64,000 nucleotides of DNA from contig CAZPRY010000007.1 of NCBI GenBank assembly GCA_964589175.1, positions 52,938-116,937 on the forward strand. The letters are read 5' to 3'. A model generated the notes under the pieces. The model had not been told where the DNA came from, ran no database searches, and saw only the letters and a program-made list of their open reading frames with translations. Position numbers and translations under genes: made by a program. Positions 1 to 64,000 of this stretch are shown piece by piece. The stretch's first letter is position 1; each line of letters starts with the position of its first letter. The stretch is from an uncultured bacterium. GTDB lineage: Bacteria; Fidelibacterota; UBA2242.

Positions 1-1070
1 ATTCGGCGATCTCCTTGGAAAGCGGGGCCCCTCCGGAGATAAACCGCTCCAACCGGCCGCCCGTTTTCTTGTGCAGCTTGCTGAAGACCAGTTTATCGGC
101 CAGCGCCAGACGTCGCTGATCCCACCAGTTGAGTTCCTCTTGCTGGATGATGGCATTCATGCGCTTCTTGCCGATTTTCAGGGCCCAATGGAAGATTTTC
201 TTCTTGAGATTCGAACCGGCCTGAACACCGGACATTACGGTCGCATAAATCTTTTCGAAGAGACGCGGCACGCTGACTAAAATGGTCGGCTGCACTTCAG
301 ACATATTCTGCAGCACCGTCTCGACACTCTCCGCAAACCCGATCGTCGCCCCGAGGATCATCGGCACATAGTATCCTCCCATCCTCTCCAAAACATGACT
401 GAGCGGCAGAAAAGACAGAAATACATCGCTGGGAAAAATCTGGATAATCTGGATGCTGTTTTCGACATCCTTTACAAAATTGGCATGGCTGAGCATGACG
501 CCTTTGGGAACCCCCGTGGTACCGGATGTATAGTTGATGCAGGCCAGATCATCGTCTCCGATCTGCTGCAGTAGATGATCGAACCAATCCGGTGTCCTCC
601 GGAGCAAGTCCATTCCTTGTATTTTCATTTCTTCCAGGCTTATCGTATTCTCCGCTTCGACACACTTATCGAAAGTAATGATGCGTTCAAAATGGTAACC
701 GCTGTCCATAACTTTCTGATACATTTCCAGGCTGGAAACAAAGATCGCCCGCGGTTTGGAATGCTCAAACAGGACCTGAATCTGCGGAACCGTCAGAGTC
801 GGATAAATCGGAACTGAAACGGCTCCGATGGAGAGGTTCGCCATGTCGGCCATGATCCATTCTTCACGGTTCTCCGACATAAGCGCCAAAATATCTCCCT
901 TTTTAAAGCCCCATGAATCCAGGACAAGGGCGATACTCTGCACGATTTTGCCCAATTCCCCGTATGTAACCGGCCGGTAGATCCCATCTATTTTGGACAG
1001 CAGCGCAGCTTTCTGGCGGTATTCGCGCACATTCGCGAAAAACCGTTGCGGTATAACTTTTGAATTCATC
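1..1070 (-). CDS. Long-chain-fatty-acid--CoA ligase (AMP-dependent synthetase/ligase), C-terminally truncated by the window edge
   Basis: Read by hand on the minus strand; it is not in the ORF track because it runs off the window. The start is ATG at 1068-1070 (MNSKVIPQRFFANVREYRQKAALLSKIDGIYRPVTYGELGKIV...). The AMP-binding signature INYTSGTTGVPKGVMLSHAN is encoded around 481-540. Confidence 0.85.
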
Positions 1071-1136
1071 CTAACCCCCTCAAATTTGTAGTTTGAATTT
1101 GTCAGCATAGTCCCTAAATTTGCAGGCCTTTGGATT

Positions 1137-1226
1137 GGAGAGGTGGCCGAGCTGGCTTAAGGCGCTCGCCTGCTAAGTGAGTATCCTGAGAAATCGGGAT
1201 CCCGGGTTCGAATCCCGGCCTCTCCG
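1137..1226 (+). tRNA. tRNA-Ser (anticodon GCU)
   Basis: Cloverleaf: acceptor GGAGAGG/CCTCTCC, D-arm GCC..GGC, anticodon stem CTCGC/GTGAG, loop CUGCUAA giving anticodon GCU. A long variable arm (TATCCTGAGAAATCGGGAT) is typical of Ser. T-arm CCGGG-TTCGAAT-CCCGG, discriminator G. CCA is not encoded. Confidence 0.85.
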
Positions 1227-1311
1227 CAAAAAATAACACCAGCTTTGTTCCCCATAAATTATCGCCTGCAAGTGCGCTAAAATTACGGGATTTATTTAAA
1301 CTTCCCAATTA

Positions 1312-2043
1312 TTAGATCGCGATCACGATTAAATCATAGAGAGTATGACTGTAAGCCGCGATTCCGAATCCGCGCAGGGCGTAGATGACCGCCAAAAAAA
1401 TACCGGCCAGGAAACGGATGATAAACGAGCGTGGATCGAAGGTATCGCCGAACGGGCCCAGATAATGGAACCAGGAGAAGATAAAAGACGAGAAAATCAC
1501 CGCGATTACAACGGCCAGACCGGCAGGCAGGGATAGAATATTTTTTAAGAAGAAAACCGATCCGCTGATCAGTACCACCCGGAAGATGAATTCTTCGTAA
1601 ACCCCGGCCCCCAAAGCCAGTGCGATCAGATGTTTGCCGGCCGCCTTCGGTCCGGCCTGCAGGGTAAAATTGCCGACTTTATCCACGATGATAAAAAGCA
1701 GCATGGCGTAGAGGCAGCTTTCCAGCAACATGAGCAGGAAGAAGCGCTTGTCGAATTTGCCGGATGGCTTTGATCGGGAATGGAAGTAGAAGGCGATGAT
1801 CAGGGCCAACAGTACGATAAAACCCACCAGGTAAAATCCGTAAATATTGAAAACCGAAAAAAACTGACGAAAGAGTACATCGGCCCCGTTGCGCATGCCC
1901 ATGATATCGGAATGATTCAGCGAGAACATCATCGCTTCGTAACCAAAAATCAGGGGAATTGTAAAGAGCAGACTGTAGAAAGCGGATTTGGATTGATGGA
2001 AATAATTGGCGAACAGCCGGACGATCTGCCGAAAACCGTTCAT
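1312..2043 (-). CDS. CPBP family intramembrane metalloprotease (CAAX protease/Abi domain)
   Basis: Multi-pass hydrophobic protein carrying the CPBP motifs EEFIFR (EExxxR) and FSxxFH (FSWFHY). I placed the start at the internal Met (MNGFRQIV, ATG at 2041-2043), because the longer ORF to 2184 would overlap the lepA 3' end. Confidence 0.7.
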   Translation of the reverse strand: MNGFRQIVRLFANYFHQSKSAFYSLLFTIPLIFGYEAMMFSLNHSDIMGMRNGADVLFRQFFSVFNIYGFYLVGFIVLLALIIAFYFHSRSKPSGKFDKRFFLLMLLESCLYAMLLFIIVDKVGNFTLQAGPKAAGKHLIALALGAGVYEEFIFRVVLISGSVFFLKNILSLPAGLAVVIAVIFSSFIFSWFHYLGPFGDTFDPRSFIIRFLAGIFLAVIYALRGFGIAAYSHTLYDLIVIAI

Positions 2044-2048
2044 CGGGA

Positions 2049-3881
2049 TCAGCGTTCCATTTTCAGGACGGCCAGAAAGGCTTCCTGCGGGATTTCCACC
2101 CTTCCGACCTGCTTCATACGGCGTTTCCCCTCTTTCTGCTTTTCGAGCAGTTTTCGCTTGCGGGTAATATCGCCGCCATAGCATTTGGCCGTCACGTTTT
2201 TGCGCAACGGTTTGACGGTGGAACGCGCGATGACCTTGCTGCCGATTGCAGCCTGGATCGCCACTTCAAACATCTGGCGCGGTATCAGTTCTTTGAGTTT
2301 GCGGCATAGCTCCTGCCCCTGATGAAAGGCGTTATCCCGGTGAACAATCAGGGATAATGCATCGACCGGTTCGGCGGAGAGCAGGATATCCAGCTTGACG
2401 AGATCACCGGGCCGGAATCCAATCTGTTCGTAATCAAAAGAGGCGTAACCTCTGGAAACCGATTTGAGTTTATCGTAAAAATCGTAGACGATTTCGCCCA
2501 ATGGAAGTTCGTAAACCAGCTGGACCTTTTCGGCATCGAGATAGTGCGTGCTCTTGTAGATACCCCGCCGATCCTGACAAAGCTTCAATATATTCCCCAG
2601 ATAGGTCGTCGGGACGATAATCTCGGCCTTCACATAGGGTTCGTGAATACCTTCAATGTCACCGACCGGCGGCATCTGGGACGGATTGTTGATTTCGATT
2701 CGGGCGCCGTTTCTCTGAAATGCCACGTACTTCACATTCGGCATGGTGGTGATCAGGTTCAGATTAAATTCCCGCTCCAGCCGTTCCTGCACCACTTCCA
2801 TGTGCAGCAATCCGAGATAGCCGCAGCGAAACCCGAAACCCAGGGCGTTGGATGTTTCCGGCTCATAGATCAGCGAAGAGTCGTTCAACTTCATCTTTTC
2901 CAGCGCATTGCGTAAATCTTCGAAGTTCTCGCTATCCACGGGATACATCCCGCTGAAGACCATCGGCTTGATTTCCTGGTAACCGGCCAGCGGTTCCGTC
3001 GCCGGGTGGATCCTGGTCGTGATGGTATCGCCAACGTTGATATTGGAGATGTCCTTAATGGCTCCGACGATGTAGCCGACATCACCGGCCTGGAGGGTGT
3101 CCGCTTTGAGCCGTTTCATCTTAAAATGACCGACTTCCGTCACTTCGTACACCGAATTATTGGAGAAGAAGCGGATGACGTCGCCGGCTTTAACCTGACC
3201 TTCAAATACGCGTATGTAGGGAATCGCGCCCCGGAAGGCATCATACGTGGAATCGAAAATCAGCGCCCGCAGTGGTTTATCCGGTATTTTTTCAGGGGAT
3301 GGAATTCGCTCGATGATAGCTGCAAAAACGTCCGCCAATCCCAAACCTGTCTTGGCACTGGTCAGGATAATCTCTTCCTCGTCGCAGCCAATCAAATCCA
3401 TAATCTGGTGTTTGGCATGCTCTACCTGCGCACCGGGCAGATCAACCTTATTGATAATCGGGATGATAACCAGGTCGTTCTCAATAGCCAGATAGGCGTT
3501 GCTGACCGTCTGAGCCTCGACGCCCTGGGCCGCATCAACCAGGAGCAGCGCCCCTTCACAGGCGGCCAGACTGCGGGATACCTCATAAGTGAAATCCACA
3601 TGCCCGGGTGTATCGATCAGGTTCAGGATGTAGTTTACGCCTTTCGGATCCCGGTATTCCATCTGGATCGGATGGGATTTAATCGTGATCCCACGCTCGC
3701 GTTCGAGATCCATATCATCCAGCACCTGGGCTTTCATATCGCGCTGGCTGATCGTATGGGTGAATTCCAGCATGCGATCGGCCAGAGTTGATTTTCCGTG
3801 ATCTATGTGAGCAATGATAGAAAAATTTCGAATGCGATTATCCATAGCCAAAAATTTATCGAAAATCTCTCCTCGAAACAA
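2049..3881 (-). CDS. lepA: Elongation factor 4 (LepA)
   Basis: 610 aa with a translational GTPase N-terminus [18 protein letters not shown], the DTPGHVDF and NKVD motifs, and the LepA-specific C-terminal domain. Confidence 0.95.
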
Positions 3882-3932
3882 GAAGGGTTTTGTCTATCTC
3901 CACGGATAAATTCAGCGCTGAAGGTAACGGAT

Positions 3933-4529
3933 TTATTGCGCTTCCGTCCGGTAAAGCTGATGTTCGCAAATATAGGCCTCTACCGCAGGGTTGACCAGGT
4001 AGCGGATCGACTCTCCGCACCGTAGTTTCTCCCTGATCCGGCTGGAGGAAATTTCGATCACCGGCGATTGTATGAATTGCACTTCCGCCAGGAATTCCGG
4101 CTGTACGCGGCCGGGATCGAAGCCGGGGCGAGGAGCCACCAGAAGTGTGACGCGTCTCAGTATTTCCTGCGGTTGACGCCACCTGTGCAACTCCATCAAA
4201 CTGTCGCTGCCGATCAGAAAATAGAAATCCTCGCGGGATAAATGATACACACGGTTGATTGCATTGATCGTATCGATGGTGTAGGAGATGTCTGCGCGGT
4301 CGGCTTCCAGCGTGGACAGTTCGAAGCGCGGATTACCGGCAATCGCCAGTCTGACCATCGCGACTCGATGCTGAATTGCGCTGCAGTCCTGAGACGACTT
4401 GTGCGGCGCCAGATATGCCGGTAAAAATAGAATTTTATCCAGTCCGAACTGATCTAATAGCGACTCCGCAATTATCGCGTGCGCAATATGGGGAGGATCG
4501 AAGGTTCCGCCGTACAGACAGAGGCTCAT
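3933..4529 (-). CDS. nadD: Nicotinate-nucleotide adenylyltransferase
   Basis: 198 aa. The N-terminus LYGGTFDPPHIAHA is the (H/T)xGH nucleotidyltransferase motif characteristic of NadD, and there is a C-terminal SSSRIR motif. Confidence 0.85.
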   Translation of the reverse strand: MSLCLYGGTFDPPHIAHAIIAESLLDQFGLDKILFLPAYLAPHKSSQDCSAIQHRVAMVRLAIAGNPRFELSTLEADRADISYTIDTINAINRVYHLSREDFYFLIGSDSLMELHRWRQPQEILRRVTLLVAPRPGFDPGRVQPEFLAEVQFIQSPVIEISSSRIREKLRCGESIRYLVNPAVEAYICEHQLYRTEAQ

Positions 4530-5329
4530 TGGGGAGACTTCTTTTCCTGTTCCTTCTGAATTTTCTTCTGCTCTTTATCCAGGGCTCGTTTCAGGACCAT
4601 CAGTTTGTCTTTCCTGGCCGTCAAATCTTCTTTCGCCTGCAGATCGCCGAGCAGAGTTTCATACTCCTCAAATTTCCGCAGATGGATCAGACACAGCGCC
4701 TTGTCGAGTTTGGCAGGTATCGCCCATTGGCTGTCGTAATACGTGGCGAGTAAATTATCGAAGTAAATAATAGCCGATTCCCATTCCTGAAGTTTGATAT
4801 AGAGAACCCCGGATTCATAATTTTTGCGCGCCAGTTTATTGCGTATATCCCGAATCTTCTCTTCAACCTCGCTGCGATATTTACTCTGCGGGTAAGAATC
4901 CAGAAATTCCTGGAGTGACTGCAAGGCCCGCTCGGTATTGGTCTGATCGCGTTGATACCGGGGAGATAAATTATAGTAACAACGGGCTATTTTATAGGCT
5001 CCGTCTTCCGCCAGCGGGCTGTAGCTGTAGCGCTCCGTCAGGGCCTGGTATTCGGAAATCGCCAGTAAATAGTCTTTTTTCTGAAAGTAACTCTCGCCGA
5101 CATAATATTGAGCGTCATCCGCCAACTCGCCGCCGGGGCTGTTCAGCAGCACCAGGTTGAAACTCTGGATGGCCTTCTCCCAGCGCTTCTTCTTGAATTG
5201 CTCCATGCCCTGTTCATAGTATTTCGTGTAGTCGCTGAAGGCCTGGGGCTTGACATCCGCACAGCGCATGAAAATCAGGGCAAACAGACCTGCCAGTAAA
5301 CCCGTAAGATACCGCTTCATTTTTATCAT
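4526..5329 (-). CDS. TPR-repeat outer-membrane assembly factor BamD-like protein (YfiO family)
   Basis: Signal peptide followed by TPR-like repeats with a BamD-like pattern (YYVGESYF...AISEYQALTERY...YPQSKY...). It ends in a K/E-rich tail. It overlaps the nadD start by 4 nt. Confidence 0.6.
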   Translation of the reverse strand: MIKMKRYLTGLLAGLFALIFMRCADVKPQAFSDYTKYYEQGMEQFKKKRWEKAIQSFNLVLLNSPGGELADDAQYYVGESYFQKKDYLLAISEYQALTERYSYSPLAEDGAYKIARCYYNLSPRYQRDQTNTERALQSLQEFLDSYPQSKYRSEVEEKIRDIRNKLARKNYESGVLYIKLQEWESAIIYFDNLLATYYDSQWAIPAKLDKALCLIHLRKFEEYETLLGDLQAKEDLTARKDKLMVLKRALDKEQKKIQKEQEKKSPQ

Positions 5330-5382
5330 AAATTCATTTCACCTATGGTGATTCCGTTATTTTACTAATTCTATTTGCCCGG

Positions 5383-6309
5383 CTAGAACGCCAGATTGAG
5401 GCTGACACCGCGCAACGGATTACGCTGGCGATAGTCAGTGATCAGGCCGAGGTGCCAGCTGACCTGGGTTTCCCCTTTAAATTTTTTGGCCGCGATATTA
5501 GCGTCGAAGGCGCTGATCAGGTGGTTAAACATCAGGACAGTCACAAAATTGGTCGCCATCTTGAGCGCATCGTTTGATTCTTTACGCTGGGTCAAATAAT
5601 CATTCCGGTAATCATTCATATATAACGTATCTGGTTCGGTTCCATTATTCTTTACTCCGAAATCATCCCAGCCACCGGCAAACTGGTCGTATTTCCCGAT
5701 ATTCTCGTAAAAATCGCGAGTCTTGATTGGGGTGATATCATCGCTACCGCTCGCCATCAGGGAAACCCAGCCCGGAACATACTTATTCAGCGTGTCCGCC
5801 TGGGCCATATATTCCTGTTCGTTGTATTCGACGTAGATGTGATGCGATCCGAAATTCTTACTATGGTATCCGCTCGGGCCGGACATGGTGTTCCAGAGAT
5901 TATTGGCCCATTCCTGGATGTTCCAGTGGGTGTCGGCGTAATCCTCAAAATCTCCTTCCAGGCGCAGACCGCGGGATTTGCTACCGTACCACAGGCCCCA
6001 GCCGGCGGCCTCAATCCCGGCATAGATCAAGGCTCTCCACTTGGCCCCGGCGTACAATTGGCCGGTACCCGGAACTACGGCTGAGAACAGAAAGGCCCGT
6101 CCGGGAGATTTGATATATTGAAAAGTGGTATCAACACCCTCATCGGATTCCCCGTACTTCAGCTGGTTTATGAATTGGCCGCGCAGGACCGAATTCTGAT
6201 CCTGATTTGCGGGGAGTTCCTGGGCCCCCGCCAAGCTCAGGATCAAGGCAACTGTCAAAACAATCAGGGTTAGTATTCTGCTGCTCATCTTACCTCCATC
6301 AAAGTCCAA
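5383..6309 (-). CDS. Secreted hypothetical protein with a conserved SAVVPGTGQLYAG motif (DUF5683-like)
   Basis: An N-terminal signal/TM segment is followed by FLFSAVVPGTGQLYAGAKWRALIYAGIE, which resembles the DUF5683 core. The alternative start at 6288 (MSSRIL) avoids an 11-nt overlap with the upstream gene. Confidence 0.55.
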   Translation of the reverse strand: MDFDGGKMSSRILTLIVLTVALILSLAGAQELPANQDQNSVLRGQFINQLKYGESDEGVDTTFQYIKSPGRAFLFSAVVPGTGQLYAGAKWRALIYAGIEAAGWGLWYGSKSRGLRLEGDFEDYADTHWNIQEWANNLWNTMSGPSGYHSKNFGSHHIYVEYNEQEYMAQADTLNKYVPGWVSLMASGSDDITPIKTRDFYENIGKYDQFAGGWDDFGVKNNGTEPDTLYMNDYRNDYLTQRKESNDALKMATNFVTVLMFNHLISAFDANIAAKKFKGETQVSWHLGLITDYRQRNPLRGVSLNLAF

Positions 6310-9300
6310 ATAAAATTGTTATGTATGTTCGCCATTCACCGCCATAAATATGCGCCTCATCGCGCCTGTCGATAAGCTCAAATTTATCCAATCCGTAGAC
6401 AAAGTCTAGACTTATTGCGGTCGGATAGGCATAAAATGAAAATCCGCTGAAACGCAACTGCATGCCCACGTCGGTTTTAAAATCCGCCGTGATCTGTTGA
6501 ATAACATCCGCCGGGCTATTCGCAAATTTCTTCCAGCCCAGTTGGGGATAGTCCTCAACCTGGCTCCAGGCATTACCGGTCTCCACGTACGCGCCGACAA
6601 ATGCGTTCTGCAGATTGAATACGCCCAATTGCATGTTTTTTTCAACAAACAGCGGGTGGCGCACGGTGTAATGAAAGGTCAACAGATTACGCCCTTCAAT
6701 GCTGTAAAACGGGTAGCCTCTCAGCCCCGGCAGCCCTCCGGCGAAGAAATGGAAAAACGAATCCACATCCGGCATGCTGATCCAACCCAAACGCCATTTG
6801 AAATTTCCGACCATCTTTTTTAGAACGGGATACTTATGGTAAACGTTCCCTTCATGATCGATTTTCCAGTAATAATTTTTACGAAAAATTTCCCTCAGGG
6901 TGCCGAAATCCTCATAAATCCCGAATTCCTGCATGAAATTGTCGAAGTTGCGCGAAATGTTGGTGGTCATTTCGAAGCCGTTATCGGGATTCGTCTCGGA
7001 GTTGACATTGGGCAGGATTTTGCGCTTGTTCCAGCTCAGTTTCAGATAACTACCGCGATAGTAATCATAGGTAAATCCGGAACTGTAAATTCCCTGAGAT
7101 TCGATCCTCTCATCCGTGCTGGTCCGGTAACGGGCCAGCCCTGCGTCGAGACGCAGGTGGTTGAAACCGTCGATCGGGCGCGATACACCGAAGATGGCCT
7201 CGGTCAGGTAGAAGGTATAATCGGTATTGATCGGGTAACCCTTCCAGGTCAGCTTCTGGTTGAGAATATTGCGGCTGATATTGTAAAATTCGAGGAAAAA
7301 GGTGGGCTCCCACTGATGATACTCGAGCGTTACGAATAGATCACGGTCGCCGATCCGGTTCAACGAGGCCGTACCGAAAATGCTGAAGCGCTCCAGAATC
7401 TCCGAGGAATAGAAATAGAAACCCGGTTTGGCGGTACCGTAATCGATCATCAATTTGGGTAGAATGAAAATCTTGGCGAACTGGTCCCGGTACTTCTGGG
7501 GTTCGGGGAAATCCTGCTGCACCACGGCCATCATCGCCGGCTCCTGCATCGGCTCCGGAAAGTACACGGCCTCTTGCGCCGCAAGTACGGCAACCGTATC
7601 CAGCCGCGCGACTTTAAAAGCCGAATTATCGAACAGCGCAAAAACCAGCTGCCCTTGCCGGTTGACGGCCGGCATCATCGCGCCGCCGACAACATTGGTC
7701 AGCAGTTCCGTCTCCCCCGTCGCCAGTAAGCGCCGGTAGATGTTGAAAATCCCGGTCTGGTCGGAGGCGTAATACAACCATCGGCCGTCAGGGCTGTAGT
7801 AGGGATTGCGTGTATCCCAGTCGTGCCCGTCGAAAATTGTCATGGAATCCGATTCCAGGTGATACACGGAGATGTCGCGGCCGTGATTCAGGGTGTAATC
7901 GAAGGCAATCCGTTTCCCGTCCGGCGCCCAGTGGACGGAGAAGAGTTCGATACCGTCGTCAAAATGGGTCAGCTGCTTTTCTTCCCGGGATTCGAGGTCA
8001 AGCAGCACCAGGTTGGAAGTGCCGTCTTCCCCGGTGATGAACACGATTTTCTTGCCGTCGGGTGAAAGCGCGGGCAGATAAGCCCGGCGAAATTTAGTGA
8101 TCTGCTTTTCTTTTTTGGTGTGTAAATCATAGTGGTAAATATCAAAATAGACCGAGCCATGTTTATTGGGCTTGCTCTTTTTGGAATAATAAAGGTATTT
8201 GTTATCGGGTGAAAGACTGATCCGCGAATGCACTTCCGCCTTCAGCAGCCGGTCTTCGTTCGTCACCGCATTATGGACATATAACGAGGTCTGGCCGTAG
8301 TAATCACGACCTTTGTTGGAGAGATAATAAATCAGCGTGTCGGCACCCCATTCGGGATAGATCTGGGTTGTGCCATCCCCCAGAATTATTTCTCCGCTCA
8401 CCGCATGTTGCCGGATTCGTTCGGTCTTTGCGGCGTAATCTTTTTCAAGCGTGTTTTTCCAGTCCCGGTAAATTTCGTCAGCCGATACTCCGGTAGCCTT
8501 CTTCAGAGCGCTGGTAACAGAAAATTGCAGCGGTGCCGACAACAGGTCCATCATCCGCGGGCAAATTTCGGAACCGAAGCGCCCGGTCAAATATCGTACA
8601 AACGCATAGCCCTGGTTGTACACCGATTCGTTGCCGATGCCTCTTTTACCGAAGCTGCCCATTTGGTCGAGGCTCAGCAGGTGATGATTCAAAACACGGT
8701 CGCGCAGGAGCATGTCCCGGTGCGTATCCCAGAGATCGTTGGTCGATCCCGGGTACTGGAACTGCGCCACACCTTCCGCCAGCCACATCGGCATCACAAG
8801 GCCCGGCAGCGGGTAGGAGGCGATCACGCGCGGATAACCGTAAACGACATCGTCCCGCTTTTCATCCTCGTAGTCGATGACCTGCAGGTAGGCAGCCGGA
8901 ATACTGCGCGGTAATTTCATCGCCTTTTGCAGGCTGACGATATGGGCGAATTCATGCGCGATTACGTCTCTCAGCCACTGATGGTTGCCGCGCAGCAGGA
9001 AGTCCAGCGGCGTCGCCCAGAGCTCGATCTTATTGTCGTAATAATAGGTCGCGCCGTTCGAGTAATCATCATAATCCTTGACGTACAGGTGCGTCTTGGA
9101 ATCCGGTTCGAAATTGTAAAATGAAGTTATCGGACCGTAAACGGCCTCGCCGATTAGAGCCGTCTCTTTGGCGGTCCATTCCGCCCCTTCATGATAATGA
9201 ATTTTGAAGTGCGGAGTCTCGAAACTCAGCCAGTCCAATTCGGGATGATTATATCGTTCCTGAGCAAAGATTATAACCGTACCGATTAAAAGAGTCAATA

Positions 9301-9337
9301 TTGCAGATAGAATTTTCGGGAATATTTTTGCGATCAA
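6299..9337 (-). CDS. Omp85-superfamily outer-membrane protein with an N-terminal Peptidase_MA_2-like zincin domain and TolB/PD40 beta-propeller repeats, and no POTRA domains
   Basis: 1012 aa. Signal peptide; zincin motif HEFAH...WLAEGVAQF; PD40-like repeats (SPDGKKIVFI, WAPDGKRIAF, YSPDGRWLYYASD). The C-terminal barrel carries the Omp85 motif FAGGLPGLRGYPF. It is a paralog of the 25166-28276 protein. Confidence 0.7.
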   Translation of the reverse strand: MIAKIFPKILSAILTLLIGTVIIFAQERYNHPELDWLSFETPHFKIHYHEGAEWTAKETALIGEAVYGPITSFYNFEPDSKTHLYVKDYDDYSNGATYYYDNKIELWATPLDFLLRGNHQWLRDVIAHEFAHIVSLQKAMKLPRSIPAAYLQVIDYEDEKRDDVVYGYPRVIASYPLPGLVMPMWLAEGVAQFQYPGSTNDLWDTHRDMLLRDRVLNHHLLSLDQMGSFGKRGIGNESVYNQGYAFVRYLTGRFGSEICPRMMDLLSAPLQFSVTSALKKATGVSADEIYRDWKNTLEKDYAAKTERIRQHAVSGEIILGDGTTQIYPEWGADTLIYYLSNKGRDYYGQTSLYVHNAVTNEDRLLKAEVHSRISLSPDNKYLYYSKKSKPNKHGSVYFDIYHYDLHTKKEKQITKFRRAYLPALSPDGKKIVFITGEDGTSNLVLLDLESREEKQLTHFDDGIELFSVHWAPDGKRIAFDYTLNHGRDISVYHLESDSMTIFDGHDWDTRNPYYSPDGRWLYYASDQTGIFNIYRRLLATGETELLTNVVGGAMMPAVNRQGQLVFALFDNSAFKVARLDTVAVLAAQEAVYFPEPMQEPAMMAVVQQDFPEPQKYRDQFAKIFILPKLMIDYGTAKPGFYFYSSEILERFSIFGTASLNRIGDRDLFVTLEYHQWEPTFFLEFYNISRNILNQKLTWKGYPINTDYTFYLTEAIFGVSRPIDGFNHLRLDAGLARYRTSTDERIESQGIYSSGFTYDYYRGSYLKLSWNKRKILPNVNSETNPDNGFEMTTNISRNFDNFMQEFGIYEDFGTLREIFRKNYYWKIDHEGNVYHKYPVLKKMVGNFKWRLGWISMPDVDSFFHFFAGGLPGLRGYPFYSIEGRNLLTFHYTVRHPLFVEKNMQLGVFNLQNAFVGAYVETGNAWSQVEDYPQLGWKKFANSPADVIQQITADFKTDVGMQLRFSGFSFYAYPTAISLDFVYGLDKFELIDRRDEAHIYGGEWRTYITILFGL

Positions 9338-9355
9338 ATCTCAGCTCATTCTGTG

Positions 9356-12300
9356 CTATCGAATTATCATTACTTTGACGATCTTACTGATCGATTCACT
9401 GCCCTGCTGCGCTTTTACAACGGCAAAATACACGCCGCTCTGAACGCCGGAGACATCCCAGACTGTTTCGTTATAATCACCGACGAGGGGATCTTCATCC
9501 GTTAGCGCAGCCACGAAATCTCCGGCCAGATCGTAGACCTGGATCGAAACACGGCAGGATTTCCGGACGAAATAGCGGAATGCCGTTTCGTTACCTTTTA
9601 CCGGATTGGGCCAATTGAAAACACGCTGCAGATCAAGCAGTTCGTCCGGCGGCGGAGCTTGCGTATCGGATTTAATCGAGATGGAAAAATTGCGCTGGGG
9701 ATTGCTGCCGTAGGCAGTCCACATAATATCCGTCAACTGCCCCGCAGAGAGTTTACGCGCATTCAACTGAGTGCCGGCGGCATCCACAGAAACGTGTACG
9801 ATCCCGTCGGGCGAATCCAGCAATAGGACGCTGTTGCCATTGTAGACGGGAAGCGTGACGGGGAAATTCGGGAGCAGCTGGCCCTTGCGGTCGAAGGCTG
9901 CAATGCCGACACCATGAATTCCGGCGAGGAGCGTCAGCCGCCCGGCGTCATCACAGCTTGTCAGCAGGTAAGGATCGAAATAACTGTAGTTGAATTGGTT
10001 CGGAATCGACGCCGGAAAATTGGCTTCCAATACCAATCGCTCTGTGAAGACGTAGATGTGCGCCGAATCGGCCAAGGCGATCTCGATTTTGTCATCTCCG
10101 TCGATATCCGCCAGGACCGGGAACGGGTAATAATTTTTCAGTGGATAGGAAAATTGCCGGATGTTTTCCGGTTCCGCCAAAGCTGCATCCAGAACGGTGA
10201 CGATTCTATCTTCCCCGCAAAGGACCACATCCGCCACGCTGTTGTCGTCCAGCCAGCCGACCACCATATCGCCGATCATCGTCAGGTCGACATCGGTCAG
10301 CAGTTGCAGCGCCAGCGGCGCAGTTTCCAGCAGGTATAATTCCCCTTCCCCGCTAACAGCGAAAACCTGATCGGCATCCCCTGCTAGTCGCGCAATAGGC
10401 TCCGGCACGGAAATCTGTTCCGGACCGTAGCGCAAGATATTTTGGTCCGTTGCCGAATCGTAGAATGAAAAGAGCGGCTTGCCATGGAGAATCATTGCAT
10501 TGGAAGTGAGCACTGCCGCCGGGAAGGACTCCCGGTTGGCGTATTGCAGCCGATTATTGAGCAGGCGATAACGGTACAGACTCAGGCTGCCGTCAGTCTC
10601 CACAGTCGGGATATAGACGGAAATCTCGCCCGCATCGACGGCCAGCAGCGGCGTAGCAATGGTCGACAGATTGCTCGTAAAGCCAGTCGAGATCCGTTGC
10701 AGAATCATCCCCTGAGAATCGATCAGGAAAAGACTGTCCCGGTCCACCACAACGAAGTTCAAGACTCCGTCTTCCGCTCCTGTATCGAGCTGCAGCAGCC
10801 CCAGAATTTTTCGATCCTGACCCAATGGAAGGGGAAAATTTCCAAGGTTCCGATCCAGATGAATACGGAAATTCATCTGTTCGCCGGCGGGACCAATTTG
10901 ATCAATCGCGATCCCGGTGTAAGCATTGGCATAACTGCGCGACGAAGGTTGGGTGGAGTTCGTCAATCCGACACTGCGGATGGAGTCTTCCGGATATTCG
11001 GGATTCAAATCCCAGAAGCCGTCATTTCCGGCAAACCACGGATCGAAGTACCAGCCGATGTCGACATTCGCGCCGAAGAGCTGGCCTTCATAGCCAAGGT
11101 CCTGGGCGCCGTCGCCTTCCTCGAGATCAACCCCGCGGTGCTCCCGGTCGATATTGACTTTATTGGCTGAAAGATTTGCCTCGATCACCGATTCGTCGAT
11201 GTGCCAGATCAGCAATCCCGATCCGGGCAACCCGGCATCATACCGCGGCACGGACAGCAGGACTCCCGTTCGCGCCGAGAATTCCGCCTGCAGTGAATCG
11301 CGGATCAGCGGGAAAATCAGCGGCCATCTCTCCTCGCCGTTGTCTTTGTAAATTTTATACTGAATACTGTCGAGACTGACGCCCGGGCGCAGTTCGGCGT
11401 TGCGGTTCTCTACCAGGAAATATTCGTTTTCATCGATCGGAACCTTCCAGATGGATGAAGTCGTCGCCGTCTCGGCGTTTTGCAGCGTGATCTCCTGATC
11501 CGTCCCGGCCGGCAGCGGTTCTTCCCAACCCATAAAAACGCGTGACCAGGCCGTCGGAAGAGGCGGAATCAAACCGTTCAGATTGGCGGAACCCTGGTCC
11601 ATCAAACCGAACTTGCCGACGCCGGTTTCACCGGTTTCGGTATTGTACAATCCCGGCAATCCCAGATAGAAGCCGGTCATGAAGGCGAAGGTGCCGTTCA
11701 AGCCGATCTGGTAGGCACATGGTTCGTCGGCTCCGCCGAAAACTTCCTCCCAGTTCGAGAACAGCAGATGGTTTTGGGTTTCCGGTAAAATCATACCGGA
11801 TACAATCAGATCATTGCCGCCGTCGACCGGGATACCCGCAAACGACGCATTTCCCGGAGCAGCAAAGAGGGCCAGGTCACCGGTATTCAGATAAACCGAG
11901 GGAATATCGTAGGGCGTCGGATCCAAATCCAGATCGAAATCCTGCCCCACCCCGGCGTGGAATACAACCACGAGATCATAATCCGCGAACTGCAAATCCG
12001 CGTCCGCCAGTTGCACGGCTTCGTAAAATAGTTGCGCCAGGCGGGTATCCACCGAGTCTTTCACTAGAAACGGGTGGTAATATTCCATTTTACGGGGCAG
12101 CTGATAAGTCAGCGCGTCGTCGAGCGGATAGACCTCCGAACGCAGCGTATCAAGAAGCAGATGGCCTTTGGACACATGGCCGTAGTAGTTGGAAAGCGCC
12201 CGGATATGATCCTTGAAATAAGCCCTGTTATGCGGCGGTGGATCGACCACCAGGGAGGCGCAGACCGTGTCCTGGGCGGTGGTTAAAAACCGGCCGTCGC

Positions 12301-12496
12301 CGGTCGTGTAATCGCTTTCATCCGGGATAAAAGAAACCCGTAACGCACAGATTGATATGTTATTACTATGTGTCTGAACTTCTACAAGCCGCTTCCCCGT
12401 TTGCAGGGAAGGGCTAATTCGCCGCGTCGCGGAATCATTCGCCGCGAATAAAATATGGCATACCAGCAGAGCAAAAATAAGACGATGTATTTTCAT
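9356..12496 (-). CDS. Large secreted M6 (immune inhibitor A)-like pseudo-peptidase with a T9SS C-terminal sorting domain
   Basis: 1046 aa with a signal peptide. It matches the M6/InhA-conserved blocks VVFHAGVGQ and GLLIWHIDES. At the position of the catalytic HEFGHDLGLPDEYD it has FAFMTGFYLGLPGLYN, so the HExxH is lost. The C-terminal ~90 aa (NWPNPVKGNETAFRYFV...VSIQVYDLAGDFVAAL...SGVYFAVVKAQ) fits the T9SS type A CTD (TIGR04183-like). Confidence 0.65.
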   Translation of the reverse strand: MKIHRLIFALLVCHILFAANDSATRRISPSLQTGKRLVEVQTHSNNISICALRVSFIPDESDYTTGDGRFLTTAQDTVCASLVVDPPPHNRAYFKDHIRALSNYYGHVSKGHLLLDTLRSEVYPLDDALTYQLPRKMEYYHPFLVKDSVDTRLAQLFYEAVQLADADLQFADYDLVVVFHAGVGQDFDLDLDPTPYDIPSVYLNTGDLALFAAPGNASFAGIPVDGGNDLIVSGMILPETQNHLLFSNWEEVFGGADEPCAYQIGLNGTFAFMTGFYLGLPGLYNTETGETGVGKFGLMDQGSANLNGLIPPLPTAWSRVFMGWEEPLPAGTDQEITLQNAETATTSSIWKVPIDENEYFLVENRNAELRPGVSLDSIQYKIYKDNGEERWPLIFPLIRDSLQAEFSARTGVLLSVPRYDAGLPGSGLLIWHIDESVIEANLSANKVNIDREHRGVDLEEGDGAQDLGYEGQLFGANVDIGWYFDPWFAGNDGFWDLNPEYPEDSIRSVGLTNSTQPSSRSYANAYTGIAIDQIGPAGEQMNFRIHLDRNLGNFPLPLGQDRKILGLLQLDTGAEDGVLNFVVVDRDSLFLIDSQGMILQRISTGFTSNLSTIATPLLAVDAGEISVYIPTVETDGSLSLYRYRLLNNRLQYANRESFPAAVLTSNAMILHGKPLFSFYDSATDQNILRYGPEQISVPEPIARLAGDADQVFAVSGEGELYLLETAPLALQLLTDVDLTMIGDMVVGWLDDNSVADVVLCGEDRIVTVLDAALAEPENIRQFSYPLKNYYPFPVLADIDGDDKIEIALADSAHIYVFTERLVLEANFPASIPNQFNYSYFDPYLLTSCDDAGRLTLLAGIHGVGIAAFDRKGQLLPNFPVTLPVYNGNSVLLLDSPDGIVHVSVDAAGTQLNARKLSAGQLTDIMWTAYGSNPQRNFSISIKSDTQAPPPDELLDLQRVFNWPNPVKGNETAFRYFVRKSCRVSIQVYDLAGDFVAALTDEDPLVGDYNETVWDVSGVQSGVYFAVVKAQQGSESISKIVKVMIIR

Positions 12497-12563
12497 TTTG
12501 TGACAACAATTGAAGTAAAATTATCGATATTTCACCAGATCTGAATCGGCCTCCGGATCTGCT

Positions 12564-13787
12564 CTAGAATTGAATATTCAGTGAAAACAGCATGGTATTC
12601 TGACGGGGATGCCCGGGATCGCCGGCGGTGTAACCGAAATCGAATCCCAGCCCGGCATAGCGCAAGCCCGCACCGAAGGTTGGCACCGGATACTTGTCTT
12701 TCATCAGGATCTTGCCCACTTTGTCATAGATAAATCCCAAACGCAGGGCAAACAGATTCGAATACCAGTATTCAACACCGAAATTATGCGTTAACTTTTC
12801 CAGCTCGCGGCCCAGAGAACCGTCTTTGGTGTTGCCGTCTTCGTCTTTTTCACCGAGGCCGTCCGCCTCCGAATCATGCAGCAACAGCCAGTCGTCAACC
12901 CAGGAAGTGAAAAGCCCAACATACCAATCGTCGGAATGCGCCTCTTCATAGCGACCGTCCTTGTTGTAAACGCCACCACTGAATTTATGGCCGTTTTCAT
13001 CATATCCGCCGATCTTCCCGTCGCCGTCAATGTCGCGATTAGGGTAGGAGGAGACCAATAATTTATTGATGTCGTAGGACACCGTGATTTTGTTGTAATT
13101 GCCTTTCATCGTATAAGCCAGCCCCATCTTCAGGTTGGTTGGCATCGGATCGGCCTGGGATACATCGATAAATGAAATTTTCGGTCCGATATTGGAAACC
13201 GAGGCGCCGAAAGTCAGGTTCTTCAACAGGAATTGTTTTTTCATATATCCCACATCAAAACCGAAATTCGTGGAGTAGCCCTTACCCTTTTCCTTACCGG
13301 CCAGAATATCGGTCAAATGCTGATAGATCATTTTCACACCCACGCCCACCGACGAAGTACGTGTGAGCTGGGTTCCGTATGAAGCTGTAAAAGCCATCAT
13401 GTATGAGGCAAATGTGCCGAGATAATTAGCGCGTTCATCCATGGCCACCTGCTCACCCAGGTTCATAATTGTGATATTACCGCCGATGGTGCCGATATCC
13501 CGGAAGAAAAAATGGCCGCCCAGGAAATCGTAGTAGATATCCGAGGCCAGGTTCGGCAGCCAGTTGGTGTGCATCAGGGCCGCTTCGCGTCCCCGTAAAA
13601 AGCCCAATCCGGCCGGATTCCAGTAGCTGGCATAGGCATCATCGGCAATGGCGACACCCGATTCACCCATCCCGCCTGAGCGGGCTCCCGGATTAATTAA
13701 CAGCCAGATGGCCCCGGCTTCACTCTGTGCCAGGGACAAACTGAACATCGCGCATAAAACAAGTGCAAGAATCAGTATTTTTTTCAT
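12564..13787 (-). CDS. Outer-membrane beta-barrel protein, PorV/PorQ-like (T9SS-associated family)
   Basis: 407 aa. Signal peptide followed by an N-terminal GARSGGMGESGVAIADDAYASYWNPAGLG block. The rest shows an alternating hydrophobic beta-strand pattern, with a C-terminal ...LFSLNIQF ending in Phe. It lies immediately upstream of the CTD cargo gene. Confidence 0.6.
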   Translation of the reverse strand: MKKILILALVLCAMFSLSLAQSEAGAIWLLINPGARSGGMGESGVAIADDAYASYWNPAGLGFLRGREAALMHTNWLPNLASDIYYDFLGGHFFFRDIGTIGGNITIMNLGEQVAMDERANYLGTFASYMMAFTASYGTQLTRTSSVGVGVKMIYQHLTDILAGKEKGKGYSTNFGFDVGYMKKQFLLKNLTFGASVSNIGPKISFIDVSQADPMPTNLKMGLAYTMKGNYNKITVSYDINKLLVSSYPNRDIDGDGKIGGYDENGHKFSGGVYNKDGRYEEAHSDDWYVGLFTSWVDDWLLLHDSEADGLGEKDEDGNTKDGSLGRELEKLTHNFGVEYWYSNLFALRLGFIYDKVGKILMKDKYPVPTFGAGLRYAGLGFDFGYTAGDPGHPRQNTMLFSLNIQF

Positions 13788-13969
13788 TCGTTCCTCCTAG
13801 TAACAAAAAACCGAACATAGACAATATTCGGCCTTCCAACTAGTTATTTTTAACTTAGTCCAGATTTTGTTGCTATTGATTAGTCACAGGATAACAATTA
13901 TTTTCGGCAAACTCCACTTAACCGGTGAAATCTAAGCGTATTCATATCAAGAATCAAGCCTAATTCGAT

Positions 13970-14134
13970 CTAAAAACCTTCGGCCTCTTCGATCAACATG
14001 ATCGGGATATCATCCTGAATATCATATCGCAAGTGGCAGGCAAGGCAGCTTAACTTTTGATTCTCCGGATCGTAATCCAGATCGCCCTTGCACCGGGGAC
14101 AGACCAATATTTCCAATAATTCTTTGGACAGCAT
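13970..14134 (-). CDS. Trm112 family protein (UPF0434 zinc-ribbon, 54 aa)
   Basis: Translated by hand as MLSKELLEILVCPRCKGDLDYDPENQKLSCLACHLRYDIQDDIPIMLIEEAEGF. It has the canonical Trm112/YcaR CPxC...C pattern. It is below the 60-aa cutoff of the ORF track. Confidence 0.65.
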   Translation of the reverse strand: MLSKELLEILVCPRCKGDLDYDPENQKLSCLACHLRYDIQDDIPIMLIEEAEGF

Positions 14135-14278
14135 ATCGATCTCCTGTTAAATCAAAACGGTTTGGGTTTGAAATTGAAGAAAGGTCGATATGGATCAGAC
14201 TCGCGGTAGCAAATTCAATCTTCATACTCGGCCTGGCTGCAAAAGTTCCCGGGCGCAATCATTCCAAGCATCAAAAAT

Positions 14279-14728
14279 CTAAAGAGACATTTTGTTGATC
14301 TGATCCTTGAACTCCTCCAAATCCTTGAACTGTTTATAGACGGAGGCAAAACGGATATAGGCAACTTCGTCGGTATCCTTGAGATGCTTCATCACCAGTT
14401 CACCGATTTGTTTGGATGCAATTTCACTGCCGGATGTCTCCTCGATACCCTTCTCAATTTCCAAGACAATCTCTTCGATTTTATCCTGTGGAATGGGACG
14501 TTTGTTGCAAGCGATTTTGATGCTCTTCTGGAGTTTCGCGCGATCGTATTCCTCGCGCGAACCATCGTTTTTAATAATCACCAGCGGGTAATCGACGACG
14601 TATTCATAGGTGGTGAAACGATGACCGCAATCCAGGCATTCCCGGCGGCGGCGAATCGCATTGTTCTTCTGGGCAGATCGCGAATCGATCACTTTGGTTT
14701 CCGGTGAACTGCAAAAAGGGCACTTCAT
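14279..14728 (-). CDS. nrdR: Transcriptional repressor NrdR
   Basis: MKCPFCSSPETKVIDSRSAQKNNAIRRRRECLDCGHRFTTYE is the NrdR zinc ribbon; an ATP-cone follows. Confidence 0.9.
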   Translation of the reverse strand: MKCPFCSSPETKVIDSRSAQKNNAIRRRRECLDCGHRFTTYEYVVDYPLVIIKNDGSREEYDRAKLQKSIKIACNKRPIPQDKIEEIVLEIEKGIEETSGSEIASKQIGELVMKHLKDTDEVAYIRFASVYKQFKDLEEFKDQINKMSL

Positions 14729-14735
14729 GTTTTAC

Positions 14736-16040
<1,305 letters not shown>

Positions 16041-16052
16041 CGTAAGATCTCC

Positions 16053-16481
16053 CTAGATTTCCATTTTCTCCACCCGGCGCTGATGCCGGCCACCCTCGAA
16101 GGGGGTGCTCAGCCAGGCCAGGAAAATTTCCTCGGCGTCTTCAGGTGTCACGAAATCGGCCCCGAAACAGAGCACATTGGCGTTATTGTGCCGACGGCTC
16201 AGTTCGGCAACTGCCCGGTTCCAGCCCAGCGCCGCCCGGATGCCCCTGATCTTGTTGGCCGCGATGGTCATGCCTTCTCCGCTACGGCAAATCAGAACAC
16301 CGAAATCGGTTTCACCGGAAGTTACACTGCAGCCTACTATCCGGGCATAATCCGGATAATCCACGCGCTGTTCTGAAAAGGTGCCAAAATCCAGAACCTC
16401 GTATCCCTGTTTTTGGGCGAAACTCAGCAGGTCGCCTTTCAGTTTAAAACCGCCATGGTCCGAACCAAAAGCAATTTTCAT
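16053..16481 (-). CDS. rpiB: Ribose-5-phosphate isomerase B
   Basis: MKIAFGSDHGGFKLK... is an RpiB/LacAB family N-terminus. The start ATG overlaps the upstream stop in a TAATG arrangement at 16479-16483. Confidence 0.85.
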   Translation of the reverse strand: MKIAFGSDHGGFKLKGDLLSFAQKQGYEVLDFGTFSEQRVDYPDYARIVGCSVTSGETDFGVLICRSGEGMTIAANKIRGIRAALGWNRAVAELSRRHNNANVLCFGADFVTPEDAEEIFLAWLSTPFEGGRHQRRVEKMEI

Positions 16482-17776
16482 TAATTCTGCTTTGCCTCGG
16501 CTGTAATCCAACTGTATTCCGGCATTTTAGGACGGAAGAGCTTGCGCTCGGCGCCGTCCGCATCATATTTATTCATAAACCAATCTTCATTTGTCGGGAT
16601 GAGATATTGTTTCAGAAAATCAATCCGGCTTTTGACTCCCAAATCGCCCATTTTCTGGGCTTGCAGATAATCGTCATACGCCAGTTTATAGACCAGTTTA
16701 TCTTCGAATGAGGGGGGCCGTCCGCTTGTGATCATCTCGGCGGCCTCAAAGTACACATCCGCGCGCATTTTATAGGTGAGCGCACTTTTTTCGATTGCCA
16801 GTGCTTTTTGGGACCACTCGTAAGCATCCGCCCACTTCGCGAGACGGCGGTAACCCCGAACGATATCTTCAATAATCGAGACATCTGTAAGGGCGATATT
16901 TTTATTGATATAGATGAAGGCCTCGATCGCTTCGTTATGCTTTTCCATCGTCGCGTAAATCTCGGCCATTCTCTCCCAGGCCTCACGATTGCGCATATCC
17001 AGGGCGGTCACCTTTTTGTAAACGGCGATGGCTTCGTTATAACTATACTGCTCCGCCAGAGCCCGCGCATATTCAAGGCCGTAACGGACATTGGTCGGAT
17101 TTTTCTCCCACTGCGCCTTCTGCACCGTCGTGATGTCCTTACCCAATTTCTGGTAAACAGTAATCCGGTCGTTGATAGCCTGTTCGTCATTGGGTTTCAG
17201 TCTCAGGATTTCGCTGATATAGAGCAAAACATCTTCGTAACGTTCGGCGGCAAAACCGAGTTTTACCAGACGGCGATAGTGGTCGATATTTTCCGGCTCA
17301 ATTTCTACCATTTTTTCGTATTCCCGAATTTCCAGATCGGTTTTCCCCTGCAATTGGTAGATGTAGGCAATATTTTTATGCAGAAAAATATCGTTGGGGA
17401 GGTGATCTTCTCCCTCCTGATACACATAGAGGGCACTGTCGAGATAAATGGGATTTTTAGTTGCCAATTGCTGGTAGGCGCGTCCGTAATATTGAAAAAT
17501 ATCCACCGCGCGCGTTTCTTCACAGCCGGCATTGATCATTTTTTTATAGTTACTGATCGCTCCGCGCCAATCCTGATTCTGATAGTACGAATAGGCAAAA
17601 CTGAGATACAGTTCGCATTTTACATCTCGTAACGAGTCCTGACGCGCTTTCTCCGCATTTTCGAGATTACTCATTTGCCCGGCGGCATCTGATGGTGGCA
17701 GGCAATTCACCAAATAGAAGCCCGCAAAAATCATTACAATCAGTATGGCGTATTTCCCAAGACGCGGTACCTTCAT
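16481..17776 (-). CDS. TPR-repeat protein with N-terminal signal/TM anchor
   Basis: Tetratricopeptide-like repeats run throughout. I placed the start at MKVPRLGKY (ATG at 17774-17776), which is preceded by a GGAGGAGGAG Shine-Dalgarno sequence. Confidence 0.65.
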   Translation of the reverse strand: MKVPRLGKYAILIVMIFAGFYLVNCLPPSDAAGQMSNLENAEKARQDSLRDVKCELYLSFAYSYYQNQDWRGAISNYKKMINAGCEETRAVDIFQYYGRAYQQLATKNPIYLDSALYVYQEGEDHLPNDIFLHKNIAYIYQLQGKTDLEIREYEKMVEIEPENIDHYRRLVKLGFAAERYEDVLLYISEILRLKPNDEQAINDRITVYQKLGKDITTVQKAQWEKNPTNVRYGLEYARALAEQYSYNEAIAVYKKVTALDMRNREAWERMAEIYATMEKHNEAIEAFIYINKNIALTDVSIIEDIVRGYRRLAKWADAYEWSQKALAIEKSALTYKMRADVYFEAAEMITSGRPPSFEDKLVYKLAYDDYLQAQKMGDLGVKSRIDFLKQYLIPTNEDWFMNKYDADGAERKLFRPKMPEYSWITAEAKQN

Positions 17777-17794
17777 GTCACACTCCTCCTCCAA

Positions 17795-19000
17795 TTAACG
17801 TCTTTTAAATTGTTTAAACCACAATTCACCCGTTGTAACCCCCACGTGCAACGAGATAAGGTTTTCGTTTCCGAATTGACTGCTGAATCCATCCCGGCGG
17901 GCTGCAATCAGAGCAATGTCCAAACGATTCAGACCTCCATAAAAGGGAATCCCTAATCCGACGGACACGCCGGTTTCTTTCAGGGGATCGGACTGGGAGA
18001 ATATCTCCGTCTTCTGATACAAACCAGCCCTGTAAGATAATTTTTGCAGCGCCTTCCTGTCTTTCCGAGGGGATGGACTCTTCTCGATTCCGATACCAAT
18101 CACATATGCATTTTGGGCATCCACCGGCTCATTCAGGTAGAACTCCTGAAACATGGAACCGGGCGCCGTATAATAACGGAAATCCGCCACAACAAGCAAG
18201 TCGTGCGGCAGTAGCCGGGCGCAGCCCAGGGAAAATGTCGAGGGATAATCCAGAGACCGGTTTTCCTGGGTACTGTCCGGACCGTACTGATAATCCAACA
18301 GAAAATCATATTGGAAATTAATATTCTGATCCCAGTAGGCCGCAATGGTCGTTTTTTGTGGGCGATCCGTCCAGGCCAGTCCAAGGCCGGTTTGCACTCC
18401 CCGCAGGTTATAGCGTCTCTGCTGGGAGATATCGATATCGTCGTCCTGCATGAGATCCACGTCATGCGTTGTGGCGATGTTGCCGTAGAAAAACCTGCCT
18501 ACGAGGCCCAGGCTCAGGTTCGGGGACAGTTTATAGCCGAATCCCGTGTAAAGTTCGGAAATTCCACCAACCGTCTTCTTGGTCGATTGATAGGTATATA
18601 CCGTATCCGCATATGGCGCGTCACCGGTATAAATTTGCTCACTCGACATGCGTGTTACCGGGCGCATTCCCATGGCAAAGCCCAACTTCTTTCCAATCGG
18701 CATTTTAAAAGCAAAGCCCATGAAACGGGTCATCGATCCCGTATAGTCCCGCTCGGCGGCATTGACAAACTGGGTGTTCAACTGCCCCTGCATGGAGGTT
18801 GTCAGAAAACCGTGCCACAATGCCGGGCCCAGGGTATTCAGACCGATCGAGTCGCGCGCGGCGCTTCCCGAAAAGCCCATTCCGATATTACGTACCGGAA
18901 CCGAAGGGGAACCCATTCCGAATCCGTACGACGAGTAGATCGAATTCTGAGAAAACAGAAAACCGGTGATCAGGATAACGGCAAGGACAATTTTACGCAT
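17795..19000 (-). CDS. Outer-membrane beta-barrel protein, a second PorV/PorQ-like paralog
   Basis: 401 aa. Signal peptide followed by an N-terminal GFGMGSPSVPVRNIGMGFSGSAARDSIGLNTLGPALW block resembling the 12564-13787 protein. The alternating beta-strand composition is the same. Confidence 0.5.
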   Translation of the reverse strand: MRKIVLAVILITGFLFSQNSIYSSYGFGMGSPSVPVRNIGMGFSGSAARDSIGLNTLGPALWHGFLTTSMQGQLNTQFVNAAERDYTGSMTRFMGFAFKMPIGKKLGFAMGMRPVTRMSSEQIYTGDAPYADTVYTYQSTKKTVGGISELYTGFGYKLSPNLSLGLVGRFFYGNIATTHDVDLMQDDDIDISQQRRYNLRGVQTGLGLAWTDRPQKTTIAAYWDQNINFQYDFLLDYQYGPDSTQENRSLDYPSTFSLGCARLLPHDLLVVADFRYYTAPGSMFQEFYLNEPVDAQNAYVIGIGIEKSPSPRKDRKALQKLSYRAGLYQKTEIFSQSDPLKETGVSVGLGIPFYGGLNRLDIALIAARRDGFSSQFGNENLISLHVGVTTGELWFKQFKRR

Positions 19001-19001
19001 G

Positions 19002-20264
19002 CTAATTCGTCTCTTTAATGGTAATTACTTGCAGATAGGGCGCCCGGGCCGTGTCCGTTTGGGCGGACGCATACAGACTCAGAACCGACAGATCCAGGGT
19101 CGAAGGTGACGACCAGAGCAGGAATCCAAAATTCTTCTGTTCGGTACTCATATATTGCTGAACCGTATAACTGATCTTGAAAATCGCCTCACCATCGCCG
19201 GGCTTCAGCGAACAGGTGGCGATATAATCGCTCGTACTTGTCGTCAACGCCTCATCGTACCATTCGGTCGAATCCAGCTGCGTCAGGTATAGGTAAAAAT
19301 TCTCGTTGTAATTGAAGGTCTGCGTTGTATCCACTTTAAGGTGAAGGATGGCTTCTCCGACGATTTCGTTTTTATCCGTGAGCGCATCCGTGAGATCGAT
19401 TTTTAGAAAGGAACGGTAAGCCTGCCCCTTGCTGACATAGCTATGGCCGGGGTCCGGTGCAATGTCAAAGAAGCGTATTACGGAAATATCTTCCGAAGCA
19501 TAGGTCGTCGTGGAGACCGTATCGCCCTCATAAAAGAAATCCGCGATCAGCGCCGGCGCATAGTAGGAATTTTCGGCGGAGGTAAAGGCCTGCATCAGCG
19601 GTTCGGTCGTATCCGCAGCCTGCAGCAACAAGCCGTAATTATACAGGGAATCGCCATTATACCAGTCATCGTACCAGCCCCGGAAAACAGAATTCGGGAT
19701 TTCAATTTCGATGGAATCATTATTAGAGTAGGCAAAAGTACCGAGCAGTTCCCGATCAAAACCCTCGAGTGACCAGGTGTCCGGAAAAGTATCCTGCGCC
19801 CAGTTGACATGACTATCGGAAGAGAGCAGGTATACCGCAATTTCGTGGTTGTGGACATTCAGCGAATCGTAAGGCAATTCCGATTCGGTGCGAATCACAA
19901 AAATGGAACTTATCAGCGAATCCACCAGGCTACTCAATCCCGTGAAATCGTTAAAACGGATCAGCGCATAAGCCGACGAATGTTCATCTCTGCCGGCCAG
20001 CAGCCGCAGACTCGACTTCAGTTTGGGGGTCAATATCTGAGTTGAATCGACGATGTGATCGGCTTCAATCCTGACGTCCGAAAACAAAAGGGGGGCGGTA
20101 TTGGTCTCCTCATACGGTATTTGTTCCGAACAGGAGGGCATTAGAGACAGAGCCGCGAACGCAATCACCAGGGCACCACGTACGATTCGGTTTCTATTTT
20201 CGGATTGAAGCAGCTCCCGACTGCCGCCGGATTTATATACTCTCGATAATCTTAATAATTTCAT
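19002..20264 (-). CDS. Hypothetical lipoprotein
   Basis: Signal peptide with a possible lipobox (LSLMPSC). The protein is acidic, Ser/Thr/Tyr-rich and likely periplasmic or surface-exposed. It is tightly packed in an operon with the flanking genes. Confidence 0.55.
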   Translation of the reverse strand: MKLLRLSRVYKSGGSRELLQSENRNRIVRGALVIAFAALSLMPSCSEQIPYEETNTAPLLFSDVRIEADHIVDSTQILTPKLKSSLRLLAGRDEHSSAYALIRFNDFTGLSSLVDSLISSIFVIRTESELPYDSLNVHNHEIAVYLLSSDSHVNWAQDTFPDTWSLEGFDRELLGTFAYSNNDSIEIEIPNSVFRGWYDDWYNGDSLYNYGLLLQAADTTEPLMQAFTSAENSYYAPALIADFFYEGDTVSTTTYASEDISVIRFFDIAPDPGHSYVSKGQAYRSFLKIDLTDALTDKNEIVGEAILHLKVDTTQTFNYNENFYLYLTQLDSTEWYDEALTTSTSDYIATCSLKPGDGEAIFKISYTVQQYMSTEQKNFGFLLWSSPSTLDLSVLSLYASAQTDTARAPYLQVITIKETN

Positions 20265-21069
20265 CGGCTAATAGTTGCCAGTCCTCGCTGGACTGACCTT
20301 TCAAATTATATACACTTATTTTCTGTTTCTGTTTCTCAAAAATCGGTCCAAATGTAGCATCTTTTTGATACTTATCCATCAGTTTATTGCCGGTGTCGAT
20401 CAGCAACGTATAATCGCTTAATGCTACAGAAGCCGCGACGGAATTGATCACGCCGCTCTTCTCAAATTGTTTATCCACATTGGTTAGGCCGATGCTTTCG
20501 TAATCGGGAACCGCATAGCGGGAAAGATCCGATTTGGAATGCAGGATTTGGACAACCTTGACGCCGTCGAAATATTCACGGTTGAGAATATTGGCATTGA
20601 CGAAGAGCTGCAGCAGGCTCATCTGCCAGTCGTTGCAGATAATGACTTCCGGCTTCCAGCGAAGGTAATTGAGAGTCGTCAACGCGGCGGAAGCAAAGTA
20701 ACCGAAGCGCACGATATTCTTGCTGTTTTCGCTGTCATCCTTGGATAGGTACAATGTTGGTTTCGTGGGCGTGTAATAATCCTCGTGTTCGAGGAAATAT
20801 ACCTGAACTTTGGTATTCGGTACGAAGGCCGACTTGACCGAAGCCATTATACTCTGATTCTTATAGGTCAATTCCATATCGCGTAAACGGATTACTTCAC
20901 GCAGGATATATCTTCTCTCACTAATAAAACCGTACTTGGGCATCATAACCCGAAAATCGTATTTGCGCTCATTGAATACAATCGGAATCTCTTTGGAAAA
21001 CGTTGCCAGAGAATATGTTTCGGCGAACGGGACGATTTCGGAGGTTAAAAAATAGATTCTCTTAATCAT
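20233..21069 (-). CDS. Stand-alone glycogen/starch-synthase N-terminal (GT5)-like domain protein, catalytically degenerate
   Basis: The N-terminus IYFLTSEIVPFAETYSLATFSKEIPIVFNERKYDFRVMMPKYGFI parallels GlgA (KILFVSSEVxPFAKTGGLADV...). The KTGGLADV ADP-glucose motif is degenerate (ETYSLATF), and the C-terminal GT1 half is absent. Confidence 0.55.
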   Translation of the reverse strand: MIKRIYFLTSEIVPFAETYSLATFSKEIPIVFNERKYDFRVMMPKYGFISERRYILREVIRLRDMELTYKNQSIMASVKSAFVPNTKVQVYFLEHEDYYTPTKPTLYLSKDDSENSKNIVRFGYFASAALTTLNYLRWKPEVIICNDWQMSLLQLFVNANILNREYFDGVKVVQILHSKSDLSRYAVPDYESIGLTNVDKQFEKSGVINSVAASVALSDYTLLIDTGNKLMDKYQKDATFGPIFEKQKQKISVYNLKGQSSEDWQLLADEIIKIIESI

Positions 21070-21674
21070 AATATAATTTCATTCGTTACTGGTTTCAAAT
21101 CGTTGTTGTTTCAATGCTGTCACTGCCATAAAGTTTCGAAAAAAGTCGGATTGCGCGGCTGCGCTCATTCCATTGGCCGGGATAAATAAGCCGGTATCGT
21201 CATTCGGTAAATAATAATTTCATGATATTTTGAGTTACGAAAATCAGCGTTGGGAGTAAAACGTGGTTCAATATCGCGGTCTGCCGTAAAATACTCCTTT
21301 TATTCAAAGGTCGCTTTAATCTTTTTTCTTTTGATGATTTTTCAAAGAAACACACTTTTCCAGCGTCGAAATTTACGAAATTCCGTCGAAAAAGCAATTA
21401 AATTTCATCAGCCGAAAGGCGGTCTCACGCTGGAAATTTAACATAAATCGCAATTTGATTTCCACCTACTGGGTTGATCTGCTGCCGATGAGCCATTGGG
21501 CGAGCCCATCCCGCCGCGTGTTTCCGGGGATTTCAGCCGATCGCATAGCGGACAGACCGGCCTGCGGCGAAAATCTGTGATGCCGTTCAAAACTCCGAAA
21601 ATGTCGCCATCAAAGCATTGATTCGGCTCCCAAAAAACCTTATATTGCAATTAATAGTAATGCGGGATTTAAAC

Positions 21675-21851
21675 ATGAGCAAAGCAAGCGAAGACAAAGA
21701 CAAAAACGTTTCCCGGCGAGACTTCTTGAAAAAAATGGCTGTGACCGCGGTCTTTACCGCCCCCGCGATAAAGACCTTCTCACTCCTCCAATCCAATCCG
21801 GATTGGAGTACCTGGACCGGTCACGGACACGGACACACCCCAAAAAAATAG
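21675..21851 (+). CDS. Small Tat-signal protein (58 aa) with a C-terminal GHGHGH motif
   Basis: MSKASEDKDKNVSRRDFLKKMAVTAVFTAPA matches a twin-arginine signal (SRRDFLK plus a hydrophobic region and AxA). The mature part is about 25 aa and ends GHGHGHTPKK. Confidence 0.4.
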   Translation: MSKASEDKDKNVSRRDFLKKMAVTAVFTAPAIKTFSLLQSNPDWSTWTGHGHGHTPKK

Positions 21852-22005
21852 CTTAGTACCGGAAATTTAATCGGCATTTTCCTCCGGTCGGGATATCTGC
21901 GGCAATTTCAATCCATTTCCCCCATTCGCACCCGGTAATTTTCAAGCAGCAAGAACGTCCCCAGTGCTTCTGCCGACTCTTTTCCCTATCGATTCATCAG
22001 GCCGG

Positions 22006-22848
22006 TTATGAGGACGAGCGTAATACTTTTTGCAGTTTCAGCTCAAATTCGGTCTTGCCGATGCCCTTCAGGCCATGCTCTTTTCCGTCGAGCAGATTGG
22101 CCAAACCCTGCAATTCCGCACCCGAGAAGCGCACGGCATTCAAGACGTGTTTCTCGAAGGCGGCATAGGCCATGGGGGCCACAGCATTGGTCATCATGGC
22201 AATGACCTTGCCGTATTCGCGGATTTCCCACTGGGCGTGGTAATCGAGGCGTAAATCCAGGAAATGCATCAGGTTGTGCAGGTCGATCTGCCAGTACCAC
22301 TGCGTATAAAGAGAGAGCGGCAGATTGATACGCGCCAGTTCCCGGGCGATATTGTCCTCGATCATATCACTGTAAGTTTCGTATAATTCCCTCTGACCTT
22401 TGAGAAGGATTTTCAATACTTTCTGACTCAGCTCCGGAGGAACCTCGTCGTTAGCACGCCCCTGCCGGTTGGACTGACTCTGGTAGCGAATCTGTTCCTC
22501 CGCAGGAACATAGAACTCATCCTCCATGACACTGTAGCGGCCGCTGATTTCATTGACACGGGCGGTCCGGTGCCGGATCCACTGGCGCGCCACGAAAATC
22601 GGCATTTTACAATGGAAGGTCAGAATTACCTGCTCGAAGGGCGAGCTATGTTGATGACTCATCAGGTATTCGATCAGGCCGCGGTCCTCCCGCACAGTCT
22701 TGGTGCCCTGCCCGTACGAAACACGGGCGCTTTGCACGATGCGGTCATCGCCGCCCATGTAATCCACCAGCCGAACAAACCCGTGATCGAGCGCCGGAAA
22801 CTCTTTATCGAGAATGGCCTCCGCTTCGGGAACGACAATGTGCGCCAT
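22006..22848 (-). CDS. thyX: FAD-dependent thymidylate synthase
   Basis: Contains the ThyX RHRX7S signature (IRHRTARVNEISGRY). Confidence 0.9.
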   Translation of the reverse strand: MAHIVVPEAEAILDKEFPALDHGFVRLVDYMGGDDRIVQSARVSYGQGTKTVREDRGLIEYLMSHQHSSPFEQVILTFHCKMPIFVARQWIRHRTARVNEISGRYSVMEDEFYVPAEEQIRYQSQSNRQGRANDEVPPELSQKVLKILLKGQRELYETYSDMIEDNIARELARINLPLSLYTQWYWQIDLHNLMHFLDLRLDYHAQWEIREYGKVIAMMTNAVAPMAYAAFEKHVLNAVRFSGAELQGLANLLDGKEHGLKGIGKTEFELKLQKVLRSSS

Positions 22849-23004
22849 ACGATTCTCCTACTTTTTCCGATCCAAATCTACGGATTTTTGCTTTGCCGGA
22901 GAAGTCTGAATTTACCGGGCCACGGTTGAACGGGGGAACCATTCTTCTGCCGCTCGAATATAAGTCGTTGATAATCTCAGTATTTTTTCTAATTTCGAAA
23001 TCAG

Positions 23005-24972
23005 ATGAGATGTTTAAAAACCAGCATTGTTTTCTTCCTAATTGCCTTGCCCCTGATCGGAATACGGGCGCAGTATGACGAGGACTGGCTCGATCGGGAG
23101 ATCCAGACCAAGCAGCGGCTTCTGCAGGACCGCCGGGCGCTGGCTAAACTGGCCGCGAGTACCAACGCCGCCGATTATGACATCGGTTATTACGGTCTCG
23201 ATCTCCATGTCAACGTCGATTCACAGACAATTGCCGGCTCCGTTACCATTCGTGGAAAATCGCGTATAGATTCTTTAAACCTTGTTGAACTGGACCTCGC
23301 CAGCGGACTGAATGTCCATGCCGTGACTGGCCAGGCTGTCTCTTATCAACACGGCAACAACATTCTGCAGATTCGGCTGCCTGAAGCGCTCTCAACAGGT
23401 GAAGGATTTGAATTCACCATCGATTATTCGGGTTCGCCTTTAACGGGCGGGTTCCAGGGTTTCAGTTTCGGTAGCTACAACGGCAGCCCGATAGTATCCA
23501 CCCTCAGTCAGCCCTATTATGCCTACGGCTGGTTTCCCTGCAAAGACCGACCCAACGACAAGGCCGATTCCGTCGATATCACCCTCACCGTCCCGGCCAA
23601 CCTGGAGGCCGTCGCGAACGGGACCTTGAAGAAAGTCGAAAATAATTCCGACGGCACGCGCACCTATTTCTGGCAGGAGCGCTACCCGATCGCCACCTAT
23701 CTGATTTCACTGGCCGTCTCGGAATATACTTCCTGGCAAGATACATACGTCTCACAGGACAGCAGCCTGACGATGCCGGTGATGTACTGGATCTATAAAG
23801 ACATGCCCTCCCCTTACACAACCGACTTGGCCTTGACCCCCTCCATGATTTCATTCTTTTCAAGTATTTGGGGCGAATATCCCTTCATCAAGGAGAAATA
23901 TGGCCAGGCACAGTTCTCCTGGGGCGGCGGCATGGAGCACCAGACCTGCGCCAGCATGGGCAGTTTTAACGAAATGCTGATCTGTCATGAACTGGCGCAT
24001 CAGTGGTGGGGCGATATGGTCACCTGCGCCAACTGGAAAAACATCTGGCTCAACGAAGGTTTTGCGCGCTATGCGGAAGCGCTCTGGCGTGAGCATATTG
24101 ACGGTAAAACGGGCTTAGAAGCATATATGCAGATCCTCAACCGGCCGCAAAGCTGGCAGAACAGCAGTGTCTATATCACCGACACAACCCGGGTCAGCGC
24201 CATCTTCAATCGCATCGTTTACGATAAAGGCGCCTGGATTCTGCACATGCTTCGCAAGATCGCAGGCAAGGAAAATTTCCGCGCGATTTTTCTGGCATAC
24301 CGCGAGCGACACTCCATGGGCGCCGCCGACACCGAAGATTTTCAGCGCGTCTGTGAAGAGGTCAGCGGCCTCGATCTTGACTATTTCTTTTCGGAGTGGG
24401 TTTACGGCCTCGGCCAGCCGCATTACCAGGTGAGCTGGCACCGGGTCCCGGCCTCCGACGAGCACTGGACTGTCAGCGTCCGAATCCAGCAGATTCAGAC
24501 CACGGCAACTTATTTCTCGATGCCGATCGAACTCTATCTGCAGACCGAAACGGGCGATACGATCATCACCGTCTGGAACAGCCGACGCCTGCAGGACCAC
24601 GAATTCCAGATCAACAGCAAACCGCTGGAATTGATTATCGATCCCGATAACTACATCCTGAAAAGCGTCGCCTATTCGACAGTCGATCCCGATCTGGTCA
24701 CAAATCCGACGGAATTCGAACTGTCCGGGGCTTACCCGAATCCGTTTAACGGCTCCACCCATTTCCGGCTCTACCTGCCCCATGACATCCTGGGGCAACT
24801 GCGCGTCTACAACCTGGCCGGTCAGCAAGTGGCCTTGATCGGGGACGGCCGGTTTCGATCGGGATATCGCACCTATCAATGGTCGCCGACGACCCAAGCA
24901 TCCGGAATTTACTTTATCCGGCTGGAATCCGACGATCAATTTCTGGAACGGAAGGTGTTGTACCTGAAATAA
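23005..24972 (+). CDS. M1 family aminopeptidase (aminopeptidase N-like) with a T9SS C-terminal sorting domain
   Basis: Signal peptide. GGMEHQ (a GxMEN variant), HELAHQWWGD, and WLNEGFARY providing the third Zn ligand. The C-terminal ~85 aa (AYPNPFNGSTHFRLYLP...LRVYNLAGQQVALI...SGIYFIRLESD...KVLYLK) is typical of a T9SS CTD. Confidence 0.85.
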   Translation: MRCLKTSIVFFLIALPLIGIRAQYDEDWLDREIQTKQRLLQDRRALAKLAASTNAADYDIGYYGLDLHVNVDSQTIAGSVTIRGKSRIDSLNLVELDLASGLNVHAVTGQAVSYQHGNNILQIRLPEALSTGEGFEFTIDYSGSPLTGGFQGFSFGSYNGSPIVSTLSQPYYAYGWFPCKDRPNDKADSVDITLTVPANLEAVANGTLKKVENNSDGTRTYFWQERYPIATYLISLAVSEYTSWQDTYVSQDSSLTMPVMYWIYKDMPSPYTTDLALTPSMISFFSSIWGEYPFIKEKYGQAQFSWGGGMEHQTCASMGSFNEMLICHELAHQWWGDMVTCANWKNIWLNEGFARYAEALWREHIDGKTGLEAYMQILNRPQSWQNSSVYITDTTRVSAIFNRIVYDKGAWILHMLRKIAGKENFRAIFLAYRERHSMGAADTEDFQRVCEEVSGLDLDYFFSEWVYGLGQPHYQVSWHRVPASDEHWTVSVRIQQIQTTATYFSMPIELYLQTETGDTIITVWNSRRLQDHEFQINSKPLELIIDPDNYILKSVAYSTVDPDLVTNPTEFELSGAYPNPFNGSTHFRLYLPHDILGQLRVYNLAGQQVALIGDGRFRSGYRTYQWSPTTQASGIYFIRLESDDQFLERKVLYLK

Positions 24973-25165
24973 ATCCCTGAACCGCTCCCGTTGAAGTAGC
25001 GTTCGAACGTTCCCTGGGGAAAATAGATGCGTATTGCACTGAAAAATAATGTAGCTTTTTATGACTTTAAGAGTCTAAATTTTGTTGTGCCTGAAATGGC
25101 AAAAAAAATGACCGTTTTTTATGAATGACAAGGAACAAAAACCACTCATCAAAGTATAGACCACT

Positions 25166-28100
25166 ATGAAGAAAATATTTTTAGTGCTTGTATTCGTTGC
25201 GCTGTGCCTTCCTTTAATCGGGTACTCGCAAAATTTTGGAAAAAATAAGGTCCAGTACGACGATTTCAACTGGTCTTATATTCAAACGCCGAATTTTGAC
25301 ATTTACTTCTACGACGACCGCGAGAAACTGGCGGAATTTGCGGCCCCGATCGCCGAACAGGTATTTACCGAGATCCACAGTATACTCAACTGGCGGATGC
25401 ACAAACGCACATCACTGATTCTGTATGCCTCGCACAGCGATTTTCAGCAGACCAATGTTCTGCTGGATTATCTTACCGAAGGCACCGGCGGATTTACGGA
25501 GCTTTTCAAAAACCGGGCCGTTGTCGCTTTCGACGGCTCGTATTCCGATCTCTGGCACGTCATCCGCCATGAGCTTGTCCACGTTTTCGTGAATGACATG
25601 ATTTACGGGGGCAACATCCAGAGCGTAATCTCGGGAAGAGTCCGCCTGAACATTCCGCTGTGGATGAATGAAGGCTTGGCGGAATACATCTCGATGGGCT
25701 GGGACACCAACGCCGATATGATCCTCCGTGATCTGGCCACGATGAACGAAATTCCGACCATCGATCAGCTAAACTACTATATGGCCTATAAAGGTGGACA
25801 GTCTGTCTACCGCTTCATTGCCGACAAATACGGCGAGCCAAAAATCGGCGAAATCTGGGACAAGATGAAAAGCCGTAAAAATGTCGAAAGAGGTTTTCGG
25901 GCATCGATCGGTATGGATACAAAAGAATTGACCGAAAAATGGCATCGCTGGCTGCGACGGGAATATTGGTCGGACGTGATCGACCGCAACGAGCTCGGAG
26001 AAATCTCAACCAAATTGACCGACCATGAAAAATTGCGCAATTACTTTAATACCAGCCCGGCAATCTCCCCGGCCGGAGATCAGGTTGCTATAATGTCGGA
26101 TCGCAAAGGCTACGCTGACATTTACCTGATTTCCATTATCGACGGCAAGGAAATCAAGAAAATTCTCAGCGGCCAGAAAAAGCCAGACCTGGAAGAGTTG
26201 AAATGGCTCTATCCGCGCCTGAGCTGGTCGCCCGACGGAAAGAAGATCGTGTTGGCCGTGAAGAGCGGCGAGAGCGACGGTTTAATTATCCTGGATGTCG
26301 AATCGGGCAACACCGAAAAGCACAATTTCGACGGAATCGAGGAATTGTTCACTGCCGCTTGGTCACCTAACGGACAGAAAATCGCCTTCGTCGGATTACA
26401 GAATGACCGCACCGACATTTTCCTGTACGACCTGTCCGCCGATGAGATTACGCAACTAACCGATGATCAGTATTCCGATTTTGAACCGGCCTGGTCGCCG
26501 GACAGTAAACAGTTGATTTTCTCATCGCAAAGAGGGCTGGAAGGCGACAGCCTGGGACTGGCTGGCGAGACCGACCTGTCCTCAGTCGTATTCCGCCAGA
26601 AAGACCTGTTCATCTATGATCTCGAAAGCAGTTCAACAAGGCGTGTTACCAGCACGGCCTGGAATGAGAATTATCCCGTTTGGGCCAACACTCGCAACGC
26701 CATTTTCTACACATCCGACAATTGCGGAATTTCCAATTTGCGCCTGCTGGATCTGGACACGCACGAGGACCGTACTCTCACGAACGTGATTACGGGCCTT
26801 TTCCAGCCCAGTCTGACCTTGGATGATTCCCGGCTCGTGTACGCCGGCTACGAAGATGTCGGCTGGGACATTTTTGTTATCAGCAATCCGTTGGAGATGG
26901 AAGACCTTTCGGCCAAAATCCGTCCCACAAACTACGCCATTGAGTTAGATGACCTATTGAATAGACCGGCTGTTGTCGTAGAGAAGGATACAACGAAATT
27001 ATCCCTGACGGAAGCGTCCTATACGAAAAACGTCGAGACGGACGCCAGTTATACCAATTATATTTTCGCGCCCGGATATGAGGATTACCAGCCGGAACCC
27101 ACCCCGGAAGACAGTGCAGGGATGAGCCCGGATTCGCTAAAATTTAAGACGGATGACGGCGACTATATCATCAACCAGTACAAAACCAAATTCACGCTTG
27201 ATTTGATCGACAGCCAGGCCGGCTATAACACTTTCTGGGGATTTCAGGGCACGACCGTCTTCGCCTTCAGCGACTTACTGGGCGATCATCGCTTCATGCT
27301 CGGAACGGAACTGTACATCGATCTCGAAAACAGCGATTACTACCTGGCCTATGAGTATCTCCAGAAACGGACCAACTATTCGGTAATGGGGTTCCACACG
27401 GCCAATTTCTTCGGACTCAGTTTCTACCAGGTGTTGCGCCTGCGAAATTACGGAGCGGATTTTTCCGTTTCACGACCATTCTCCAAATTCTCGCGCGTCG
27501 AACTCGGCGCAACTTCCTATAATGTCGAACAAAAGCTGATCAACCTGCTCACGGGTACAACCGATTACCATCGCAGCATCAACACGATTCTGCCCCGCAC
27601 TGCATTGATTTATGACAATACCCTCTGGGGCTACTTTTATCCCGTCGACGGCTGGAGAATGCGTCTGGATTTTATCGCCAGTCCGAAATACAACAACAAC
27701 AGCCTGCAATTTAATACGCTCGAAATGGATGCGCGCCGTTACTTCAAACTCAATCGCGAGTACTCCTTCGGATTGCGTTTGACAGCCGGTCTGAGCGAGG
27801 GTTCGAACGCCCAGCGATTCTTCCTCGGCGGCGAATCCAACTGGATAAACCAGCAATTCAAGCAATACCACAATTACGAAGATGTCGAATCGATCTACTT
27901 CTCCGAGTTCGTCACGCCCCTGCGCGGCGCCCGCTATTACGAAAGAGAGGGCGACCGTTTCTTTCTCGGCAATTTCGAATTTCGTTACCCCTTCATTAAA
28001 TATCTGGCCATGGGCTGGCCGATACCACTGACTATGGCGAGTATTCAGGGAGCGACTTTTCTGGATATCGGTTCGGCCTGGTTCGGAGATAAATTCCAGC

Positions 28101-28276
28101 CCTTCGGTAAAGATCCCTTCCGCGGCCTCTATATGAACGACCTGGTAAGCGGCTTCGGATTCGGGGCGCGCTTTTTCTTCGGATATTTCATTCTGAAAGT
28201 TGACGTCGCCTGGCGTTACGACTTCGACCAGGTCTCGGCGCCGCGCTACTATTTCTCGCTGGGTACGGATTTCTAA
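25166..28276 (+). CDS. Omp85-superfamily outer-membrane protein with an N-terminal Peptidase_MA_2-like zincin domain and TolB/PD40 beta-propeller repeats (paralog of 6299-9337)
   Basis: 1036 aa with a signal peptide. HELVHVFVNDM...WMNEGLAEYIS; PD40 repeats (WSPDGKKIVLAV, SPNGQKIAFVG, WSPDSKQLIFSS). The C-terminal barrel carries the Omp85 motifs RFFLGGESN, PLRGARYY and GFGFGARFFFGYFILKVDVAWRY, and ends ...SLGTDF. Confidence 0.75.
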   Translation: MKKIFLVLVFVALCLPLIGYSQNFGKNKVQYDDFNWSYIQTPNFDIYFYDDREKLAEFAAPIAEQVFTEIHSILNWRMHKRTSLILYASHSDFQQTNVLLDYLTEGTGGFTELFKNRAVVAFDGSYSDLWHVIRHELVHVFVNDMIYGGNIQSVISGRVRLNIPLWMNEGLAEYISMGWDTNADMILRDLATMNEIPTIDQLNYYMAYKGGQSVYRFIADKYGEPKIGEIWDKMKSRKNVERGFRASIGMDTKELTEKWHRWLRREYWSDVIDRNELGEISTKLTDHEKLRNYFNTSPAISPAGDQVAIMSDRKGYADIYLISIIDGKEIKKILSGQKKPDLEELKWLYPRLSWSPDGKKIVLAVKSGESDGLIILDVESGNTEKHNFDGIEELFTAAWSPNGQKIAFVGLQNDRTDIFLYDLSADEITQLTDDQYSDFEPAWSPDSKQLIFSSQRGLEGDSLGLAGETDLSSVVFRQKDLFIYDLESSSTRRVTSTAWNENYPVWANTRNAIFYTSDNCGISNLRLLDLDTHEDRTLTNVITGLFQPSLTLDDSRLVYAGYEDVGWDIFVISNPLEMEDLSAKIRPTNYAIELDDLLNRPAVVVEKDTTKLSLTEASYTKNVETDASYTNYIFAPGYEDYQPEPTPEDSAGMSPDSLKFKTDDGDYIINQYKTKFTLDLIDSQAGYNTFWGFQGTTVFAFSDLLGDHRFMLGTELYIDLENSDYYLAYEYLQKRTNYSVMGFHTANFFGLSFYQVLRLRNYGADFSVSRPFSKFSRVELGATSYNVEQKLINLLTGTTDYHRSINTILPRTALIYDNTLWGYFYPVDGWRMRLDFIASPKYNNNSLQFNTLEMDARRYFKLNREYSFGLRLTAGLSEGSNAQRFFLGGESNWINQQFKQYHNYEDVESIYFSEFVTPLRGARYYEREGDRFFLGNFEFRYPFIKYLAMGWPIPLTMASIQGATFLDIGSAWFGDKFQPFGKDPFRGLYMNDLVSGFGFGARFFFGYFILKVDVAWRYDFDQVSAPRYYFSLGTDF

Positions 28277-28427
28277 GACGGGTTGCGAAATCCGGCCGGC
28301 GTCACCGCAAATTGCCATCATCCCGCAAAAGGAACGATATTTTCGTTTTCATCGATATACGCTAAATTATACAGACGTCAGGGTTGAATTTGTAAGCAAT
28401 CCCTGCAAAATGAAGGATTTATAAATC

Positions 28428-29768
28428 ATGACGGAATTAATAGCCAAACCGATTGTCGTCTACGGCGGTCCGCTTTTTAATGGAATCGATCAATTCTGGG
28501 AAAACGGCGCGATCTTCATCGAAAACGGCAAGATTGCCGCGATCGGGACGGAAGAAGAGGTATTCGAGCGCATTCCCAAAGCTCTCGACATCGATACCTA
28601 CGACAGTATGGGCAATGTGATCTTTCCGGGATTAATCAACCTGCATCACCATTTTTACCTGTCCCTGGCGAAGGGATTTCCGGCCACCGGACCGCTGGAC
28701 AGCTACCAGGACCGCCTGCGGAATTTCTGGTGGAAACTGGATAAAGCGCTCGATCTGAACGCGATCCAGCTGTCCGCGCTGGTATCGATCCTGGATCTCA
28801 TCCGCTCCGGCGTCACGACCGTTTTCGATCACCATTCCTCTCCGCTGATCGTCAAGAACAGCCTGGAAAGTATCGTGGGAGCCGTCAAACGTTCCGGGAT
28901 TCGGGCCAACCTGTGTTACGGCGTTTCGGATCGCCACGGCGAACGGGTCATGCACCAGGGCCTGGAAGAGAACCTGGCGGTTATGGAACGCTACACCGGG
29001 GATAATAATATCAGCGGCACGATGGGACTCTATGCCAATTTCGCCCTGTCGGAAGAGTCTCTGAAAGAAATTGCCGGACGCTATCAACCGGAGATGGGCA
29101 TCCATATTCTCGTCGGAGAGGATAGCACCGATCTGAAACACAGCCAGGACCTGGGTTATGACGGACCGGTAGATCGCCTGCAGCATTTTGGATTGCTGAG
29201 CAATAAAGCGCTCCTGGTTCACGGATTGCATCTCTCCCCAAAAGACCTGCGCCTGATTGCCGAAAGCGGAGCGACGCTGGTCCACAATCCCGAATCGAAT
29301 ATGCTGCACAACGTCGGAAGTTTGACTCTGCCTTTGCCGGAAGACATCAGCACCGGCTTCGGCACCGATGGACTCAGCAGTAATCCGCTCAACGCACTCC
29401 GCAGCGCCTACTATCACTACCGCAGCACCGGCCTGGAAGACAAGGTCATTATTCCCGCTCTTATGAACGCCCTTTTCGAAGGCAATCGCAAGGCCGCCGG
29501 CCGCTACTTCAACGGCTATCCCGGCGTTCTGAAAGAGGGTACTCGCGCCGATATAACGGTTTTTGCATATATGCCCCTCAGTCCATTTCAATCCGATACA
29601 CTCTTTGAACACCTCATCGCAGGCATTTCACAGCGCCAGGCCGGCATGGTCATGGCCGGCGGGCACATCATTTTTTCCGAACATGCATTCTACACCCTCG
29701 ATGAGGAGGTGGTCCGCTCGGAAGCCCAGAAAGTCGGTAAGTTCGTGTTCAACCGTTATCTGGCCTGA
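28428..29768 (+). CDS. Amidohydrolase family protein (SsnA/chlorohydrolase-like aminohydrolase)
   Basis: 446 aa with the metal-binding HxH motif (GLINLHHHFY). The overall length and layout match the SsnA / cytosine-deaminase-like subgroup. Confidence 0.75.
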   Translation: MTELIAKPIVVYGGPLFNGIDQFWENGAIFIENGKIAAIGTEEEVFERIPKALDIDTYDSMGNVIFPGLINLHHHFYLSLAKGFPATGPLDSYQDRLRNFWWKLDKALDLNAIQLSALVSILDLIRSGVTTVFDHHSSPLIVKNSLESIVGAVKRSGIRANLCYGVSDRHGERVMHQGLEENLAVMERYTGDNNISGTMGLYANFALSEESLKEIAGRYQPEMGIHILVGEDSTDLKHSQDLGYDGPVDRLQHFGLLSNKALLVHGLHLSPKDLRLIAESGATLVHNPESNMLHNVGSLTLPLPEDISTGFGTDGLSSNPLNALRSAYYHYRSTGLEDKVIIPALMNALFEGNRKAAGRYFNGYPGVLKEGTRADITVFAYMPLSPFQSDTLFEHLIAGISQRQAGMVMAGGHIIFSEHAFYTLDEEVVRSEAQKVGKFVFNRYLA

Positions 29769-29823
29769 TCGGCCCAATTGCATTATTGTATCTGAAACGG
29801 ATTGCTATTATATTCCACATGCA

Positions 29824-30279
29824 ATGAAGATCCTCGTCATTCACGGACCGAACCTGCCTCTGCTCGGGAAAGTCTCGGCCCGGACCGGAACGCGGCTGAC
29901 CCTCGACAAAGTGAATTCCTCTCTACGCAAAAAGGCCCGGGAGCTGGGCGTTGAGATAAATATATTCCAGTTCTACGATGAACGCCATATGCTCAAGGCG
30001 ATCAGCACGCACCGCAACGATATGGACGGTCTGCTGCTTAGCCCCGGCGCCCTGTCGCGCAGCTGCTTTGCCCTCCGGGAACTGCTGGCCATCGTCTCGA
30101 TTCCAACAGTCGAGCTTCATCTTATGGATCTGCCTTTCGCCGCTGAGAGCTTTGCGGACTCCGTCCTGAAAGATATCATTCAGCAACGCTTTATCCTGCC
30201 GGGTCCAGAGGCCTATCCCAAAGCCCTGGAGCAGCTCGTTGCCGGTCTTCCCATTCAAAATCTACACCAAAAAGAATAA
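29824..30279 (+). CDS. Type II 3-dehydroquinate dehydratase (AroQ)-like protein with divergent active-site motifs
   Basis: MKILVIHGPNLPLLGK... matches the AroQ N-terminus. The catalytic-Tyr segment (REPxxYG) reads SARTGTR, and the H(I/L)SN motif reads HLMD. I placed the start at ATG 29824 rather than the longer ORF from 29563. Confidence 0.55.
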   Translation: MKILVIHGPNLPLLGKVSARTGTRLTLDKVNSSLRKKARELGVEINIFQFYDERHMLKAISTHRNDMDGLLLSPGALSRSCFALRELLAIVSIPTVELHLMDLPFAAESFADSVLKDIIQQRFILPGPEAYPKALEQLVAGLPIQNLHQKE

Positions 30280-30297
30280 ACATTTAGGAGTAACGCC

Positions 30298-31890
30298 ATG
30301 AAACGAGCGAGCCTGATTATCGTCTTTTTTCTCATGGCAGTGGTCCAGCTGAGTGCCTATCCGGGTGAAGTCATTCAGTCGTTCCCCACGCCGGGCAGCT
30401 GCCCGACCGGATTGACTTTCGATGGCCAAAACCTCTGGCTGGCTGACCGCAAGGCCGATAAACTGTTTTGTATTTCGCCCGTCACCGGCAAGGTTCTCAA
30501 AACGCTCGACGCGCCGGCTTACTGGCCGATGGGCCTCACCTGGGACGGAACCTGCCTCTGGAATGCCGACAACCAGGAGGGCAAGATCTACCGGATCGAT
30601 CCCGAAAAGGGCACGATCCTCAGAACTGTCGAGGCTCCCGAACGCAGTCCGCGCGGCCTGGCCTGGGACGGCCGGTACCTCTGGTGCGCCGACGATCAGG
30701 CCGACCAGATCATCCAGTTCAGTCCCGATGACGGCACCACCATTCGCGCCTTCCCGTCACCCGCCACCGATCCGCGGGGAATCTGTTACGACGGCAGTTA
30801 TCTCTGGATCTCGGATCGCATCAAAGACGAAATCTACATGGTCGATCCGAACAGCGGAGCGGTGCTTCTGATCACCGATGCGCCCGGACCGTTCACGCGC
30901 GGCCTGGCCTTCGACGGAACTAACCTGTGGGCGGTCGATTACCAGAATGACAAACTCTATCGCCTGAAAATGCGCGACGATCAGCAATTCATCCGCAAAA
31001 ACGAGCGCAAGGCCAAAATCCTGTTCACCCACCAGGTCAGGAATTTCGGACCCGGGAAAATCCGCGATCTCGACGTCCACCTGGCCGTTCCCCTGAACCG
31101 CGACAACCAGGTCATCATCGGGGACGTAGTCTACGAATCGCGACCGGAGGATTTCGTCCGGGATCAATGGGACCAGGAGACGGCGCATTTCCGTTACAAA
31201 AACATTAAGCAGGGTGAGACGATCAATACCGTGTCGACCACAACCGCCACGATTTACGAGACGCGCTACTTCCTTTTTCCGGACCATATCGGCATCCTGG
31301 ACGACATTCCCCAGGAGATTAAAGACAAATATCTGGCCGACGATGAAAAATATCAGCTAAATCATCCCGTCATTCAATCCGCTCTGCTTCAAAGCGTCGG
31401 GGATGAACAAAATCCCTACTGGATCGCCCGCAGGATTTTCGATTACCTGATCGAGAAACTGTTCTACGAGCGGGTCGGCGGCTGGAACACGGCTCCGACG
31501 GTGCTCGAACGCGGCAACGGCTCCTGCTCGGAATATACCTTCGTCTATATCTCAATGTGCCGCGCGGCCGGATTGCCGGCCCGCTATGTCGGCTCGGTAG
31601 TCGTGCGCGGCGACGACGCCAGCATGGATGACGTCTATCATCGCTGGGTCGAGGTTTACCTGCCCAATTACGGCTGGATTCCCGTCGATCCTAGCGGCGG
31701 CGATCGGGAATTGCCGCGCGATCAGGCCGACTATTTCGGGCATCTGGCGAACCGCTTTTTGATCACGACCGAAAGCGGCGGCGGATCGGAGACCATGGGC
31801 TGGACCTACAATTCCAACGAATTCTGGACGACCGATCCCCAGACCAAGGTCTATATTGAAACGATCGCGGAGTGGGAACCGCTACCATAA
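30298..31890 (+). CDS. Secreted transglutaminase-like cysteine protease-fold protein with an N-terminal 5-repeat beta-propeller-like domain
   Basis: Signal peptide. Five tandem ~47-aa repeats (P...GL.[FW]DG..LW.AD...D.[IL]Y.IDP..G..L). A C-terminal transglutaminase core carries the Cys/His/Asp triad (GSCSEYTFVYISMCRAAGLPARY...HRWVEVYL...IPVDPS). Confidence 0.7.
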   Translation: MKRASLIIVFFLMAVVQLSAYPGEVIQSFPTPGSCPTGLTFDGQNLWLADRKADKLFCISPVTGKVLKTLDAPAYWPMGLTWDGTCLWNADNQEGKIYRIDPEKGTILRTVEAPERSPRGLAWDGRYLWCADDQADQIIQFSPDDGTTIRAFPSPATDPRGICYDGSYLWISDRIKDEIYMVDPNSGAVLLITDAPGPFTRGLAFDGTNLWAVDYQNDKLYRLKMRDDQQFIRKNERKAKILFTHQVRNFGPGKIRDLDVHLAVPLNRDNQVIIGDVVYESRPEDFVRDQWDQETAHFRYKNIKQGETINTVSTTTATIYETRYFLFPDHIGILDDIPQEIKDKYLADDEKYQLNHPVIQSALLQSVGDEQNPYWIARRIFDYLIEKLFYERVGGWNTAPTVLERGNGSCSEYTFVYISMCRAAGLPARYVGSVVVRGDDASMDDVYHRWVEVYLPNYGWIPVDPSGGDRELPRDQADYFGHLANRFLITTESGGGSETMGWTYNSNEFWTTDPQTKVYIETIAEWEPLP

Positions 31891-31934
31891 TGGAATTTGC
31901 ATTCGGGTATTTTGAAATGAATTAGGAGAATTTT

Positions 31935-33158
31935 ATGCCTCTCGAAAAACTAGGAAAAACGCTGCAAGAAAATCTTGACGATCTGGCCCGCAGTGGCCGC
32001 GCGAAGGGGGAAGAGAAGATCATCGTCCGCGTGAAAAAAGCGGAGGGCAAAAAGGGACCACGTTACTATCTGCAGGGCTGGAACGACCGGGAATTTATCA
32101 AAATGAATTCCAACTCCTACCTCGGCATGTCCCTGCGCGAAGATATCATCGCGGCCGAAGAAGCCGCTGCCCGGGAATTCGGCGTCGGCCCCGGCGCGGT
32201 GCGTTTCATATCGGGAACTCATCAACCGCACATCGAACTCGAAGACCGGCTGGCGCGCTTCCATGGGCGTGAGGCAGGTATGATCTTCAGCTCGGCCTAT
32301 GTCACCAGCATGGGCGTCATCGTGCCGTTGGTCACGCCCGAGACAATCATTATCAGCGACGCTCTGAATCATAACTGCATCATCAACGCCATCCGGCTCT
32401 CACGTCCTGCCGACAAGGCCATCTACAAACACAACGACATGGCCGACTTGGAAGCACGACTGCAGGAAAGCATTGGCAAAGCCAAGCGCGTCCTGGTAAT
32501 CACCGACGGCATCTTCAGTATGCGTGGCGACAATGCGCCGCTGGACCGGCTGGTGGCGATCTGTCAAAAATTCGATCCTCACTTCGAAGAGGGCGTCATC
32601 TCCATCGCCGACGATTCGCACGGCGTGGGCGCTTTCGGACCGAGCGGGCGCGGCACCGAGGAATATTGCGGCACCAAGGTGGATGTGCTCATCGGGACCC
32701 TGGGCAAGGCTTTCGGCGTCAACGGCGGCTACGTCGTTTCCAGCGCCCCCTTGATCCGGTTTCTGCGCGAGACTGCGCCGATGTACATCTACTCCAATCC
32801 GATCACCGTCTCCGAAGCGCAGGCGTCTCTGAAATCACTGGAAATCCTGGACAGCCCCGAAGGCTTGCGCCTGTTGAAACATCTGCGTGCCATGACTGCG
32901 AAATTCGAACAGGGCCTGGTCGCACTGGGTTATGAAACGATTCCGGGCGAGCACCCGGTAGTGCCGTTAATGGTCCGGGATACCGCCAGGACAGCCGACA
33001 TCGTGAAGCATCTGACCGCCAACGGGGTCCTGGCTACCGGCCTGAATTTCCCGGTGGTACCCAAAGGCGATGAAGAGATCCGCTTCCAGGTTTGTGCCGA
33101 TCATACGGAAACGGATATTGATTATGTACTGAGTGTTTTAGCGGATTACCGAAAATAA
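31935..33158 (+). CDS. kbl: Glycine C-acetyltransferase (2-amino-3-ketobutyrate CoA ligase), alpha-oxoamine synthase family
   Basis: Near-collinear with Kbl blocks: ISDALNH, DGIFSMRGD, DDSHGVGAFG, the PLP lysine in IGTLGKAFG, and FPVVPKGDEEIRF. Confidence 0.8.
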   Translation: MPLEKLGKTLQENLDDLARSGRAKGEEKIIVRVKKAEGKKGPRYYLQGWNDREFIKMNSNSYLGMSLREDIIAAEEAAAREFGVGPGAVRFISGTHQPHIELEDRLARFHGREAGMIFSSAYVTSMGVIVPLVTPETIIISDALNHNCIINAIRLSRPADKAIYKHNDMADLEARLQESIGKAKRVLVITDGIFSMRGDNAPLDRLVAICQKFDPHFEEGVISIADDSHGVGAFGPSGRGTEEYCGTKVDVLIGTLGKAFGVNGGYVVSSAPLIRFLRETAPMYIYSNPITVSEAQASLKSLEILDSPEGLRLLKHLRAMTAKFEQGLVALGYETIPGEHPVVPLMVRDTARTADIVKHLTANGVLATGLNFPVVPKGDEEIRFQVCADHTETDIDYVLSVLADYRK

Positions 33159-33235
33159 TACGGATTACAGTGTCAAATCAAAAAGGGGCTACTCTTGCGG
33201 AACGGCCCCTTTTTATATCCACCTAAAAGTTAAAT

Positions 33236-34282
33236 CTACGCCGCACCCTTATCCTTGTGCATGTACAGCGTGCGAATCGGGAACGGAATTTCGATGCCTT
33301 CCTTTTTATAGCGGCGGTGCAGGCGCTTGACAAACTCGTGCTTAACCAAAAACTGGTCCATAAATTCACCGGCCTTCATAATGACCGTGAAATTGATGCT
33401 GCTGTCCCCAAACGTATGAAAGCGCACCAGCGGCTCGGAATCCGGTATGCCGCCCGGTACGGTCTGCATAACCTCTTGAGCCACTTCTTTGGTCACCCTT
33501 TCCACCATCTCGAGATCGCTGTCATAATGCACGCCGACCTGGAGGCGGACGCCGAGTTCCTGCACCGGTTGGTTGAAATTGGTCAGGATCGAAGAGGATA
33601 ATTTCCCGTTGGGTATGATGATCATGTTGTTCTGCATGGCCCGGATGGTGGTATTGCGCCAGGATACATCCGTGACGTAGCCTTCCTGCCCGCTGTCGAG
33701 TTGCACATAGTCGCCCGGAACCACCAGCCGGGTGCCGATGATGTACAGGCCGGCGAAGAAATTGGATAGCGTGTCCTGCAGCGCCAGGGCGACCGCCAAA
33801 CCACCAACGCCCAAAGCGGTCAGAATGGGCGTAATCGATATTCCCAATGTCTGCAGAATGATCAAACCGCCCAGAACAAAAACGAGGACCTTGGTCAGGT
33901 TGGCAAACAGCGATACGGACGGCATGCTGGTTTTCTCGGCCTGCAGGCGAATCAGACCCACAGCGATCCGCGACGCCATCACTACTCCCGAGAAAATCGC
34001 AACAACGAGCAGTATCTTACCGATCAGATCCAGATTTTCCTTGCTTAACTGCAAAAACTTGGAGGCAATGTCGATCCCGGCCAGACTGAACCAGATGATC
34101 GGCATCCGGCGCAGGACCTTTGTGAGAACCGCAACGCCTTTCCATCTTTTTTTGCCGCGCCGCCGGGCGAGACGCGCCAGACGCCGCATGATCACCACTT
34201 CAACCAGAAAACCGATTAATACACCGAGAAGGATGATCCCGATCGGAATCGCCCATTTGATAATTTCTTGCTTTATATCCAT
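33236..34282 (-). CDS. Mechanosensitive ion channel (MscS family)
   Basis: N-terminal TM helices. Conserved MscS pore and beta-domain region (VLGGLIILQTLGISITPILTALGVGGLAVALALQDTLSNFFAGLYII...GDYV). Confidence 0.85.
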   Translation of the reverse strand: MDIKQEIIKWAIPIGIILLGVLIGFLVEVVIMRRLARLARRRGKKRWKGVAVLTKVLRRMPIIWFSLAGIDIASKFLQLSKENLDLIGKILLVVAIFSGVVMASRIAVGLIRLQAEKTSMPSVSLFANLTKVLVFVLGGLIILQTLGISITPILTALGVGGLAVALALQDTLSNFFAGLYIIGTRLVVPGDYVQLDSGQEGYVTDVSWRNTTIRAMQNNMIIIPNGKLSSSILTNFNQPVQELGVRLQVGVHYDSDLEMVERVTKEVAQEVMQTVPGGIPDSEPLVRFHTFGDSSINFTVIMKAGEFMDQFLVKHEFVKRLHRRYKKEGIEIPFPIRTLYMHKDKGAA

Positions 34283-34338
34283 ACTCTCCCCAGGATAGTT
34301 GTATGCTGATCGTTCATTCTTTGTATTGAAAAGCTACT

Positions 34339-35112
34339 TTATCGCCTTGCGGAAAACCAGGGAAAAAAGGCACTGGTGCCGGCTTTGTAAGCTTCGAATT
34401 CAGGATTGCCGGCGTATTTCTTTTCCAGCATGGGAATTCCGGAGACTTTCAACAATAGAAAGCTAATCGCCAGCGGGCTGATTATCGCCGTCCAGCCGTA
34501 CGGCAGCGGCAACGCGAGCAGGAAAACGCCCCACCACATCGCCGTCTCGCCGAAGTAATTCGGATGCCGTGTGCAGCGCCAGAGCCCGGTTGTCATGATT
34601 TTGCCCCGATTGGCGGGATTCTTTTTAAAGCGGCTCATCTGGTAATCACCGACAGCCTCGAAAAAGAAGCCGATCACCCAGATCATTCCGCCGGCCATTT
34701 CAATCAAACCAACGGGGGTGAACGGTGCAACAGTTATGAGTACAAGCGGGTAAGCCACGATCAGCATTATCAAACCCTGCAGCATGAAAATCTGCAGGTA
34801 GCTGCGCAGAACGAAGTTTCTGCCCCATTCTCTGCGCCAGGCGGCATAGCGAAAATCCTCTCCCCTGCCGCGATTGCGGAAGAAGACGTAGACGGCTAAC
34901 CGTAATCCCCACAGCAGCATCAGGAAGTACGCAATTCCACGCATCCCGGGAAAAGGGTGCCCATAAATGATCGTTACGATTGAAACGAGGATAAAACCCG
35001 GGCCCCAGCCGATATCCACAATCGAGTTGTCTTTGAGGGTTAAGGCCAGCAGGAATAACAGCGTCATGTAGACAAATATAGCAACGGCTGAAATAGTTAA
35101 TAGCTCGATCAT
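34339..35112 (-). CDS. DUF1295/steroid 5-alpha-reductase-like polytopic membrane protein
   Basis: Multi-TM protein. The C-terminal motif TTGLWRCTRHPNYFGE is characteristic of the DUF1295/ICMT/5-alpha-reductase fold. Confidence 0.7.
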   Translation of the reverse strand: MIELLTISAVAIFVYMTLLFLLALTLKDNSIVDIGWGPGFILVSIVTIIYGHPFPGMRGIAYFLMLLWGLRLAVYVFFRNRGRGEDFRYAAWRREWGRNFVLRSYLQIFMLQGLIMLIVAYPLVLITVAPFTPVGLIEMAGGMIWVIGFFFEAVGDYQMSRFKKNPANRGKIMTTGLWRCTRHPNYFGETAMWWGVFLLALPLPYGWTAIISPLAISFLLLKVSGIPMLEKKYAGNPEFEAYKAGTSAFFPWFSARR

Positions 35113-35257
35113 TCTATTCCCCTATCAAACATGATCCAATCCAATTTCTTAGCCACTTCAAAGACCGATGAAGTTATTCACTCCTGACTTGATCGCACCG
35201 AAAACCATAATATTGGCCTCTAGATTTTTGATTCGACATTGCAGTCCTGATGAAGGT

Positions 35258-36001
35258 TTAAAATTGCCCGACAGTGAAGAACTGCTTCACGGCCGAGATG
35301 CCCGATATTTTGGCTTGCTCCACGCTCCCGCTGAAAAGGATTTTACCGTCTTCCAGGAAAATAACCCGGTCGGCGACACGGTGGATACTGGCCAGCTCGT
35401 GGGTTACGATTACAATCGTCATATTCAACTGGTCGCGCAGTTTCAGAATTAATTCATCGAGCGAAGCACTGGTCAGCGGATCCAGGCCGGCCGACGGCTC
35501 GTCGCAGAAAAGAATTTTAGGATCGAGGGCGATGGCACGCGCCAGGGCGGCCCGCTTTTTCATACCGCCCGATAATTCGGACGGCAGGAGCTGCAAAGCA
35601 TGCCCCAGATTCACCAGGCCCAGTTTCACCTCGACGATTTTTTCGATGAGATCGCGGGAGAGGCGCGTATGCTGTTCGAGCGGCATGGCTACGTTGTCGG
35701 CCACGCTGATCGAGTTGATCAAGGCGCCGTTCTGGAACAGCATCCCGATGTGGATCAGAATCGCCTCGAAAGCGTTCTCGTCCATTCCGATGGTTTCCTG
35801 ACCGAGGATTTTCACTGATCCGCTTTCGGGATCGTGCAGGCGCAGGATATTTTTCAGCAACGTGGTTTTCCCGCAGCCGCTGCCGCCGATAATCACGGAA
35901 ATTTCGCCCGCGTAAATATCGAGATTGATATCACTCAGAATGACCCGTTCGTCATAACGGGCGATCATATTTCTGACTGCGATGATCGGGTTCTTTTCCA
36001 T
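35258..36001 (-). CDS. mlaF: ABC transporter ATP-binding protein, MlaF-like
   Basis: Walker A GGSGCGKTT, signature LSGGMKKRAALARA, Walker B ILFCDEPSAGLD. About 250 aa with no TM domain. Confidence 0.85.
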   Translation of the reverse strand: MEKNPIIAVRNMIARYDERVILSDINLDIYAGEISVIIGGSGCGKTTLLKNILRLHDPESGSVKILGQETIGMDENAFEAILIHIGMLFQNGALINSISVADNVAMPLEQHTRLSRDLIEKIVEVKLGLVNLGHALQLLPSELSGGMKKRAALARAIALDPKILFCDEPSAGLDPLTSASLDELILKLRDQLNMTIVIVTHELASIHRVADRVIFLEDGKILFSGSVEQAKISGISAVKQFFTVGQF

Positions 36002-37189
36002 TTAAATCATATAGAAGAGACTAAACAGGGCATCCAGAATAATCACGGCGAAAATAGAGGCGACGACCGCTTTGGTGGTGACTTTGCCGACGCCTTCCGC
36101 ACCGCCCTTGACTTGGAAGCCGAAATAGCTGCCGATGATGACAATCACCCAGGCAAAGAAGATGCTTTTACTGAAGCCGATCAGCAAATCCTCGGCATTC
36201 AGAATTAAGATGGTCTCATTCATGTAGGCCGACACCGATAGCCCCAGGTAAGTCAGACCGATCAGGACGCCGCCTAAAATACCGGCCGCGATCGAGAGCA
36301 TGACCAGGAGCGGCATACAGAAAGTCATGGCGTGCAGTTTGGGAATCACCACATAACGGACGGGGTGAATCGCCATCATCTTCAGGGCATCGATCTCTTC
36401 GGTCACTTTCATCGTGGCAATCTCGGCCGCGATGGCCGATCCGCTGCGGCCCGCCACCAGAATCGCCGTCATCATCGGCCCCATCTCCCGTACCATCGAT
36501 ACCGCCAAGAGATCGGCGACATAGATATTCGCACCGAATTGCCGCAGCTGCGCCGCCGATTGCAGGGCCAGGATCAAGCCCAGGATGAAAGACAGCAGGC
36601 CGACGATACCGACCGCATCCGCGCCGATCAGCAGCGCCTGCTGCAGGACGGCCCCCTTGCGCTGTCCGCGATGGTTAAAAAGCCCGATAAAAGACCAGAA
36701 GGCGATGTCCGACGTCAGGTACATCCCCTCGACGAATGCTTTCCAGGCCTGGTAGAAATTATTCCCGATAGCCTCTAAGAAATTCGGTGAGGGTTTTTTC
36801 GCGGCGGGTTTCAGGCGTTTGCCTGAGAAGGTGCTGATCGTATCCCGGAAATGATCCGGAACGCGGCTCAGTTCGATATCGGGCTTCCGGAGCTTTTCGG
36901 CGATCCAGTCCAGAAAGGCCACGCCGCTGCTGTCCAGCACCGTTAGCGCCTGCAGATCGATGCTCTTCGCCGCAGTGGCATCCAACCGCGAAAACTGTTT
37001 CGTCAGGAGCGGAACGGTCTCTTTGGTCAGTTCCCCTTCGAGCTGAATGCGCGCGCTCTCTTTATCGAATGATAATCCCACTTTCTTCTCTTCATCCTCC
37101 CCGGTTGTGTCCGGAACTGAAAGATTTGCCTCAGCGCAGGAAATAGGTGATGCGCAGGAACAGCGTGTGCCGGTCGACAATATACTCAT
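36002..37189 (-). CDS. mlaE: MlaE-like ABC permease fused to an N-terminal STAS (MlaB-like) domain
   Basis: The N-terminal ~110 aa match a STAS anti-sigma-antagonist fold (LTVLDSSGVAFLDWI). The C-terminal ~260 aa form an MlaE/YrbE permease. The first 59 nt overlap the upstream lipoprotein gene; the true start may be GTG near 37081. Confidence 0.8.
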   Translation of the reverse strand: MSILSTGTRCSCASPISCAEANLSVPDTTGEDEEKKVGLSFDKESARIQLEGELTKETVPLLTKQFSRLDATAAKSIDLQALTVLDSSGVAFLDWIAEKLRKPDIELSRVPDHFRDTISTFSGKRLKPAAKKPSPNFLEAIGNNFYQAWKAFVEGMYLTSDIAFWSFIGLFNHRGQRKGAVLQQALLIGADAVGIVGLLSFILGLILALQSAAQLRQFGANIYVADLLAVSMVREMGPMMTAILVAGRSGSAIAAEIATMKVTEEIDALKMMAIHPVRYVVIPKLHAMTFCMPLLVMLSIAAGILGGVLIGLTYLGLSVSAYMNETILILNAEDLLIGFSKSIFFAWVIVIIGSYFGFQVKGGAEGVGKVTTKAVVASIFAVIILDALFSLFYMI

Positions 37190-39254
37190 TGCCGTCTTCG
37201 GACTGTTTATTGCGCAGACGGATTTTGTAATCCAGGGATATGTATTTGAATAATTTCAGATTGAATACATTTTCCCACTCCACCGCCATATCCTGGTCCG
37301 GATTGAACGGAAACAGGAAATCGGCGGTTGTGTAATAGGTCAGGTTGAGCGGCAGCTGGAAATTGCCCACCACCGATACCTCGGTACCCTCCTTGTAGGC
37401 CGATTCCTTCTCGATATACACTTTATAGACCTCGCTGCCGATTGTCTCCGGCACATCCGAAAGATTGAATACATTGTCGTTGATATCCTGGCGCATACCG
37501 AATCCGAAACGCAGGTTCAGGTTGGCCTGCGCCGTGTTGAAAATCCGGTAGTTGATGCCGACGCCCTCTTTCAACACCAACGGAAAAAAAGGCTGCTTGA
37601 TGCTAACCTTATCCACGCCAATCCTGCGCTCCAGGTCGTTCCCGTTCAGGTCTTTTTTGACATAATTAAAATCACCGGCGCTGTAAAAATTTTCCATGAA
37701 TAAATGGCTCTCGGTATCGAATCTTCCGTAGAAACCGATGTTTTTGAAGAAATAATAGATAAACGTATTCTTGAGATAAAAATCATCCGTTGAAATCCGG
37801 AACCCGGTATCCGTGGTTTTGGTCGTCCCCAGTTCGATCAGGTTGCGCATGGTATAGTGAATCGGCCGCTTATCAAAGATCACGGTATTGTCGAACTGCG
37901 TATTCAGGGTGACGGTGACCTCATGATTCTCCTTATCCTTCTCGTTATCACTGTTCATGTTGGCGTTGCCGTGAACGGCATTCGAGAAGCGCCAGTTTTC
38001 CAGAGAGGTGAGCAGGTCGCCCTCTTCCAGAATACCGGCTCCGAGCATGGTGGTCGGGTTACCCTCGTCATCGGTATCAACCACGATCGTGAACTTCTTG
38101 ACCTGACCTTCTTCGAGGAAAACCGTGCCGAAATCGCGGTAAGTATTGAACGTCTCTCCGTTAATCGTGATTTTGTACAGGGCGGGTTTCAGAACCCAGA
38201 TTTTCTGCTGTTCGCCGAGCTCCTTCTCGGCCGGAAATTCGGTTCCGTAGCTCATGCCGCTCTCCGAATCGAAAATCTCATAGCGCACTTTGGCGAAGTT
38301 GCGTTTCTCATCAATAACATCCACGATCAGGCAACCCCAGACGGGCTCGATAATCGTTTTATAGCGTGGAATGATCTCGATCTCCTCAGTACCCATCAAC
38401 TGCGCAACGCTGCCAGATCCGTATTTCACGGAATACTTGCCTTCCTCAAGCGGCATGGGTACGCCCATCTGCCCGGCGATTTCCTGCCCCTCCGCATCGT
38501 ATATTTTATACGGCGGTTCGTTATTGGTCTTGGTAATCGAAGGCAAAAGCAGCGATCCCATTCCCTGCGATTCCCCCTCGTCGGGAACCATTTCGACGAT
38601 TCGCTCTTCATCTTTTATTTGATCGGATTTGAGGATGGGCCGTTTCTCCCGGAAACTGATGATGATCTTCTCGATGAATTTGTCACTCTCCTCCATGATC
38701 ATATCGTTGATAATCTGCACATACGTCTCGACTTCATCATCCAGCAAAACCCGCTCACGATTCATCGAATGCTGCACCTGGTAGGTCTGCTGATCCATGC
38801 GGCGGAGATAAAAATCCATGTTCAGCCGGGCCTCTTTGACGGATTCGGATTCATAGAGTTCGATGTTGTTAATCTGGGTAAAAACAACGTAATCCGGCCG
38901 GGCTTCGGTGATTTCACGTTCCACGTGCCGGAATACGTTATAACGTTCGAGCCGTTTGCCGATCAGGTTGGGAATGATCTCCGACAATTCCACGGCCCAG
39001 ATATCATGGCTGGAATAGGTGATCCGCGGTCCGAAATGACGCACAACCAGTTGTTTGCGATCGTAGGTATTCGGAATCTTGGTATCTTCGACGATTGCCG
39101 AAAAATTAAAGGGCTGGGTTTGAATCAATTCCGGCTTTTCGGAATAGGGAAAATACTCCAGCACATAATAATTGGTCGGCACCGCCTGTCGAAACGAACA
39201 TCCCACCATCAGGAAAAGCAGCAGGAACGGGATAACTTTATGTATAGATTTCAT
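37131..39254 (-). CDS. Lipoprotein with an N-terminal PqiC/YmbA-like (DUF330, ABC-transport auxiliary) domain fused to a ~500-aa beta-strand-rich C-terminal domain
   Basis: Lipobox LMVGCS. The N-terminal ~190 aa (NYYVLEYFP...) resemble PqiC-type MCE-associated lipoproteins. The C-terminal part has alternating hydrophobic/polar dyads and an aromatic-rich terminus (...RITYFLR), which suggests an OM beta-barrel. Confidence 0.6.
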   Translation of the reverse strand: MKSIHKVIPFLLLFLMVGCSFRQAVPTNYYVLEYFPYSEKPELIQTQPFNFSAIVEDTKIPNTYDRKQLVVRHFGPRITYSSHDIWAVELSEIIPNLIGKRLERYNVFRHVEREITEARPDYVVFTQINNIELYESESVKEARLNMDFYLRRMDQQTYQVQHSMNRERVLLDDEVETYVQIINDMIMEESDKFIEKIIISFREKRPILKSDQIKDEERIVEMVPDEGESQGMGSLLLPSITKTNNEPPYKIYDAEGQEIAGQMGVPMPLEEGKYSVKYGSGSVAQLMGTEEIEIIPRYKTIIEPVWGCLIVDVIDEKRNFAKVRYEIFDSESGMSYGTEFPAEKELGEQQKIWVLKPALYKITINGETFNTYRDFGTVFLEEGQVKKFTIVVDTDDEGNPTTMLGAGILEEGDLLTSLENWRFSNAVHGNANMNSDNEKDKENHEVTVTLNTQFDNTVIFDKRPIHYTMRNLIELGTTKTTDTGFRISTDDFYLKNTFIYYFFKNIGFYGRFDTESHLFMENFYSAGDFNYVKKDLNGNDLERRIGVDKVSIKQPFFPLVLKEGVGINYRIFNTAQANLNLRFGFGMRQDINDNVFNLSDVPETIGSEVYKVYIEKESAYKEGTEVSVVGNFQLPLNLTYYTTADFLFPFNPDQDMAVEWENVFNLKLFKYISLDYKIRLRNKQSEDGNEYIVDRHTLFLRITYFLR

Positions 39255-39268
39255 CGGCTTTCCTACGA

Positions 39269-40252
39269 TTATTTTTTAGAACGTAAAAGGAAAGATGGAT
39301 CGTCGCTGATCTGCCGCGAAAATTCATTCAGATAATCAGCCGTCTCTTTGAGTACCTCGAGCGATTTGAGCAAATCCTGCCGCCCGCGCAGTACCACCAG
39401 GTCGACGTGCGCAAAGGTGGTGTTGATCTGATTCACCGCCTTGCGGATATCCTCGATGGTCGCAACCAGGTCCGTTTGGCTCAGGCTTTCGGAGAATTGG
39501 GCGGTGTTGACGAGGACGTCGCGGATTTCGGGCGAATCCAGGATGGCGTTCAGCTTTTCCAGGGTCGCGTTGGCGGAAATGCTCAATTGGTTGAGATTGG
39601 CGGAGGTCGCCCCGATGTTGGCGATCGTCGCGGCGATTGGTTGCCGGTTCTCGCTGATCACCAGGTTCAGATTTTCCAGTACCTCACTCACTCTTTCGCG
39701 GTTCTCGCTGATGAGTGTGTCGCTGTTGGCCAGAATTCTGCTGATCTTCTCACGGTTCGAAATGTTCGTGATCTCGCCGAGATTCTGAATCAGCAGTTCG
39801 AGCTTCTCGGCAATGTCTTCCGCTTTCCCCGTGATGTCATCGAAATAGGAACTCCCGGCGTTAATACGGGCCCCGGGTTCGAGCAGCACGGCCTCGTTCG
39901 AACCGCCGGTCAATTCAATCTGTTTCAGGCCGGTGATGCCGACCGTAACCAGCGTCGCGTAGACATCTTCCTTGATCGGGGTCCCCTGTTTAATTCCGAT
40001 CTTGACGATGACGTTCCGGATATCCTCCTTATCGATCGAAATATCATCGACTCCGCCGATATTGATACCGGAGTATTTGACGGAACTGCCGATCTGCAGG
40101 CCGTTCACGGATGCGTCCCGGTAATGAATATAATAGGTATCTTTGCGTTCCATGAGCTTATTGCCGGCCACGATAATGAAGAAACCAATCAGCAGTGCGG
40201 AACAGAGCAGGATAAAAATTCCCAGTCGAAATTTTTGTGCTTTACTAATCAT
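39269..40252 (-). CDS. mlaD: MCE-family protein (MlaD-like)
   Basis: An N-terminal TM anchor, an MCE domain (YYIHYRDASVNGLQIGSSVKYSGINIGGVDDISI...), and a long C-terminal coiled-coil/helical extension. Confidence 0.85.
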   Translation of the reverse strand: MISKAQKFRLGIFILLCSALLIGFFIIVAGNKLMERKDTYYIHYRDASVNGLQIGSSVKYSGINIGGVDDISIDKEDIRNVIVKIGIKQGTPIKEDVYATLVTVGITGLKQIELTGGSNEAVLLEPGARINAGSSYFDDITGKAEDIAEKLELLIQNLGEITNISNREKISRILANSDTLISENRERVSEVLENLNLVISENRQPIAATIANIGATSANLNQLSISANATLEKLNAILDSPEIRDVLVNTAQFSESLSQTDLVATIEDIRKAVNQINTTFAHVDLVVLRGRQDLLKSLEVLKETADYLNEFSRQISDDPSFLLRSKK

Positions 40253-40303
40253 TGCTTACCGATTCTAAGCGCGCACGCATTTGAGTTGAGAATCTACGGA
40301 AAT

Positions 40304-41272
40304 CTAATGATTATTTCCGCTCGCGTCGAGATTATCTTTTTCATCGTAGGCTTTGATGATCTCTTTCACCAGACGATGGCGAACCACATCGCGGGAATCA
40401 AAATAGATAAAATCGATTCCGTCGATTCCCTGCAGGATACGCTGGGCTTCGATCAGACCCGAGTGCTCCTTATTGGGAATATCGATCTGGGTAATATCGC
40501 CGGTAATGATGGCCTTCGAGTTGGCGCCCAGGCGCGTCAGGAACATCTTCATCTGCATACTGGAGGTGTTCTGGGCTTCATCCAGGATCACGTAAGCATT
40601 GTTGAGAGTCCGCCCGCGCATATAGGCCAGCGGCAGAATCTCGATCGAGTGCTGTTCGGTGTAGTTGCGCAGTTTTTCGGGCGGCAGCATGTCATGCAGA
40701 GCATCGTCCAGCGGCGCCAGATAGGGCTCGATCTTCTCCTTTAAATCTCCGGGCAGGAACCCGAGACTTTCGCCGGCTTCCACCGCCGGCCGGGTCAGGA
40801 TAATGCGCTGAACGTCGTGATTGCGCAGGGCCGCCACGGCAATCGCCACCGCCAGGTAGGTTTTCCCGGTACCCGCCGGTCCGATCGCAAAGACGATATC
40901 GTTCTTCAACGTCGACCGATAATAGTTTTCCTGGCTCAGCGAGCGCGGCTTGATCACCCCGCTTTTCTTGAAAAGAATCACCGTTTCCGGCGTAATCTCA
41001 CCCTGCAACCGGCCGCCGCCGGTCTCGACATTGACCAGCGCCCGGATATCGTTTTCGTCCACAAAGCCCTTTTGGTTGATCGTCAGGAGCATCTCCCCCA
41101 GGATGCGGTCAACCTGGTCGATGCAGGCCGGTTCGCCTTCCAGGGTCACCCGGTTCCCGCGCGCGAATATCTTCAGCGGAAAACTCTTCTCCAGCAGGGT
41201 TAAAAAAATATCATTGGCACCGTACACCAGAAACGGATCAACGCCGCGTAATTCTATAACCTTCGAACTCAT
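40304..41272 (-). CDS. phoH: PhoH family ATPase
   Basis: Walker A FAIGPAGTGKTYLAVAIAV, and PhoH signature blocks throughout the protein. Confidence 0.9.
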   Translation of the reverse strand: MSSKVIELRGVDPFLVYGANDIFLTLLEKSFPLKIFARGNRVTLEGEPACIDQVDRILGEMLLTINQKGFVDENDIRALVNVETGGGRLQGEITPETVILFKKSGVIKPRSLSQENYYRSTLKNDIVFAIGPAGTGKTYLAVAIAVAALRNHDVQRIILTRPAVEAGESLGFLPGDLKEKIEPYLAPLDDALHDMLPPEKLRNYTEQHSIEILPLAYMRGRTLNNAYVILDEAQNTSSMQMKMFLTRLGANSKAIITGDITQIDIPNKEHSGLIEAQRILQGIDGIDFIYFDSRDVVRHRLVKEIIKAYDEKDNLDASGNNH

Positions 41273-41362
41273 CTTTCCTCATTCAATAGTACAATGTTGC
41301 TTACCTGGCTATATACACATTGTCGTGGGATAATCTGAGATTTTTCCAGCATAGTATCAAGT

Positions 41363-41392
41363 CAAAAAAAGAGGGAGTTGCCTCCCCCTCTA
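41363..41392 (-). terminator. Rho-independent terminator downstream of the OsmC-like gene
   Basis: On the minus strand: GAGGGGGAGG-CAA-CTCCCTC hairpin followed by TTTTTTT. Confidence 0.55.
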
Positions 41393-41443
41393 TCGTAATC
41401 CCGGGGCCAGAACCGTCCTTAGACCGTTCTGCCGCTCTTTCCT

Positions 41444-41862
41444 CTAGTTTTCAACGGCAACAGGTGACGCCACTTCGGTGTGCACATTGAACTGCGGCGG
41501 AGTTTCGAGATGCCGTTTGACCGCACACAGATTGGCCGACCGAATCAGGGCTTCTTTGTACTTCTCCGGAAAGTCCGGCGCGGTACCTGAATTTCCAGTT
41601 CGATGTCGCTGATCAAACCGTTCATCGGATTGCTGCGCATTCTCTGGACTATACGGATATTGTCGGTATCCAGACCGCGCTGCCGGCAGAATCCGAGCAC
41701 ATAAATCCCGGCGCAGGTGCCGATCGACGACAGAAACAATGCGAACGGAGCGGGTGCTTCGCCGCCGCCACCGGCCTGCAGCGGTTGATCCGTCATGACG
41801 GTCTGCCCTCCGAAATGCGCATCCACCCGTAAACCTTTGGGAAAATCAATCACCATCTCCAT
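41444..41862 (-). pseudogene. OsmC/Ohr family peroxiredoxin-like gene interrupted by a frameshift
   Basis: The ORF at 41545-41862 encodes the OsmC N-terminal and core region up to ...DIELEIQVP. The conserved OsmC C-terminus (APDFPEKYKEALIRSANLCAVKRHLETPPQFNVHTEVASPVAVEN*) continues in another frame, to the stop at 41444-41446. The shift is near 41575-41585. Confidence 0.7.
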
Positions 41863-42130
41863 GTTGCCTGGCTCCTTTTTAACTTTTATTAATTGTTAAA
41901 TTTTACACACTCTTCAGATAAAAATCCCCGATCAAGGTTACAGACATATGCATGCTGTTGGAATTGAATTTCAGGCGCGCTAGATTTCGCCTCATTAATT
42001 TGAAAACCGATATGGAATGCTCATGAAGGTCGCAGGCATTATTCTATTGACCATCGGATAGCGACTCCGATTAATTTTACATGCGTATTCGCTTCAAATG
42101 ACTTACATTTCGATTAACGGGAATTTTTTA

Positions 42131-42137
42131 AAGGAGG
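42131..42137 (+). promoter_or_regulatory. Shine-Dalgarno sequence (AAGGAGG) for the downstream lipoprotein gene
   Basis: AAGGAGG lies 5 nt upstream of ATG 42143. Confidence 0.5.
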
Positions 42138-42142
42138 AAATT

Positions 42143-42478
42143 ATGCGGACCGTATTTAAATCAACACTTCCGATAATGGCCGTGTTTATGTTCCTGATGC
42201 TCGTGGGCTGCGCCACGATCGGGACCGAATTCAACACGGATGCCGTCTCGCGTATCGTCATCGGTGAAACCGGCAAAGCCGACATGCAAACCCTTTTCGG
42301 CGATCCGTGGCGCACCGGGATCGAGGACGGCAGCCCGACCTGGACCTACGCCTGCTACCGCCTGCGCCTCTTCAAAGCGCCGGAAACCAGCGATCTATAC
42401 GTGCGCTTCGATGCGACCGGGAAAGTAGCATCCTACGCCTTCAACAGCACCAAACCTGTTCCCCGGCCGGCGAAGTAG
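42143..42478 (+). CDS. Small outer-membrane lipoprotein, BamE/SmpA-OmlA-like
   Basis: Starts at MRTVFKS, preceded by a strong RBS. Lipobox LMLVGCA. It is about 110 aa and has an SmpA/OmlA-like core (IVIGETGKADMQTLFGDP...TWTY). Confidence 0.5.
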   Translation: MRTVFKSTLPIMAVFMFLMLVGCATIGTEFNTDAVSRIVIGETGKADMQTLFGDPWRTGIEDGSPTWTYACYRLRLFKAPETSDLYVRFDATGKVASYAFNSTKPVPRPAK

Positions 42479-42792
42479 ATATCACGTAGGGATCGGATTT
42501 CTCGTTTTCAGTTCCGTCAGGAGCTCAGTTATGTCAGCCCTGACGTCCTCGTTCCCAAATTGGATTTGGCAATAAAAGTCTTCCGATATTTATGTTTGGC
42601 AGAATACCTTAAGATTTCCGCTCCCAAATCAGAGTTTGGGAGCGAGGAGAACACGAGATAAACGGTTCCGTCAAAAGATCACTACTGACGGCCTTGCAGT
42701 CATTTCGTACAAGCCGGGTATTAGACAGCGGCACGGGCCCGCGCTTATCGGATCAGGTCTTAAAAATAATTTGTGATGATCGAGGTATTGAT

Positions 42793-44568
42793 TTATCCGG
42801 CCTCTTCCTTGCCGCGGATAATCCGAATTCCCAGCTCTTCCAATTGTTTCTCATCGACCGGGGTCGGGCAGCCGTCCATCAGAGAGGAAGCGCTGGTGGT
42901 CTTGGGGAAGGCGATCACGTCGCGGATATTATCGGCACCGCACAGGATCATAATCAGGCGATCGAAACCTAGCGCGATGCCGCCGTGCGGCGGTGCGCCG
43001 TAAGTCAGGGCTTCCAGCAGAAAACCGAATTTGCTCTCGACTTCCGCCCGGCGCATGCCGAGCACATCGAACATCTCCTGCTGCATTTCCATAGTATGAT
43101 TACGGATACTGCCGCCGCCGATTTCGTGGCCGTTGATAACGACATCGTAGGCGCGGGCGTGCACCTTTTCCGGGACGCTTTTCAGCAACGCACGCTCTTC
43201 CGGCACGGCCGACGTGAAGGGATGATGCATCGCCACAAAGCGATCGGCGTCGGCGTCCCATTCGAGCAGCGGGAAGCGCGTCACCCACAGGGCTTTGAAC
43301 ACATTGCCCGGGATCATCTCCAGGCGATGCGCAATCTCCAGGCGCAATGTTCCCAGAGCCGGGTAAACAACCTTGGCCTGATCCGCCACGAAGAGCAAAA
43401 TGTCACCGGGAACGGCCGCGAACTCGTGGACGAATTCCTTTTCCGTACCGGACAAAAATTTGGCGATTCCGGCATCCAGGCCGGTTTTCATGACCTTGCA
43501 GAAAGCTAATCCCTTGGCGCCCAGGTTCTGAACCTTAAGCGTCAGTTCGTCGATGATCTTGCGTGAGAACTGCGCCCCACCGGGCACACGGATACCAGCG
43601 ACGATACCGCCATTTTCGACGGTAGCTTGGAATACGCGAAAATCGGTCCGGGCCGCCAATTCGTTCAACGTATGAATTTCCATAGCAAAGCGCAGATCGG
43701 GTTTGTCGGAGCCGTAGGTCTGCATCGCTTCCTCGTAATTCATGCGCGGGAAGCGGCTCTCCAGTTCCACGCCGATCACCGCGCGAAACACCTGCCGCAG
43801 CATGTCTTCGGTAATCTGCAGGATATCTTCTTCATCAACAAAACTCATTTCCACATCGATCTGCGTGAATTCCGGCTGGCGGTCCGCCCGCAGATCCTCG
43901 TCGCGAAAGCATTTAACAACCTGGAAATAGCGGTCGAAACCGGCCATCATCAGCAATTGCTTGTACTGCTGCGGCGATTGCGGCAGGGCATAGAACGAAC
44001 CCTTGTGAATACGGGAGGGCACCAGGTAATCGCGGGCGCCTTCCGGAGTGCTTTTCATCAGGACAGGTGTTTCAATTTCATAAAATTGATGCTCGTTATA
44101 AAACTTGCGCACGGCCTGGGCCGCGGTATGCCGGATCGCCAGGTTACGCTGCAGCTCTTTCGTGCGCAGATCGATATAGCGGTATTTCAGGCGCAAATCC
44201 TCGAGCGCGGTATTGCGGTCGGTTACCAGAAAAGGCAGTACCCGGGCCTTATTCAGAATTTCCAACTCCGCTCCCAGCAGTTCGATCTCCCCGGTTGCCA
44301 GGTCCGGGTTGAAGGCATCCCCGGGGCGCAGCCGGACCAATCCTTTTACGGCGACGACATCTTCATGCCCGAGTTTTTTGGCCTGTTCGATCAATTCCAG
44401 GCCCTGTGCCGGATCGAAAACCAATTGGGTCATCCCGTAGCGGTCGCGCAGATCGATAAAAATCAATCCACCCAGATCCCGTCGGCGATTAACCCAACCG
44501 TTCAGGACCACCGTTTGGCCGGCGTGTTCTTTCCGCAATTCTCCGCAAGTCAGCGTACGTTTTAGCAT
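42793..44568 (-). CDS. aspS: Aspartate--tRNA ligase
   Basis: 591 aa. N-terminal OB-fold (VVLNGWVNRRRDLGGLIFIDLRDRYG), class II motifs (FRDEDLRADRQPEFTQID, GGGSIR) and the bacterial GAD insertion. Confidence 0.95.
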   Translation of the reverse strand: MLKRTLTCGELRKEHAGQTVVLNGWVNRRRDLGGLIFIDLRDRYGMTQLVFDPAQGLELIEQAKKLGHEDVVAVKGLVRLRPGDAFNPDLATGEIELLGAELEILNKARVLPFLVTDRNTALEDLRLKYRYIDLRTKELQRNLAIRHTAAQAVRKFYNEHQFYEIETPVLMKSTPEGARDYLVPSRIHKGSFYALPQSPQQYKQLLMMAGFDRYFQVVKCFRDEDLRADRQPEFTQIDVEMSFVDEEDILQITEDMLRQVFRAVIGVELESRFPRMNYEEAMQTYGSDKPDLRFAMEIHTLNELAARTDFRVFQATVENGGIVAGIRVPGGAQFSRKIIDELTLKVQNLGAKGLAFCKVMKTGLDAGIAKFLSGTEKEFVHEFAAVPGDILLFVADQAKVVYPALGTLRLEIAHRLEMIPGNVFKALWVTRFPLLEWDADADRFVAMHHPFTSAVPEERALLKSVPEKVHARAYDVVINGHEIGGGSIRNHTMEMQQEMFDVLGMRRAEVESKFGFLLEALTYGAPPHGGIALGFDRLIMILCGADNIRDVIAFPKTTSASSLMDGCPTPVDEKQLEELGIRIIRGKEEAG

Positions 44569-44576
44569 ATATTACC

Positions 44577-46853
44577 TTAATCCGTTTTCCTGTTTTTAGA
44601 AGGATCTGTCTGTGAAAACAGTCCGGTCCGTTTCCGTCTCCCGGAACGTCCCCTGGGCCCGCCTTTGGTCAAAGCCTCATACATCTGTTTGGAACTTTTG
44701 CATTCGAGCAGCAGGTCGCGCCCTTCTTCATTTAGGGCCTGGCTGATCATCGACATGAACTGCATATGCGGCGCTGAGGCGCTTTCCGGCGAGAGGGTCA
44801 GGATAATTATTTTGGCCGGCTGCCCGTCAATCGAATCGAAATTGATTCCATCCGTTTTCAAGCCGATGGCACAGACCAGTTTCACGACCGCGTCCGTCCG
44901 GCCGTGCGGAATGGCGATTCCGAATTGAATCCCGGTCGACATGCTTTCTTCCCGGGCCATGACCGCCTCCCGGGCTTTTTTCAAATCTTTGATCAGGCCG
45001 TTTTGATCGAGAACATTTAAAAGTTCATAAATGATCTCCACCTTGGTCCGGCCGCTCAGATTCGGCTTCAGGACATTCCGGGTGATGTAAGCCGACAGAT
45101 CGGGCCGATGCAGTCCATCCGGAACATGTTCCTGGAGTTTGCGGCCGATCTCCACGCCATCAATCGGTTTGCGCAGTTCCTTGATCATGGCTTCAAACTC
45201 CGCCAGCACCTCATACATAGCGGTATTGATGTAGGGCACCTGGATTTTGCTGCAATCGAATTGAATCAATCCGTCCTTGCGCTGAATGTCGATGACAATA
45301 TCGTCCTTGCGCAACTGGTACAATTCTTTACGCTGGCTGAGAGTATGGACGTAGAATCCTTCCGTATCGAAAAGATATAATAATTTGGACAGGATCAGCT
45401 CGGCGGTCTGGATCGATGGGAATTTGAAATTCACATAGGTCACTTCCTCGGCCACCTGCTGTTTCCGCACGCCGCTGCCGGGACGCCGGAAAAGCCGGAT
45501 CAGGACCGGGGGGGCAGCCAGAGTCGTGAGCAGCGTCATGAGCACACCAACGCCGAAGATTTCAGGCGTCAGAATTCCGGCAGCCAGTCCGATGCCGGCC
45601 ACAATCAGGGCAACCTCACCTCTCGGCAGCATTCCGACACCGATACGCAGGGCTCCGCGCAGATTAAAATTCGTCAGAAGCGCGGGCAAGCCGCCGCCTA
45701 AAATTTTGGCTACGATCGCAAGCAGAGAATAGATAATTCCGAAAAGGAGCACGCTTCGCGAGGCAAAAAGCCGGACGTTGACCAGCATGCCCATTACGGT
45801 GAAAAAAATCGGCACCAGAAAGGCCTGGATCGGATTCAGTTTTTCCATGATGACCTGGTTGATATCGGTCTTGGACAGTGACAATCCCATGATATAGGCT
45901 CCGATGATCATCGCCAGGCCGGCTTCCTCAAACATACCGGCCAGGATCAGAGCCAGCCCCAACGACATCATCGCAATCGAGGAGCGATCGCCAAACCATT
46001 TCAGAAGGATGCTGATCTTGCGCGACATTATCAGGCCGATGGCGGTGGCGGCCAGCCAGATGCCGATGGCCTTTGCCGCAATGATGCCGATATGTCCCCA
46101 ATCCACACTCCCCGAATGCTGCGAAGCCGAAATGATACCGAGACCAATCGCCAGCAGAACAATGCCGATTACGTCATCGATCACCGCTCCGGCTAGAATC
46201 GTGACACCTTCGGGGGAATCGAGATGGTTTTGTTCGGATAGAATTCGCGCCGTAATACCCACGGATGTCGCCGTCGAAATGATTCCCAGAAACAGGCTGG
46301 ACGGCGCAAAAAAACCGTGGTGTACGCCGAAGAGCAGCTTGGAAAACAAGACGGCGGATAGATCCCCCAGTAAGAAAGAGAAAATCACACCGCCGATGCC
46401 GACCAGGCTGCCTACAACCGAATAGCGCAAGAACAGTTTGAGGTCCGTTTCCAGGCCGATCATGAAGAGCAGCACAATCGAAGCCAGGGTGCAGACGCCG
46501 TAAAGCTCCGGGGAAACCGGAAATTCAGCGGTGAAGACCGGGAAGATCCCGTTGGGAAAAAGGGGCAAGGAAATACCGCCCAGAATATAAGGCCCGATGA
46601 AAATTCCGGCGCTGAGTTCACCCAGCACACCGGGCATATTCAGGCGCTCGAAGAGCAGATTGCCCAGGCGGGCCGCGAAAAGGATGATGCCGAGCTGCAG
46701 CATCAACATCATCATTCTGTGCGTCATCGTCATGCTGGCGGGCCCAATTTCGGAGCCCATCAGCCCCGTCAGCGGTAGTAACACCACTAAAACTATGAAT
46801 ATTTTATTCCAGCTGATTTTCAATTTTCCACCTTTATGAGAAGACTGATGCAA
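44577..46853 (-). CDS. CPA2-family cation:proton antiporter fused to a C-terminal PTS EIIA type-2 (PtsN/EIIA-Ntr-like) domain
   Basis: The N-terminal ~420 aa form a Kef/NapA-type multi-TM antiporter. The C-terminal ~150 aa contain the PTS_EIIA_2 phosphorylatable-His region (GIAIPHGRTDAV...IIILTLSPES). Confidence 0.8.
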   Translation of the reverse strand: MHQSSHKGGKLKISWNKIFIVLVVLLPLTGLMGSEIGPASMTMTHRMMMLMLQLGIILFAARLGNLLFERLNMPGVLGELSAGIFIGPYILGGISLPLFPNGIFPVFTAEFPVSPELYGVCTLASIVLLFMIGLETDLKLFLRYSVVGSLVGIGGVIFSFLLGDLSAVLFSKLLFGVHHGFFAPSSLFLGIISTATSVGITARILSEQNHLDSPEGVTILAGAVIDDVIGIVLLAIGLGIISASQHSGSVDWGHIGIIAAKAIGIWLAATAIGLIMSRKISILLKWFGDRSSIAMMSLGLALILAGMFEEAGLAMIIGAYIMGLSLSKTDINQVIMEKLNPIQAFLVPIFFTVMGMLVNVRLFASRSVLLFGIIYSLLAIVAKILGGGLPALLTNFNLRGALRIGVGMLPRGEVALIVAGIGLAAGILTPEIFGVGVLMTLLTTLAAPPVLIRLFRRPGSGVRKQQVAEEVTYVNFKFPSIQTAELILSKLLYLFDTEGFYVHTLSQRKELYQLRKDDIVIDIQRKDGLIQFDCSKIQVPYINTAMYEVLAEFEAMIKELRKPIDGVEIGRKLQEHVPDGLHRPDLSAYITRNVLKPNLSGRTKVEIIYELLNVLDQNGLIKDLKKAREAVMAREESMSTGIQFGIAIPHGRTDAVVKLVCAIGLKTDGINFDSIDGQPAKIIILTLSPESASAPHMQFMSMISQALNEEGRDLLLECKSSKQMYEALTKGGPRGRSGRRKRTGLFSQTDPSKNRKTD

Positions 46854-46982
46854 AGTACAGCGCTCAATTTAAGTGCTTCTCTGCAAATTCTCAAATGCAG
46901 AATTCCGTTCAAAAATATTGGGTATGGGCGAGTTGTATCGTTCTTCTGAAAACTGCGACGGGAATAGAGAGTCGGAACCCGA

Positions 46983-47354
46983 TCAGGCTTCATCGCGACG
47001 TGACGGAGTGGAAGAATGGGCCTGCATATCGCATCGGCCTTCGAAATGGGCGCCTTCTTCGATCACAATCTGGGAGGCTTTCATATCGCCGTGCAGAACG
47101 GATTTATCGCCGAGCATCACTTTGCCCACAGCCATGACATTTCCCTCAACATGTCCTCCAATCTGCAAATCGGTACCAATCAGTTTGCCCTCGATTTCGG
47201 CACCCGGACCAATTCGGATCGTTCCGTCGGTCTCGATATCCCCCAGGATTTTTCCGTAAACCACGATATTGCCGTCGAGCTTGATATTCCCCTGAATAAC
47301 CGTATCTTCGCCGATTATCGTATTGATGGCAGTATCTTTCTTTTTCGTTTCCAC
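46983..47354 (-). CDS. Bactofilin family cytoskeletal protein
   Basis: 123 aa built from beta-helical repeats (G.I.G.V.G...G.I.G.V.G), which is typical of the DUF583/bactofilin domain. Confidence 0.8.
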   Translation of the reverse strand: METKKKDTAINTIIGEDTVIQGNIKLDGNIVVYGKILGDIETDGTIRIGPGAEIEGKLIGTDLQIGGHVEGNVMAVGKVMLGDKSVLHGDMKASQIVIEEGAHFEGRCDMQAHSSTPSRRDEA

Positions 47355-47363
47355 GCTTCCTCC

Positions 47364-48179
47364 TTAGCCTCCGACATTACTTACGGATACATCCATACGT
47401 CGATATGAAAATATCATACTCTGAGGATCAATCGGGCTGCCCTCCCGCCAAATCTCAAAATGAAGGTGCGGTCCGTTACTGACACCCGTGTCGCCGATAT
47501 AGCCGATCACATCCCCCCTGTCAACATACTGATGTTCCGTGACAATATTCCTTTGGTTGTGTCCATATATCGTAAAATAGCCGTTTTTATGGTAGAGGAT
47601 AATCATATAACCCAGGTCATAGGTCCAGTTGGAGAATACCACGACTCCCGAGGCAGAGGCTTTGATCGGCTCACCCTCCGGCGCTGCTACATCCACACCG
47701 TAATGATTCTGATCCGTGAATACGTTATCATCGACAAAACCCTGGGTAATGTAACCGTCGACCGGCGGGTAAATTGGGATATTATCCAGGTAACTGATCT
47801 CAATTTCACTGTCTTGAAGCGTCTGGTTGGAGCCGGGCGGGATAAAGAGCGAATCGAAACTGATCGAATCCATCGAAGGCAAATTCAGATCGGGACCGAG
47901 AACCGACCGGATATGGCGATCCATCTGCATAATCTGGTTGTAATCACTGATAATCTTGGTAACCTTCAGGCGATCCTGAACCAGTTGCTCATTCTCAACC
48001 ATCAGATTGCGGAAATTCAGCGCCTTGGGCAAATAGAAAAAAGTAGCCACCAGGAGCAGAACCGCGATAATTCCGAATCCGATCAGGAAAATACGCAGCG
48101 CCAGCTCGCTGAATGTCAAAATAAACGGTTTTTCCTTATTTTCGGATACTATATGAACGGTATAGTAACTTTTCTTCAT
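47364..48179 (-). CDS. M23 family metallopeptidase (LytM-like) with N-terminal TM anchor
   Basis: M23 signature HxxxD...YGHN...GDTGVSNGPHLHFEIW. Its stop overlaps the parB start region. Confidence 0.85.
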   Translation of the reverse strand: MKKSYYTVHIVSENKEKPFILTFSELALRIFLIGFGIIAVLLLVATFFYLPKALNFRNLMVENEQLVQDRLKVTKIISDYNQIMQMDRHIRSVLGPDLNLPSMDSISFDSLFIPPGSNQTLQDSEIEISYLDNIPIYPPVDGYITQGFVDDNVFTDQNHYGVDVAAPEGEPIKASASGVVVFSNWTYDLGYMIILYHKNGYFTIYGHNQRNIVTEHQYVDRGDVIGYIGDTGVSNGPHLHFEIWREGSPIDPQSMIFSYRRMDVSVSNVGG

Positions 48180-49048
48180 TATACTGATTCCTCGATAGAA
48201 TCAAGAATTTCTATTAGCCGGGTCAGATCCTCCCGGGAATAAAACTCGATTTCAATGCAGCCCTTGCTCTCGTTCCCGCGGATATGAACCCGCGAGCCGA
48301 TGACCTTCATCAGTTTTTCCTCTAATTCCTGGAAATAGGGCGGTTTTTGGGGAACAGGGGCATTTTTTTCGATGGGCTTTTCATCAGTTGCTTTTTTGGT
48401 CAAGGCCTCCACGGCACGCACGCTCAGGCCATCCCGGCGAATGCGATGCCAAAGATTAATTTGCTGCTGTTCACTGCCGAGGGTGAGCAGCGGGCGGGCA
48501 TGCCCGGCGCTCAGGTTGCCGTCCCGCACATCCTTGAGAATGGGATCGGGGAGATTGAGAAGCCGAATGGAGTTGGTAATCGTAGAACGGTCCTTCCCTA
48601 CTTTCTGCGAAATTTCTTCATGGGAAAGATTGAAGGTGTTGGCCAGCAGGGCATAGGCCTGGGCTTCATCGACGGCATTCAGGTCCTCGCGCTGGACATT
48701 CTCGACCAGGGCCAGTTCCATCATCTCCACATCACTCGAAACCGGCAAGACATAGGCCGGTATAGTCGCCATGCCCAATTCCAGGCTCGCGCGCAATCTC
48801 CGCTCGCCGGCGATCAGTTCGAAACCGCCATCCACCTGCCGGACCGTGATCGGCTGGATAATACCTTTTTCGCGAATCGAGTACTTCAGTTCTTCCATCG
48901 ATTGCACTTTGAATTCCTTGCGCGGCTGTTGCGGATTGGCGCTGATCTTCCCAACGTCGATCTCGGCGACTTTATAGACCAGCTCCGTCCCCTCCGGAAA
49001 TTCGGGAATGAGAGCGCTGATCCCTTTACCCAAGCGTTTGGCCATCAT
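48179..49048 (-). CDS. parB: Chromosome partitioning protein ParB
   Basis: ParB box GERRLRA in LIAGERRLRASLELG, an HTH, and a C-terminal dimerisation domain. Confidence 0.9.
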   Translation of the reverse strand: MMAKRLGKGISALIPEFPEGTELVYKVAEIDVGKISANPQQPRKEFKVQSMEELKYSIREKGIIQPITVRQVDGGFELIAGERRLRASLELGMATIPAYVLPVSSDVEMMELALVENVQREDLNAVDEAQAYALLANTFNLSHEEISQKVGKDRSTITNSIRLLNLPDPILKDVRDGNLSAGHARPLLTLGSEQQQINLWHRIRRDGLSVRAVEALTKKATDEKPIEKNAPVPQKPPYFQELEEKLMKVIGSRVHIRGNESKGCIEIEFYSREDLTRLIEILDSIEESV

Positions 49049-49802
49049 TCTTTAGCACCTCTCCCACCAAATTCATGTAATCCTGTGCTCCGGCCGACGA
49101 GGCATCATATAGAATAATCGGTTTCCCGAAACTGGGAGATTCTCCCAGACGAACATTGCGGCGGATAACAGTCTGATATACTTTTTCCTTGAAATGGCTG
49201 CGAACCTGCTCCGCAACCTCATTCGAAAGCCTGAGACGGGAATCATACATCGTGATCAGGACGCCCTCAATCTGCAACGATCGGTTCAGACTTCTCTGCA
49301 CGAGCCGGATTGTATGCAGCAATTGCCCCAAACCTTCCATGGCATAGTACTCACATTGAATCGGAATGACGATCGAATGTGAGGCGGTCAGACTGTTCAG
49401 GGTCAGCAGGCCCAGCGATGGCGGACAATCGATAATCACATAGCGATACGATTTGTCCAGATTTTCCAGTGCTTTCTTGAGTACGTTTTCACGGCCCATC
49501 ATCGAGACCATTTCGATCTCAGCCCCGACCAAACGGGTCGTTGACGGCAAAATATCCAGGAAGGGAATTTCGGTATGCATGATTGCCGCATTGATATCCA
49601 CTTCTTCGACCAGCACTTCGTAAACACTTTTACTTATATCTTTATAATCAATCCCGCAGCCCAGCGTGGCATTAGCCTGGGGATCGATATCGATTAAGAG
49701 GGTTTTCACTTCAGAAACGGCGAAACCGGCAGCCATATTTACAGAAGTTGTCGTTTTCCCAACCCCGCCTTTCTGATTTGCGACGGTCAATATTTTGGTC
49801 AT
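49026..49802 (-). CDS. parA: Chromosome partitioning ATPase ParA (Soj)
   Basis: Deviant Walker A KGGVGKTT. 258 aa, of the Soj/MinD class. Confidence 0.9.
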   Translation of the reverse strand: MTKILTVANQKGGVGKTTTSVNMAAGFAVSEVKTLLIDIDPQANATLGCGIDYKDISKSVYEVLVEEVDINAAIMHTEIPFLDILPSTTRLVGAEIEMVSMMGRENVLKKALENLDKSYRYVIIDCPPSLGLLTLNSLTASHSIVIPIQCEYYAMEGLGQLLHTIRLVQRSLNRSLQIEGVLITMYDSRLRLSNEVAEQVRSHFKEKVYQTVIRRNVRLGESPSFGKPIILYDASSAGAQDYMNLVGEVLKNDGQTLG

Positions 49803-50029
49803 GCCAACAACTCCAACCTATGTATTAACAATATATTACGAACGGTCCCATGCGATTTTAAAAACACCAAGAATTTAATTCCGCACTACCTCAAAAACAA
49901 GTCAAAAGGCTTGGGGCCGATCCCCATACAGCATTCCAATCTCTGAATCCTTCTGCCGTAGAAATGCCATCCGAACAGCGCTCCGGAAATATTTTTCAGA
50001 GTGGATTCTCGTCGGAAATACGGTGCGCG

Positions 50030-51172
50030 TTAAGGCTCCTCCGGCAGCAGCATTTCCTCGACCTGGTAATGCACCCCGCGCGCCGCCAGATAAGCCAGCA
50101 CATGATCGAAGCAGGCTTGATCCGCGCCGATGTATTCCGGCGGACAGACACCTTTCTGCTTGAATTTACCTTCTAGAAAAAGGTCGACGACGGCGGTGCA
50201 GGTGTAACCCGTCGTGCGCGCCATGGAACTCGTCATGGTCTTCTTATCGAAGTGATCGAAGAGATGGTAGTTGTACTGTTTGCGGCGCCCGTTCTCGTTA
50301 CCGGTGATAACGATTTTCATCACGGTGAATTCCGGTTCATCCTTCTTTAGATACCATTTCGGGAAGAGCAGATGTTCGGTCAATTGCAGCGGCACCAGCT
50401 CCTGCCCGCCGACGGAAACCGGTTCCCGGCCAAAAAAACCAGTCGCTTTCAGAATTTCGATCACGGAACGGTGTCCCGGGTAACGCAGCGTCTTCTCCTT
50501 CATCTGCGGAATCCTGACCGTTTTCAACAACGTCCGTAAACCGTCGGTGTTGAAGGCCTCGAGTGAACCGATCGGGTCAATATCGATAAATTCCGGGTCG
50601 GACAGGGCCGGCTTCACTACGATCTTGCCGTCCACCACCATGCGCGCCGGACGGATATACTCCTCGATGACATCGCTGGGCGAGAAAGGTGCCTTGTAAT
50701 AGTAAGGCCATTTGCGCTCGAAAGGCATTCCACCGACGTAACATTCATAACTTTCGATTTCCATGCGCGCGTTGTGATAACCCAGAATAATATTGCTCAT
50801 ACCCGGCGCAACCCCGCAGTCCATCAGAACGGTTACGTCTTTTTCTTTGGCAAAATCATCCAACTCGAAAGGGTCCTCGTTGAAAAAGGAAATATCGATC
50901 ACATCCTTCCCGGCATCCACGATCGGCCAGAGAGTATTGAAGCCCATAAAACCCGGCAATGCCCCAACGACCAGATCGCAATCACTGACCAGTTCGCGGA
51001 TTTTCTCCGGATCATGGATTTCGGCTTCAATGGTTTCTACCGGACAATTCCCGCGCATTCCCTTGAGCCGTTCCTCATTCAGATCGACGGCCACAACATT
51101 GAAGCGCTTACACAGATCCAGCGCGATAGCACTGCCGACCATGCCTGCACCCAGTACCACGACTTTCTTCAT
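50030..51172 (-). CDS. Saccharopine dehydrogenase family oxidoreductase (saccharopine/carboxynorspermidine dehydrogenase-like)
   Basis: Rossmann fold MKKVVVLGAGMVGSAIALDL, and a saccharopine-DH C-terminal domain. The start at ATG 51172 is preceded by a GAGAGAGGGG Shine-Dalgarno sequence. Confidence 0.8.
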   Translation of the reverse strand: MKKVVVLGAGMVGSAIALDLCKRFNVVAVDLNEERLKGMRGNCPVETIEAEIHDPEKIRELVSDCDLVVGALPGFMGFNTLWPIVDAGKDVIDISFFNEDPFELDDFAKEKDVTVLMDCGVAPGMSNIILGYHNARMEIESYECYVGGMPFERKWPYYYKAPFSPSDVIEEYIRPARMVVDGKIVVKPALSDPEFIDIDPIGSLEAFNTDGLRTLLKTVRIPQMKEKTLRYPGHRSVIEILKATGFFGREPVSVGGQELVPLQLTEHLLFPKWYLKKDEPEFTVMKIVITGNENGRRKQYNYHLFDHFDKKTMTSSMARTTGYTCTAVVDLFLEGKFKQKGVCPPEYIGADQACFDHVLAYLAARGVHYQVEEMLLPEEP

Positions 51173-51346
51173 CGATTTTCCCCCTCTCTCAGCGTTACTA
51201 TTCACGATCCGTTGCGGCAATCCAATGGCTTTTCATGCTTTCCGGGTAACGAGCAACTGAAGAACTGGAAATTTCCGTCATCCTGATTTCCTTTGCTTAA
51301 GACTAATCGCATTCCACGAAAATGTCAAGGAAAACCGTAGATAATT

Positions 51347-52186
51347 TTAGCGATTGGCGTAGCAGTATATGCAGCCGTGCGCACAACTGTGATAACACCC
51401 GATATCACGGCTTGCATAACAGCCGCAGCCTGCGCGCGTTGGCTTCAGCCGGTCAGCGAATTGCTGATCCCGGAAAAGTTTCTGCAACAGCGGCGCATCG
51501 ATGCAATGTCCGGCCGTGATCCCGCTCGCCGCCGAGACACCATTCTCACAGCAGGTGAAAAGACGGATGTGTTCCCGTTCGGCAATTTTTCGCATTTCCT
51601 GCGCCAGTTCGATCTCGCGCTGCAGGTCGGGCTCCCAAAAGCGCAGCCGGCCGCTTTGCTCCAGCTGTTCAAATTTCCTGCGCACTTTACCGTACAGGTC
51701 CACAAAACTGATGTAGCAGCGCTCGGTGACATCATGCAGGATTGCGGCCAGGCCGGCGAAGCGCTCCAGGCGTTCCTGCGGCGGAGTCAGATCGGAAAAG
51801 ATAATCGGATCGAAGCGCCAGAAAATTCTGTCTTTGCCGTAACGCCGTGCCAATTCCCGCAGCGCGGGCAGGGTGTCCGCCAGGAGCGGCACGCCCGGCT
51901 CGAGCAGGTCGCGGGCAGTCTGCGTATATCCGGTCACGGTCACATGGAAAACGAAACGCTCAGCATACAGATCCCCGATCTCATCCAGGATGGGCAGAAA
52001 CGGCCGATAATCCCGGGACCAGAAAACGAAGGCGCCTACGTCTTCCGGGCGCAGCGATACGCAGTAGAATTTGCCTGAAAAGGGATTGGGCACCGCGACC
52101 ATTCCCGCTTTCACCTGCTGCCGAAACCAGTCGCCGAAAAAAGCCGGGATATCCGTGCGGCGACTGGCGGAGATGATCGATTTCAT
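51347..52186 (-). CDS. DUF1848 domain-containing protein (C-terminal Cys-cluster protein)
   Basis: N-terminal SASRRTDIPAFF and the C-terminal cluster GCGCYASRDIGCYHSCAHGCIYCYA. I placed the start at MKSII (ATG 52184-52186), which has a GAGG RBS. Confidence 0.6.
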   Translation of the reverse strand: MKSIISASRRTDIPAFFGDWFRQQVKAGMVAVPNPFSGKFYCVSLRPEDVGAFVFWSRDYRPFLPILDEIGDLYAERFVFHVTVTGYTQTARDLLEPGVPLLADTLPALRELARRYGKDRIFWRFDPIIFSDLTPPQERLERFAGLAAILHDVTERCYISFVDLYGKVRRKFEQLEQSGRLRFWEPDLQREIELAQEMRKIAEREHIRLFTCCENGVSAASGITAGHCIDAPLLQKLFRDQQFADRLKPTRAGCGCYASRDIGCYHSCAHGCIYCYANR

Positions 52187-52408
52187 CCGCGCCTCGTGTA
52201 GATTCATGATTTCACGAAGAAAGACCGATACGATTGATTGGGGATAAGTTAAGCAGTTTCCGCGACAAAAACAGCTTATCGGCCTGGCAGGCAGGCCGGG
52301 TCGACTGAGTCCTGTTTTTCGGGGATCGAGGAGATACCGTAGACGCAACAATCCCGCAATTCAACAAGGGAAAGTGGGTGTAACCCTATCGTAAATTGCG
52401 GGACCGGA

Positions 52409-52660
52409 CTATACTAGAATACTTACCAATTTTCTATCACGACCTTTGCGCTCGAACTTCACCTTACCATCGGCGAGCGCGAAGAGCGTGTAATCATGGC
52501 CGACACCGACATTGGTACCGGGATGAATTTTCGTGCCGTGCTGACGGACGATGATCGAACCTGCCGTAACGAATTCGCCACCGAAGCGCTTGACACCCAG
52601 CCGTTGAGCATTGCTGTCGCGACCGTTTTTCGAACTTCCAACACCTTTTTTATGTGCCAT
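52409..52660 (-). CDS. rpmA: 50S ribosomal protein L27
   Basis: [28 protein letters not shown]... is a canonical L27. Confidence 0.95.
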
Positions 52661-52672
52661 TACTCAGAACTC

Positions 52673-53107
52673 CTAGCTCTCTTTGCTCTCTTTGCTCTCT
52701 TTGCTTTCTTTGCTTTCTTCGGTTTTCTCGACCACCGGAGCGGGTTGCGCTTTGGGAGCGGCTTTTTTCGCCTGCTTTTTCGCCGGAGCACCAAATTTGC
52801 CCACTTCCAGCACGGTATATTGCTGACGATGACCGTTCTTTTTCTGGTAGCCTTTGCGGCGTTTTTTCTTAAAAACGATGACCTTTTTCAGCCGGGCGTG
52901 TTCGACAATCGTAGTATCGATGGATACGTTCTCGATAAAGGGATTCCCGATCTCCACCGTTTCACCGTTTCTCAGGTAAAGCACATTCTTTACAACAAAT
53001 GTGGCGCCGGCTTCCTGATCGAGTCTGGGAACCTTAATTTTCTTACCGGGTTCCATGATAATCTGTTGCCCTGCTATCTCGGCAATCGCGTAATTTTCTA
53101 ATCTCAT
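52673..53107 (-). CDS. rplU: 50S ribosomal protein L21 with a C-terminal Lys/Ala/Pro-rich and (KES)n extension
   Basis: The L21 core is MRLENYAIAEIAGQQIIMEPGKKIKV...HRQQYTVLEV. It is followed by a ~45-aa tail, PAKKQAKKAAPKAQPAPVVEKTEESKESKESKESKES. The start is at ATG 53105-53107. Confidence 0.9.
   Translation of the reverse strand: MRLENYAIAEIAGQQIIMEPGKKIKVPRLDQEAGATFVVKNVLYLRNGETVEIGNPFIENVSIDTTIVEHARLKKVIVFKKKRRKGYQKKNGHRQQYTVLEVGKFGAPAKKQAKKAAPKAQPAPVVEKTEESKESKESKESKES
52677..52721. repeat. Tandem 9-nt repeat (CTCTCTTTG)x5, imperfect, encoding (KES)n at the rplU 3' end
   Basis: ctctctttg ctctctttg ctctctttg ctttctttg ctttcttcg, seen directly in the sequence. Confidence 0.8.
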
Positions 53108-53173
53108 TCTTTTCTCTCTGTTTCCTTCCAAAAAGGCTGGTGAATTTAAATATTCCTTTTAGTGATGTCAAGT

Positions 53174-54727
53174 CTAATATTCATCCGTCAGGTCTTTCTC
53201 GGTGCGCGTGGAATAGACCCGGAATTCGTCGTTATTCAGGGCCGGATCGACGACCACTTTGATCAGGATGAAGTATTTCCACTGCAGTTTGCGCAGCAGG
53301 TTGCCCGTCGATAGACGCAGGTATTCGGCCATCTCCGGATTGAGATGCAGACGCAATTTGCGCTCGCGCGATTTGACCTTGAAACGCCGGAACCAACTTT
53401 CCATGCGCGTAACCATCGTGCCCTTGGAAGTCACCCGACCGGAACCGTGGCAGAGCGGACATTCGTCGCTGACCGCATCCAGCAGATGAATCCGGATGCG
53501 CTGACGGGTCATTTCCAGCAAACCGAAAGCCGAGATCGGCGATAAGGCCACCTTGGCCCGGTCGCGGTATAACTCGCGCCGTAATTCCTGGAACACTTTC
53601 TTCTTGTTCTCATCTTCATCCATATCGATGAAATCGATGACGATCAGACCACCGATATCCCGTAAGCGCAACTGGCGGGCGATCTCTTTCGCGGCCTGCT
53701 GATTGGTTTTCAAAGACGTTTTTTCGTGGTCTCTTTTGCTGATGAATTTCCCGCTGTTCACGTCAATCGTCGTCATGGCTTCGGTGTGCTCGATGACGAT
53801 AAATCCGCCGTTTTTCAGCCAGATCTTCTTACCGAGCGATTTCTCAAACTCTTTCTCGACATTGTACTGCTCGAACAGCGGCGCGCGCGAACTGTAATGT
53901 TCGATCTTCCTGACGAACTCGGGCGAGACACTCTTGACGTAACGATGCAGCTCTTTATAAAGCGATTTCGTATCGACCACAATTTTGCTCACATCATTGG
54001 TCAACAGGTCACGGATGACCACCGACGCCATTTCCATATCGCGGTAGACGCAGGCCGGCGCGGCTTCATTGCGGATCGCGTCCTCAATGTCTTTCCACTC
54101 CTTCATCAACTGCTTGAGGTCGGCTTCGAGCGCCTCACTCTCCTTTTTTCCGGCAACCGTACGGATGATCAGGCCAAAATTTTTGGGCTTGATCGCGCGG
54201 GCAATTTTGCGCAGACGGCGGCGCTCCTCGCGCCAGTGAATCTTCTTCGAAATGCCGATGTAATCGATGTTGGGCACCAGCACCAAAAAGCGGCCGGGCA
54301 GCGAAATATCCGTCGTGACGCGAGCGCCTTTGCTGGCAAACGGTTCCTTGATCACCTGCACCAGGATGTCCTGTCCTTTTTGCAGATTGGCCGAATCCAC
54401 CCCGCCCGGGCGGGTGTGTTTGGGTTTCGAATCGACTTCGTCTTCCTCGTCTTCTTCCTCGTTATCGCTCAAATCACCCATCATCGTCATGAGGTTCTGA
54501 GGATTGTTGATTTCAGAGAAAGGTAGAAACGCATTGTGCGGGGTGGCGATATCGACAAAGGCCGCCTGAATACCGGGAATGACGTTTTCAACCTTCCCTT
54601 TATAAATGTTCCCGATCATGCGGGTTCGTTCCGGTTTCTCTACATACAATTCCACCAACTCGCCGTCTTCCTGAATGGCAATCCGGGTCTCCTTGGCGGT
54701 TTCACTGATTAATATGACTTTATCCAT
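53174..54727 (-). CDS. rng: Ribonuclease E/G family endoribonuclease (RNase G-like)
   Basis: An S1 domain at the N-terminus (MIGNIYKGKVENVIPGIQAAFVDI), an RNase E/G catalytic core, and a zinc-link CPxCxGxG (CPLCHGSG). Confidence 0.9.
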   Translation of the reverse strand: MDKVILISETAKETRIAIQEDGELVELYVEKPERTRMIGNIYKGKVENVIPGIQAAFVDIATPHNAFLPFSEINNPQNLMTMMGDLSDNEEEDEEDEVDSKPKHTRPGGVDSANLQKGQDILVQVIKEPFASKGARVTTDISLPGRFLVLVPNIDYIGISKKIHWREERRRLRKIARAIKPKNFGLIIRTVAGKKESEALEADLKQLMKEWKDIEDAIRNEAAPACVYRDMEMASVVIRDLLTNDVSKIVVDTKSLYKELHRYVKSVSPEFVRKIEHYSSRAPLFEQYNVEKEFEKSLGKKIWLKNGGFIVIEHTEAMTTIDVNSGKFISKRDHEKTSLKTNQQAAKEIARQLRLRDIGGLIVIDFIDMDEDENKKKVFQELRRELYRDRAKVALSPISAFGLLEMTRQRIRIHLLDAVSDECPLCHGSGRVTSKGTMVTRMESWFRRFKVKSRERKLRLHLNPEMAEYLRLSTGNLLRKLQWKYFILIKVVVDPALNNDEFRVYSTRTEKDLTDEY

Positions 54728-54753
54728 TTTTTAAATCCTGATTCAAAATCTTG

Positions 54754-57270
54754 TTATGGTTCATGTACCAACAGGGCTGCGCGATGGACCTGGTAAGATC
54801 GATCCGACAAGCCCAGTACGTTTAAAATTTCATCCACTTTTACGGTGTGTCCATCCTTAATGCTCGTGCCGATAAGCAGACCACCATTCTTATCGCGCTC
54901 GATGGACTCCACAAATGCCCGAACATTGAAGGGTTTTTTGCGACCGCTCCGAATCCGGTGCACGATGACCTCTTCGCGTGATAGAAAATCGTCGATTGTC
55001 CCGTTTATGTCAACCGGCAGACTCTCCTCAAACGCCGCCGCATAGCGGGCGGCATAAATCAGACTGCTGACCGCCGGGTCGCGCAGCGGCAGCTCCGTCA
55101 CTTCCAGAATTTCCAATCCAATCGGGAAAGCCGCGTTGATCTTCTCGCGGACGGCCGGCGAGGGCTGGTTCAGCACGATTTCCAAGTACTCCGCTTCCGA
55201 CGTGTATCCGAAAGGCAAGGCCAATCCCATCGAAATACGCGGCCGCTGGTTGAATCCCCCGGTGTAGCGTAAATCCAATCCGCTCTGCCGCAAGGCGCGC
55301 TGGAAAATCCGCATCAGGTCCAGCTGCGATGTAAAACGGATTTCAGGCCCTTTTTTGAATTTCAGACGATAGCGGGTCGGAAGCGGCTCGGCGGTTTCCT
55401 GAACGACGCCGGCAGGCACACTTGCGCTCTCCCCGGCAATACGCATATCCAGCGCCCCGGGAACGCACACACCGCAGCTCAAACAACCGGAGCGGCAATC
55501 GGCGGTGCTTTCCGCGCGCAGGGCTTTTTCGCGCTCGCCCAGCAGGAATGCGCGGCTAATCAGCGGATCGATGATTTCCCAGGGAAGGACAGCATCTGTT
55601 GCAATTTTTTTTATATAATCATCCGGATTAACGCCGCTTTCCGCAAAGGCTTCGGACCACAATTGCGGCGCAAAGAATTCCGTCCAGGAATCGAAACGGG
55701 CACCCTTTTCCCAGGCGCGATAAATCACATCGGAAAGCCGCCGGTCGCCACGCGCCATGATGCCCTCCAGGCGCGACACCTGCGGGTCCCGCCCCATCAC
55801 CTTGATAAATTTCAGTTCGCGTAGGCGCGGCTTGAGAAAGTCCAGTTTGCGCTGATTCTCTTCGGGTGAATCCTGCGCCTCCCATTGAAAGGGCGTGAAC
55901 GCTTTGGGAATGAAGGGCGAGAGCGTGACATTCAGAGTGAGTTTGGATTTGCCAACGGCCAGCACCCGGGCGGTCAGATCAACGATGGCCTGCAAATCAT
56001 CATCGGTTTCGGTCGGTAATCCCAGCATAAAATACAGCTTCAGCGAGCGCCAGCCATGCCTGAGCGCAATTTCGACGGACTGCAGCAATTCGTCCTCGCT
56101 GATTCTTTTGTTGATCACCCGCCGCAAGCGTTCGGAACCGGCTTCCGGCGCGAAGGTCAAGCCCGATTTGCGCGTCTGGCTGGCAGCCTGCGCTACTCCT
56201 TCCGAAAAACTGTCAAGGCGCAACGAGGGCAGACTGATCGAGATGCGGCGCTGCTCCCGAAATTCCGTGGTATCTTCGACAACCCGCTGAAGCCCCGTAT
56301 AATCCGAAGTCGACAGTGACAGGAGCGACAGATCATCGTAGCCGGTGGCCTGCAAAGATTTCAATATCTGCTCCGTCAATTCGTCCGGCTCGCGCTCCCG
56401 GATCGGCCGGTAAAGCATGCCCGCCTGGCAAAAGCGGCAGCCCTGGGTGCACCCGCGCATGATCTCCGCAACCAGGCGATCCTGCGCAATTTCAACTAGC
56501 GGCATGATGGGTTTTTCCGGATAGTTGTCCGCTGCCAGTTCCGCCACCCGGTTGGCCTTAATCCTGGGTGGAATATCATCGTAGTCTGGGCGCAAGCCGT
56601 CAAACTGTCCATCCGGTCCGGTTTCAACATGGTAAAGCGAAGGCGCGTAAATACCGGAGAATCCGGTCGCCAGTTTACGCAGGATTTGCTCCCGGGGCAA
56701 CCCATCCCGCCGCAAGCGGGCCAGTTCCCTCACCACCGGAACGATCGACTCTTCGGCATCGCCGATAAAGAAAAAATCCACAAAGTCGGCCAGCGGTTCG
56801 GGATTGTAGGCACAACCGCCGCCGGCCACGATAAAGGGATCGCCCGCGCCTCGCTCCCGCGACCGTAGCGGGATTCCGGCCAGATCCAGCATATTCAGTA
56901 CATTGCTGTAGCATAATTCATACTGCAGTGTGAAACCGAGCAGATCAAAATCTTTCAGGGCCGTCTTGCTCTCAAGGCTGTAGAGCGGGATGGCGTGCCG
57001 GCGCAGTTCCGCCTCCATATCGTCCCAGGGCGCGAATACGCGTTCCGCCACGATATCTTTCTCCCGGTTGAGGAGATGATAGAGAATCTGGAAACCGTAG
57101 TACGACATGCCTACATCATAGAGATCCGGGAAAGCCAACGCCACGCTGACAGCCACCTCAACATGGTTTTTCCGGATGATATTTGTCTCATTGCCCGTGT
57201 AGCGGCCGGGCTTGGCGACACGGGGAAAGATCTCAGTTTCGAGCTGACGAAGGAGCTTATTTTCCAGCAA
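54754..57270 (-). CDS. Radical SAM protein (TIGR03960-type, B12-binding-like N-domain) fused to a DUF2344/TIGR03936 domain
   Basis: 838 aa with a Cx3Cx2C radical-SAM motif (CTQGCRFCQAG). The C-terminal ~250 aa match DUF2344, which is usually encoded next to the radical-SAM gene and rne/rng. Confidence 0.75.
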   Translation of the reverse strand: MLENKLLRQLETEIFPRVAKPGRYTGNETNIIRKNHVEVAVSVALAFPDLYDVGMSYYGFQILYHLLNREKDIVAERVFAPWDDMEAELRRHAIPLYSLESKTALKDFDLLGFTLQYELCYSNVLNMLDLAGIPLRSRERGAGDPFIVAGGGCAYNPEPLADFVDFFFIGDAEESIVPVVRELARLRRDGLPREQILRKLATGFSGIYAPSLYHVETGPDGQFDGLRPDYDDIPPRIKANRVAELAADNYPEKPIMPLVEIAQDRLVAEIMRGCTQGCRFCQAGMLYRPIREREPDELTEQILKSLQATGYDDLSLLSLSTSDYTGLQRVVEDTTEFREQRRISISLPSLRLDSFSEGVAQAASQTRKSGLTFAPEAGSERLRRVINKRISEDELLQSVEIALRHGWRSLKLYFMLGLPTETDDDLQAIVDLTARVLAVGKSKLTLNVTLSPFIPKAFTPFQWEAQDSPEENQRKLDFLKPRLRELKFIKVMGRDPQVSRLEGIMARGDRRLSDVIYRAWEKGARFDSWTEFFAPQLWSEAFAESGVNPDDYIKKIATDAVLPWEIIDPLISRAFLLGEREKALRAESTADCRSGCLSCGVCVPGALDMRIAGESASVPAGVVQETAEPLPTRYRLKFKKGPEIRFTSQLDLMRIFQRALRQSGLDLRYTGGFNQRPRISMGLALPFGYTSEAEYLEIVLNQPSPAVREKINAAFPIGLEILEVTELPLRDPAVSSLIYAARYAAAFEESLPVDINGTIDDFLSREEVIVHRIRSGRKKPFNVRAFVESIERDKNGGLLIGTSIKDGHTVKVDEILNVLGLSDRSYQVHRAALLVHEP

Positions 57271-57469
57271 AATTTTCTTCCAGCAAAGCTTTCGAATCTA
57301 TTTCACGGCAGATGGATTCTGACACCCAATCCGCTTTGCGGTCTGCCGGATTCTCACAATTTAGATGGTATGAACGGTTTCATACCATAGCGTATATTAA
57401 TGAATTTTCATGGGTTTATCAACCCATACAAAATTGCGTGATGCCCGCCCTCCCGAAAAAGTGCTTTCT

Positions 57470-58039
57470 TCAGACGGATAAATTTCCTTCCAGCTTCAAA
57501 TCTTTGGCAATGGTTTTGAGCGCATCGATCACGCGCTGGATGTGTTCGCTCTCCTCCACGCCGAGTTCAGCGATACCCTGCCGGATCTCCTCGCGGTTGA
57601 CCTTGGCCGCAAAAGAATGCTGCTTGAATTTCTTGCGCACCGATTGGGGCGTTACATCATAAACACTCTGCGAGGGACGCACCAGCGCCACGGCAATCAC
57701 AAAACCGGCCAGTTCGTCAACGGCGAAAAGCGTCTTGGCCAGCAGCGTATCCCGCTCCGTTCCGGTATAGTCGGCATGTCCCATAATGGCCTTGCGCATC
57801 TCTTCCGGGTAACCTTCCCGCGCCAGGATTTCATTCCCGCGATAGGGATGATTCTGCGCGTCCGGGAACATCTCATAATCGAAGTCATGCAGCAGGCCGA
57901 CAACTCCCCAATAGTCCGGATCTTCACCATAATATTCGGCGTAATGGCGCATCGCGGCCTCGACCGCCAGAGCATGTTTGATCAGGCTGTCTGTTTTCGT
58001 GTACTCATTTAAAAGTTTCCAGGCTTTCTCTCGATCCAT
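57470..58039 (-). CDS. HD-domain phosphohydrolase
   Basis: H...HD motif (ALAVEAAMRHY...VVGLLHDFD) and downstream His/Asp ligands (IMGHADY, AVDEL). Confidence 0.75.
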   Translation of the reverse strand: MDREKAWKLLNEYTKTDSLIKHALAVEAAMRHYAEYYGEDPDYWGVVGLLHDFDYEMFPDAQNHPYRGNEILAREGYPEEMRKAIMGHADYTGTERDTLLAKTLFAVDELAGFVIAVALVRPSQSVYDVTPQSVRKKFKQHSFAAKVNREEIRQGIAELGVEESEHIQRVIDALKTIAKDLKLEGNLSV

Positions 58040-58072
58040 AGCGGTTCTCCTTTTACAGCTAACGCAAAAATA

Positions 58073-58357
58073 TCAATCCGGGTCTTGCGGGCCATCACCG
58101 GGAACGCCCAGATTCGGACAATGCCCGCAGGCCAGAAGCACCCGTTTAAAGCGGCGGTCATAGATCATTTCGTACTCCCGCTCTTTGCCCGGGAAGTGCG
58201 TCAGGATCTTCTGCCGGGCGGTTTGCAGGATTTCCAGGGCTTCCGCCTCACTGAGACTCTCATTTCGCAGGCGCCCGACAACTCTATCCGAATAGCCGCG
58301 CAGCCAGAGCAGCCAACGCTCTTCCCGCATCTGTTCTTCCAATATAATCTGCGCCAT
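58073..58357 (-). CDS. Hypothetical small protein
   Basis: A 94-aa ORF packed between the HD-domain gene and ychF on the same strand. I recognise no family. Confidence 0.35.
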   Translation of the reverse strand: MAQIILEEQMREERWLLWLRGYSDRVVGRLRNESLSEAEALEILQTARQKILTHFPGKEREYEMIYDRRFKRVLLACGHCPNLGVPGDGPQDPD

Positions 58358-58472
58358 GATTCCGGTCCCGGATTTAATTCCTCAAAATGCTGTAAACGAG
58401 TTTACAAAATGAAGGATAAAGAAGAAAGTCCAAAATTCCGTGCAAAGGGACGTTACCCGGAGAACCAATCGG

Positions 58473-59558
58473 TCAGACGTTGAAACGGATTTCCATGATA
58501 TCGCCGTCCTGTACGACGTACTCCTTGCCTTCCAGGCGCGCTACGCCGTTGGCTTTGCAGGCGGGCATGCTGCCGTATTTGATCAGGTTATCGTACGAGA
58601 CTACTTCGGCGCGAATGAAGCCGCGTTCCAGATCGGAATGAATCACCCCGGCGGCCTTCTGGGCGTTGATGCCCTTGCGGATCGTCCATGAACGGCATTC
58701 GTCTTCACCCACCGTGAAAAACGACATCAGCCCCATCAGTTCATGCGAGTGATGAATGACGTTATACAGCGCCGGCCGCTCAATTCCCAATTCCTCCAGG
58801 AAGAGCTGCTGATCTTCTTCGCCAAGTTGCCCGATCTCGCCCTCGATTTCCGCGCATAATGCGGTTACGGCGGTTTTCGGCGTCAGGATAGACTGGAATT
58901 GATTCAGCGTCTCCGCGACGCCGGGCAGGTCTTTCTCATTGATGTTGATTACATAAAGCAGCGGCTTGGCAGTCAGAAACTGGAAGCCGCGCAGCACTTT
59001 TTCCTCAGCATCGGCCAGCTGCATCTCGCGCAGTGGTCTTTCCTCTTCGAGCTGCGCGCGGCATTTTTGGAGCAGATCGAATTCTTTCTTTTCATCGGCG
59101 TTCTGCACATTGCGCAGTGATTTCGCGAGTTTCTCCAGCCGGTTTTCCACGATCAGAAGGTCCGAGATCAGGAATTCGGTGTTCACAAATTCGATGTCGG
59201 CTTTCGGATCGATCCGTTCGAAAGGATGCGGAAACAAATCGTTATCGAAAGCCCGCACCATCAACAAAATGGCGTCGACCGTCTTCAGATTGGCGATAAA
59301 CTGGGCCGGCAGTCCCTTATCGCTACGTTCCATTTTTTCCAGGCCCGGTACCTTGAGATACTCGATAGTGGCGTTGACTTTGCGCCGCGGATTGTAGAGC
59401 CGGGTCAGGGTATCCAATCGCTCATCGGGAATTTTAACGATGCCGCGTTCGGCTTCCTGTCGCCCGCGGGTGCCGTCCCCGTCCGGTTTATGACTCAGGA
59501 GTGTCGCAAACAGGGTACTTTTCCCCGAATACGGCAACCCCACAATTCCTATCTGCAT
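58473..59558 (-). CDS. ychF: Ribosome-binding ATPase YchF
   Basis: G1 motif GIVGLPYSGKSTLF, YchF-specific NxxE, and a C-terminal TGS domain (VQDGDIMEIRFNV). Confidence 0.95.
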   Translation of the reverse strand: MQIGIVGLPYSGKSTLFATLLSHKPDGDGTRGRQEAERGIVKIPDERLDTLTRLYNPRRKVNATIEYLKVPGLEKMERSDKGLPAQFIANLKTVDAILLMVRAFDNDLFPHPFERIDPKADIEFVNTEFLISDLLIVENRLEKLAKSLRNVQNADEKKEFDLLQKCRAQLEEERPLREMQLADAEEKVLRGFQFLTAKPLLYVININEKDLPGVAETLNQFQSILTPKTAVTALCAEIEGEIGQLGEEDQQLFLEELGIERPALYNVIHHSHELMGLMSFFTVGEDECRSWTIRKGINAQKAAGVIHSDLERGFIRAEVVSYDNLIKYGSMPACKANGVARLEGKEYVVQDGDIMEIRFNV

Positions 59559-59744
59559 TCATTTCTCCAACATTGCATTCTAAAAAAGCAGGCGGCTAAT
59601 TTACCCTTAATCTGCGAGCAAACCCAATTTATTCCATGAATCCGGCTTTACTTTTTTCTTATCCATTTGGAATGATCTCGTTAAATTCCGGCTGAAGTTG
59701 AGGGTGAAAAAAAGAACGACTATTTCTTACACAGAGGCAGATTT

Positions 59745-60734
59745 ATGAAAGCATTGGTAACCGGATCGACAGGGTTCATCGGACAACACCTGGTCAAACA
59801 ACTACTTGCCGAAAAGTGGGAAGTCCGCTGCCTGGCCCGCAGCACCAGCTTTAAACCGCTGGAATTCCTGGATGATGTCGAATGGATGATCGGCGAGTTG
59901 AGCGATTTTCACGCACTCGAAACCGCCTGCAAAAACATCGATGTTATCTTCCACCTGGCCGGCGCAACCAAAGCCAAAAATTCCAAGTCCTTTTTCGAAA
60001 TAAATTATCTCGGAACGGAGAACCTGCTCGAAGCCATGACCCAGACCGGTAAAAAAACGGCCCAGTTCATTCTGATCAGTTCCCAGGCCGCCGGCGGACC
60101 GGCCAATGATCCCGATCATCCCAAAACGGAGGATGATCCCTGTTATCCCGTGTCCGCTTATGGGCAAAGCAAACTCGCTGCCGAAATCGCCGTCCTGAAA
60201 CGCAAACACCACCTGCGCAGTGCGATCGTCCGGCCGGCCATCGTGTACGGACCCGGCGACCAGGAAACCTGCCTGTTTTTCAAACTGGCCAAAGCCCATA
60301 TCAATCCCAAAATCGGCAGAGAGAAACATTTCATCAGTCTGATCTACATCGACGACCTGGTCCGGCTGCTGATCGACATCGCCAACGCGAAACCGGCTTC
60401 CGGCGAAATCTTCATCGCCACCGACAACGAAAACGGCCACCTGTTTCAGGATGTGATCAGGACCGCCAAAACGGCTCTGCGTACCTGGACATTGCCGGTT
60501 TTCATCCCTCTCTGGTGTCTTAAAATTGCCGCCGGAATCGCTGATCTCTGGCGCCGTCTGTCGGGGCGTACGATGATGTTCACCCCGGATAAATACCGGG
60601 AAATTGCCCGGCCGTTCTGGATTTGCAGCGCCGCCAAAGCCAAAGAAAAACTGAACTTTGAGCCCAAACACGATCTCGCCAGCGGTTTCGAGATCACGGC
60701 CCGCTGGTACCTCGATAACGGCTGGTTAAAGTAA
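59745..60734 (+). CDS. NAD-dependent epimerase/dehydratase family protein (extended SDR)
   Basis: TGSTGFIGQHLV Rossmann motif and a YxxxK catalytic dyad (YGQSK). Confidence 0.85.
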   Translation: MKALVTGSTGFIGQHLVKQLLAEKWEVRCLARSTSFKPLEFLDDVEWMIGELSDFHALETACKNIDVIFHLAGATKAKNSKSFFEINYLGTENLLEAMTQTGKKTAQFILISSQAAGGPANDPDHPKTEDDPCYPVSAYGQSKLAAEIAVLKRKHHLRSAIVRPAIVYGPGDQETCLFFKLAKAHINPKIGREKHFISLIYIDDLVRLLIDIANAKPASGEIFIATDNENGHLFQDVIRTAKTALRTWTLPVFIPLWCLKIAAGIADLWRRLSGRTMMFTPDKYREIARPFWICSAAKAKEKLNFEPKHDLASGFEITARWYLDNGWLK

Positions 60735-60840
60735 GCTTACTTGATTTTCGGCCAAAATGCGGTATCCCATAGATCGTTCCCTCCACCACTCCCGGCCCAT
60801 CCGTCGGACAGCCGGGCTCCCGAATCGATCTGAGTTTATA

Positions 60841-62085
60841 CTATTCTTTGTTTTTGAATTGAAGCAAAAGTTCGTTCACGGTGCGGCGCGTGGCCTTCTT
60901 CACGGTAATCGTCCCATTCTGAAGCTGGACTAGCTCACCGGTTCGCGGGATATGTTTCAGGGAGTGTACCACAAATCCGCCGACGGTTTCATAATCGCCG
61001 TCCGGGATTTCCAGACCGAAACGCTCATTGAATTCATCTATTTCCATGCGGCCGTTAACGACGATCCCGCCGTTGTCCAGTTTGCGATAGAGCGGCTGAA
61101 CCTTATCGTACTCGTCTTCGATCTCACCGACGACTTCCTCGAGAATGTCTTCGACGGTCACGATCCCTTCGGCGCCGCCGAATTCATCCACGACGACAGC
61201 CATGTTGCGGCGATTGTTCTGCAACTGTTCCAGCAGAACGGCCACGCTCATCGAAGGCGGCACAAAGTAGGTGCTGCGGACCAGGGATTTTATTTTCTTC
61301 TGCGGATCTTCCGCGAGAGTATCGAAACTGTTCAACACGCCCACGATCCGGTCAACCCGCTCGACGTAAACCGGCAGGCGGCGGTGTTTGGTCTGCACGA
61401 ATTTCTCGATCGCCTGGCCGACAGTGATCTGATCGCTGACGGCCTCCACCTCGATCAGCGGCACCATGATGTTCTGCACCTCGGTCTCCGTAAAAGAGAG
61501 CAGGCGGTTGATCATTTTCTTTTCGGATGGTTTAACATCGCTACGCTCCCCGGTCATCTGCATCAGGAGTTTGAGTTCCTCCTTGCTGATGAAACGGATA
61601 TCCGGGCTCGGCGGCTTGCCGCCCAACATGCTGGCCAGCAGCGACGCCATCTGCGAAAAGAGCCAGACGACCGGATAGGTCAGGATCGAAAAGCCGCGCA
61701 CGATAAAAGCAATCCGGGGCGTGATCGTGTTGCTCAGCTGCTGAAAAATGCTCTTCGGGACAATCTCGGCGAAAATCCAGTTTACGAACGCCATCACGGC
61801 GATCGAAACCGGAATTCCAATGGTGCCCAGCCAGCCGTGAAAAAGCGCCGCCGCCAGGGTCGTACTGGTGATAACAAAGACGTTGGTGCCGAGCAGGGTC
61901 GTGCCCAGAATCCATTCCGGTTTCTTGAGCATCTCCAGGATCAGGCGGGCGGAATGCTGACCGCGCTTGGCGGCATGCCGCAGCTGCAATTTGTCCATGG
62001 AAATGAGGCCGATCTCGGCCCCGGAGAAAAATCCCTCTCCGAGCACACACAGGGCGATGATCACGATTGATAGCGTCGTCGACAT
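60841..62085 (-). CDS. CNNM/CorC-HlyC family transporter (DUF21-CBS pair-CorC_HlyC)
   Basis: An N-terminal DUF21 4-TM domain, tandem CBS domains, and a C-terminal CorC/HlyC transporter-associated domain. Confidence 0.85.
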
Positions 62086-63338
62086 TATTTCTTCTTCACC
62101 GTCAGCATTTCGATACGGTTGCCCTCGATTTTATCCACGGTAAACTGCAGGTTGTGATACATGATGGTGGCCTTCTCTTTGGGCAGCTCACCAAAGAGCG
62201 AGAAAATCAACCCGCCGATCGTATCCACCTCGTCCGAAACCAGCGCGACATCCAGCAATTCACTGCATTCATCCAGCGTCATGGAAGCCCGAATCCGGTA
62301 AAGATATTCGGAAATTTTCTCGTGTTGTGAATCCTTTTCCTCGAACTCGTTACGAATTTCGCCGAAAATCTCTTCGAGTAAATCCTCCATCGTCACCAGC
62401 CCCAGCACGCCGCCGTACTCATCCAGGACAATGGCGATTGATATTTTGCGGTGCTGGAAGGCCCGGAACAGCTCCTCGGCTCGTTTCGTCACCGGCACGA
62501 AATAGGGCTTACGCAAAATCCGCCGGAGTGTACTGTCGGAATCTTCAATCTCCTTCCGGCTGAGTCCGATCAGATCGGTGGCAAAAAGAATCCCGAGGAT
62601 GTCATCGCGGTTATCCTTGTAAATCGGAACCTTGGAGACGTGTTTTTCCTTCAGTTCACGGATCATTTCCCTGAGCGGCATCTCCACCGGGAAGTAGAGC
62701 AGGTTGGCGCGGGGCGTCATAACCTCGTCCATTTTCACGTCCCCGAAATCGAAAATGTTGTAGATAAACTCCTTCTCCACCGAATCCAGAATGCCCTCTT
62801 TTTCGCCATCCTCGACGATGGTCTTGATCACATCTTCGTTGAGAATGCTGCCCCGGCGCGCCGATTGACTTACAAACAGATTGACGATATGGTCGGAGAT
62901 GCTGCGAATCAGCCAGCGCAACGGCGTAATCCAGCGCGCAAAAAGGCTCAATGGCGAGGCCACCATGCGGCTGAATCCTTCATTATTGCGGATTGCCAGC
63001 GTCTTGGGCGTGATTTCCCCGAAAAGGAGCAGAACCGGCAGCACCACTAGAATATTGATCCAGAGCAGATCCTTGTCGAAAATTTCGATGATCACAGCCG
63101 CCGACAGTGTAGAGATCGCGATGTTGACGAACTCATTGCCGAGCAAAATCGTAATGATCAGACGCCGGGGCTGTTCCAGCAACTCGTGAATCCGGCGCGT
63201 TTTTTTAGGCGTTTTCTGCGACAGCTTCTCGAGCTGGATTCTGGATAATGAAAATAAGGCCGTCTCCGAACCGGAGAAGAAACCGGACAGTAAAAGCAAC
63301 ACGACTACCAGCGGTATTTCTATGTATAGTGGAGACAT
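62085..63338 (-). CDS. CNNM/CorC-HlyC family transporter (DUF21-CBS pair-CorC_HlyC), tandem paralog
   Basis: Same architecture as the preceding gene. Its stop abuts the neighbour's start at 62085. Confidence 0.85.
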
Positions 63339-63524
63339 TGTCCTGTGGGATTATGAGTTTGCGATCCTGGGTCATCCGAATTCATCGACATTAATATAGT
63401 CATTGCTTGTTAATTTTCAAATTGGCATTCACGGGCGGTTTTTCTTCATGACTGTAACGAATTATTCACATTTTGATCCATCTGGCTTACATTGCACTCT
63501 TAAAAACTGAACCGGGAAAACATC

Positions 63525-64000
63525 ATGCTCAATCACTTATCGACCGCCCAGAACGCAGCCCGCGAAGCCGGGAAAATCATCCTCAAATATTATCAAAACG
63601 ATTTCCATATCGCCCGAAAAAGCCGTAACGATCCGGTAACGACCGCCGATTACGAAGCCGATCGCTACCTGCGCGAAACGCTGCTCGCCGCCACTCCGAA
63701 CTACGGCTGGCTTTCCGAAGAGACCAAGGATTCCGCCGAGCGTCTTTCCAAAAAGCGCGTCTGGGTCGTCGATCCGCTGGACGGCACGCGTGAGTTTATC
63801 CGCGGCATCCCGGAGTTCGTGGTTTCCATCGGCCTCGTCGAAAACGGCACGCCGATCATGGGCGTGATCTGCAATCCTGTAACGGGCGAAATGATCGCCG
63901 GGGCTAGGGGAATTCCGACCTTATACAACAATGAACCGGTCATGCTGACTGCTCGGAAAAATCTGGCGGAAGCCGTCATCTTTACCAGCCGCACGGAACA
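63525..64000 (+). CDS. Inositol monophosphatase/CysQ family phosphatase (3'(2'),5'-bisphosphate nucleotidase-like), truncated by the window edge
   Basis: Starts at ATG 63525. IMPase motifs: DPVTTADYEADRYL, and WVVDPLDGTREF (the DPxDGT motif). The ORF runs off the window end. Confidence 0.8.
   Translation, partial: MLNHLSTAQNAAREAGKIILKYYQNDFHIARKSRNDPVTTADYEADRYLRETLLAATPNYGWLSEETKDSAERLSKKRVWVVDPLDGTREFIRGIPEFVVSIGLVENGTPIMGVICNPVTGEMIAGARGIPTLYNNEPVMLTARKNLAEAVIFTSRTE

What the first reader, a model, noticed from the sequence alone, without database searches (positions are those of the whole stretch)
37131..39254. PqiC-like MCE-auxiliary lipoprotein fused to a ~500-aa putative beta-barrel, encoded between mlaD and mlaE
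The operon order is mlaD (MCE), then this 707-aa lipoprotein, then STAS-mlaE, then mlaF. PqiC/YmbA-type lipoproteins are about 190 aa and anchor MCE systems at the outer membrane (established knowledge). Here that domain carries a long C-terminal extension with beta-barrel-like amphipathic periodicity. It could bring together OM anchoring and an OM conduit, which in other bacteria are split among MlaA/OmpC or PqiC.
Basis: partly seen in the sequence, partly recalled or inferred. Interest (0 to 1): 0.6.

Follow-up and report, generated by a model that had tools for sequence, protein, structure and literature searches.

The report
PqiC lipoprotein fused to outer-membrane barrel
This gene joins the outer-membrane "cap" lipoprotein of a lipid-transport machine to a predicted membrane-spanning barrel that related bacteria encode as the next gene, which points to a previously unrecognised outer-membrane partner for this class of transporters.

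Summary
It has a signal peptide with an invariant lipobox Cys19. A PqiC-fold domain follows (aa ~20-202; PF03886 above threshold; Foldseek TM 0.81-0.85 to PqiC, XCC0632 and 6OSX), then a disordered linker.

The C-terminal extension is not one 500-aa barrel. It is about 180 aa of periplasmic beta-sandwich followed by a 16-strand barrel of about 290 aa (AF2 pLDDT 90.8; DUF481 above threshold).

The main new result concerns aa ~228-707. This module also exists as a standalone, unannotated secreted protein of 500-600 aa in MAGs labelled KSB1, Caldithrix, Zhuqueibacterota and others. In 27 of 28 other places examined, it is fused to a PqiC-like gene or lies directly after one, inside an MCE operon. 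A rough tree suggests the fusion arose at least twice.

The best reading is that this protein is the outer-membrane end of a trans-envelope Mla/Pqi-type lipid transporter. A recent paper raised the idea that PqiC-like rings work with a barrel, and these data give genomic evidence for it. Whether the barrel is a conduit or only an anchor is untested. It is a new variant of a known kind.

The parts
39198..39254 (-). Signal peptide and lipobox (aa 1-19, ...LMVG-C19)
   Evidence: Cys19 is invariant in 60 homologues, and the N-termini show L-x-[GAS]-C.
38649..39197 (-). PqiC-like alpha/beta domain ending in a long helix (aa ~20-202)
   Evidence: PF03886 scores 33.8 bits against a gathering score of 26. 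Foldseek gives TM-target 0.83 to 2iqi, 0.81 to 8q2c (E. coli PqiC) and 0.85 to 6osx.
38565..38648 (-). Poorly conserved, disordered linker (aa ~203-230) at the fusion junction
   Evidence: pLDDT is below 50 for aa 204-230. There is no consensus here in alignment A1. Standalone relatives begin to match at query aa ~228-232.
38025..38564 (-). Periplasmic all-beta region (aa ~231-410), probably two small beta-sandwich subdomains
   Evidence: AF2 on the module alone gives pLDDT about 90, with strands only. No Pfam or PDB sequence match was found.
37134..38024 (-). Predicted 16-strand outer-membrane beta-barrel (aa ~411-707)
   Evidence: AF2 strands span aa 421-705. PF04338 DUF481 scores 24.4 bits against a gathering score of 21.1. 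Foldseek gives probability 1.00 to OMP barrels. The dyad amphipathicity is reached by 0 of 2000 shuffles.
39269..40252 (-). Long MlaD/MCE protein (327 aa): TM helix, MCE domain, then a ~200-aa helical tail
   Evidence: PF02470. The best solved relative by sequence is the 312-aa MCE protein 13hr_I, E 4.4e-21, aligned over aa 4-280.
39281..39304 (-). Conserved C-terminal MlaD motif DDPSFLLR (family consensus (E/D)(N/D)PSLLLR), a candidate PqiC-docking peptide
   Evidence: The motif is recognisable in all 24 MlaD sequences from fused and split operons. The docking role is inferred from PA3213-PA3214 (PMC13631591).
36002..37189 (-). MlaE permease with an N-terminal STAS (MlaB-like) domain; probable true start GTG 37081
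   Evidence: PF02405 scores 251 bits and TIGR00056 scores 240 against a cutoff of 212. STAS_2 scores 26.3 bits, below its gathering score of 29.2. The start codon is discussed.
35258..36001 (-). MlaF-like ABC ATPase
   Evidence: PF00005 scores 104.9 bits. The best NCBIfam match is MlaF, below its equivalog cutoff.

Best explanation
The ORF encodes the outer-membrane (OM) subunit of a four-gene trans-envelope MCE lipid transporter. This transporter resembles the 'Mla-Pqi chimeric' type (P. aeruginosa PA3211-PA3214, Brucella Mpc).

Shown by computation: the protein is a lipoprotein with a PqiC-fold domain, a flexible linker, a periplasmic beta-sandwich region and a 16-strand OM barrel. The sandwich+barrel module is a separate gene directly after a PqiC-like gene in related lineages. 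MlaD carries a long helical tail with a conserved C-terminal peptide.

Inferred by analogy with PA3213-PA3214 and PqiB-PqiC: MlaF2E2, with a STAS domain on MlaE, powers transport at the inner membrane. Hexameric MlaD forms an MCE ring and a helical needle that crosses the periplasm. The PqiC domains assemble as a ring around the needle tip and bind the MlaD C-terminal peptide.

My committed inference is that the covalently attached barrel sits in the OM next to that ring and forms the site where lipid leaves or enters the OM. It would also fix the ring to the membrane. The substrate (probably glycerophospholipid) and the direction of transport are unknown.
For: Domain anatomy comes from Pfam, AF2 and Foldseek. 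The lipobox is conserved and the barrel strands are amphipathic.

Rosetta-stone evidence: the module occurs standalone. In 27 of 28 other distinct places it is fused to a PqiC-like gene or lies immediately downstream of one, in an operon with MlaD, MlaE and MlaF. This holds in two different gene orders. There are two separate fused clades in a rough NJ tree.

MlaD is closest to a solved 312-aa needle-type MCE protein and has a conserved C-terminal motif. PMC13631591 shows a PqiC-like octamer around an MCE needle with the C-terminal peptide in a groove. That paper states that a porin partner is possible but not known.
Against: There is no experimental data for any member. The inter-domain arrangement is not confidently predicted (pTM 0.40 for the full length). 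A 1:1 fusion forces as many barrels as PqiC subunits (eight, if the ring is octameric). This differs from PelC12-PelB1 and has no precedent. Foldseek matches to solved barrels are generic (TM <= 0.51), so nothing indicates a lateral gate or a lipid-sized lumen. In E. coli Mla the porin partner is a scaffold, not the lipid path. One locus (L026) has the module next to MlaE without PqiC, MlaD or MlaF.
Confidence: 0.55

Rival explanations
1. Anchor or scaffold only. The barrel and sandwich domains rivet the PqiC ring to the OM, or to peptidoglycan or other OM proteins. Lipid moves between the needle tip and the inner leaflet of the OM without using the barrel, much as OmpC/F scaffolds MlaA.
For: Structurally characterised PqiC-like rings work without any known barrel (PMC13631591, PMC10897342). 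The Veillonella MlaD barrel was judged too narrow for lipid passage (PMC10665443). No gate-like feature was detected here.
Against: The lipoprotein already has a lipid anchor with an invariant Cys. A porin-sized 16-strand barrel plus ~180 aa of conserved periplasmic domains seems a lot for anchoring alone. It has been kept next to PqiC across several lineages and was probably fused at least twice.
Confidence: 0.3
2. Uptake route for exogenous hydrophobic nutrients. The barrel would be a FadL/TodX-like entry channel and the MCE/ABC system an importer, like mycobacterial Mce or chloroplast TGD with the TGD4 barrel. It would serve organisms that live on fermentation substrates.
For: FadL, TodX and CymD hydrophobic-substrate channels are among the Foldseek hits (E about 1e-5 to 1e-6). 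MCE systems with a barrel partner (TGD4) are importers (cited in PMC13631591).
Against: The FadL-type hits are no better than those to porins, autotransporters or OmpG, with low TM-scores (<= 0.30) and rmsd of 10-16 A. No hatch domain is present. No catabolic genes are conserved next to the operon, and the flanking genes differ in every locus.
Confidence: 0.12
3. Artefact. A frameshift or assembly error has joined two neighbouring genes (pqiC and the barrel gene) in this window.
For: Split versions with overlapping stop and start codons exist in other lineages.
Against: 44 of these are 50%-identity cluster representatives. They share one continuous frame and lack the second signal peptide.
Confidence: 0.01

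Closest known systems
P. aeruginosa PA3211-PA3214, Brucella abortus MpcEFDA and the Xanthomonas XCC0632 operon (Mla-Pqi chimeric MCE systems)
   Same: All have a MlaFE-type ABC transporter, one elongated MlaD-like MCE protein of about 310-330 aa with a helical needle, and a PqiC-like OM lipoprotein in one operon. The window's MlaD is closest by sequence to a solved 312-aa MCE protein. The PqiC domain superposes on XCC0632 and PqiC.
   Different: Those lipoproteins are single-domain (about 190-215 aa) and no barrel partner is known for them (PMC13631591). Here the lipoprotein carries, or in sister lineages is followed by, a sandwich+barrel module of about 480 aa. MlaE also carries a fused STAS domain.
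E. coli PqiABC
   Same: It has a PqiC-fold lipoprotein that caps an MCE needle at the OM.
   Different: Pqi uses PqiA (no ABC ATPase) and a three-MCE-domain PqiB. It has no barrel.
Veillonella parvula long MlaD with a C-terminal beta-barrel (PMC10665443)
   Same: An MlaFED system reaches the OM through a covalently attached barrel, without MlaA or MlaC.
   Different: In Veillonella a 10-strand barrel sits on MlaD itself. Here a 16-strand barrel sits on the PqiC-like lipoprotein and MlaD ends in a short peptide. That study found no barrel on MlaD in FCB or PVC phyla.
PelC-PelB and LptE-LptD (a lipoprotein of PqiC-like fold working with an OM barrel)
   Same: A lipoprotein with the same core fold cooperates with a barrel to move a substrate into or across the OM. 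PMC13631591 uses the PelBC parallel to suggest that PqiC-like rings might use a porin.
   Different: The substrates differ (Pel polysaccharide, LPS) and so does the stoichiometry (12:1 and 1:1 plug-in-barrel). LptD has 26 strands. The proteins are not fused and there is no sequence relationship to this barrel.
MlaA-OmpC/F and chloroplast TGD4
   Same: These are OM components of MCE pathways that involve a barrel.
   Different: MlaA has an unrelated fold and OmpC is a general porin encoded elsewhere. TGD4 is LptD-like. Neither is linked to a PqiC-like protein.
DUF481 (E. coli YdiY) and DUF3078 predicted OM barrels
   Same: There is weak Pfam similarity over part of the barrel.
   Different: Those are small standalone barrels (profiles of 210 aa and 92 aa) of unknown function. 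The match covers only profile positions 89-192 of 210. Most standalone relatives of the module have no Pfam hit at all.

Membership tests
PqiC / ABC_trans_aux (PF03886) MCE-auxiliary lipoproteins | Match to the family HMM above the curated threshold | tested here: met
   33.8 bits against a gathering score of 26, over aa 51-186.
PqiC / ABC_trans_aux (PF03886) MCE-auxiliary lipoproteins | PqiC alpha/beta fold | tested here: met
   Foldseek TM-target 0.81-0.85 and rmsd 2.4-3.5 A to 8q2c, 2iqi and 6osx. This is a predicted model with pLDDT about 70-90 in this domain.
PqiC / ABC_trans_aux (PF03886) MCE-auxiliary lipoproteins | N-terminal lipobox cysteine (OM lipoprotein) | tested here: met
   The sequence reads LMVG-C19, and the Cys is invariant in 60 homologues. 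Lipidation and OM sorting themselves were not testable.
PqiC / ABC_trans_aux (PF03886) MCE-auxiliary lipoproteins | Encoded with an MCE protein | tested here: met
   It lies 14 nt downstream of MlaD. This arrangement is conserved in the related loci.
PqiC / ABC_trans_aux (PF03886) MCE-auxiliary lipoproteins | Homo-octameric ring with a groove that binds the MCE C-terminal peptide | not testable with these tools
   Only single-chain prediction was available. The conserved MlaD tail is compatible with this feature.
PqiC / ABC_trans_aux (PF03886) MCE-auxiliary lipoproteins | Single-domain protein of about 190 aa | tested here: not met
   The protein is 707 aa with three further regions. It is therefore a member by domain but not by architecture.
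Transmembrane OM beta-barrel (DUF481 / DUF3078-like) | Closed antiparallel barrel with an even number of strands | tested here: met
   The AF2 model of the module has pLDDT 90.8 and 16 strands. Foldseek gives probability 1.00 to OMP barrels. This is a prediction only.
Transmembrane OM beta-barrel (DUF481 / DUF3078-like) | Alternating hydrophobic and polar residues along the strands | tested here: met
   Mean |delta KD| is 2.35 against 1.19 +/- 0.22 in shuffles, and 0 of 2000 shuffles reach it.
Transmembrane OM beta-barrel (DUF481 / DUF3078-like) | Pfam family threshold | tested here: inconclusive
   DUF481 scores 24.4 against 21.1, so it passes, but it covers only half of the profile. DUF3078 scores 20.1 against 25 and fails.
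Transmembrane OM beta-barrel (DUF481 / DUF3078-like) | C-terminal beta-signal ending in an aromatic residue | tested here: inconclusive
   The fused proteins end ...TYFLR or ...TYFLK. The standalone relatives shown end mostly in F or Y, some in L.
Mla-Pqi chimeric trans-envelope MCE system (PA3211-14 / Mpc type) | MlaE permease, MlaF ATPase, elongated single-MCE protein and PqiC-like lipoprotein in one operon | tested here: met
Mla-Pqi chimeric trans-envelope MCE system (PA3211-14 / Mpc type) | Complex physically spans the inner and outer membranes | not testable with these tools
   This is inferred from the MlaD length (327 aa against 312 aa for the solved relative) and from the literature.
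Canonical E. coli-type Mla pathway (MlaFEDB + MlaC + MlaA-OmpC) | Periplasmic MlaC shuttle and MlaA lipoprotein | not tested
   Neither is encoded in the operon. The rest of the window was sampled only in part, and the rest of the genome is not available.
Veillonella-type barrel-bearing MlaD | Beta-barrel at the C-terminus of MlaD | tested here: not met
   MlaD ends in a helical region plus a short conserved peptide, with no beta region.

The most novel reading that the evidence does not exclude
The sandwich+barrel module is the long-sought OM translocon of PqiC-type MCE machines. Together with the PqiC ring it would extend the hydrophobic MCE tunnel into or through the outer membrane, as LptDE does for LPS or PelBC for Pel. 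Lipids could then be inserted into or extracted from the OM directly. More divergent, unrecognised barrel partners might then exist for PqiC-like systems in Proteobacteria.
Probability: 0.3. Interest if true: 0.85.

Novelty: new variant of a known kind. Interest (0 to 1): 0.68.

Why it matters
How MCE lipid transporters hand lipids to or from the outer membrane is an acknowledged gap. [quoted passage not shown] A dedicated barrel family sits directly after the PqiC-like gene in nearly every operon sampled, and it has probably been fused to that gene at least twice. This is classic gene-fusion evidence for a physical PqiC-barrel partnership.

It names a concrete candidate OM partner and gives testable constructs, both fused and split. 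It also fits the report that FCB-group MlaD proteins lack the barrel seen elsewhere (PMC10665443). In these lineages the barrel sits on or beside the lipoprotein instead.

Tried and rejected
- NCBIfam gave no family for the protein.
- A sequence profile of the module against all PDB chains gave 0 hits.
- The PqiC domain had no meaningful PDB relative by sequence alone. Only fold comparison sees the relationship.
The narrower one returned only 17 genomes, so the taxonomic range is under-sampled and rests on MAG labels. Several labels ('uncultured Cytophagia', 'Armatimonadetes') look unreliable.
- The promoter/terminator scan was uninformative. Counts were close to those of shuffled sequence (11 vs 6.0 +/- 2.8 promoter-like; 10 vs 7.1 +/- 2.7 terminator-like).
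- I considered an LptDE-style plug-in-barrel arrangement and rejected it. A 16-strand barrel is too small to hold a ~180-aa domain. This is an inference, not a computation.
- I considered a gene-fusion artefact and rejected it on conservation.
- A literature search for any described PqiC-barrel partner, and for DUF3078 or DUF481 linked to MCE, found nothing. The library is incomplete, so a prior description cannot be excluded.
Full report
**Observation.** The ORF at 37131-39254 on the minus strand encodes 707 aa. It starts 14 nt after a 327-aa MlaD/MCE gene (39269-40252). It is followed by a STAS+MlaE gene (36002-37189) and a MlaF gene (35258-36001). A PhoH gene lies upstream and a DUF1295 gene downstream. 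Neither neighbour is conserved in related loci.

The maximal mlaE ORF overlaps the 3' end of the 707-aa gene by 59 nt. The in-frame GTG at 37081 would give 359 aa, which matches homologues of 341-376 aa. tblastn alignments to other loci mostly begin at aa 39-50. The overlap is therefore probably not real.

**Anatomy.** Pfam places ABC_trans_aux (PF03886, the PqiC/YmbA family) at aa 51-186, at 33.8 bits against a gathering score of 26. DUF481 lies at aa 564-687 (24.4 bits against 21.1). A sub-threshold DUF3078 match lies at aa 447-519. NCBIfam has nothing.

The N-terminus is a signal peptide with a lipobox. Cys19 is invariant in 60 homologues.

AlphaFold2 on the full length (60-sequence alignment, pLDDT 79.8, pTM 0.40) gives these regions:
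- an alpha/beta domain ending in a long helix (aa ~25-202);
- a disordered linker (aa 204-230);
- an all-beta region (aa 231-408);
- a run of long antiparallel strands (aa 421-706).

Foldseek against the PDB matches the first domain to XCC0632 (2iqi, TM-target 0.83), E. coli PqiC (8q2c, 0.81) and 6osx (0.85). It matches the last region to outer-membrane barrels.

A second model covered aa 228-707 alone, with an 88-sequence alignment of fused and standalone relatives. It reaches pLDDT 90.8 and pTM 0.64, and shows two groups of short strands followed by 16 long strands. I read the two groups as two small sandwich subdomains. Each carries a G/P-x-Y-K motif.

The barrel's solved neighbours are generic: autotransporter, OmpG, FadL and porin barrels, with TM <= 0.49 in this module-only search. 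A sequence profile of the module finds no PDB chain. The strands show the dyad hydrophobic pattern expected of a membrane barrel. Mean face difference is 2.35, against 1.19 +/- 0.22 in shuffles, and 0 of 2000 shuffles reach it.

**Distribution.** The word-indexed search found 187 relatives. The 120 listed are 676-727 aa, 50-100% identical and near full coverage. Where named, most are called 'PqiC family protein' or 'DUF481 domain-containing protein', and most are from Candidatus Cloacimonetes/Cloacimonadota MAGs.

I infer from this that the window is from that phylum. A T9SS C-terminal sorting domain elsewhere in the window is compatible with an FCB-group organism.

The exhaustive search of 50%-identity representatives found 642 proteins at E <= 1e-3. 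I classified the best 150 with HMMs of the two halves:

| Class | Count |
|---|---|
| Fusions | 44 |
| Standalone proteins matching only query aa ~228-707 | 76 |
| Module-only, N-truncated or with a long N-terminus | 10 |
| PqiC-only | 9 |
| Fragments or other | 11 |

Across all fetched proteins, the standalone ones have a median length of about 520 aa. Only 6 of 176 have a lipobox-like motif, so most appear to have an ordinary signal peptide.

Most standalone forms have no Pfam hit and are called 'hypothetical'. The MAG labels include candidate division KSB1, Calditrichaeota/Caldithrix, Zhuqueibacterota, 'Gemmatimonadota' and 'Cytophagia'. Some of these labels look unreliable.

**Genomic context (the key result).** I examined 28 distinct places outside the window: 27 distinct loci with DNA plus one without.

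| Arrangement | Places |
|---|---|
| Fused to a PF03886 domain | 4 |
| Immediately downstream of a separate PF03886 gene of 181-263 aa, sometimes with overlapping stop and start codons | 23 |
| Module followed by STAS-MlaE, with no PqiC, MlaD or MlaF within 5 kb (L026) | 1 |

Apart from the exception L026, wherever the contig extends far enough these places sit in an operon with MlaD, MlaE and MlaF.

Two gene orders occur. One is MlaD-PqiC-module-MlaE-MlaF, as in the window. The other is MlaE-MlaF-MlaD-PqiC-module (L023, L024, L025 and the P0369 place). Flanking genes differ from locus to locus, so the conserved unit is this four- or five-gene module.

A neighbour-joining tree of the module (midpoint-rooted, no bootstrap) puts the 700-714-aa fusions in one clade nested among standalone forms. 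It puts three longer fusions (724-798 aa) in a distant clade. One of these, P0354, was seen in its operon and has the second gene order. This suggests at least two fusion events, but the tree is rough.

**The MCE partner.** The window's MlaD has a TM helix, one MCE domain and about 200 aa of further sequence. Among solved structures its best sequence match is 13hr_I, a 312-aa 'Mce/MlaD domain-containing protein' (E 4.4e-21), aligned from residue 4 to 280 and so well into the post-MCE region. The length of 312 equals that given for PA3213 in PMC13631591. That 13hr is PA3213 is my inference.

All 24 MlaD sequences from fused and split operons share a C-terminal motif (E/D)(N/D)PSLLLR, with minor variants. 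In the window it reads DDPSFLLR, aa 317-324.

[quoted passage not shown] PqiC and Brucella MpcA are proposed to behave likewise (PMC10897342, PMC12436622).

By analogy, I propose the following:
- MlaF2E2 (with the STAS domain on MlaE) powers transport at the inner membrane.
- The MlaD hexamer forms an MCE ring and a needle across the periplasm.
- The PqiC domains form a ring at the needle tip and bind the PSLLLR tail.
- The attached barrel sits in the OM.

The domain composition, the gene linkage and the conserved tail are shown by computation. The ring, the peptide docking, the membrane location, and the substrate and direction of transport are inferred.

I commit to the barrel being the lipid entry or exit site as well as an anchor (confidence 0.55). 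The anchor-only alternative is serious (0.3), because OmpC/F is a scaffold in E. coli Mla and no gate feature could be examined here.

A fusion forces a 1:1 ratio of barrel to PqiC subunit. That means eight barrels per ring if the ring is octameric, which has no precedent and remains unexplained.

**Comparison with known systems.** The system works like the Mla-Pqi chimeric systems and meets their gene-content definition. The protein is a PqiC-family member by HMM, fold, lipobox and context, but not by architecture.

It differs from Veillonella MlaD, where a 10-strand barrel sits on MlaD itself. That study reported no such barrel on MlaD in FCB and PVC phyla (PMC10665443). It parallels PelC-PelB and LptE-LptD only in principle.

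[quoted passage not shown] My literature searches found no description of a PqiC-linked barrel. The library is incomplete, so this is not proof of absence.

The finding is a new variant of a known kind of system. Its specific value is gene-fusion and gene-order evidence for a dedicated outer-membrane barrel partner of PqiC-like lipoproteins. Everything functional remains to be tested.

Noticed in passing
window 36002-37189 (-): MlaE carries an N-terminal STAS/MlaB-like domain. STAS_2 scores 26.3 bits, below its gathering score, and NCBIfam mlaB scores 27 bits, far below its cutoff. The fusion recurs in most related operons. The annotated-length ORF overlaps the upstream gene by 59 nt, but GTG 37081 is the likelier start (359 aa).
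   Followed up: partly
window 39281-39304 (-); MlaD genes of L001-L025: A motif (E/D)(N/D)PSLLLR, with minor variants, lies a few residues before the MlaD C-terminus. It is present in all 24 sequences compared, in fused and split operons of both gene orders.
   Followed up: partly
Standalone module proteins, e.g. P0160 aa 31-39: Standalone forms have a nearly invariant W..P....Q motif just after the signal peptide. It is absent from the fusions, whose corresponding stretch is a disordered linker. It may be the non-covalent PqiC-docking element, but this was not tested.
   Followed up: no
L026 5001-7717: This is the one exception. Here the module gene is followed by STAS-MlaE only, with no PqiC, MlaD or MlaF within 5 kb.
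   Followed up: partly
L003 4111-5984: This operon has two tandem MlaD genes (243 aa and 354 aa) upstream of the fusion gene.
   Followed up: no
L028 10019-10756 (-); L001 13412-14112: Small separate DUF481 (245 aa) and DUF3078-like genes lie 4-5 kb from the operon in two loci. This may be coincidence.
   Followed up: no
window 37857-39335 (+) and 39407-40744 (+): Long ORFs of 492 aa and 445 aa run antisense to the fusion gene and to mlaD. No homology was sought. They are most likely shadow ORFs of the coding strand.
   Followed up: no
window 44577-46853 (-): A Na+/H+ exchanger domain is fused to a C-terminal PTS EIIA-2 domain (758 aa).
   Followed up: no
window 9356-12496 (-), 6299-9337 (-), 25166-28276 (+): There are three proteins of about 1000 aa. 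One has a T9SS C-terminal sorting domain and no other Pfam hit. Two have PD40/DPPIV_N beta-propeller repeats, and one of these also has a Peptidase_MA_2 domain.
   Followed up: no
window 34339-35112 (-): A DUF1295 membrane protein (steroid-reductase/ICMT-like) lies directly downstream of mlaF. This neighbour is not conserved in related loci.
   Followed up: partly
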